Notes under the pieces: generated by a model
What the model was told of the DNA's origin: nothing
The model's input: only the letters and a program-made list of their open reading frames with translations
The model's database searches: none
Position numbers and translations under genes: made by a program
Part shown: piece by piece, positions 1-21,453 of the stretch
Numbering within the stretch: position 1 is the first letter of the stretch
Layout of the letters: every line of letters begins with the position of its first letter
Virus record (IMG/VR): IMGVR_UViG_3300047400_000175
Source: an uncultured virus (IMG/VR IMGVR_UViG_3300047400_000175)
Taxonomy: Duplodnaviria; Heunggongvirae; Uroviricota; Caudoviricetes
DNA length: 21,453 nt
Reading direction: 5' to 3' (one strand)

Positions 1-1
1 T

Positions 2-3000
2 CAGGGTATTATAGGCGCATTATCTGGTGGCTTAACTGGTAATGTTACAACACTAATTGGAAAGGGTACAGGAGCCTACAAGAAGTCATCTAATGTAGTT
101 CCTGATGATTTGCAGAAATTATCTACATTAAAGCAATATAAAGATTTAGTGTCTATGATTAATAGACATTCCAACATTGTACAAGACCAGAAAAATGCTG
201 TTAATAACAATGATACATTCTCTTACGAGAATTCTAAGAATGATGGATTTATAAATTATGTTTATACCAAATTAAAATATGAAAGAGGTGAAGACCTGCT
301 AGATGAATTAAAACAGTTCTCTAGTATGTCAGAAGTGGAATTTAAATCTAATTTTGGTAATGAATTATCTAAGGATGAAATATCACAAACTAAACAGTCT
401 GTTAGTGAATTTGTTAATGATAAGATAGATAAAGTTAAAAAAATACAAAGGACATTTGATGCTGTTCATGAGAAATTTCCAAATGCTTCTGAGGCCAATA
501 AAGAAAGACTTGCTTATAGTAGTTTAACTATCGATAATGCTAAATCTAGAAAGCAAGCATTAAATAAAGAAATTAATGAATTAATTAGAAAAAATGCTCC
601 CTCTAATGAATCACTAGTGTTGCTAGGTAATGATTATTTACACACATCTAAAGAGGGTAGAGAATCTTATATAGAGGCATTAAATAAATCCAATATTAAT
701 CCTTTAGATATTGAAGGTATTAAATCTAAAATATCAGATATTAATAAATTAGAAGAAAGAGAAAATCAATTTGTTAAGGAGTATCATGCTCTTACTAAAG
801 AGGACTATCAGAATAAACTAGACAAAGCTGATAAGAAAGTTGAGGCAAAAGTCACTCAAACTAATACTCCCAAGGAAAACCCATTTGATTCGCATACATC
901 AACAACACAAGAAACCCCTGTAGATACAGAATCTGAACTAACTCAAGAACAAGCTAGTTCTATGGGTATGGACTTTGGTAATACACCAAAGACAGATTGG
1001 CATTCATTAATAAATAATGCACAAGGTGAGAAGGAACTTAATGCTGTACAAGACCAAATAATTAAATCTGGTGAGGACAGTGTGGAATTATCAAATGCTA
1101 TTGGTAAGAAACGTGAGTTTTTAAATAAACAAAAAGAATTTAATACTAAATATAACTCTCTAAATGAGAAATCTACAACAGATGAATTAAAATCTGTTGG
1201 GAATGATTTAAATACTAATTATAAAGAGCATTATAAAGAAGAGCACATATCTCATTTAAGAGAATTATACAATAATGCTAAAAACAGAGAGGATGTAGCT
1301 AAATCTCAAACACCAACAAGAAAGAGTGAAAAAACTTCATTATTCTTTTTTAATAGATTTGCTGGTACTTCAGCACATCCAGTAGATATTGACGCTACTA
1401 GACTACTTTCATCCATTAATTTAAGTAATCCTAAACATTTAGAGAAATTAATACTAACTATTAATCCTTATAAAGGCCCATATGGACACAATCAAGAAAT
1501 ATCTTTACATTATATCAAGAATGATGGAACTAAGATGTTTCTTGGATTTCTAATTGATGGAACTTCTGAAAAAGCAACTGCTGATGTTTTAAATATTGGA
1601 GAAAAAGAAAAATCTAAATTATTTATTAATCATTTGTTGTCTTTGAACAAGTCTGAGTTTACAATGAATGAGTTAGTAAATTCTGGTTTGATTAATTTAA
1701 ATTTAGAAACAGATGGTTTTAATATACTTAGAACCCCTGAAGGAAGAATAGGTGTTGCTGAGTCCACTGTTTTTGAAAAGGATGCTTCTGGAAATGTCAT
1801 TATACTAGATAATCAATCTAAAACTAAAGTAAAGGGTGAAATGGGTGTTCTTAATGAGAACATGTCATGGGAGGATATTCAAAAATTAGGAGAAACAGAC
1901 AATTCAAGTAAATGGATTGATCCTACAGATCAGCAAATTGCTGAATTTGATAGATATTCTGTTGTCCTAAAAATAGGAGATAAAGTTTATTTTGTAGCTG
2001 CTCAGCCTAAACAAGTATCTGAAAAAGATTTTAATGATGCATTAAAACAAGCTAAAGAACTTAGTAAGAAATATCATGAAAATCATGCTGAAGGTGAGGC
2101 TAGATTAGAAGAATTAAAACATGATCAAGATAATACTAAATTAAATACTAAATTTTTCTTTGCTGTTCCTGATGCCAAAAAACTTGGAATTAAACAAGTT
2201 ATTGTAGATACTCCACCAGAAGGTGGACTTAGAGTACAATATACTAAGAACGATACACCTCACAAGGTATATTTAAATCATGAACAACTTTCTAATATAT
2301 CTACTAGTGAGGAGTTATTAAAAGCACTAAATCATCAATTAAAAGGTGGAGATGGTCAGGAGATGATGAGTGTAACAGAGTTACTGGACGATGGGTCAGA
2401 AGTAAAATCAGAATCTAGGTTATCGTCTAAAACTCCAGATTTTCAATTTAACGAGAAAACAAGTATTAGATATAAAGTAAGTCAAACAAATGCTAAAGAT
2501 GCAGCAGAGGTCTTACAATCATCACTAGATACTAAAAACCCATTTACTGCCACAGCATTGAGGGTTAAATTTAATTCTATTGCTGCAACACAAGAAGTAA
2601 AATCTGAACCAGAAGTTATATTGGCTGTTAGACCTAAAGGTTTAACTGTTGAAAATAATCCTGTAGTAGAGGATTCTGATGATATTATTAATAAACTATC
2701 AGATAATACTCCAGAGGAATTAATTGATTTAGAAAAAGCCAACAATTGGCTTAGGACACATCTTCCCTCATTTATAAGGGTAAAGGACATTGAGAGTATT
2801 TTAAGTCGTTTAAAAGCAAGAGGAATTCATTTTGGGGCATTCCAGAATGCTGTTATATATTTAAATACTAAAGCTGAACGTGGTACAGAGTATCACGAGG
2901 CCTTTCATGCTGTTTTCAGAACTTTGCTTTCTGATTCTGAAATTGCTAATTATTTAAAATTAACTAAACAAGAGAGAGGTAAAGCAACTCTAGAAGAAAT

Positions 3001-6000
3001 AAAGAACTTTAAAGAAAAATATACATTACAAGATAAATCTAATATTTATGTAGAAAATCTCATATATGAGGAATATATGGCAGATAAATTCATGGATTTT
3101 GTTAAACTTAAAGACAAAGCCATGGAAGATAAATCTATTAAAGGATGGTTTAAATTATTATGTAAGAAAATATCAGATTGGTTCAAATATGTATTTTCTA
3201 ATAAAACAACATTAGATGCTCTATATTATAAAATAGAGAAGGGAGGATTTAAGAATAACAATGCTATAAATAATAGATTTGGTACAAATGACATTGTTAA
3301 CAAATTATTAATATCTTGTAAAAAAGAAGGAGGTAAATTTGTTAAATGTTATTTATCTGCTCAAAAGACAGAGGATGCTCTAATGAATGTTTTGGTTTTA
3401 TATGGTCAGGCAATAAATGATAATTCAAATGTTGAAAAGTCTCTAAAGAAGAAAAAATCACAACTATTAGATGATGTTATTACTAATCTAGCTAATTCAT
3501 TTAGAGTTAATGAAACAAATTCTGCAATTTATGATGGACTTTCTACAGAAAAAGCAGAAGAATTTCAAAACTTTCTACAAAGTATGCTATATACTTTTAC
3601 TAATGCTGATTCTGTATATCTTATAAAGTCAGAAATTAATAGAAGGTATACAAATATTACAGGTATTTCTTCAGAGTCGGAGGAAATTAATGACAAAGAA
3701 AGTGAATTAGGTAATAGATGGGATATTGATTTTTCTAGTATTGGTGGATTTGGTAATCTTTCAAAACAAATTAGAGGCTACATGGCTACTACTCCAATTG
3801 AAGACACTAATGAGTGGGGCATGAAGACATACAGAGCAGTTAATGTTGCCTATGTATATAGTGGTTTAGAAAGAACTCTTTCTAATACTCCTAAAAATCA
3901 AATGATGGATAAATTAATTGCTTTTGCAGAGTTTAATCCTGACACTAAAGCATTTTTAGATAGAGTAAAGAAAGAAGTTGATTATAATGAGGAAACTAAG
4001 CAGTTTAATAATGAAAGTTATATATGGAAGGCAATAACTAATAATTTTAATACATATAAAGTTAATAGCAGGTCCATATTAATCGATGACAGAATAGAGC
4101 AGGCAAGAAATCCGAAAACTGGGTTGATTGATAAATCTGTACAAAAGAAACATTCAATACCGAGAGCTAATAGCAGAGATATTGACGTGAGAGAAGTTGA
4201 AAGATTTCATAGACAATTTATTAATAGTTATCAAGACTCAAAGTATCAAAGTGATATTCTGGATAAAGTAAAAAGTATTTATAATAAATTTTTATCTGTT
4301 AACCAAACAGCAAGTATTACTAATGTTAATATGCGTGAAGAGGCTAAAAATATTAAAAATGCTTTTTCAGAATTAGGATTTGATTTATCATTAGGATACA
4401 TTTCTTATTCTATCATAGCTAATAGAAAATCTCATACTAAAGAGCAAGAAAGAATTGTAACTTCTTATAAGGATGTTGTTCCTATTAATAAATTAGGTGG
4501 TAGAGATAATGGATTTTTGGATATTGTAGAACTTATTAAACAAGGTAAAAATCCTTTTGATAAGGAATCTGGAGATGATGCTACAGTTAAATTAAAACAA
4601 TTGGCATTAGCTAATGCTGAATTTGACGAGACTATAGGTAGTTCTACCTATCAAAATGAGGAAGGAGAAACTGTTTATGCATATTTGCGAGGTACACATT
4701 CTATTAGAAAGATGTATGAATTACAAAATCCTAGTACTCGAAAGATAACAACTTTAAAGCAATTTATTAAAGATCATCCTGAGTATTCTAAGTATGAAGC
4801 AGAGACTTATTTTAATATATTTAAAGTAAATCCTCTACTTAATGATGAGTATGCTGATTACATATTTGATAAAAATTTTACAATTGAATTACTTGGGGGA
4901 GGTAGAAATAGAGAAGAGGATGAAGGTAAGTCATTTGGAAGCATGACATTCAGAGATACCATTATTAGTATTTATACAGCATTTTTTAATTCCCAGGTTA
5001 GAAAAACAATTACAAAACCTGATGGAACAAAGTCATCTCTAACTACAGCATTGTTTTATCCTAAAGTACTAGAAGCTAGTTCTACAGGGTATTTAACACC
5101 ACTACCAATTAAGATATATTATGAAAATGGAAAATTATCAGAACTCGCTGAAAAACAATTGTTTAGTTATTTTACGCAGGAGGCAGAGAGAATATTAAAG
5201 ATTCAAAAGGAAATAAATTCTAACTACAAGGGTGTTTCTAAAATAGAAGGAGTCAATTATTCACTAAAAGGTAAGTCTCTAAGAGGATTAGAGTTTTTTC
5301 ATTTCTTTAAATTAAATCCTCAATTAGGTGACAAAGTTAAAAACTTTATTATAGAACAGGCAAAAAATGAAGAAAGGAAGGAGTTAAATTTTCCAGCTGA
5401 GTTATTAGGGGAGATAAAAGAAGCTATATCTAAGGAATATAATAAAGAATTGGAAGATCACATATCTCATTTAAAAGAAGTTAATTTATTAACTAGCGAT
5501 AGAGATGAATCTGGACATAAAACAAATGCTTTAATTGCTAGAAATAATCTTCTTCCTGGAGAGTTATTCAGAGAAGTGTTTTATAATGACAAAGATGGTG
5601 TTAGCAAATCCAAATTAGTATTAATTAAAGATGAATTAGGACATGCTTTTTATAATGATTTATTTAATTCATGGGCACTAAATAATTTATTGGATGGTGA
5701 TATTGCTTATTCTAGAAAGGATGCTGATGATTATGTAAAAAGAAATAAGGGAGCTAATGCTGCTACTCAGAATTATGGGGACGGGGTATCTTATGGGGCT
5801 ATATTAAGAGAACCTGTAGTCAAAAGTAATTATTCTAATAATAATATAGATATTGCTGATGCCCAACAATGGGAGAGTATGAAGTGGAGAATGAAGAAGT
5901 TGTTTGAGAAGGGTCAACTACCAAAAGTAGTTGAAGACATACTTAATCAAATTGCATCTGATGATATTAGGGGATTTTATGATGCCTCTAATTATATTCC

Positions 6001-9000
6001 TGAAAATCTATTGGATATTCTAAAAGAGAATCAAGCAATGTTATTGTCAGATAAGGATGTATATTATGATGGTGAGACTTACTTAAAACTCTCCTCAATG
6101 CTTCTTACAAGACAATTAACATCTATAAAGGTACCTATTGGCACTAAGGGAGCTGTGCAATCAAATGCTATTAATTTTAGGGGAGATAAAATAAATGCTC
6201 ATTGGTATATTGCCATACCAGGAATGGAGGATTTGCATAATATGCTTAATGAAATGGAGGAGAAGAATATTGACTATGTTGGTACAGAGTCTACTTCCAA
6301 AGGAATGACACAAGATGTTGGGGAATTGGGTAGCTTAACTCCACGCCCACATTTGAATTTAAATTGGGGTATGCAACACCCTGTACCGTCTAATAAGAAT
6401 TATGGTACAGATGGTTCACAAAAAAATGTATTAATTAGTTCTGAAACTGGTGAAAAAACAAAAGAATTAGCTAAAGAACATTCTAATTTATTAGCTCAGA
6501 GAGTTAAAATTGCTTCTGAACAAGCATTTAATATTTTAAAAGATAATCTTGGAAACAAAGAATATACATTAAAATATGTAATTGATAAGTTTCAAGAAAC
6601 ATTGCAGCAGTCTGGAGCTGATATAAATTTATTAGAATTATTTTCTAAGGATGATCGTACAGGGCTTTTAAAACATAATTTAAATCAACCAATATCTATA
6701 AATAAGTTTGAACAATTATACTATGCGCATTTTACAAAAGATGTATTGTATTCTAAGGCTCCAATGCACACATTTGTATTAGTTAGTTCTCATGGAATTA
6801 ATGTTACTATAGACAGTAGAACTAGTCAAATAGTACACAGAGCGGATATTAATGAAGAAAACTACCAATATTTAGTTTCTAGACCACTTAAGTATAATAA
6901 TGAAACTGGGGTAGGTGAAATTATGATACCATCTCATTTCAAGGAATTTGGACTAAAACCAGGTGATCATATACCTAGTGATTTGTTAGAATTTTTAGGA
7001 ATTAGAATTCCAACAGAAGATAAGAGATCTATGATGAAATTAAAGGTTGTTGATTTCTTGCCTACTTATTACGGTAGTATAATGGTTGGACCTAAGGAAA
7101 TTGTTGAGTTTTCTGGAGCTGACTTTGACGTTGATAAGATGTTTAGTAGAAGATATGAGCATTATATTGATGAAAATGGTAATTTACAAAAATATGACAG
7201 TGGTAATAAGACGATAGAGCAAAGATGGAATGAATATTTAATTTATAACTTACAACAAAATAAATTTGTTAAAAGTTTAATAAGTAAATATACTAAAGAT
7301 GATATTTCATTTCTATCATATGATGAATTTTTACAAGATGTTGATAACGAGGATAATGTAAAATCTTTAGAGAAATTAAAAGCATTAATTGCCTCTAAGG
7401 CTCTTCAACAAGCCCTTAGAGAATCTGGATTGCCAAGTACATTAGAAGAATTTAAAACCAAAACCAATAGTGATGGTGAACAAAATTTAGGAGTAATAAA
7501 TAATGATTTGCTTTCCAAGGAATTGCAAATTTATAGTTCTGAAGATAATAAAGACATCAGAACTGAAATTTCATCAAATCAAGAATTAAAAGATCTGGCT
7601 AATAAATCAGACAAATCAAAAAGCTCTATTTATGGCATTAATGGTAAAATGTCTTCTAAAGAGGCCAATGATACTGGCAAAAATAACATTGGTGTTGCTG
7701 CAATATCTAACATGGTGTTTAATTTACTTTCCAGAAATAAAGTTAAATTAATTAAACCAGTTAAAATAGGAGAAGATGTTTTTGATAGTTTTGAATTTAG
7801 AAATAATGATGGTAAACGTAGAACATCTATAATAGCAATGATATTAGCTGCCATGACAGATAACGCTAAGGATAGACTAGCAGCTAAATTTAATCTAACT
7901 ACTAATACCTTACCCAGTGCTTTGTATTTAATTTCAATTGGGGTTCCGTTAAAAACAACAATGAAATTAATTAAATCTGATGCAATTAAAAGATATACTG
8001 ATAGAATATCTGTAATTGGACAGTCAGCATTTAAATCAACTTATGAGAAACAAAATTACAATGAATCTAAAGTATTTAAAGATATTAGAGAGTTTTTAAT
8101 TAATAAATTTGAAAACTCTAAGCCTGAGAGAGAAGAATTAAAAATACCTTCTGGTATTTCAGAGGATATGTTTAACAGCGATGAAATAGTTGATCAATTA
8201 GCAATATTAAATTTCTTTGAAAAATTAAACAAAGATGCTCAAGTATTAAGAAAAATCAATACATTAATGCAATTAAACAAAGGAATGAAAATTTCTATAG
8301 CTGAAAATGATGAGGTTAATAATGCGTTGGAAGAACTAGGAATCAACTCTAAAACATTTACCAAGAAATCAGACAAGGAATTTAAAAAATTAAATCTACC
8401 ATTTGATGTTAGGAATATTTTCTCTGTAAGAAGTGGTTATTTCAATGAGTTATTGCACCAACATAATCAAGTGCACAATAATGTATCTAAGGAGTTCTTT
8501 GTGACTCAAAGTGCATTAGGAAGAACAATAGTTGATTTAATAAGAAATAATGTAAAGTCTACAACAGCCAGAAGCAAAAACACATTTCATAAAATATATA
8601 GAGATGTCCTATCATATTTAGCAATACAGTCATATAGAAGGTTTTTAGAAAATTCTAATATTAAAGATAAGGAAATGTGGTTAAAATCACTTTCTATTGA
8701 TAATGTATTAGGTGACGATGCTATTGCTAAGAAATTAGGAAAATTAAAGAAAGCATACCCTAATAACTTATTCTTAAAGAATATAACTAGTGATAAATTT
8801 AATATACTAAATAATACCTCTGAAGAGGGTAATATTGATACTATTACTGGAAATAGTAGGACTAGACTTCATCCTGAATATGTTGAAAAGATATTAAATT
8901 CTTTTCAGGAGTTATATTATGATAAATCCTCAAGACAAGATGCTATTGACATATTCAACTATATGATAATTAAAGATGGGATGCAGTTTAAAAATAACAG

Positions 9001-10795
9001 CATCTCTAGATTTATTGCTACATTTATGTATAATAACATGTCTCTAAATCTTAATAATTTAATTAATGATATTAAACAAGATAAGATTTCTAATGAGAAA
9101 TCCCAAGAGTTATTTGGTTTAGATAAAGCAGATGTGGTAGAGGACGCATTAGCTAGAATATTTTTATATAGAGAAAATATATATGATCTAATACCTTACT
9201 TATCTAAAGGTATGGATGGGGCATATTTAGATGAGAATGGTAATTTAATTATAGATTTCTGGCATAACTTTGATAAGTCTTGGAGTACTGAAAAGAAAAC
9301 AGAATTTGCTAAAAATGCAAGAAAGCAATTTCAAGCAAATAATCAAGTTATTAAACCTGATTTTGATGAGGAAGTAAAACAAGCAATTGTTGCTGATGGA
9401 CAAGTCTTTGAGGAAGAAGTTAAAAAGAAAACATTATATAAATTTCCAATATTTTTAAATACTAAAGATGGAATATTTAAATTAGTGTCTCTGAATTCTA
9501 AATCTGCTGATAAGTCATTGTTAGAATTAACTAAGAATGGAGAAACTATTTCTTCATATTATGCTAAATATGTTAAAGTTAGTTCATTTGGGGTCAAACA
9601 AATTAGCAATGTAGGGATATCAAAAGATGAAATTTCTAAAATAGAAGAAAGAAAATTACCTAAAAGTGAGAAAAACACATCTTTAAATACAAAAGAATCT
9701 TCAATTCTATCTCCAGAACAAGATAAGGCAATTACAGATATATTCAATGAACATTCAGAACAGATATATTCTCAATTAGGAAATAAAACTGTTGCTAATA
9801 ATGTTAAAATTAAATCTTGGAGTGAATTAAAAGAGGCTAAAAAAGCAATTACTCCAGAAGGTATAATTTCTACAAGAATCCCTAATACTAATGAACACTT
9901 TGGTAACCCTTTTAGTCATGACCCTGCTGGTAAAGCACAAGGATTAATTAAAACAGAAACTATTAAAGAAGCTGTTGAGAAATATATTGATTGGATTTTA
10001 AATGATAAAAACGATATTTTACAAAAACATGGAAAATCCTTACAACAACAATCTAATAATTTAGTTGAAAATATTAATAAAATAAAAGAATTTTTAAAAT
10101 CTAAAGGTTTTGGAAATTCTGAAATTTATTTAGTTGGTGGTAGAATAACTAATAAAAATCTTATAGAAGATTCTGATTTAGATTTAATATTAAAAGTTGA
10201 AAAAACTCCATTTGATAATATCCCAATAATAGATAAAGAAGATAATAAAATTTATTGGATGCAAGAAATTAATAAATTTATTCATCAATTTGGAAAAGAT
10301 ATTCATATTTTACAACATTTCAATAAAGAAACACCTAAAGGTGAAATAATAAATAAGAATTTAACTATTAATATTAAATTTAATAATCAACAAATCCAGC
10401 CAGAAAGAAGAGATTGGATTAGAAAACAATTAAAATCAGGAGAATTAAAAGATAAACCTATTTTTTATTACAAAGAACTTGGAGAACCTTCTCATGCAAC
10501 AGCTTTAGATTATTTAATCAATAAATATAATTGGAATAATACAAAAGAACAACAAGATAAAACTATTAAAGAAGAAGAAAGACTTATTAAAAATAGTGTA
10601 GATTTATCAAAGGATTCAGTATTAAATGATATATCTAATAGTTTAACAATACTCAATGAAGATAAAACACTGTCTCCTAAAGAAAAAAATAGTAAAATTA
10701 AAGCATTAAGAGAACTAGAAAATATTGTTAAAAATAAAAAGAATCTCACTGAGAAAGATCTTGGTGAAATAAGAAGAAAATTTTGTAATATATAA
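2..10795 (+). CDS. Giant crAss-like virion RNA polymerase polyprotein, 5'-truncated by the window: zincin domain, two-barrel RNAP, C-terminal DUF4326-like/nucleotidyltransferase module
   Basis: The frame is open from nt 2 (QGIIGALSGGLTGNVTTLIG...), so the TTG at 110 is not the true start. Catalytic GADFDVDK (DxDxD at 7121-7135) is preceded by GIRIPT (6998-7015). Also present are KRNKG (~5740), DAQ (5858), GKNNIGVAA (~7680) and DNAKD (7859), which I recall as motifs of crAss-like/phi14:2 gp66-type RNAPs. Ends TAA 10793-10795. Confidence 0.93.
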   Translation, partial: QGIIGALSGGLTGNVTTLIGKGTGAYKKSSNVVPDDLQKLSTLKQYKDLVSMINRHSNIVQDQKNAVNNNDTFSYENSKNDGFINYVYTKLKYERGEDLLDELKQFSSMSEVEFKSNFGNELSKDEISQTKQSVSEFVNDKIDKVKKIQRTFDAVHEKFPNASEANKERLAYSSLTIDNAKSRKQALNKEINELIRKNAPSNESLVLLGNDYLHTSKEGRESYIEALNKSNINPLDIEGIKSKISDINKLEERENQFVKEYHALTKEDYQNKLDKADKKVEAKVTQTNTPKENPFDSHTSTTQETPVDTESELTQEQASSMGMDFGNTPKTDWHSLINNAQGEKELNAVQDQIIKSGEDSVELSNAIGKKREFLNKQKEFNTKYNSLNEKSTTDELKSVGNDLNTNYKEHYKEEHISHLRELYNNAKNREDVAKSQTPTRKSEKTSLFFFNRFAGTSAHPVDIDATRLLSSINLSNPKHLEKLILTINPYKGPYGHNQEISLHYIKNDGTKMFLGFLIDGTSEKATADVLNIGEKEKSKLFINHLLSLNKSEFTMNELVNSGLINLNLETDGFNILRTPEGRIGVAESTVFEKDASGNVIILDNQSKTKVKGEMGVLNENMSWEDIQKLGETDNSSKWIDPTDQQIAEFDRYSVVLKIGDKVYFVAAQPKQVSEKDFNDALKQAKELSKKYHENHAEGEARLEELKHDQDNTKLNTKFFFAVPDAKKLGIKQVIVDTPPEGGLRVQYTKNDTPHKVYLNHEQLSNISTSEELLKALNHQLKGGDGQEMMSVTELLDDGSEVKSESRLSSKTPDFQFNEKTSIRYKVSQTNAKDAAEVLQSSLDTKNPFTATALRVKFNSIAATQEVKSEPEVILAVRPKGLTVENNPVVEDSDDIINKLSDNTPEELIDLEKANNWLRTHLPSFIRVKDIESILSRLKARGIHFGAFQNAVIYLNTKAERGTEYHEAFHAVFRTLLSDSEIANYLKLTKQERGKATLEEIKNFKEKYTLQDKSNIYVENLIYEEYMADKFMDFVKLKDKAMEDKSIKGWFKLLCKKISDWFKYVFSNKTTLDALYYKIEKGGFKNNNAINNRFGTNDIVNKLLISCKKEGGKFVKCYLSAQKTEDALMNVLVLYGQAINDNSNVEKSLKKKKSQLLDDVITNLANSFRVNETNSAIYDGLSTEKAEEFQNFLQSMLYTFTNADSVYLIKSEINRRYTNITGISSESEEINDKESELGNRWDIDFSSIGGFGNLSKQIRGYMATTPIEDTNEWGMKTYRAVNVAYVYSGLERTLSNTPKNQMMDKLIAFAEFNPDTKAFLDRVKKEVDYNEETKQFNNESYIWKAITNNFNTYKVNSRSILIDDRIEQARNPKTGLIDKSVQKKHSIPRANSRDIDVREVERFHRQFINSYQDSKYQSDILDKVKSIYNKFLSVNQTASITNVNMREEAKNIKNAFSELGFDLSLGYISYSIIANRKSHTKEQERIVTSYKDVVPINKLGGRDNGFLDIVELIKQGKNPFDKESGDDATVKLKQLALANAEFDETIGSSTYQNEEGETVYAYLRGTHSIRKMYELQNPSTRKITTLKQFIKDHPEYSKYEAETYFNIFKVNPLLNDEYADYIFDKNFTIELLGGGRNREEDEGKSFGSMTFRDTIISIYTAFFNSQVRKTITKPDGTKSSLTTALFYPKVLEASSTGYLTPLPIKIYYENGKLSELAEKQLFSYFTQEAERILKIQKEINSNYKGVSKIEGVNYSLKGKSLRGLEFFHFFKLNPQLGDKVKNFIIEQAKNEERKELNFPAELLGEIKEAISKEYNKELEDHISHLKEVNLLTSDRDESGHKTNALIARNNLLPGELFREVFYNDKDGVSKSKLVLIKDELGHAFYNDLFNSWALNNLLDGDIAYSRKDADDYVKRNKGANAATQNYGDGVSYGAILREPVVKSNYSNNNIDIADAQQWESMKWRMKKLFEKGQLPKVVEDILNQIASDDIRGFYDASNYIPENLLDILKENQAMLLSDKDVYYDGETYLKLSSMLLTRQLTSIKVPIGTKGAVQSNAINFRGDKINAHWYIAIPGMEDLHNMLNEMEEKNIDYVGTESTSKGMTQDVGELGSLTPRPHLNLNWGMQHPVPSNKNYGTDGSQKNVLISSETGEKTKELAKEHSNLLAQRVKIASEQAFNILKDNLGNKEYTLKYVIDKFQETLQQSGADINLLELFSKDDRTGLLKHNLNQPISINKFEQLYYAHFTKDVLYSKAPMHTFVLVSSHGINVTIDSRTSQIVHRADINEENYQYLVSRPLKYNNETGVGEIMIPSHFKEFGLKPGDHIPSDLLEFLGIRIPTEDKRSMMKLKVVDFLPTYYGSIMVGPKEIVEFSGADFDVDKMFSRRYEHYIDENGNLQKYDSGNKTIEQRWNEYLIYNLQQNKFVKSLISKYTKDDISFLSYDEFLQDVDNEDNVKSLEKLKALIASKALQQALRESGLPSTLEEFKTKTNSDGEQNLGVINNDLLSKELQIYSSEDNKDIRTEISSNQELKDLANKSDKSKSSIYGINGKMSSKEANDTGKNNIGVAAISNMVFNLLSRNKVKLIKPVKIGEDVFDSFEFRNNDGKRRTSIIAMILAAMTDNAKDRLAAKFNLTTNTLPSALYLISIGVPLKTTMKLIKSDAIKRYTDRISVIGQSAFKSTYEKQNYNESKVFKDIREFLINKFENSKPEREELKIPSGISEDMFNSDEIVDQLAILNFFEKLNKDAQVLRKINTLMQLNKGMKISIAENDEVNNALEELGINSKTFTKKSDKEFKKLNLPFDVRNIFSVRSGYFNELLHQHNQVHNNVSKEFFVTQSALGRTIVDLIRNNVKSTTARSKNTFHKIYRDVLSYLAIQSYRRFLENSNIKDKEMWLKSLSIDNVLGDDAIAKKLGKLKKAYPNNLFLKNITSDKFNILNNTSEEGNIDTITGNSRTRLHPEYVEKILNSFQELYYDKSSRQDAIDIFNYMIIKDGMQFKNNSISRFIATFMYNNMSLNLNNLINDIKQDKISNEKSQELFGLDKADVVEDALARIFLYRENIYDLIPYLSKGMDGAYLDENGNLIIDFWHNFDKSWSTEKKTEFAKNARKQFQANNQVIKPDFDEEVKQAIVADGQVFEEEVKKKTLYKFPIFLNTKDGIFKLVSLNSKSADKSLLELTKNGETISSYYAKYVKVSSFGVKQISNVGISKDEISKIEERKLPKSEKNTSLNTKESSILSPEQDKAITDIFNEHSEQIYSQLGNKTVANNVKIKSWSELKEAKKAITPEGIISTRIPNTNEHFGNPFSHDPAGKAQGLIKTETIKEAVEKYIDWILNDKNDILQKHGKSLQQQSNNLVENINKIKEFLKSKGFGNSEIYLVGGRITNKNLIEDSDLDLILKVEKTPFDNIPIIDKEDNKIYWMQEINKFIHQFGKDIHILQHFNKETPKGEIINKNLTINIKFNNQQIQPERRDWIRKQLKSGELKDKPIFYYKELGEPSHATALDYLINKYNWNNTKEQQDKTIKEEERLIKNSVDLSKDSVLNDISNSLTILNEDKTLSPKEKNSKIKALRELENIVKNKKNLTEKDLGEIRRKFCNI
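2740..3260 (+). other. Zincin-like metallopeptidase domain within the RNAP polyprotein
   Basis: GAFQNAVIYL...GTEYHEAFHAVF (HExxH at 2894-2908) with a downstream EEYMAD helix (3068-3085) that could supply the third ligand. Boundaries approximate. Confidence 0.85.
5680..8000 (+). other. RNA polymerase catalytic core (double-psi beta-barrel region)
   Basis: Ordered motifs KRNKG, DAQ, YLKLS, SKG, RIPT, GADFDVDK, GKNNIG, DNAKD. Boundaries approximate. Confidence 0.85.
9860..10534 (+). other. DUF4326-like domain split by an insertion
   Basis: N-half FGNPF (9899-9913)...EAVEKYIDWIL (to 10000). C-half PERRDWI...GELKDKPIFYY...PSHATAL (10400-10510). This resembles the DUF4326 pattern GNPF...Y..W...L.GK.L.C.C.P..CH...L, but the cysteines are absent. 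Confidence 0.6.
10040..10393 (+). other. Minimal Pol-beta-superfamily nucleotidyltransferase domain nested in the DUF4326-like domain
   Basis: A helix followed by EIYLVGGRITNKNLIEDSDLDLIL (10121-10192) matches the hG[GS]x9-13DhD signature. A candidate third Asp lies in GKDIHIL. Confidence 0.75.
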
Positions 10796-13700
10796 TGTAT
10801 TGTCCTAATCCACATAGTGAGCTCTATAAAGAGCTAATGATAATAAACAAAAACGATAAAGATCTAGTTTATTATGCTTATCATGAAATAGAAAAATTGC
10901 AAGAAATGGGACTTATATCTAATAAAAGATATAAGATGCCTGATGGAACAATGCGTTATACTATTAATAAAACAATTAATGAAAAATCATTAGCTGAGTC
11001 TTATAGAGGTGGTAGCGCTTTTACAATTGACTTAGCTAAAAAACAAAAATTAGATAATTATATTAAACAATTTAATATTAGTTTTTTAAATACGCAGATT
11101 AGTAAATCTGGTAAAGCAATATTTGTTAATATCACACCTGTTAAAAATCATGTTATTGAAGATATAAGAAGTGAGGACGAGCGTAAATTAGAAGAAGGAT
11201 ATAAACAAAATAAAAAAGAAGGTAACTGGGATATCAATTCTGAAGGAGATATTGTGCATTCTAATGATATGTATCAAGAAGATGAAAAAGTAAATTATGA
11301 TTTTAAAGTAGTTAAGATAATTAACGATAATATTAAAGAAATATTAAATTGGTTTAATAATAAATCTATAAATAAAGAATTATTTTGGAATAAGATTCAA
11401 CAATTAGGAATACCGAAAGAGCAATTAGAATTATTAAAAAACTCTGAAGGAAATACAATTTCTCAAAAACTAGTTTCTTTTTTAGCTAATTATAGTTATA
11501 CTGTTGAGATTAATACTGCTAAAAATGCTTCCGATAAAGCTAAAAAAGATAGTTGGAATAATGCTATTGAACAAGGTTTAAACCCCTGGGAAGAAGGTGT
11601 TGAAAATGATTTTCAAGGAAGTCCTACTCAATATTATTCTAATTTAACAGTACCAGGAGGAACTAACTACACAGAAAATGAAATAGCTACATCAGCTATT
11701 ATACCTTCTATAAAAGGACATGCTCAATTTGCTACAGATAATGGAATAGGTTGGTTTAGAAGTGATGAAAAAATTAATAGTACTCCAGATGTAATATTGC
11801 CTATAGGTACAAGTGGAAGTGGAAAATCTACTTTTATAAAATCTTTACCTCAAGATAATTTAGTAATTATTGAACCTGATTCTATGAGAGTAGAATTTAC
11901 AGGTAATATGAATGATAAATCTAAAGATAAAGAGATTTATGAAGAAGCCGCTAAAAGAGCTGTACAAACAATTAAAGATGGAAAACAAGTAGTATTTGAT
12001 ACAACTAATTTAACTAAGGATAAAAGACTACCTTTTATTGAAGCTATCAAAAAAGAAATTCCAAATGCTAATATTCAATACAAGTTAATGGAGTTAAATC
12101 CTGAACTTGCTAAACAAAGAATAAAAGCACAATTAGCAAGAGGTGAAAATAGAGCAAATGTTTCAGATGCTACAATAGATAGACACGCTGAATCATATAA
12201 ACAAATGCTTATAGATATTAAATCTGAACCTATTAGTGAATACAAAGAGCTAAATCAAACTTCTAAAACAAGACGTATTCTTGAAGTACAATCTGATTTA
12301 TTTCAGAAAGGTAGAGATAGTAAAGAGTTAGTTAATACTAATGGGATGATTAGAAGTTGGGACAACCCTGAATTTCTTAAAGCAATAAATGATAATCAAT
12401 TTCTACAACTTCTAAATAAAGACAATAACTGGGTAACATTCTTTGTTAAATCTATTATACAAGACTCTGCTAAGAAAGGATATGAGAAAGTATTATTTCC
12501 TAAAGGAGATACAGCTAGTAAAATTGAAGGTCATAGTACTTTAGAAGACTTTAAAAAACAAAAAGAAAATAGAATAAAAGAACTTGAAAAAACTCAATTA
12601 AAATATTTTGGAGAACAACTTACATCTGATTATGAACCTACAGGTAATATAACAAATTGGTATAGTACTGAACAAGAAGCAGAAGAAGCAGCTAAAAAAG
12701 AATATGAAAATTATCAAATAGGACAAACTGATGGTTTTGATAACTCTAAAGAAATAAATCAACTTAAACAAGAACTTGAAAGAGTAGAAAAAGAAGGATT
12801 TGGTGCTTTAAAACCTATTTATAAATTCTATGAAGAAACTATAGGTAATATTCTTAAAAAGAATTATAAAGATAATGTAAAAGAAATTACTGATGAATAT
12901 GGTAATAAGTGGTATCAATTAGATATTATTGATAAACATAAAGAAAATATATTATTTCAAAATAATAATACTTCTAAACAATTTAATATTCAATTAAATT
13001 CTAAAATTAAGAATTTCTTATCTAAAATAGGTGTAAATACAGTTAATGTAGAGCAGATATTAGATAAAAATGGTAATCCTATTTCTGCTATAGCAGTTGC
13101 TAAAATGTTAAATAAGATTATACAAGTAGTTGAAAATAAAGCAGACATAACAACACTTCCTGAAGAAACAGCCCACTTCTTTGTAGAACTATTAAAAGAT
13201 AACCAACTTCTTAATAAAATGTTAAAGGATATAGTTAATTATCCTGAATATAAAGAAGTAAGAGATTCTGAATTTTATCAAAAACAATATAAAGGAGATG
13301 AAACTTTAATTAGAAAAGAAGCGGTTGGTAAATTAATAGGAAGAATTATAGCTAAACAAGAAACATCAGAACAAGCTACTTCTTGGTGGGGAAGAGTATG
13401 GAATAAAATAAAGTCTATTTTTAATGGTAAATCTTCATTATTTGAAGAGATTGCTTCTGATATAAGGAAGGGTGATATATCTAAATTAGATAGCTCTAAA
13501 TCAATTTCTGGAAGTTTTTATCAAGATGAGCAATCTAAAAAATATGGAGATTATGAAGTAATTTCAGGAATGCCTTTTCAAGAATCTACTTTGGAAAAAA
13601 TGAAATCTGGTGAACAGCGAATAACCATTAGACCAAGAAATCATGTAAGTGGTAATTATAAGTTAGAAAATGGTGCAGAATTTAACATCATTAATTTAGG

Positions 13701-16419
13701 TAAAAAATCCATAGCAGATTTTAAAAATCCTGATTGGGTTAAAAAGAATTTTAAAGGTGATGATTATACAGAATCTGAAGAAAAATTTAAACACATTAAT
13801 CAATGGTTTGATGGTAAAAATGAAATGTATGTTTATCAAATAACTAAAATTGATAATAAAATCAAGAATGAGTATGTTAAAGAAAATCCTAATTTAGAAC
13901 AGACTGAAGAAAGTTTGAATAAACCAAAGGAAAAACAAAAATATCTTGGTAAATTTGAATTAATATATCAAAGACGTATTTCTAGATTAACCAAAGAATT
14001 AAATGAAAAAGGTATTTCTCAAGCTAGACATGATAAAATTAAAGCTGAGATAGATTATACATTAAAACAACTAGAATCCTTTAATACAGACCAATCAGAA
14101 GACAAATTAGAGTCTTCTGGGGAATTTGGTGAACACTTATTGAATTTAGCTAAGGAAAAATTAAATAATATATTAGAATCTAAACAAGAGCCTACAATGG
14201 ATATGATTAATTATTTTAATGAAATAATTGATACATATACAGAACATGATATATTAGCAAGTAAAGCCTTGTCTCTAAAAAGACAAGTGAGTAAACTTGC
14301 TGACAAGGCGTTGAACGAGAAATTACAATCAGAGACAGGACATTCATTAGCTGAAGCAGAGAAGCAAAATCAGGATATTCCATTTATGAGAAAATGGACA
14401 GGTTCTCTATTAGATTTAGATAATATATATGCTAATACTATAGGTAGAATAATTAGAAGTTCTCAAACTAAAATAGAAAGATTATCTAAAGCTTTACAAA
14501 GTGAAATAAATGGCAAATTAAAGGCGTTAGAAAGCACTTCTGAGAGAAAAGCTAGTGAGATATATAAAGAGTGTATTCATGTCTCTAAAGATGGGAAAAC
14601 AACATTACTTCCTAATCCAGCAGGATTATCTAAGGAGGCAGAGGAATTTTATTGGTTTTACAGACAAAAAATGAGAGAGTTAATAAAAATAATGCCCACT
14701 TTAACATATAGAAATAGTGAAGGGGTATTACAAGTATTTAATCTTACTGAATTTTTCATACCAAATGTTCCAAAAGACATTACTTTAAAAGACAAATTAA
14801 AGGAAAGTAAAAATCCGTTAAGAGTAACTGGGGTAATTAAAACTAGAAAACTAGGAAATTCTGTAAGGGATGAGGATGATAAAGCTGATATTATCCCATT
14901 GGAATATATTTTGTCACTTGATGAATCTGCTAAAACAGATGATTTGGGATATGCTTTATTTAAATTTGCAACTAGTGTATATAACCAGCATGAAATGTCT
15001 AGTATATTACCCACATTGAGAACTATTCAACGTAAAATTTATGATACTAATTATATACAAAAATCTAATCCTAAGAATACAAAATCAGGAAAGGATTCTG
15101 GTATTTATAAAATAGTTGATGGTTTTATTGATGCTCAAGTTAAAGGTAAGTATAAAAAAGAACAAGCAATGTACTCTTACAATCAATATGAAAAAGATGG
15201 AGATGTATTTGAGGATTATGTAGACATTAGGGGCACAATAGATAATATGTTAAGATGGAATAGCTTAAAAAGAATAGGTCTTTCTATCCCAGGAGCAATT
15301 GCCAACGTTGAATTTGGTCAGTTGTCTAACTTAATTGAAGCTATAGGAGGAGAACATTATAATAGGAAGCAACTAAGACAAGCTAAAAAGATATTTATTT
15401 CTCAAAATTTCAATAAAGACTCAATTCTTAATTCTGAATTACTATCTAAATATAATATTTTGCAAGAGTTAAATGATTATGAATTAGCAGAATCTGTTAA
15501 ATTCGGAAGTAGAAAAAGAATATCTAAAGAAAAATTAATGGAAATTATGTATGCCCCTCAGAAATGGGGTGAAAAATACATACAAAGTAGTTCATTATTA
15601 GCAATGATGTTACATGATGGATATATTGATTCTAATGGAGAATTAACTACTAAGTGGACTAATAGTACAGAGAAGCAAAAAGAAGACTTTATATTAAAGG
15701 TAACAGGCGTTAATAACAAATTACACGGACGTTATTCTCCAAAAGAGGCTGCTATTGCTCAACAAGATGTATTTTATAGGGCAATTAGTCAATTTAGAAA
15801 GTTTATTCCTGCTGCTTACGAGGCTAGATTTGATAAAAAACATTTTGATAGTAGATTAGGTCATGAAATTGAGGGCAGGTATTTAACATTTGGTAGAGAA
15901 GTATTAGGTAAGATTTTTACAGGTGAGGGATGGAATAATCTATTCCTACCATTAATATCAGCACAAAAAGCCTTAGCTAAAGATAATTTAACAGAGAATG
16001 AAATAGCTAATATTAGAAAAACAGCATTTGAATCACTGATCGTTATAGGTTGTGTAATATTAGGTATGATTGGTGGTGGTAGTTCTGATGAAGATAAAAA
16101 ACGTAGAAAATCAGCTTGGTACAAATCACTAATGCTTTCTTTGAATAGAGTTAGTGGGGACGTAGCATTCTTCTATAGTCCAGATCAATTAAATAACTTG
16201 GCTAAGAATGCTGTACCAATGACCCAACTAACAGGAGATATTATTAAACTTGGTAAGTATACAATGTCTCAATTTGGAGATGCTCCTGAATTTAAAGGAG
16301 GTAATGCCAAGGGTCAAAATAAATTAGTTAAAGGTTTATTAAATATTACTCCTGGTTCTAATATTATTCAAGATGCCACTAAGGTGTTAAATGATAATCC
16401 ACTAGATGAAATAAAATAA
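10795..16419 (+). CDS. Large crAss-like virion cargo/ejection protein (1874 aa), multidomain: PGGxNY...EVQSD domain with nested P-loop kinase, degenerate zincin, ASCH-like domain, C-terminal region with a hydrophobic helix
   Basis: Directly follows the RNAP gene with a TAATG overlap. N-terminal MYCPN. C-terminal LHGRY...QFRKFIP...RF...EGRYLTF...NIRK and hydrophobic SLIVIGCVILGMIGGG (~16033-16080) resemble the protein encoded after the RNAP in crAss-like phages (recalled, not searched). Confidence 0.8.
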   Translation: MYCPNPHSELYKELMIINKNDKDLVYYAYHEIEKLQEMGLISNKRYKMPDGTMRYTINKTINEKSLAESYRGGSAFTIDLAKKQKLDNYIKQFNISFLNTQISKSGKAIFVNITPVKNHVIEDIRSEDERKLEEGYKQNKKEGNWDINSEGDIVHSNDMYQEDEKVNYDFKVVKIINDNIKEILNWFNNKSINKELFWNKIQQLGIPKEQLELLKNSEGNTISQKLVSFLANYSYTVEINTAKNASDKAKKDSWNNAIEQGLNPWEEGVENDFQGSPTQYYSNLTVPGGTNYTENEIATSAIIPSIKGHAQFATDNGIGWFRSDEKINSTPDVILPIGTSGSGKSTFIKSLPQDNLVIIEPDSMRVEFTGNMNDKSKDKEIYEEAAKRAVQTIKDGKQVVFDTTNLTKDKRLPFIEAIKKEIPNANIQYKLMELNPELAKQRIKAQLARGENRANVSDATIDRHAESYKQMLIDIKSEPISEYKELNQTSKTRRILEVQSDLFQKGRDSKELVNTNGMIRSWDNPEFLKAINDNQFLQLLNKDNNWVTFFVKSIIQDSAKKGYEKVLFPKGDTASKIEGHSTLEDFKKQKENRIKELEKTQLKYFGEQLTSDYEPTGNITNWYSTEQEAEEAAKKEYENYQIGQTDGFDNSKEINQLKQELERVEKEGFGALKPIYKFYEETIGNILKKNYKDNVKEITDEYGNKWYQLDIIDKHKENILFQNNNTSKQFNIQLNSKIKNFLSKIGVNTVNVEQILDKNGNPISAIAVAKMLNKIIQVVENKADITTLPEETAHFFVELLKDNQLLNKMLKDIVNYPEYKEVRDSEFYQKQYKGDETLIRKEAVGKLIGRIIAKQETSEQATSWWGRVWNKIKSIFNGKSSLFEEIASDIRKGDISKLDSSKSISGSFYQDEQSKKYGDYEVISGMPFQESTLEKMKSGEQRITIRPRNHVSGNYKLENGAEFNIINLGKKSIADFKNPDWVKKNFKGDDYTESEEKFKHINQWFDGKNEMYVYQITKIDNKIKNEYVKENPNLEQTEESLNKPKEKQKYLGKFELIYQRRISRLTKELNEKGISQARHDKIKAEIDYTLKQLESFNTDQSEDKLESSGEFGEHLLNLAKEKLNNILESKQEPTMDMINYFNEIIDTYTEHDILASKALSLKRQVSKLADKALNEKLQSETGHSLAEAEKQNQDIPFMRKWTGSLLDLDNIYANTIGRIIRSSQTKIERLSKALQSEINGKLKALESTSERKASEIYKECIHVSKDGKTTLLPNPAGLSKEAEEFYWFYRQKMRELIKIMPTLTYRNSEGVLQVFNLTEFFIPNVPKDITLKDKLKESKNPLRVTGVIKTRKLGNSVRDEDDKADIIPLEYILSLDESAKTDDLGYALFKFATSVYNQHEMSSILPTLRTIQRKIYDTNYIQKSNPKNTKSGKDSGIYKIVDGFIDAQVKGKYKKEQAMYSYNQYEKDGDVFEDYVDIRGTIDNMLRWNSLKRIGLSIPGAIANVEFGQLSNLIEAIGGEHYNRKQLRQAKKIFISQNFNKDSILNSELLSKYNILQELNDYELAESVKFGSRKRISKEKLMEIMYAPQKWGEKYIQSSSLLAMMLHDGYIDSNGELTTKWTNSTEKQKEDFILKVTGVNNKLHGRYSPKEAAIAQQDVFYRAISQFRKFIPAAYEARFDKKHFDSRLGHEIEGRYLTFGREVLGKIFTGEGWNNLFLPLISAQKALAKDNLTENEIANIRKTAFESLIVIGCVILGMIGGGSSDEDKKRRKSAWYKSLMLSLNRVSGDVAFFYSPDQLNNLAKNAVPMTQLTGDIIKLGKYTMSQFGDAPEFKGGNAKGQNKLVKGLLNITPGSNIIQDATKVLNDNPLDEIK
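11785..12235 (+). other. AAA_33 / T4 polynucleotide-kinase-like P-loop kinase domain
   Basis: VILPIGTSGSGKST (Walker A 11806-11832), EPDSMR (DxxR), VVFDTTNL and the lid AKQR...R...RANVS appear in the order seen in PNK-type kinases. Confidence 0.85.
12990..13500 (+). other. Degenerate zincin-like domain (EExxH instead of HExxH)
   Basis: AIAVAKMLNKIIQV...TTLPEETAHFFV (13159-13176)...KEAVGKLIG...WWGRVWNKIK parallels the layout of the intact zincin in the upstream gene. Confidence 0.6.
13567..13855 (+). other. ASCH/PUA-like domain (putative RNA binding)
   Basis: MPFQESTLEKMKSGEQRITIRP resembles the ASCH N-terminal pattern F...I.SG.K..T.R, although the conserved Lys is replaced. Ends in a beta-strand-like MYVYQI. 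About 95 aa. Confidence 0.45.
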
Positions 16420-16430
16420 CAGGTAAAATT

Positions 16431-16471
16431 TAAAGAAGGCGAGGAATTAACCCTCGCCTTCTTTATTTATT
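16431..16471. terminator. Bidirectional intrinsic terminator between convergent transcription units
   Basis: Perfect 14-bp inverted repeat TAAAGAAGGCGAGG (16431-16444) / CCTCGCCTTCTTTA (16452-16465) with a 7-nt loop and T-rich exits on both strands. Lies between stops at 16419 (+) and 16467 (-). Confidence 0.9.
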
Positions 16472-17225
16472 TCCTACTTAAATACACTGCCTCACTAATA
16501 GTAAAATACCTATTACAGGATTTACAATTCATTTTCTTCTTTCTAATACCTAATGAAGTAATTAAATTACCATCAGATATTGTTCTATTACTTCCACATC
16601 CAGGACAAGAACATCTATTATTACCTTTAAGAACGCCTGCATGTACTTTAGGAGCTGTAAATACTTCTAATTTATTATAAATTTTTTCCAATAACAATAC
16701 ATCTCTTTTGCAATATTTAACCATTTTAGTCATTGCTGAGACATCATTGTTTTGTATAATTTTATGCCATAATTCTATACCTCCTGTATCTTTCTTACCT
16801 CCAAATCCAAAAAACTTACCTAAGTAATCAAGTCTATTAGAATTAAATTTAAATTTACTTCTACTTATTTTAAGTGTGTCTATAGACTGTATTATTGGTA
16901 TATTCTTAGCTCCATGAAATAATAATCTAGTTCTAAACCAAGGGATATCAAATTTATCAGAATTATGCCCACAAACTACATCAACATCTTTTAAGATACT
17001 TGCAAATTTCAAACATAAATCTTTATCATCTCCTTTTTTCCAAGTAAGATATTCTATTTTACTAGAATTATTATATTTATAACATAAACAAATTATTGCA
17101 GACTCTTTTAATACTTGATTATAATCTATTGAAAGCTTATAACCAGGTCTCCAAAACCAACCTTGGCAATAACTTGTCTCTATGTCAAAAAATAATATTT
17201 TAGGAGAATTTTTATTTTTCTTCAT
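16467..17225 (-). CDS. DEDD (RNase_H_2/DnaQ-like) 3'-5' exonuclease with C-terminal zinc ribbon
   Basis: ExoI FFDIET, ExoII GHNSDKFDIP, ExoIII YCKRDV. C-terminal CPGCGS...CKSC. Confidence 0.88.
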   Translation of the reverse strand: MKKNKNSPKILFFDIETSYCQGWFWRPGYKLSIDYNQVLKESAIICLCYKYNNSSKIEYLTWKKGDDKDLCLKFASILKDVDVVCGHNSDKFDIPWFRTRLLFHGAKNIPIIQSIDTLKISRSKFKFNSNRLDYLGKFFGFGGKKDTGGIELWHKIIQNNDVSAMTKMVKYCKRDVLLLEKIYNKLEVFTAPKVHAGVLKGNNRCSCPGCGSNRTISDGNLITSLGIRKKKMNCKSCNRYFTISEAVYLSRK

Positions 17226-17243
17226 ATTTTATATTATTTTATT

Positions 17244-17280
17244 TAAAAATAAAAAAATGGGCCGACTTTAGCCTAACCCA
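17244..17280 (-). terminator. Intrinsic terminator immediately upstream of the exonuclease gene
   Basis: Minus-strand RNA UGGGUU-A-GGC-UAAA-GUC-GGCCCA followed by UUUUUUUAUUUUU. The stem needs G-U pairs that form only on the minus strand. Confidence 0.7.
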
Positions 17281-17402
17281 ATTGTAATAGCACAGTTATT
17301 AAAGACCATCTACTACGGCTACCTAGAATTTCTTGCGCTCAGAATCTAGGGCACTCAGTTTCATATTCAGTATATAATATCTGATAGAGGATTTACTGGT
17401 CC
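17281..17402 (-). ncRNA. Candidate structured RNA (unassigned family)
   Basis: Largest non-coding gap in the window; about 40% GC (58 of 145 nt over 17258-17402, hand count) with AT-rich flanks. Nested stems GACCA/UGGUC, UCAG/CUGA and CCUAGA-UUCU/AGAA-UCUAGG. Confidence 0.4.
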
Positions 17403-17415
17403 AATATTTTGAATA

Positions 17416-17616
17416 TTAATTATTAATATTCTTTCTCCAAATAGCACGGTTTTTATTAAACACTGTAATAAAACCAGGCAAAGTTACTTTAGATTTATTA
17501 TTAACCTTTTTAAAGGCAAAATAAGCCACTACAGGAGCTTTCTTATAATATCCAGGCTTACTATTCAACCAACTTTTAGCACTGCGTGTGCTCATTTTAC
17601 TATTATTGTTATTCAT
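17416..17616 (-). CDS. Small basic hypothetical protein (66 aa)
   Basis: Start overlaps the end of the upstream gene, as elsewhere in the operon. No recognisable motif. Confidence 0.55.
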   Translation of the reverse strand: MNNNNSKMSTRSAKSWLNSKPGYYKKAPVVAYFAFKKVNNKSKVTLPGFITVFNKNRAIWRKNINN

Positions 17617-17941
17617 TCTTAATATTTAATTTACTTTTTTCTTCTTCAAAGATTATACCCCCACAATTAAACATAATTGCAGCAAGGTGATCTTCATTAT
17701 TTTCAAGACTACCACCTTCATATTTATTAATAAAATATTTAGTAATATGTCTCATCATACTAGCTTCATATGAACTAATAGGTATTCCTTTTTTAAAATT
17801 ACCTTGTCCATATTTGCTTTTTTTAGAAGTCATATATTCTGCCCATCTCTTGAGTGTCAACCAAGGTATAGTTTCTATATAATCTTCTTTTCCTTCTTGG
17901 GAATCTCTTATAGCTCCTGATTCAAATTCTTGAATATTCAT
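17609..17941 (-). CDS. DUF5664-like dATP/dGTP diphosphohydrolase domain protein
   Basis: FESGAIRD...GK..Y...IP...L...A......KYG..NFKKGIP......S..RH...EDHLAAIMFN matches the family pattern. Confidence 0.8.
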   Translation of the reverse strand: MNIQEFESGAIRDSQEGKEDYIETIPWLTLKRWAEYMTSKKSKYGQGNFKKGIPISSYEASMMRHITKYFINKYEGGSLENNEDHLAAIMFNCGGIIFEEEKSKLNIKNE

Positions 17942-18216
17942 ATAACACTTGTTAAATATTTAGCTATAAAATATCCCATACCTGTTCCACCCATAGCTCC
18001 TACAGAGTATATTATTCTATCTTTCCATCCTCCAAATACAACTTGTCTAACATTAAAAGTCCAAAACAAGCTTATTAAAAAGCCTGTAATTAACATTAGA
18101 TAAATATATCCTTTAGATATGAAAGTTACATTCATAGCAACCATTGAAACTTGTAATAAAGCTGTAAAAAACAGTTTTATTCTAGCTTCAATATTACCGC
18201 TATCTATTGTCTCCAC
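17938..18216 (-). CDS. Small integral membrane protein (about 3 TM helices)
   Basis: Three hydrophobic segments, the last with YSVGAMGGTGMG small-residue packing. ATGA overlap with the next gene. Confidence 0.75.
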   Translation of the reverse strand: METIDSGNIEARIKLFFTALLQVSMVAMNVTFISKGYIYLMLITGFLISLFWTFNVRQVVFGGWKDRIIYSVGAMGGTGMGYFIAKYLTSVI

Positions 18217-18526
18217 TACCTTGAATTACATTTCTACTCTTTCTATCCTCTAATTTAGCTATATTTGTTTTAGCTATAAATTCTAAAGGAATATCTAAAT
18301 CATTAGCTAAAACAGCAATATACCACAAAACATCTCCTATCTCACTAGCAATCAATAAATTAGAGTTATCATCAAATTCCCCATTGTAATCTCTGAGTAC
18401 TTTTTTAATCTTTCCTAATACTTCACCTGCTTCATTAGCAAGTCCTAATGCTGGATAAATTATTTTATATTCAGCTCCATAAATTGCTGTTGAAACAGCC
18501 TTTTCTTGATAATCATTAAACGTCAT
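18200..18526 (-). CDS. MazG-like nucleoside triphosphate pyrophosphohydrolase
   Basis: MTFNDYQ...LGLANEAGEV...KK...EIGDVLWY...NIAKL..R...GSGDNR. The likely start is the ATG at 18526 rather than 18565, which gives the family-typical N-terminus and a smaller overlap. Confidence 0.9.
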   Translation of the reverse strand: MTFNDYQEKAVSTAIYGAEYKIIYPALGLANEAGEVLGKIKKVLRDYNGEFDDNSNLLIASEIGDVLWYIAVLANDLDIPLEFIAKTNIAKLEDRKSRNVIQGSGDNR

Positions 18527-19163
18527 ATTTCCAACTAAATCCTTTATATTTCTTTCTTTTTCCATTTAATACCATTGAAATACCAGCAGAAGTACCTTTA
18601 ATATCTTTAGCAGCTTCTAATAAAGAATTATAAGTCTTACCATTTTCACAAATAATAGACTTAGTATACTTTTTAACTTTATTAGTCTTCTTAGTATATT
18701 TATTTTTAATACTTCTAACAAAACCATGAACCTTAATTTCATTAATATTATGGTTTAAGGCTATTTCCCTTTGATTATAACCTTCCAAACGCTTGTCTAA
18801 CACTAGACACTCATCAGGGGTTAAAATACTTTTAAATAGCTCTATTTCATCATTAATGTTGTATTCATAAGCTTTATTAGGTATTTCAAATACTTCTTCT
18901 GGCATTGAAGCCTTATTAAGAAAATATAAATTCCTTTTAATTCTTAGACAAAACCATTTATAATTTAGAAATAAAAAGTGCTTATAATGTTCTTCATTAG
19001 CAAAACATCTCTCTGATTGTTTCCACAATTCAATGAAAAAATCTTGCATTAAGTCATCAACAGCACTTTTTACATCTTTCAAATGATATTTCTTTAATTT
19101 ATAATAAAATAATTTCCTTAAATCAGGAATATATTTCTCAAAATCTTCAATTTTAGCTATCAT
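18516..19163 (-). CDS. Sigma-70/ECF-like protein fused to a C-terminal NUMOD1-like DNA-binding domain
   Basis: Region-2-like AVDDLMQDFFIELWK; region-4-like HTH LTPDECLVL...EGYNQREIA...V; C-terminal IICENGKTYNSLLEAAKDI...ISMVLNGKRKKYKGFSWKY. Confidence 0.7.
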   Translation of the reverse strand: MIAKIEDFEKYIPDLRKLFYYKLKKYHLKDVKSAVDDLMQDFFIELWKQSERCFANEEHYKHFLFLNYKWFCLRIKRNLYFLNKASMPEEVFEIPNKAYEYNINDEIELFKSILTPDECLVLDKRLEGYNQREIALNHNINEIKVHGFVRSIKNKYTKKTNKVKKYTKSIICENGKTYNSLLEAAKDIKGTSAGISMVLNGKRKKYKGFSWKYDV

Positions 19164-19348
19164 TTTTCTTTCTCATCAGGACATATGTCCTTAATTTTTA
19201 TAATTATTTCGTCATCAGTAAATTCTTTTGCTAATGACAAATCTTCTCCTAATAATTCTTTTAGAGCTTTACAAAAAGTATAACCCTTTTTATGCCAAAT
19301 ATAATCTAATTTTCTAAGTGTAGTAAATACTTTATCTTGCTTTGTCAT
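19160..19348 (-). CDS. Hypothetical protein (62 aa)
   Basis: Fills the gap between neighbours with short overlaps at both ends. Confidence 0.65.
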   Translation of the reverse strand: MTKQDKVFTTLRKLDYIWHKKGYTFCKALKELLGEDLSLAKEFTDDEIIIKIKDICPDEKEK

Positions 19349-19889
19349 ATAATTCCTCTAAAGTTTTAAATCTTTCATTTTCCATATCAGGAATACTAAT
19401 AACTTCTCCGCCTGGTAAATCAGTTATTTTTATTCCTAACTCTTCTGCCCTATATTCTTTAGAGCTTTTATCAGGGAATACGGCATCAGCCATAGTTAAA
19501 TACTTACCATTCCCCATCATTCTAGTATGTGTTTCAACAATTAAACTTTTTAAATCATTTGAAAGTTTACTCCATCTACCTATCTTAAATAAATTAATAT
19601 CAACTTCATATTTCTTTGGAATATTCATAAATAATATAATCTCATCGTCATTAATCTCTTCATGATCAAAATGTTTATTACATTCCAAATCTAATACAGT
19701 ATCTTTACATTTACTCCAATCTTTATCAAAACATATAGCTAATTGTTTATCATTTTTAGTTAAATATGCTCCAATAAGACATTGAGGAGTATTCTTTTTA
19801 CCTCCAATTCTGAAAATAGGAAGTAAGAATAATGTTGTATAATTTATTTTAATATTATTATTCTTTATATATTCTCTTCTATTTCCCAC
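19332..19889 (-). CDS. Hypothetical phage protein (185 aa)
   Basis: Long ORF in the operon direction overlapping both neighbours; N-terminal TTLFLLP. No function recognised. Confidence 0.8.
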   Translation of the reverse strand: MGNRREYIKNNNIKINYTTLFLLPIFRIGGKKNTPQCLIGAYLTKNDKQLAICFDKDWSKCKDTVLDLECNKHFDHEEINDDEIILFMNIPKKYEVDINLFKIGRWSKLSNDLKSLIVETHTRMMGNGKYLTMADAVFPDKSSKEYRAEELGIKITDLPGGEVISIPDMENERFKTLEELYDKAR

Positions 19890-20599
19890 AAATCTTTATG
19901 TTTATATGTTATAAACTCAGGAATAGGTATTCCAAATTCTTCTAAAATATATAAACATTTGTAATTCTTATAAAATTCCTCTATTCCTTTGTATTCTCCA
20001 TAAGCTTTAATATATTCATGAAATACAATACTTCTCATGTCACCATTAAGCATTGTTTCATTAAATAAATTTTTAGCATATGCTGGTCCTTTACCAGCTA
20101 TTCCTTTAATTCCATCACCACTTTGTCCAGTAATCATATTATTCCAAAAATAAGTACTTGCTTCTAATTCAGTGGTAGTATGAAACAGATTACTCTTATA
20201 ATTAAAATGTGTACCTTTGAGTTGAAGTATGTCTTTATCTGGACTGGCTATGATAGAATCTTGGATTTGTTTAGAAAGTACCCTAACAACATCATCTGCT
20301 TCTAATGTATCAACACTAAAAGCCCTATATTTCTTAATAATATAGGCTTTTATAGCATCAAAATGTTCAGGTTTTTCTAATTTCTTCCTGTGTATTTTAT
20401 ATTCAGGAAATATATTATATCTAAAGCATCTACTAAGAGTTAAAACAACTAAATACTCCGAACCTCTAGTTTTAGACATTATAGTGTCAATTATACTATC
20501 TACTTGTTTCTTAGCTTTCTTTAGAGTTTTATATTTTTCTCCTTTCTTTTGAGCTGCTGCAATATAAATTATACTATCAGCATCAATCAGTACCTTCAT
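19865..20599 (-). CDS. 5'-3' exonuclease (T7 gp6 / PolA N-terminal FEN-like)
   Basis: LIDADSIIY, FRYNIFPEYKIHRK, LEADD, SPDKDILQL and the helix-hairpin GQSGDGIKGIAGKGP. Confidence 0.92.
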   Translation of the reverse strand: MKVLIDADSIIYIAAAQKKGEKYKTLKKAKKQVDSIIDTIMSKTRGSEYLVVLTLSRCFRYNIFPEYKIHRKKLEKPEHFDAIKAYIIKKYRAFSVDTLEADDVVRVLSKQIQDSIIASPDKDILQLKGTHFNYKSNLFHTTTELEASTYFWNNMITGQSGDGIKGIAGKGPAYAKNLFNETMLNGDMRSIVFHEYIKAYGEYKGIEEFYKNYKCLYILEEFGIPIPEFITYKHKDLWEIEENI

Positions 20600-20825
20600 A
20601 TTCCATTGTATCAGGAAGTTTTATCTTACTCTGATTATTAAGTATTTTAACCATACCATAAACAACACTCTTAGCATTTGGTAAATATGTTGGTATATTA
20701 GCTATAATAAGTCCATTACAGCTAATTGAATATTCATAACTTTTAGTAACAGATACACTCTTACCATTTTTTAAATTATAAACCTCATTTTTTCGGTGTG
20801 TCACTACTCGATATTTTTTTATCAT
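20583..20825 (-). CDS. Hypothetical protein (80 aa)
   Basis: ORF bridging the HNH and exonuclease genes with overlaps at both ends. Confidence 0.6.
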   Translation of the reverse strand: MIKKYRVVTHRKNEVYNLKNGKSVSVTKSYEYSISCNGLIIANIPTYLPNAKSVVYGMVKILNNQSKIKLPDTMEYEGTD

Positions 20826-21222
20826 TAGGCTTCTTTTTATTTAATGCTTCTAAAGCACTTTTATTTGTATGACAAATATCACAAAGAACTTGCAATCCAT
20901 CTACTTCACAAAACAATTTTCTTGTAAATTCTGGTAGATCTTCAAAACATGTTAATGTACCAGCTGGTATGATATGATCTACAGATACTTGTTTATCTGA
21001 AAAATAATTACCACAGGAATTACATAAATATTCATACTTTTGTCTTGGATTAAGACCTTTATAAGCTCTCTTTGCTTTTTGTCTACATTCATTTATAGGA
21101 GGCCACCATCTACTTAATTCTCTGAGTTTATTTCTAATTAAACTAAAGAATTGAGCATTAGTGTACATACCTCCCCCAAATGGTCTTTCAATTCCCTCCC
21201 TTTGTTTTACTTTCTTCTTCAT
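20785..21222 (-). CDS. HNH endonuclease with CxxC zinc ligands
   Basis: CNSCG...VSVDHIIP...GLQVLCDICHTNKS. Confidence 0.88.
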   Translation of the reverse strand: MKKKVKQREGIERPFGGGMYTNAQFFSLIRNKLRELSRWWPPINECRQKAKRAYKGLNPRQKYEYLCNSCGNYFSDKQVSVDHIIPAGTLTCFEDLPEFTRKLFCEVDGLQVLCDICHTNKSALEALNKKKPNDKKISSSDTPKK

Positions 21223-21451
21223 TTATTCGTTTATTAAAATATTCAACATAACTAGGTAAAAGTTTTTTACCGTGGTCATTAAAATATTTTAATATATTTT
21301 TAATATGGTCAATATCTAAATCTTTGAGTAATATCCATTTTGTCTTTGGAAGTTTTAAATTATTTTCATCAAAATTCTGTCCCCAAAATGCAATATCTCC
21401 AAAGTCTAATTTATTATGTTCTATTAACCATTTATCTTCTTCTGTATAATA
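21188..21451 (-). CDS. Partial hypothetical phage protein (C-terminal 87 aa; not in the ORF track)
   Basis: Hand translation: YYTEEDKWLIEHNKLDFGDIAFWGQNFDENNLKLPKTKWILLKDLDIDHIKNILKYF...KTKGGN*. Open to the window edge; TGA at 21190-21188 overlaps the start of the HNH gene. Confidence 0.75.
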   Translation of the reverse strand, partial: YYTEEDKWLIEHNKLDFGDIAFWGQNFDENNLKLPKTKWILLKDLDIDHIKNILKYFNDHGKKLLPSYVEYFNKRINEEESKTKGGN

Positions 21452-21453
21452 CC

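Follow-up and report, generated by a model that had tools for sequence, protein, structure and literature searches.

Genomic Context of the Giant ORF

The window (the whole stretch of 21,453 nt that was analyzed) contains two giant ORFs on the plus strand, with the following features:

2..10795, plus strand: giant ORF, truncated at its 5′ end by the window edge, with 3597 codons inside the window (ORF list; tblastn)
7121..7135, plus strand: DFDVD motif, ORF residues 2374–2378 (motif scan; within the region that aligns with crAss RNAPs)
10538..10795, plus strand: C-terminal tail of this ORF, ending in ...RRKFCNI and the stop codon, with a Cys three residues from the end (translation)
10795..16419, plus strand: second giant ORF (1874 aa), whose residues 328–469 form a P-loop kinase domain (Pfam, PHROG)

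The full protein encoded by the first ORF (P0002, a 100% identical cluster representative) comprises 4002 aa. A tblastn search with ORF residues 2000–2800 retrieved 84 crAss-like phage records, several of them labeled "putative RNAP (catalytic subunit)," with E-values down to 5e-13 and 25–28% identity over only ∼240 aa. A PDB sequence search with the crAss-like RNAP protein returned no chain at E ≤ 1. The RNAPs of crAss-like phages have been described as virion-packaged, translocated enzymes with a DFDxD motif, and the available part of the same source reports that in some phages they are part of fused polyproteins, with probable cleavage into components (bioRxiv 10.1101/2020.03.07.982082). 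The assignment of the chain to a virion RNAP in the initial annotation is supported by the DFDVD motif and the tblastn matches, and, judged by homology, the 4002-aa protein is a crAss-like virion RNA polymerase polyprotein of the polyvalent kind, from a marine crAss-like phage. It shares the DFDxD motif, homology, and the character of a giant virion-type protein with the crAss-like virion RNAP of Cellulophaga phage phi14:2 (gp66; Drobysheva et al.), whereas it differs in carrying extra C-terminal passenger modules, which were not found in any of the 50,697 deposited phage records. One of these modules sits ∼85 aa before the C-terminus. A Cys residue was found within the last four residues of 141 out of 220 module-bearing proteins, in which Cys makes up 0.067% of all residues; the 4002-aa protein has no N-terminal Cys. 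The second ORF matched Pfam AAA_33 (1.8e-16) and Zeta_toxin (6.2e-5) as well as PHROG 505, "polynucleotide kinase" (4e-11).

A DUF4326-Like Module Interrupted by an In-Frame Insert

The module and the domain nested in it are laid out as follows:

9782..10009, plus strand: N-terminal half of the module, NKT...HFGNPFS...EKYIDWILNDK (55–86% amino acid identity to hundreds of proteins; pLDDT > 90)
10010..10390, plus strand: minimal Pol-β-superfamily nucleotidyltransferase-like domain, nested, 127 aa (Pfam, PDB phmmer, and ESM Atlas matches)
10136..10183, plus strand: catalytic signature GG-x11-D-L-D, YLVGGRITNKNLIEDSDLDLI (direct sequence reading)
10298..10300, plus strand: candidate third catalytic Asp, the D in GKDIHILQ (within the stretch aligned to PF01909 positions 1–79)
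10391..10537, plus strand: C-terminal half of the module, QIQPERRDWIRKQLKSGELKDKPIFYYKELGEPSHATALDYLINKYNWN (near-invariant columns in A1 and A2; pLDDT 84–97)

The insert corresponds to residues 3742–3868 of the full protein, and its ends, set by homolog comparison, are uncertain by ∼3 residues on each side; the earlier placement at 10001–10393 agrees with them within 9 nt. The translation around it reads ...EKYIDWILNDK / NDILQ...EIYLVGGRITNKNLIEDSDLDLIL...GKDIHILQ...KFNNQ / QIQPERRDWIRKQLKSGELKDKPIFYYKELGEPSHATALDYLINKY, and its frame stays open over 127 codons despite an A+T content of 81%. The signature YLVGG-x11-DLDLI, followed by a later Asp, places GG at 10136–10141 and DSDLD at 10169–10183. 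The Asp at 10298..10300 is a candidate third carboxylate, in a region of local model pLDDT 54–59. The strict pattern hh-x-G[GS]-x8-14-D-h-[DE]-h-h had a single occurrence among 643,665 residues of related giant proteins, namely in this insert, a frequency that argues against a chance match. The initial description of a segment of ∼130 aa with an intact GG...DxD, nested in frame between the halves of one DUF4326-like domain, was thus borne out.

The Pfam DUF4326 profile scored 14.8 bits against the module (cut-off 25), with profile positions 17–63 of 82 aligned, and PF14216 was weakly matched by 13 of 40 members of the module family. A homolog with an empty site was modeled confidently (pLDDT 89.4), and comparison of this model with BFVD retrieved viral DUF4326 proteins (top E-value 9e-4; K4RI33 at a probability of 1.00), 11 of the top 38 rows being DUF4326-named. 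No solved structure related to the module was found. The module therefore resembles DUF4326 by the model match and the weak PF14216 matches, whereas it falls below the Pfam cut-off, ends in the motif PSHATALDYL, and belongs to a family almost devoid of Cys. In the available part of the literature, DUF4326 has been predicted by others to be an enzyme processing ribose phosphates of the ADP-ribose type and is described in fusions, whereas here a domain is nested in its loop. The module was present in many proteins and at any position, including proteins of 93–450 aa, and was found beside ART-PolyVal in phage conflict proteins; it is a mobile scaffold in hundreds of phage "polyvalent" proteins.

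The Module Loop Is an Insertion Hot Spot

The homologs were taken from among the matches listed (150 of 320 and 120 of 228), and 233 proteins were re-aligned locally, of which 215 showed the module halves as separate matches. The halves abutted (offset −4 to +5 aa) in 144 of these 215, representing the empty site, and the flanks are hence halves of one domain, as had been proposed. The remaining 71 carried inserts of 11–340 aa at the identical point, short ones (11–46 aa) in 51 of the 215. At least 14 unrelated classes of insert occupied this loop position in other phages, and one protein (P0003) contained the module twice, once with an empty and once with a filled loop. The four homologs covered by a single continuous phmmer match carried inserts other than this one. 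None of 37 other inserts contained the nucleotidyltransferase motif, although further copies bearing it may exist beyond the matches listed. The loop between two helices of the module is a permissive socket, most copies of which are empty.

The mosaic was also evident at the DNA level. With blastn, window positions 8500–10800 aligned to other phages only at 9754–10016 and 10402–10581, with best identities to IMG/VR loci of 88.5% for the N-terminal and 88.7% for the C-terminal half. Both values were obtained with a single locus (L008), yet its cargo differs. Of 95 conserved codons, that locus and the window share the same synonymous choice at 78, where codon usage would predict 52.5.

Probable Assignment of the Insert to the Nucleotidyltransferases

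In an isolated stretch of 140 aa, the insert matched PF01909 (NTP_transf_2) with 24.5 bits (cut-off 21; E = 3.7e-5), whereas in its native context the score was 19.2–20.1 bits, below the cut-off. The same 140 aa matched PF22600, an MTPAP-like poly(A) polymerase palm (E = 8.6e-4), and mCpol (E = 0.032); both match the same stretch, and we take them to belong to the same Pfam clan as PF01909. The NCBIfam "anti-phage nucleotidyltransferase" model matched at E = 0.0012, far under its cut-off score. Among PDB sequences, phmmer matched only the CD-NTase 6e0m (E = 0.083), in an alignment that includes the G[GS]...DxD motif. Named neighbors in the ESM Atlas were PF01909/PF18765 (Polbeta) clusters of 126–165 aa, at 0.90–0.91.

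In the AlphaFold model, the GG and DxD motifs lie on strands 113–118 and 134–139, the pLDDT of the insert ranges from 45 to 83, and residues 169–206 are devoid of secondary structure. The weakness of the model in this region accounts for the lack of a fold match: TUT7, GLD-2, Rel, and cGAS appeared in Foldseek only as non-significant rows (E = 0.47–5). The earlier proposal of a minimal nucleotidyltransferase therefore holds at the level of the isolated PF01909 match, whereas its Pol-β fold is not demonstrated by the model. The suggested kinship to class II CCA/poly(A) polymerase heads did not find support, as PF01743 was absent from the Pfam matches of the insert at E ≤ 1.

The insert resembles minimal Pol-β nucleotidyltransferases (PF01909/PF18765; MNT-type, 120–170 aa) in size (127 aa), in hG[GS]-x9-13-DxD with a later Asp, in an isolated profile score above the Pfam cut-off, and in its language-model neighbors, which are standalone nucleotidyltransferases. 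It differs in being nested in another domain rather than free-standing, in having no detectable sequence relative, and in that its Pol-β fold is putative. The neighbors scanned included neither a HEPN nor any other partner gene.

Composition and Origin of the Insert

The GC content of the insert (18.6%) was the lowest of 702 sliding windows of 393 nt (mean 28.1%, SD 2.8). At third codon positions its GC content (GC3) was 5.3%, and that of the ORF 16.8% (binomial p = 7e-5); its Glu codons were nine GAA and no GAG compared with 202 and 91 (p = 0.035), in agreement with the codon count and low GC first noted. The low GC is in part due to amino acid content: the share of K, N, I, F, and Y is 49% in the insert and 35% in the ORF. 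The separate acquisition postulated earlier is supported by this composition and more strongly by the phyletic pattern, i.e., empty sites or other cargo elsewhere. The K/N/I-rich, very AT-rich character of the insert is as expected of fast-evolving or decaying sequence.

No relative of the insert was found in any sequence search outside its own phage population, nor in 50 IMG/VR loci. Full-length proteins with an identical module occurred on 7, 19, and 1 contigs (27 in all) from several sources, and two full-length variants differed by 1 aa each, outside the module. A 214-aa protein (P0122) on a single contig of 1820 nt has an unrelated N-terminus, followed by the final 48 aa of the insert and by the C-terminal half of the module. 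From this distribution, the predicted nucleotidyltransferase is lineage-specific cargo of one phage population.

Possible Role of the Nested Domain

Since the loop is a hot spot and only the module halves align between phages, the insert is best read as an interchangeable passenger enzyme. On balance, it is probable that a minimal Pol-β-type nucleotidyltransferase domain was captured in frame in the module loop and is an interchangeable passenger of the virion RNAP polyprotein, with a presumed role in counter-defence; such a passenger is probably delivered at infection for this purpose. The polyprotein would be packaged in the virion and enter the cell alongside the DNA, and the C-terminal passenger module could possibly be freed by proteolysis. 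The GG/DxD site would then transfer a nucleoside monophosphate to a host protein or to a nucleotide- or ADP-ribose-derived molecule, and the nucleotidyltransferase may act jointly with the DUF4326-like scaffold in early-infection counter-defence. The presence of 14 unrelated inserts in one loop may mean that nesting reflects mere loop tolerance and not domain cooperation.

An inert or decaying filler, i.e., a tolerated loop expansion with a vestigial or coincidental motif, catalytically dead and at most a spacer, is unlikely. The orphan sequence with zero relatives in all searches, the lowest GC of the window with GC3 at 5%, the low model confidence, the marginal in-context Pfam score, and the tolerance of many unrelated inserts, including the short ones in 51 of 215 proteins, would fit it. 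However, GG and all three expected acidic positions are intact in the correct hydrophobic context, a combination met once in the residues scanned; no stop interrupts the 127 codons despite 81% A+T; an identical module is carried by full-length proteins on 27 contigs; and the isolated Pfam match exceeds the curated cut-off. That the insert stems from an assembly chimera, or that the giant ORF merely reads through a hidden gene encoded in a different frame, is extremely improbable; P0122, with its unrelated N-terminus, could hint at it, but the same 4002-aa protein recurs on contigs of several sources, alternative-frame ORFs over the insert are ≤ 69 codons from stop to stop and of low complexity, and the family match falls in the ORF's own frame, which effectively refutes such an artifact.

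That the domain acts as a reduced version of a CD-NTase, mCpol, or RelA-type enzyme that makes, mimics, or sequesters a nucleotide second messenger and so subverts host immune signaling is distinctly unlikely. The sole PDB match to a CD-NTase, the mCpol and "anti-phage nucleotidyltransferase" matches, the Rel synthetase among the weak fold rows, the predicted processing of ADP-ribose-type phosphates by the scaffold, and the RelA/SpoT nucleotidyltransferases recorded from phage-type polyvalent proteins in the available part of PMC5512222 point in this direction, whereas the matches lie far under the family thresholds (18 bits vs. 350, 15.1 vs. 26.4), the C-terminal helical lobe (∼150 aa) needed by CD-NTases is missing, and recognizable acceptor-site features are absent. 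RNA tailing, in which the domain would extend early transcripts made by the virion RNAP, host RNAs, or tRNAs with untemplated poly(A), poly(U), or CCA-like ends and the neighboring kinase-bearing ORF would contribute RNA-end healing, is very unlikely. Location on the same polypeptide as the DFDVD RNAP, the poly(A) polymerase palm as second Pfam match, the terminal uridylyl and poly(A) transferases that dominate the weak Foldseek rows, and the "polynucleotide kinase" match of the next ORF favor RNA tailing, as does the IYLVGG strand, which may resemble the beginning of class II CCA enzymes. Against it, the 127-aa domain lacks RNA-binding, neck, and body domains, PF01743 was not matched at E ≤ 1, scaffold and socket occur at any position in many RNAP-less proteins, other cargo of the socket has no RNA theme, and the polyprotein is probably cleaved, as the available part of the crAss RNAP source indicates. 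A tailing site serving the polymerase is thus less likely than a passenger enzyme, and the second, template-independent active site on the polymerase chain that was envisaged in the initial annotation looks like co-delivery and not shared function, given a module found in so many proteins.

The reading as a passenger enzyme has a precedent in the polyvalent proteins, in which Pol-β nucleotidyltransferases are a recognized protein-modifying class with predicted nucleotidylation of protein targets, according to the available part of the survey by Iyer, Burroughs, Anand, de Souza, and Aravind (2017; PMC5512222). In both cases, a minimal nucleotidyltransferase is one module of a giant protein that combines several enzymes and is encoded by a mobile element. 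In that part of the survey, these modules are described only from Firmicutes conjugative elements, end-to-end with ArdC-N, and the Pol-β nucleotidyltransferase is listed among the domains missing from phage-type polyvalent proteins (PMC5512222), whereas here the domain is nested, not tandem, in the RNAP polyprotein of a crAss-like phage.

The DUF4326-Like Module Is Interrupted by an Insertion

The putative nucleotidyltransferase (NTase) is located near the C-terminus of a giant ORF, inside a DUF4326-like module, in the following arrangement:

2–10795, plus strand: giant ORF, a single frame open over 3597 codons and truncated at its 5′ end by the window edge
9782–10009, plus strand: N-terminal half of the DUF4326-like module
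10010–10390, plus strand: insert of 127 aa, putative NTase
10391–10537, plus strand: C-terminal half of the module

The 252 aa encoded by window 9782–10537 were searched against 1.84 billion representative proteins, giving 320 hits at E ≤ 0.001; among the matches listed (150 of 320), nearly all fell in two stretches of the query, residues 1–76 and about 204–252. Re-alignment of 233 proteins, drawn from the best 150 of the 320 and 120 of 228 homologs, showed the module halves as separate matches in 215. The halves abutted (offset −4 to +5 aa) in 144 of the 215, and were separated by 11–22 extra residues in 39 and by inserts of 28–340 aa in 32. As the halves abut in 144 homologs and the extra residues of the others occur at the same point, the flanks are two halves of one domain and window 10010–10390 is an insertion. 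This is in agreement with the initial annotation, which had read the segment as separating two halves of one domain and had proposed a comparison with empty-site modules, now found in these 144 homologs.

The window is AT-rich phage DNA (∼28% GC), and among 702 sliding windows (mean 28.1%, sd 2.8) none had a GC content below that of the insert (18.6%). The GC3 of the insert was 5.3% vs 16.8% for the ORF (p = 7e-5), and its Glu codons were 9 GAA and 0 GAG vs 202 and 91 in the ORF (p = 0.035). Hence, the unusually low GC and the exclusive use of GAA noted earlier by inspection both held on counting; part of the unusual composition is accounted for by the K/N/I-rich amino-acid content of the insert. 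A direct repeat of 14 nt on either side of the insert, GATTGGATT..AAA, was considered as a target-site duplication and rejected as an insertion scar, since it encodes DWI motifs that are present in the empty-site homologs too. A hidden out-of-frame gene at the insert was also rejected. A database protein of 4002 aa was identical over the searched C-terminal 498 residues, and full-length proteins with an identical module, each with one residue different elsewhere, were found on 7, 19, and 1 contigs from several sources.

The Insert Resembles a Minimal Pol-Beta Nucleotidyltransferase

When an isolated stretch of 140 aa around the insert was analyzed, Pfam reported PF01909 (NTP_transf_2) at 24.5 bits (cut-off 21; E 3.7e-5); in longer contexts of 497, 3597, and 4002 aa, the scores were 20.1, 19.5, and 19.2 bits, respectively, under the cut-off. 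Pfam hits to an MTPAP-like poly(A) polymerase palm (E 8.6e-4) and mCpol (E 0.032) fell on the same stretch of the insert. The Pol-beta signature, taken as hG[GS] after strand 1 followed 9–13 residues later by [DE]h[DE]h on strand 2, was found as YLVGG-RITNKNLIEDS-DLDLI, with 11 residues between YLVGG and DLDLI, and this was the single occurrence of the strict motif in 643,665 residues of related giant proteins. The Asp of GKDIHILQ, a candidate third carboxylate, is placed inside the PF01909-aligned stretch, where the structural model has no strand and a pLDDT of 54–59. The named language-model neighbors of the insert were almost all small PF01909/Polbeta proteins of 126–165 aa (scores 0.90–0.91). 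The AlphaFold model of the insert, built with no homologs for it, had a pLDDT of 45–83 and comprised helix, strand, strand, and helix, followed by coil. Fold searches with the whole-module model (Foldseek against the PDB, VIA-wide, and a VIA second look) gave no significant structural match; nucleotidyltransferases appeared only in non-significant rows, and helical hairpins and unrelated alpha/beta proteins headed the VIA results. It is very likely that the insert is a Pol-beta-type domain, which may be active.

Several better-known families were compared with the insert. The initial annotation had likened the YLVGG strand to class II CCA-adding/poly(A) polymerase heads; the profile of these heads, PF01743, gave no Pfam hit at E ≤ 1. 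Neck and body domains, which follow a class II head, were not seen either, the insert being only 127 aa and directly followed by the C-terminal half of the scaffold. A HEPN-MNT toxin-antitoxin assignment found no support, since Pfam reported no HEPN family in the giant ORF or the eight neighboring ORFs scanned. CD-NTases are two-lobed enzymes of about 300 aa. The 127-aa insert falls outside this (cGAS/DncV-like) group: the sole PDB chain found by sequence, the CD-NTase 6e0m, was a 65-residue motif-level match at E 0.083, and the NCBIfam anti-phage nucleotidyltransferase model scored 18 bits vs a cut-off of 350, far sub-threshold.

A word-indexed protein search, at near and longer lengths, found no relative of the insert except the fragment P0122, a database protein whose match (96% identity) covers the final 42% of the insert. 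Searches for relatives by peptide patterns in IMG/VR, JGI metagenome contigs, and GTDB genome contigs found none, and neither did tblastn against 50,697 phage records (best E = 2) or 50 IMG/VR loci with the module (best E = 2.6). P0122 (214 aa, from a single contig of 1820 nt) joins an unrelated N-terminus of 90 aa to the last 48 aa of the insert and the C-terminal half of the module; the shared part is 97% identical, and the sequence diverges again after LIN. P0122 arose either by recombination or by chimeric assembly.

The Scaffold Is a Divergent DUF4326-Like Family

The most consistent weak Pfam match of the module was PF14216 (DUF4326), which in the window protein scored 14.8 bits vs a cut-off of 25; among 40 family members, it was seen at E ≤ 1 in 13 (best 0.006) and reached the cut-off in none. 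The model of the empty-site homolog P0124 was confident (pLDDT 89.4) and matched viral DUF4326 proteins in BFVD (top E 9e-4, TM 0.63 on the target), including K4RI33 ‘DUF4326’ at a probability of 1.00, with 11 DUF4326-named rows in the top 38. The predicted fold is thus shared with annotated DUF4326 proteins, and the profile score stays under the gathering cut-off. No solved structure matching the scaffold was found. Hence, the modeled scaffold is grouped as a divergent DUF4326-like family outside formal Pfam membership. The passages on DUF4326 consulted in the literature make no mention of nesting or of a nucleotidyltransferase.

Relatives of the module were found beside ART-PolyVal, SF1 helicase, 2OG oxygenase, and P-loop kinase domains, and these proteins are therefore polyvalent proteins; the window ORF likewise combines an RNAP region, the DUF4326-like module, and the NTase in a single frame. 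The module was abundant in metagenome-derived proteins (320 clusters at 50% identity) and found in none of 50,697 deposited phage genome records (tblastn, E ≤ 1e-3), and it is therefore a marker of an unstudied phage group.

Cysteine was rare in the module-bearing proteins (0.067% of residues; median of 2 per giant protein). It occurred within the last 4 residues in 141 of 220 of these proteins and within the first 10 residues in 62 of the 146 giant ones that start with Met. In the window protein (4002 aa), Cys occurs four times, once at 3 residues from the end (window 10784–10795, …FCNI*) and never near the N-terminus.

The Insertion Point Is a Hot Spot for Unrelated Domains

In the models, the insertion point was a loop between two helices of the module. 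The 26 inserts of at least 60 aa formed 14 classes mutually unrelated by BLASTP, of which the NTase was a singleton class, and even a loose NTase motif was seen in none of 37 other inserts. Four homologs spanned in one stretch by phmmer were without the NTase, three sharing one insert and the fourth carrying a ParB_N-like one; four filled IMG/VR loci, when translated, all had cargo other than the NTase. Pfam analysis of 11 other cargo inserts gave sub-threshold hits only (ParB_N, E 0.0046; AAA_24, E 0.026). The database protein P0196 matched DUF7831 and cpYpsA; some other inserts, by motif impression, may be NADAR-like, SLOG-like, P-loop, or HExxH domains. P0003 (4087 aa) has two copies of the module, at residues 2235–2375 and 2692–2980, one empty and one filled with a 147-aa insert of the class present in P0018, P0029, and P0162.

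The mosaic was also evident in DNA. When window 8500–10800 was compared with the 50 IMG/VR module loci, only 9754–10016 and 10402–10581 were alignable. The closest module DNA, locus L008, showed 88.5 and 88.7% identity in the two halves, with a P-loop-type cargo in between and no sequence alignable to the window upstream of the module. In the region L008:1501–2334, with residues 2358–2506 of P0073, this loop cargo is a domain of ∼150 aa with a Walker-A motif (GHPGIGKT), weakly seen by Pfam as the AAA_24 hit. In the synonymous-codon comparison, which covers L008 only, 78 of 95 conserved degenerate codons were identical to those of the window, against 52.5 expected from codon usage. The arms-only alignment and this excess of identical codons indicate that the module DNA was shared more recently than its surroundings. 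These data fit mobility of the module with exchange of cargo by recombination in the conserved halves, and strong selection on the module may be part of the cause of arm conservation.

The Giant ORF Probably Encodes a Virion RNA Polymerase

A motif scan identified DFDVD near residue 2374 of the ORF. The DFDxD motif is as defined by Drobysheva et al. (bioRxiv 10.1101/2020.03.07.982082), according to whom the RNAP and its two neighbors form one huge, probably cleaved polyprotein in some phages. By tblastn, the 801-aa stretch of the ORF spanning DFDVD matched 84 crAss-like phage records (E down to 5e-13, 25–28% identity), and several matched features were annotated as “putative RNAP (catalytic subunit).” As DFDVD is accompanied by homology to crAss-like RNAP genes within a giant protein, the designation of the product as a virion RNAP, made in the initial annotation, is supported, with packaging in the virion as a prediction. 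A phmmer search of PDB sequences with the whole ORF gave no match at E ≤ 1, so that phi14:2 gp66 is undetectable by this method, and PHROGs returned nothing for the giant ORF.

Proposed Role of the Inserted Domain

The earliest counter-defence enzymes of crAss-like and other phages are believed to travel in the giant proteins that these phages inject, almost none of which is known to have been assayed. With moderate confidence in the statement as a whole, the NTase is proposed to be a lineage-specific passenger enzyme that would occupy a permissive loop within a mobile scaffold and be delivered together with the virion RNAP polyprotein. Following injection, it may transfer NMP to a host protein or to a nucleotide- or ADP-ribose-derived molecule for the purpose of counter-defence. 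For minimal Pol-beta NTases in polyvalent proteins, protein nucleotidylation has been predicted (Iyer et al., 2017; PMC5512222). That article reports Pol-beta NTases in conjugative elements only, never in phage-type polyvalent proteins; in contrast, the putative NTase of the window is part of a phage-type polyvalent protein and would extend this range.

Other explanations were weighed against the passenger-enzyme proposal. RNA tailing by the NTase on behalf of the polymerase is very unlikely. That the domain is an enzyme or binder of a nucleotide signal appears unlikely. That it is inert or decaying filler is rather unlikely, and an artefact, set beside the copies of the module on contigs from several sources, is extremely improbable.

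A wider reading, which is tentative and doubtful as a whole, treats the DUF4326-like module as a protein-level ‘cargo socket.’ The helix–helix loop of the mobile scaffold would take interchangeable enzyme domains of at least 14 unrelated classes, the NTase included. Conservation of the halves extends to synonymous sites, and they could therefore act as homologous-recombination arms, through which uncultured marine phages would exchange injected counter-defence enzymes, an enzyme swapping in a phage module that is likened to the cassette swapping of integrons. The minimal NTase and the predicted phosphatase-like site of the scaffold might work together on a single substrate, such as a host immune effector or signal, which could be nucleotidylated and inactivated within seconds of DNA entry. 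The socket-like behavior of the module is more notable than the single orphan NTase domain, which is modest. One loop of a very conserved module houses unrelated domains of many kinds, and the DNA arms on either side of it are up to 88% identical in phages that are otherwise unalignable. Such a hot-spot loop suggests a general route for phages to diversify injected payloads, and its cargos form a natural catalogue of candidate anti-defence enzymes. The loop may further serve as a permissive site into which engineered domains could be inserted. The locus itself offers a compact testable unit of 252 aa, residues 3666–3917 of the full protein, consisting of the scaffold and the putative NTase, with an obvious DxD control mutant.

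Neighboring Genes in the Window

The rest of the window resembles phage replication genes and includes an RNase H-like exonuclease, a MazG-type pyrophosphohydrolase, a 5′–3′ exonuclease, and an HNH protein, along with the following:

10795–16419, plus strand: second giant ORF (1874 aa), starting on the stop codon of the first giant ORF
aa 328–469 of the second giant ORF: P-loop kinase (AAA_33, 1.8e-16; Zeta_toxin, 6.2e-5; PHROG ‘polynucleotide kinase’)
17609–18565, minus strand: two nucleotide pyrophosphohydrolase-type genes, dGTP_diPhyd_N (3.7e-11) and MazG (5.3e-08)

The dGTP_diPhyd_N and MazG genes hint at handling of the dNTP pool or of modified nucleotides; a small membrane-like ORF lies between them. 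A stretch near-identical to the kinase adjoins the module in P0165, a module-bearing protein of 327 aa, in the alignment of module proteins (A1).

Follow-up and report, generated by a model that had tools for sequence, protein, structure and literature searches.

Independent enzyme cassettes in two putatively injected crAss-like phage cargo proteins

Introduction

Do small enzyme domains that lie close together inside giant phage proteins act as one pathway, or is each of them a separate addition to its carrier? This question is raised by a 21,453-nt stretch of DNA (hereafter the window) from an uncultured member of the Caudoviricetes (IMG/VR record IMGVR_UViG_3300047400_000175), in which a nucleotidyltransferase (NTase), a kinase, and an ASCH-like part occupy two overlapping genes, ORF1 and ORF2. 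The initial annotation combined the three into one candidate virion-delivered RNA end-repair or anti-defence kit. Read as a repair kit, the kinase would heal 5' ends, the NTase would rebuild 3' ends in the manner of a CCA-adding enzyme, and the ASCH-like domain would bind RNA, the targets being tRNA or mRNA that host anticodon nucleases have cleaved. Such a kit gains appeal from the close spacing of the three modules, which all fall inside a 4-kb region and belong to probably injected proteins.

Results

We found both genes to be cargo genes of the crAss type, as had been proposed. ORF1 encodes a virion RNA polymerase (RNAP) fusion with the DFDxD catalytic motif defined for crAss-like virion RNAPs (10.1101/2020.03.07.982082), and the full-length protein P0123, which is offset by 405 aa from the window's ORF1 product (P0001), matches the Kehishuvirus genes that correspond to crAss001 gp47 and gp50. 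The ORF2 product (P0002) is homologous to the Kehishuvirus counterpart of crAss001 gp49, and the ORF1 stop codon overlaps the ORF2 start in a TAATG at 10793–10797. Because gp47, gp49, and gp50 are reported among the proteins that mass spectrometry detected in the crAss001 particle (PMC10172136), it is plausible by homology that the ORF1 and ORF2 products are injected, and most likely that they are packed in the particle. As far as crAss001 gp47, gp49, and gp50 are described by Bayfield et al. 2023 (PMC10172136) and the phi14:2 virion RNAP gp66 by Drobysheva et al., the carriers agree with these in homology, in the order of the genes that close the late module, and in the DFDxD motif; unlike in crAss001, the gp47-like and gp50-like parts are here fused into one 4002-aa protein, and extra enzyme cassettes are present.

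Table 1. Positions of ORF1, ORF2, and their parts in the window
Feature	Position (nt)	Strand	Remarks
ORF1	2..10795	+	5'-open in window; C-terminal 3597 of 4002 aa; virion RNA polymerase fusion (gp47-like N-terminal part and gp50-like part)
DFDVD motif in ORF1	7121..7135	+	DFDxD catalytic motif of crAss-like virion RNAPs
Host domain, N-terminal half (..STRI..EHFGNPFSHDPAGK..EKYIDWI..)	9761..10015	+	probably DUF4326-like; small, highly conserved; 119/120 relatives, ~60–86% identity
NTase cassette	10016..10396	+	127 aa, minimal Pol-beta type, in host-domain loop; insertion relative to L007 and L008
NTase motif GG..DSDLD	10136–10183	+	within NTase cassette of ORF1
Host domain, C-terminal half (..WIRKQLKSGELKDKPIFYYKELGEPSHATALDYLINKY..)	10397..10606	+	119/120 relatives
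ORF1 helical C-terminal tail and stop codon	10607..10795	+	Cys 3 residues from end, codon 10784–10786
ORF2 (P0002)	10795..16419	+	1874-aa cargo protein, homologous to crAss001 gp49-type "RNA-polymerase subunit"; conserved scaffold and variable cassettes
ORF2 scaffold segment A, aa 186–329	11350..11781	+	ends ..GIGWFRSD; 116/120 relatives
Patch differing from P0003, aa 241–539	11515..12411	+	recombination patch; includes kinase cassette
Pnkp-type P-loop kinase cassette, aa 330–489	11782..12261	+	insertion relative to L004 and P0003
ORF2 scaffold segment B, aa 490–700	12262..12894	+	starts ..TRRILEVQSDLFQKGR; 119/120 relatives
ORF2 middle region	12895..13494	+	conserved with gp49 homologues of crAss001-like phages; 100/120 relatives; tblastn to Crassvirales records
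Weakly ASCH/PUA-like small barrel, ~aa 929–1019	13579..13851	+	lineage-specific ORF2 part; 7/120 relatives; alignment, model, and fold searches

The NTase cassette interrupts a host domain near the ORF1 C terminus, the two halves of which are contiguous in most of 120 RNAP relatives. A Pfam search with this host domain gave no match, and its nearest Atlas clusters, those of DUF4326 (score 0.88), serve as a lead only. The same loop holds inserts of 60 aa or more, of at least eight kinds, in 17 of 119 RNAP relatives, and other parts of these proteins contain helicase, NADAR, AlkB-like, AAA_33, and SprT domains. The NTase itself was present in two of the 120 relatives, and in P0196 it stands in a different context.

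The Pol-beta motif that had been noticed in frame is borne out by both the family profile and the structural model, which point to the minimal MNT type, a class that includes toxin-modifying enzymes. Pfam NTP_transf_2 matched P0001 at aa 3358–3442 (nt 10073–10327) with E = 0.0013 and 19.5 bits, under the 21-bit cut-off, and was the top Pfam match in five of six relatives scanned. With the family profile, the best PDB match was the CD-NTase 6e0k (E = 2.2e-4), OAS2, CdnE, and MNT chains coming next, while Foldseek with the model placed the MNT antitoxins 7ae9 and 2rff in its top rows. In structural comparison, the model was closest to the MNT-type 2rff_A (Z 7.7, rmsd 3.8, 96 residues aligned; next row 5.9) and scored Z 4.6 against the CCA enzyme 4x4n; its minimal MNT core of ~110 aa is without the head, neck, and body of CCA enzymes, which counts against the repair kit. 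With the MNT NTases (2rff, 1wot, and 1ylq; the MntA/MNT antitoxins of HEPN toxins 7ae9, 6m6u, 5yep, and 8xeh), which are the top structural matches, the modeled cassette shares a small alpha/beta core and the G[GS]...DxD motif. It differs from them in its marginal sequence similarity, the best PDB match of the family profile being a CD-NTase core, in being nested within the host domain of a 4002-aa protein, and in that no HEPN partner gene was found here.

The kinase in ORF2 had also been called correctly as an in-frame PNK-like domain. At aa 333–469 of P0002 (nt 11791–12201), Pfam AAA_33 scored 61 bits (cut-off 27), and the best family-level matches were to polynucleotide kinases, namely PHROG 505 (4e-11) and the bacterial Pnkp family TIGR04075 (1.6e-8; 33 bits vs. 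a full-length cut-off of 750 bits). The best solved relatives in a PDB search were the Clostridium thermocellum Pnkp kinase domain (E = 3e-5) and Pnkp1 (1e-3). The cassette belongs to the healing kinases of the Pnkp/T4 Pnk type, its closest known counterparts being the kinase domain of bacterial Pnkp and phage T4 Pnk. The P-loop GSGKS, the Asp-x-x-Arg acceptor motif, and DxTN align residue by residue with bacterial Pnkp (C. thermocellum 4jst/4gp7; Capnocytophaga Pnkp1 4xrp), and the Asp of "EPDSMR" falls on the position occupied by Asn in entry 4mde. Unlike bacterial Pnkp, ORF2 has the kinase domain only, without phosphoesterase or adenylyltransferase/ligase domains and without a Hen1 or ligase neighbor, and embeds it in an 1874-aa cargo protein.

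Could the cassette instead be a zeta-toxin-like kinase, or another small-molecule or nucleotide kinase, that weakens the cell wall at entry or inactivates a host metabolite or immune signal? Pfam Zeta_toxin did match just above its threshold (E = 6.2e-5; 23.0 bits vs. a cut-off of 22.3), AAA_33 is a broad family, and a partner phosphatase or ligase is absent; moreover, zeta-toxin-like kinases are described in polyvalent proteins, where cell-wall weakening has been proposed for them (Iyer et al. 2017, PMC5512222). However, the AAA_33, PHROG 505, and TIGR04075 matches score far higher, and none of the 18 PDB rows at E ≤ 1 was a zeta or PezT toxin, Pnkp kinase domains coming first and mammalian PNKP also being listed. 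Some small relatives match KTI12 (PF08433) in precomputed annotation, which likewise speaks against a zeta-like kinase. We regard this alternative as unlikely.

The kinase behaves as an exchangeable insertion. It is absent from L004, where its flanks are conserved, and from P0003, which is at least 97% identical to ORF2 at aa 1–240 and 540–1874. Among ORF2 relatives it was found in 17 of 120, a proportion that is not a population frequency because the query by which these 120 scored best contained the kinase; it occupies at least three positions, preceding the scaffold, following it, or lying far from it. Of the 17 relatives, 15 have a kinase that is 85–92% identical and scaffolds that are 35–74% identical. 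This high conservation could come from selection and not from recent transfer, as the kinases of the window and L003 share 79% aa identity and only 77% nt identity.

For the third module, its place in frame was as annotated, and the ASCH-like identity is weak. Pfam searches of this ORF2 region up to E = 1 gave no match, and its model (pLDDT 63.7) gave none in Foldseek at E ≤ 0.001. In VIA-align, the top rows were of the ASCH family but weak (YqfB Z 3.9, 3s9x 3.2, 6kir 3.0, 1t62 2.9, 5guq 2.7), so that with Z scores below 4 and a low-confidence model the resemblance at aa ~929–1019 is a faint one. Other ORF2 relatives carry His_Phos_1 with Kinase-PolyVal, or ART-PolyVal, and the precomputed Pfam domains among them include LysM and PDDEXK_1.

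We also considered whether the inserts might be decayed or noncatalytic passengers whose role would be that of structural filler or of linkers within cargo that is unfolded and then refolded. The cassettes are dispensable in relatives, the ASCH-like part is without a sequence-level family match, and the NTase Pfam score is below cut-off. The Glu of the NTase "LEH", present in four of five relatives, is Gln in the window, and the Asp of "DIHIL" is kept; the third catalytic carboxylate of the window's NTase is thus uncertain. Against this stand patterns unexpected of filler: all 44 kinase members compared, which come from giant as well as small proteins, keep the P-loop, D..R, and further Arg positions unchanged, and the GG, DSD, and D of the NTase are invariant in all six members at an overall identity of 29–51%. 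Mere passengers are therefore, in our judgment, improbable.

The same surveys bear on the proposed repair kit. Within the best 120 ORF2 relatives, the seven with the ASCH-like part were without the kinase and the 17 with the kinase were without the ASCH-like part; together with the rarity of the NTase in RNAP relatives and the absence of the kinase patch alone from P0003, this means that the modules are gained, lost, and moved independently, and they look like separate optional add-ons rather than one kit. Searches of the window found no 3'-phosphatase, cyclic phosphodiesterase, 2H/HD phosphoesterase, or RNA ligase, and its genes thus could not complete RNA end repair. Although the kinase is of the healing type and members of the ASCH family have RNA-related functions, with the ac4C amidohydrolase YqfB and the Zymomonas ASCH protein heading the fold matches, we hold the three-part repair kit to be improbable too.

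Discussion

On balance, we favor the view that ORF1 and ORF2 encode injected crAss-like cargo of the polyvalent type, in which a conserved scaffold carries independent, exchangeable enzyme cassettes with accessory functions. The injected polyvalent proteins described by Iyer, Burroughs, Anand, de Souza, Aravind 2017 (PMC5512222) comprise N4 virion RNAPs with fused effector domains as well as Pol-beta NTases; fusions of N4-like virion RNAPs to MPTase, ART, lysozyme, and PBECR domains are given there. As portrayed in that paper, such proteins resemble ours in being large, probably injected products of late virion genes, with unrelated enzyme domains in one polypeptide that are shuffled among relatives; Pol-beta NTases and zeta-like kinases are on its domain list, and ORF2 relatives carry the Pfam domains ART-PolyVal and Kinase-PolyVal. 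The carriers differ, being a crAss-type two-barrel RNAP and a gp49-type partner here and the N4 T7-like vRNAP there, and the NTases treated there are firmicute and ArdC-N-fused, unlike the domain-in-domain insertion hot spot of ORF1. The main text of PMC5512222 contains no occurrence of "crAss", "polynucleotide kinase", "ASCH", or "DUF4326". In a tblastn search of 50,697 phage records, the extra cassettes were unmatched, the RNAP C terminus gave no match, and Crassvirales matches to ORF2 covered only aa 687–892. The suggestion that this combination might be undescribed thus holds for the instance and not for the principle: the locus fits as a new instance, in crassvirus cargo proteins, of the published polyvalent-protein theme.

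With polyvalent-type cargo as the preferred reading, the small enzyme domains would be spliced in frame, as swappable cassettes, into the scaffolds of two giant late gene products, the virion RNA polymerase fusion and its gp49-type partner. Because, judging by homology, the carriers most likely travel in the capsid and leave it before or together with the DNA, the cassettes would reach the cell ahead of all phage gene expression. There, the most likely role of the kinase would be to phosphorylate RNA or DNA at 5'-OH ends, such as those left by metal-independent host RNases; the NTase would most likely attach NMP to a protein or a nucleotide, much as HEPN toxins are modified by MNT antitoxins; and the weakly ASCH/PUA-like barrel would at most bind nucleic acid. 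Rather than forming a fixed three-part RNA repair pathway, each cassette would act alone as an accessory function, probably in host-specific counter-defence or host takeover.

Two giant ORFs are counterparts of crAss-like cargo genes

The domains of interest lie in two giant ORFs joined by a TAATG overlap, in which the start of ORF2 shares the stop of ORF1. ORF1 in the window (product P0001) corresponds to residues 406-4002 of P0123, a 4002-aa virion RNA polymerase (RNAP) fusion, while ORF2 encodes P0002, a 1874-aa protein. ORF1 contains DFDVD, a match to DFDxD, which is reported as the motif of the virion-packaged RNAP in all crAss-like phages (Drobysheva et al., preprint). By tblastn, residues 37-666 and 1291-1490 of P0123 matched one 2310-aa Kehishuvirus "RNA-polymerase subunit" and residues 2490-2786 matched a 2412-aa Kehishuvirus "putative RNA polymerase," while residues 687-909 and 1441-1768 of P0002 matched a 1349-aa "RNA-polymerase subunit" encoded by the gene next after that putative polymerase. 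By size, the 2310-, 2412-, and 1349-aa products correspond to crAss001 gp47, gp50, and gp49, respectively. Since gp47, gp49, and gp50 were detected by mass spectrometry in crAss001 virions and named cargo proteins (Bayfield et al. 2023, PMC10172136), the initial description of the two ORFs as cargo genes was right by homology, and it is plausible that both products are injected. The gp47-like and gp50-like genes are separate and differently oriented in Kehishuvirus, whereas they are fused in the RNAP gene of the window (2-10795).

Features of the window and of ORF2 homologues in related phage loci
Feature	Sequence	Position	Strand	Remarks
ORF1	window	2-10795	+	giant ORF, open at the 5' window edge
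HEAFH (HExxH), zincin-type	window	2894-2908		gp47-like part of ORF1
DFDVD (DFDxD catalytic motif)	window	7121-7135	+	motif reading; giant late protein ORF1
Split host domain	window	9761-10015, 10397-10606	+	in 119/120 relatives, ~60-86% identity
Minimal Pol-beta nucleotidyltransferase	P0001	aa 3358-3442	+	NTP_transf_2, marginal
ORF2	window	10795-16419	+	giant ORF
Scaffold (..GIGWFRSD / TRRILEVQSDLFQKGR..)	window	11350-11781, 12262-12894	+	near-universal in family, tolerates insertions
Pnkp-type P-loop kinase	window	11791-12201 (P0002 aa 333-469)	+	AAA_33
Replication-type module	window	16467-21451	-	convergent with ORF2
HNH-like match	window	18516-19163	-	weaker; in replication-type module
HNH endonuclease	window	20785-21222	-	clear; in replication-type module
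ORF2 homologue	L005	9146-17572		His_Phos_1 (histidine phosphatase) and Kinase-PolyVal
ORF2 homologue	L007	11954-13726		ART-PolyVal
ORF2 homologue	L008	10849-17184		ART-PolyVal, weak

Other properties of the two genes were also recorded. The HEAFH region gave no Pfam match in the window; a weak SprT-like match was obtained in the homologue from the related locus L007, and precomputed annotation assigns SprT to the related protein P0175. It is possible that this stretch is a processing peptidase, as in polyvalent proteins. Cysteine occurs four times in the 4002 aa of P0123 (1459, 1511, 1521, and 4000) and three times in the 1874 aa of P0002 (3, 1260, and 1753). Position 4000 is three residues from the end of ORF1, so that a Cys codon lies on either side of the gene junction (10784-10786 in ORF1 and 10801-10803 in ORF2), with internal Cys in both proteins. 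The minus-strand module encodes a DNA polymerase exonuclease subunit, a MazG-like pyrophosphatase, and a 5'-3' exonuclease. A PADLOC scan of both giant proteins returned nothing, and in an NCBIfam scan of the same proteins the sole matches were to the kinase part of Pnkp and, by chance, to an ABC family.

ORF2 carries a predicted Pnk-type kinase

We analyzed the kinase of P0002 using several profile libraries. AAA_33 scored 61.1 bits (cut-off 27) and Zeta_toxin 23.0 bits (cut-off 22.3), while PHROG 505 "polynucleotide kinase" matched at 4e-11 and TIGR04075 (bacterial Pnkp) matched in its kinase part at 1.6e-8. Among PDB profile matches, the kinase domain of Clostridium thermocellum Pnkp was found at E=3e-5 and Pnkp1 at 1e-3, with mammalian PNKP matching weakly; there were no zeta or PezT chains among the 18 PDB rows. 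The Walker A motif GxxGxGK[ST] is present as GTSGSGKST and aligned with the CthPnkp P-loop. Following the P-loop is a D-x-x-R motif, which we take to supply the catalytic Asp and the acceptor-binding Arg; the Asp of this "EPDSMR" stretch aligned with an Asp of 4jst, which is replaced by Asn in the variant entry 4mde. A family alignment of 44 sequences (the window, 20 from giant proteins, and 23 small proteins) showed no variation at the P-loop, the D..R pair, or DxTN, nor at several Arg positions. We take the cassette to be a live Pnk-type kinase, with 5'-OH ends of RNA or DNA as its presumptive substrate.

The kinase family also includes small proteins, some of them encoded on 17-96 kb contigs. 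Among five related phage records, AAA_33 was found only in that of L003 and in neither of two complete genomes. The kinases of the window and L003 share 128 of 162 aa at only 77% nucleotide identity, which argues against a very recent transfer between this pair.

A predicted minimal nucleotidyltransferase is inserted in the RNAP C-terminus

The evidence for a nucleotidyltransferase (NTase) in P0001 came from its family and its predicted fold. NTP_transf_2 matched P0001 at E=0.0013 and 19.5 bits, below the 21-bit cut-off. An exhaustive phmmer search with the 136-aa NTase piece against 1.84 billion representatives found just five relatives at E<=1e-3, two of which are fragments. When these and P0196, a related protein, were scanned, NTP_transf_2 was the best Pfam match in five of the six, and P0247 alone reached the cut-off (21.6 bits). 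The motif hG[GS]-x9-13-Dh[DE]h is present in the window as YLVGGRITNKNLIEDSDLDLIL, and GG, R, DSD, and D were invariant in all six aligned members. For the third catalytic carboxylate, expected on the following strand, there are two candidates: the Asp of "DIHIL," kept in four of the five members that reach it, and the Glu of "LEH," which is Gln in the window. Against PDB, the family profile matched NTases of the Pol-beta fold: CD-NTase 6e0k (2.2e-4), 6e0m (0.036), OAS2 (0.14), and CdnE (0.17), as well as the MNT chains 2rff and 1ylq.

An AlphaFold model of aa 3250-3545 had a pLDDT of 72.3, with values of 80-94 over most of the NTase insert and core. It was closest to the minimal NTase 2rff_A (Z 7.7, moderate in that it is below 8; rmsd 3.8; 96/111 residues aligned), which led the next structural row (Z 5.9) by 1.8 Z; further rows were the MNT and CCA enzymes 5yep, 1wot, 4x4n, 1ylq, and 8xeh. 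The best Foldseek rows were MNT antitoxins at E ~0.1, and a BFVD fold search gave nothing below E=0.12. Together, the family profile, the invariant motif residues, and the structural matches argue that the motif is more than chance and that the predicted fold is MNT-like, with the third carboxylate uncertain.

No further NTase-family loci were found, either in viral contigs with the family alignment or in metagenomes with two single proteins, and a tblastn search of 50,697 phage records with the RNAP C-terminus gave no match. The C-terminal part of P0243, a related 214-aa protein, is ~97% identical to the window over the latter half of the NTase insert and the host-domain half that comes next; its N-terminus is unrelated. 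The gene call is fragmentary or chimeric, or else P0243 is a recombinant.

The alignment to L007 identified the NTase as an insertion, since that homologue aligned to aa 3240-3338 and then straight to 3466-3527. Of 120 RNAP relatives, only two carried the NTase, one being the window's own protein, and in P0196 it lies outside the host domain, between other modules. A second NTase-bearing RNAP had been considered in locus L006 and was ruled out, its insert being of a different, 135-aa type. In 17 of 119 relatives, the host-domain loop held inserts of at least 60 aa (60-197 aa) of at least eight unrelated kinds, one with a P-loop motif and another with HExxH by sequence reading. The domain is an insertion hot spot in otherwise very divergent giant proteins.

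The host domain itself had no Pfam match. Its nearest Atlas clusters were DUF4326 (score 0.88), and we treat a DUF4326-like identity as a lead only. An identity as NADAR was rejected: the model reached only Z 4.5 to 8bau, and the Pfam NADAR domains of relatives are separate, neighboring cassettes. Elsewhere in giant RNAP relatives, precomputed and tested Pfam matches comprised PIF1/AAA_30 helicase, NADAR, AlkB-like, AAA_33, SprT-like, SLT, and intein parts.

The third module is weakly ASCH/PUA-like

An ASCH-like stretch of P0002 (~aa 929-1019) is common to 7 of 120 ORF2 relatives. ASCH (PF04266) gave no Pfam match in P0002 up to E=1 and nothing in three related phage records, and Atlas gave no usable match. 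Even with an alignment of the window and six sharing relatives, from which the near-identical protein P0003 was left out, the model was poor (pLDDT 63.7). In VIA-align, ASCH-family chains made up five of the top seven rows, with Z of 3.9-2.7 and rmsd of 4.3-5.2, while a second PDB structure search returned just 2kku and 2z0t (Z 2.6) and Foldseek nothing significant (best E=0.54). The first strand of ASCH domains has a GxKxxExR-type motif. Here, the window reads SGEQRITIRPR against the relatives' consensus GEKRITIR, and only one Arg of this stretch (R57) was invariant in all seven sequences. The stretch therefore stays weakly ASCH/PUA-like. In sum, of the three domains first noticed, the kinase is well supported and the NTase has a predicted MNT-like fold, but the ASCH-like part has no sequence family match and weak fold rows.

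The modules occur as independent cassettes

We then considered how the modules are distributed among relatives. In ORF2, the kinase is flanked by the conserved scaffold motifs ..GIGWFRSD and TRRILEVQSDLFQKGR, and the related locus L004 has the same flanks with a short stretch between them and no kinase. P0003 and P0002 share at least 97% identity over aa 1-240 and 540-1874 but differ over 241-539, and P0003 has no kinase. Segments of P0002 were counted in the best 120 of 687 relatives; since the query by which these were ranked included the kinase, the counts are not population frequencies. Scaffold A was present in 116/120, scaffold B in 119/120, and the middle region in 100/120 of these best relatives, compared with 17/120 for the kinase, 7/120 for the ASCH-like part, and 3/120 for the N-terminal 185 aa. 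None of the seven ASCH-like bearers also carried the kinase. The position of the kinase varies by protein: it precedes scaffold A, follows scaffold B, or lies much farther downstream. Its identity was 85-92% in 15 of the 17 bearers among the best 120, versus 35-74% for the scaffolds. The ORF2 scaffold had no match in Pfam, PHROG, or PDB. Precomputed annotation lists LysM and PDDEXK_1 in further ORF2 relatives. At the DNA level, the cassette flanks were searched for direct repeats or linkers, and only AT-rich chance matches were found.

These distributions bear on the proposal of the initial annotation that the three domains form one virion-delivered kit for RNA end repair or anti-defence. The T4 Pnk-Rnl and Pnkp-Hen1 repair systems have a linked 3'-phosphatase and/or ligase; within the window, P0001, P0002, and the 12 ORFs downstream contained neither. 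The kit reading fails by the refuting condition set with it, since the modules occur independently across relatives, and end repair would lack the phosphatase and ligase that it needs, at least within the window. The initial observation is confirmed in part and its interpretation supported in part. What we keep as the best reading is the broader idea, namely that pre-made enzymes would enter the cell at time zero, possibly to counter defence, with putative biochemical targets.

The cargo proteins match the polyvalent-protein theme

Several domains of disparate activity reside in each large polypeptide and are shuffled among relatives. As judged from sequence, the cargo proteins share this pattern with the polyvalent proteins described by Iyer et al. 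2017, with delivery alongside the DNA suggested by homology. Polyvalent proteins are described as injected, multi-domain proteins with shuffled domains, among them N4 virion RNAPs that carry fused effectors, and their domains include Pol-beta NTases thought to NMPylate proteins as well as zeta-like kinases; a zincin-like metallopeptidase for processing is frequent in them, not universal (PMC5512222). The main text of that paper names neither crAss phages nor polynucleotide kinase, ASCH, or DUF4326, and no published description of these cassettes (crAss-like kinase or polyvalent cargo) was found in the literature searched, partly by title and abstract.

A more far-reaching scheme can be drawn, which we regard as rather unlikely: crassvirus cargo would be a plug-in counter-defence platform acting at time zero, in which an injected MNT-type NTase would use NMP transfer to neutralize immune nucleotides or host RNase toxins of the HEPN type, and RNA ends cut by host defences would be either healed or tagged for decay by an injected 5'-kinase, both before phage transcription, with the DUF4326-like loop and the GWFRSD/TRRILEVQSD junction as dedicated docking sites for effector swapping. 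We view the window as a real, moderately interesting instance of the known polyvalent-protein theme; its value is limited because the principle is already published and the substrates of the kinase and NTase are presumptive.

In the gut and in the environment, crassviruses rank with the most abundant phages, and their injected protein amounts to ~5 MDa. P0002 and P0003 form a natural, near-identical pair with and without the kinase, ready for comparison. Provided that the cassettes are active, such cargo would be a modular route for bringing in pre-made enzymes against host defences.
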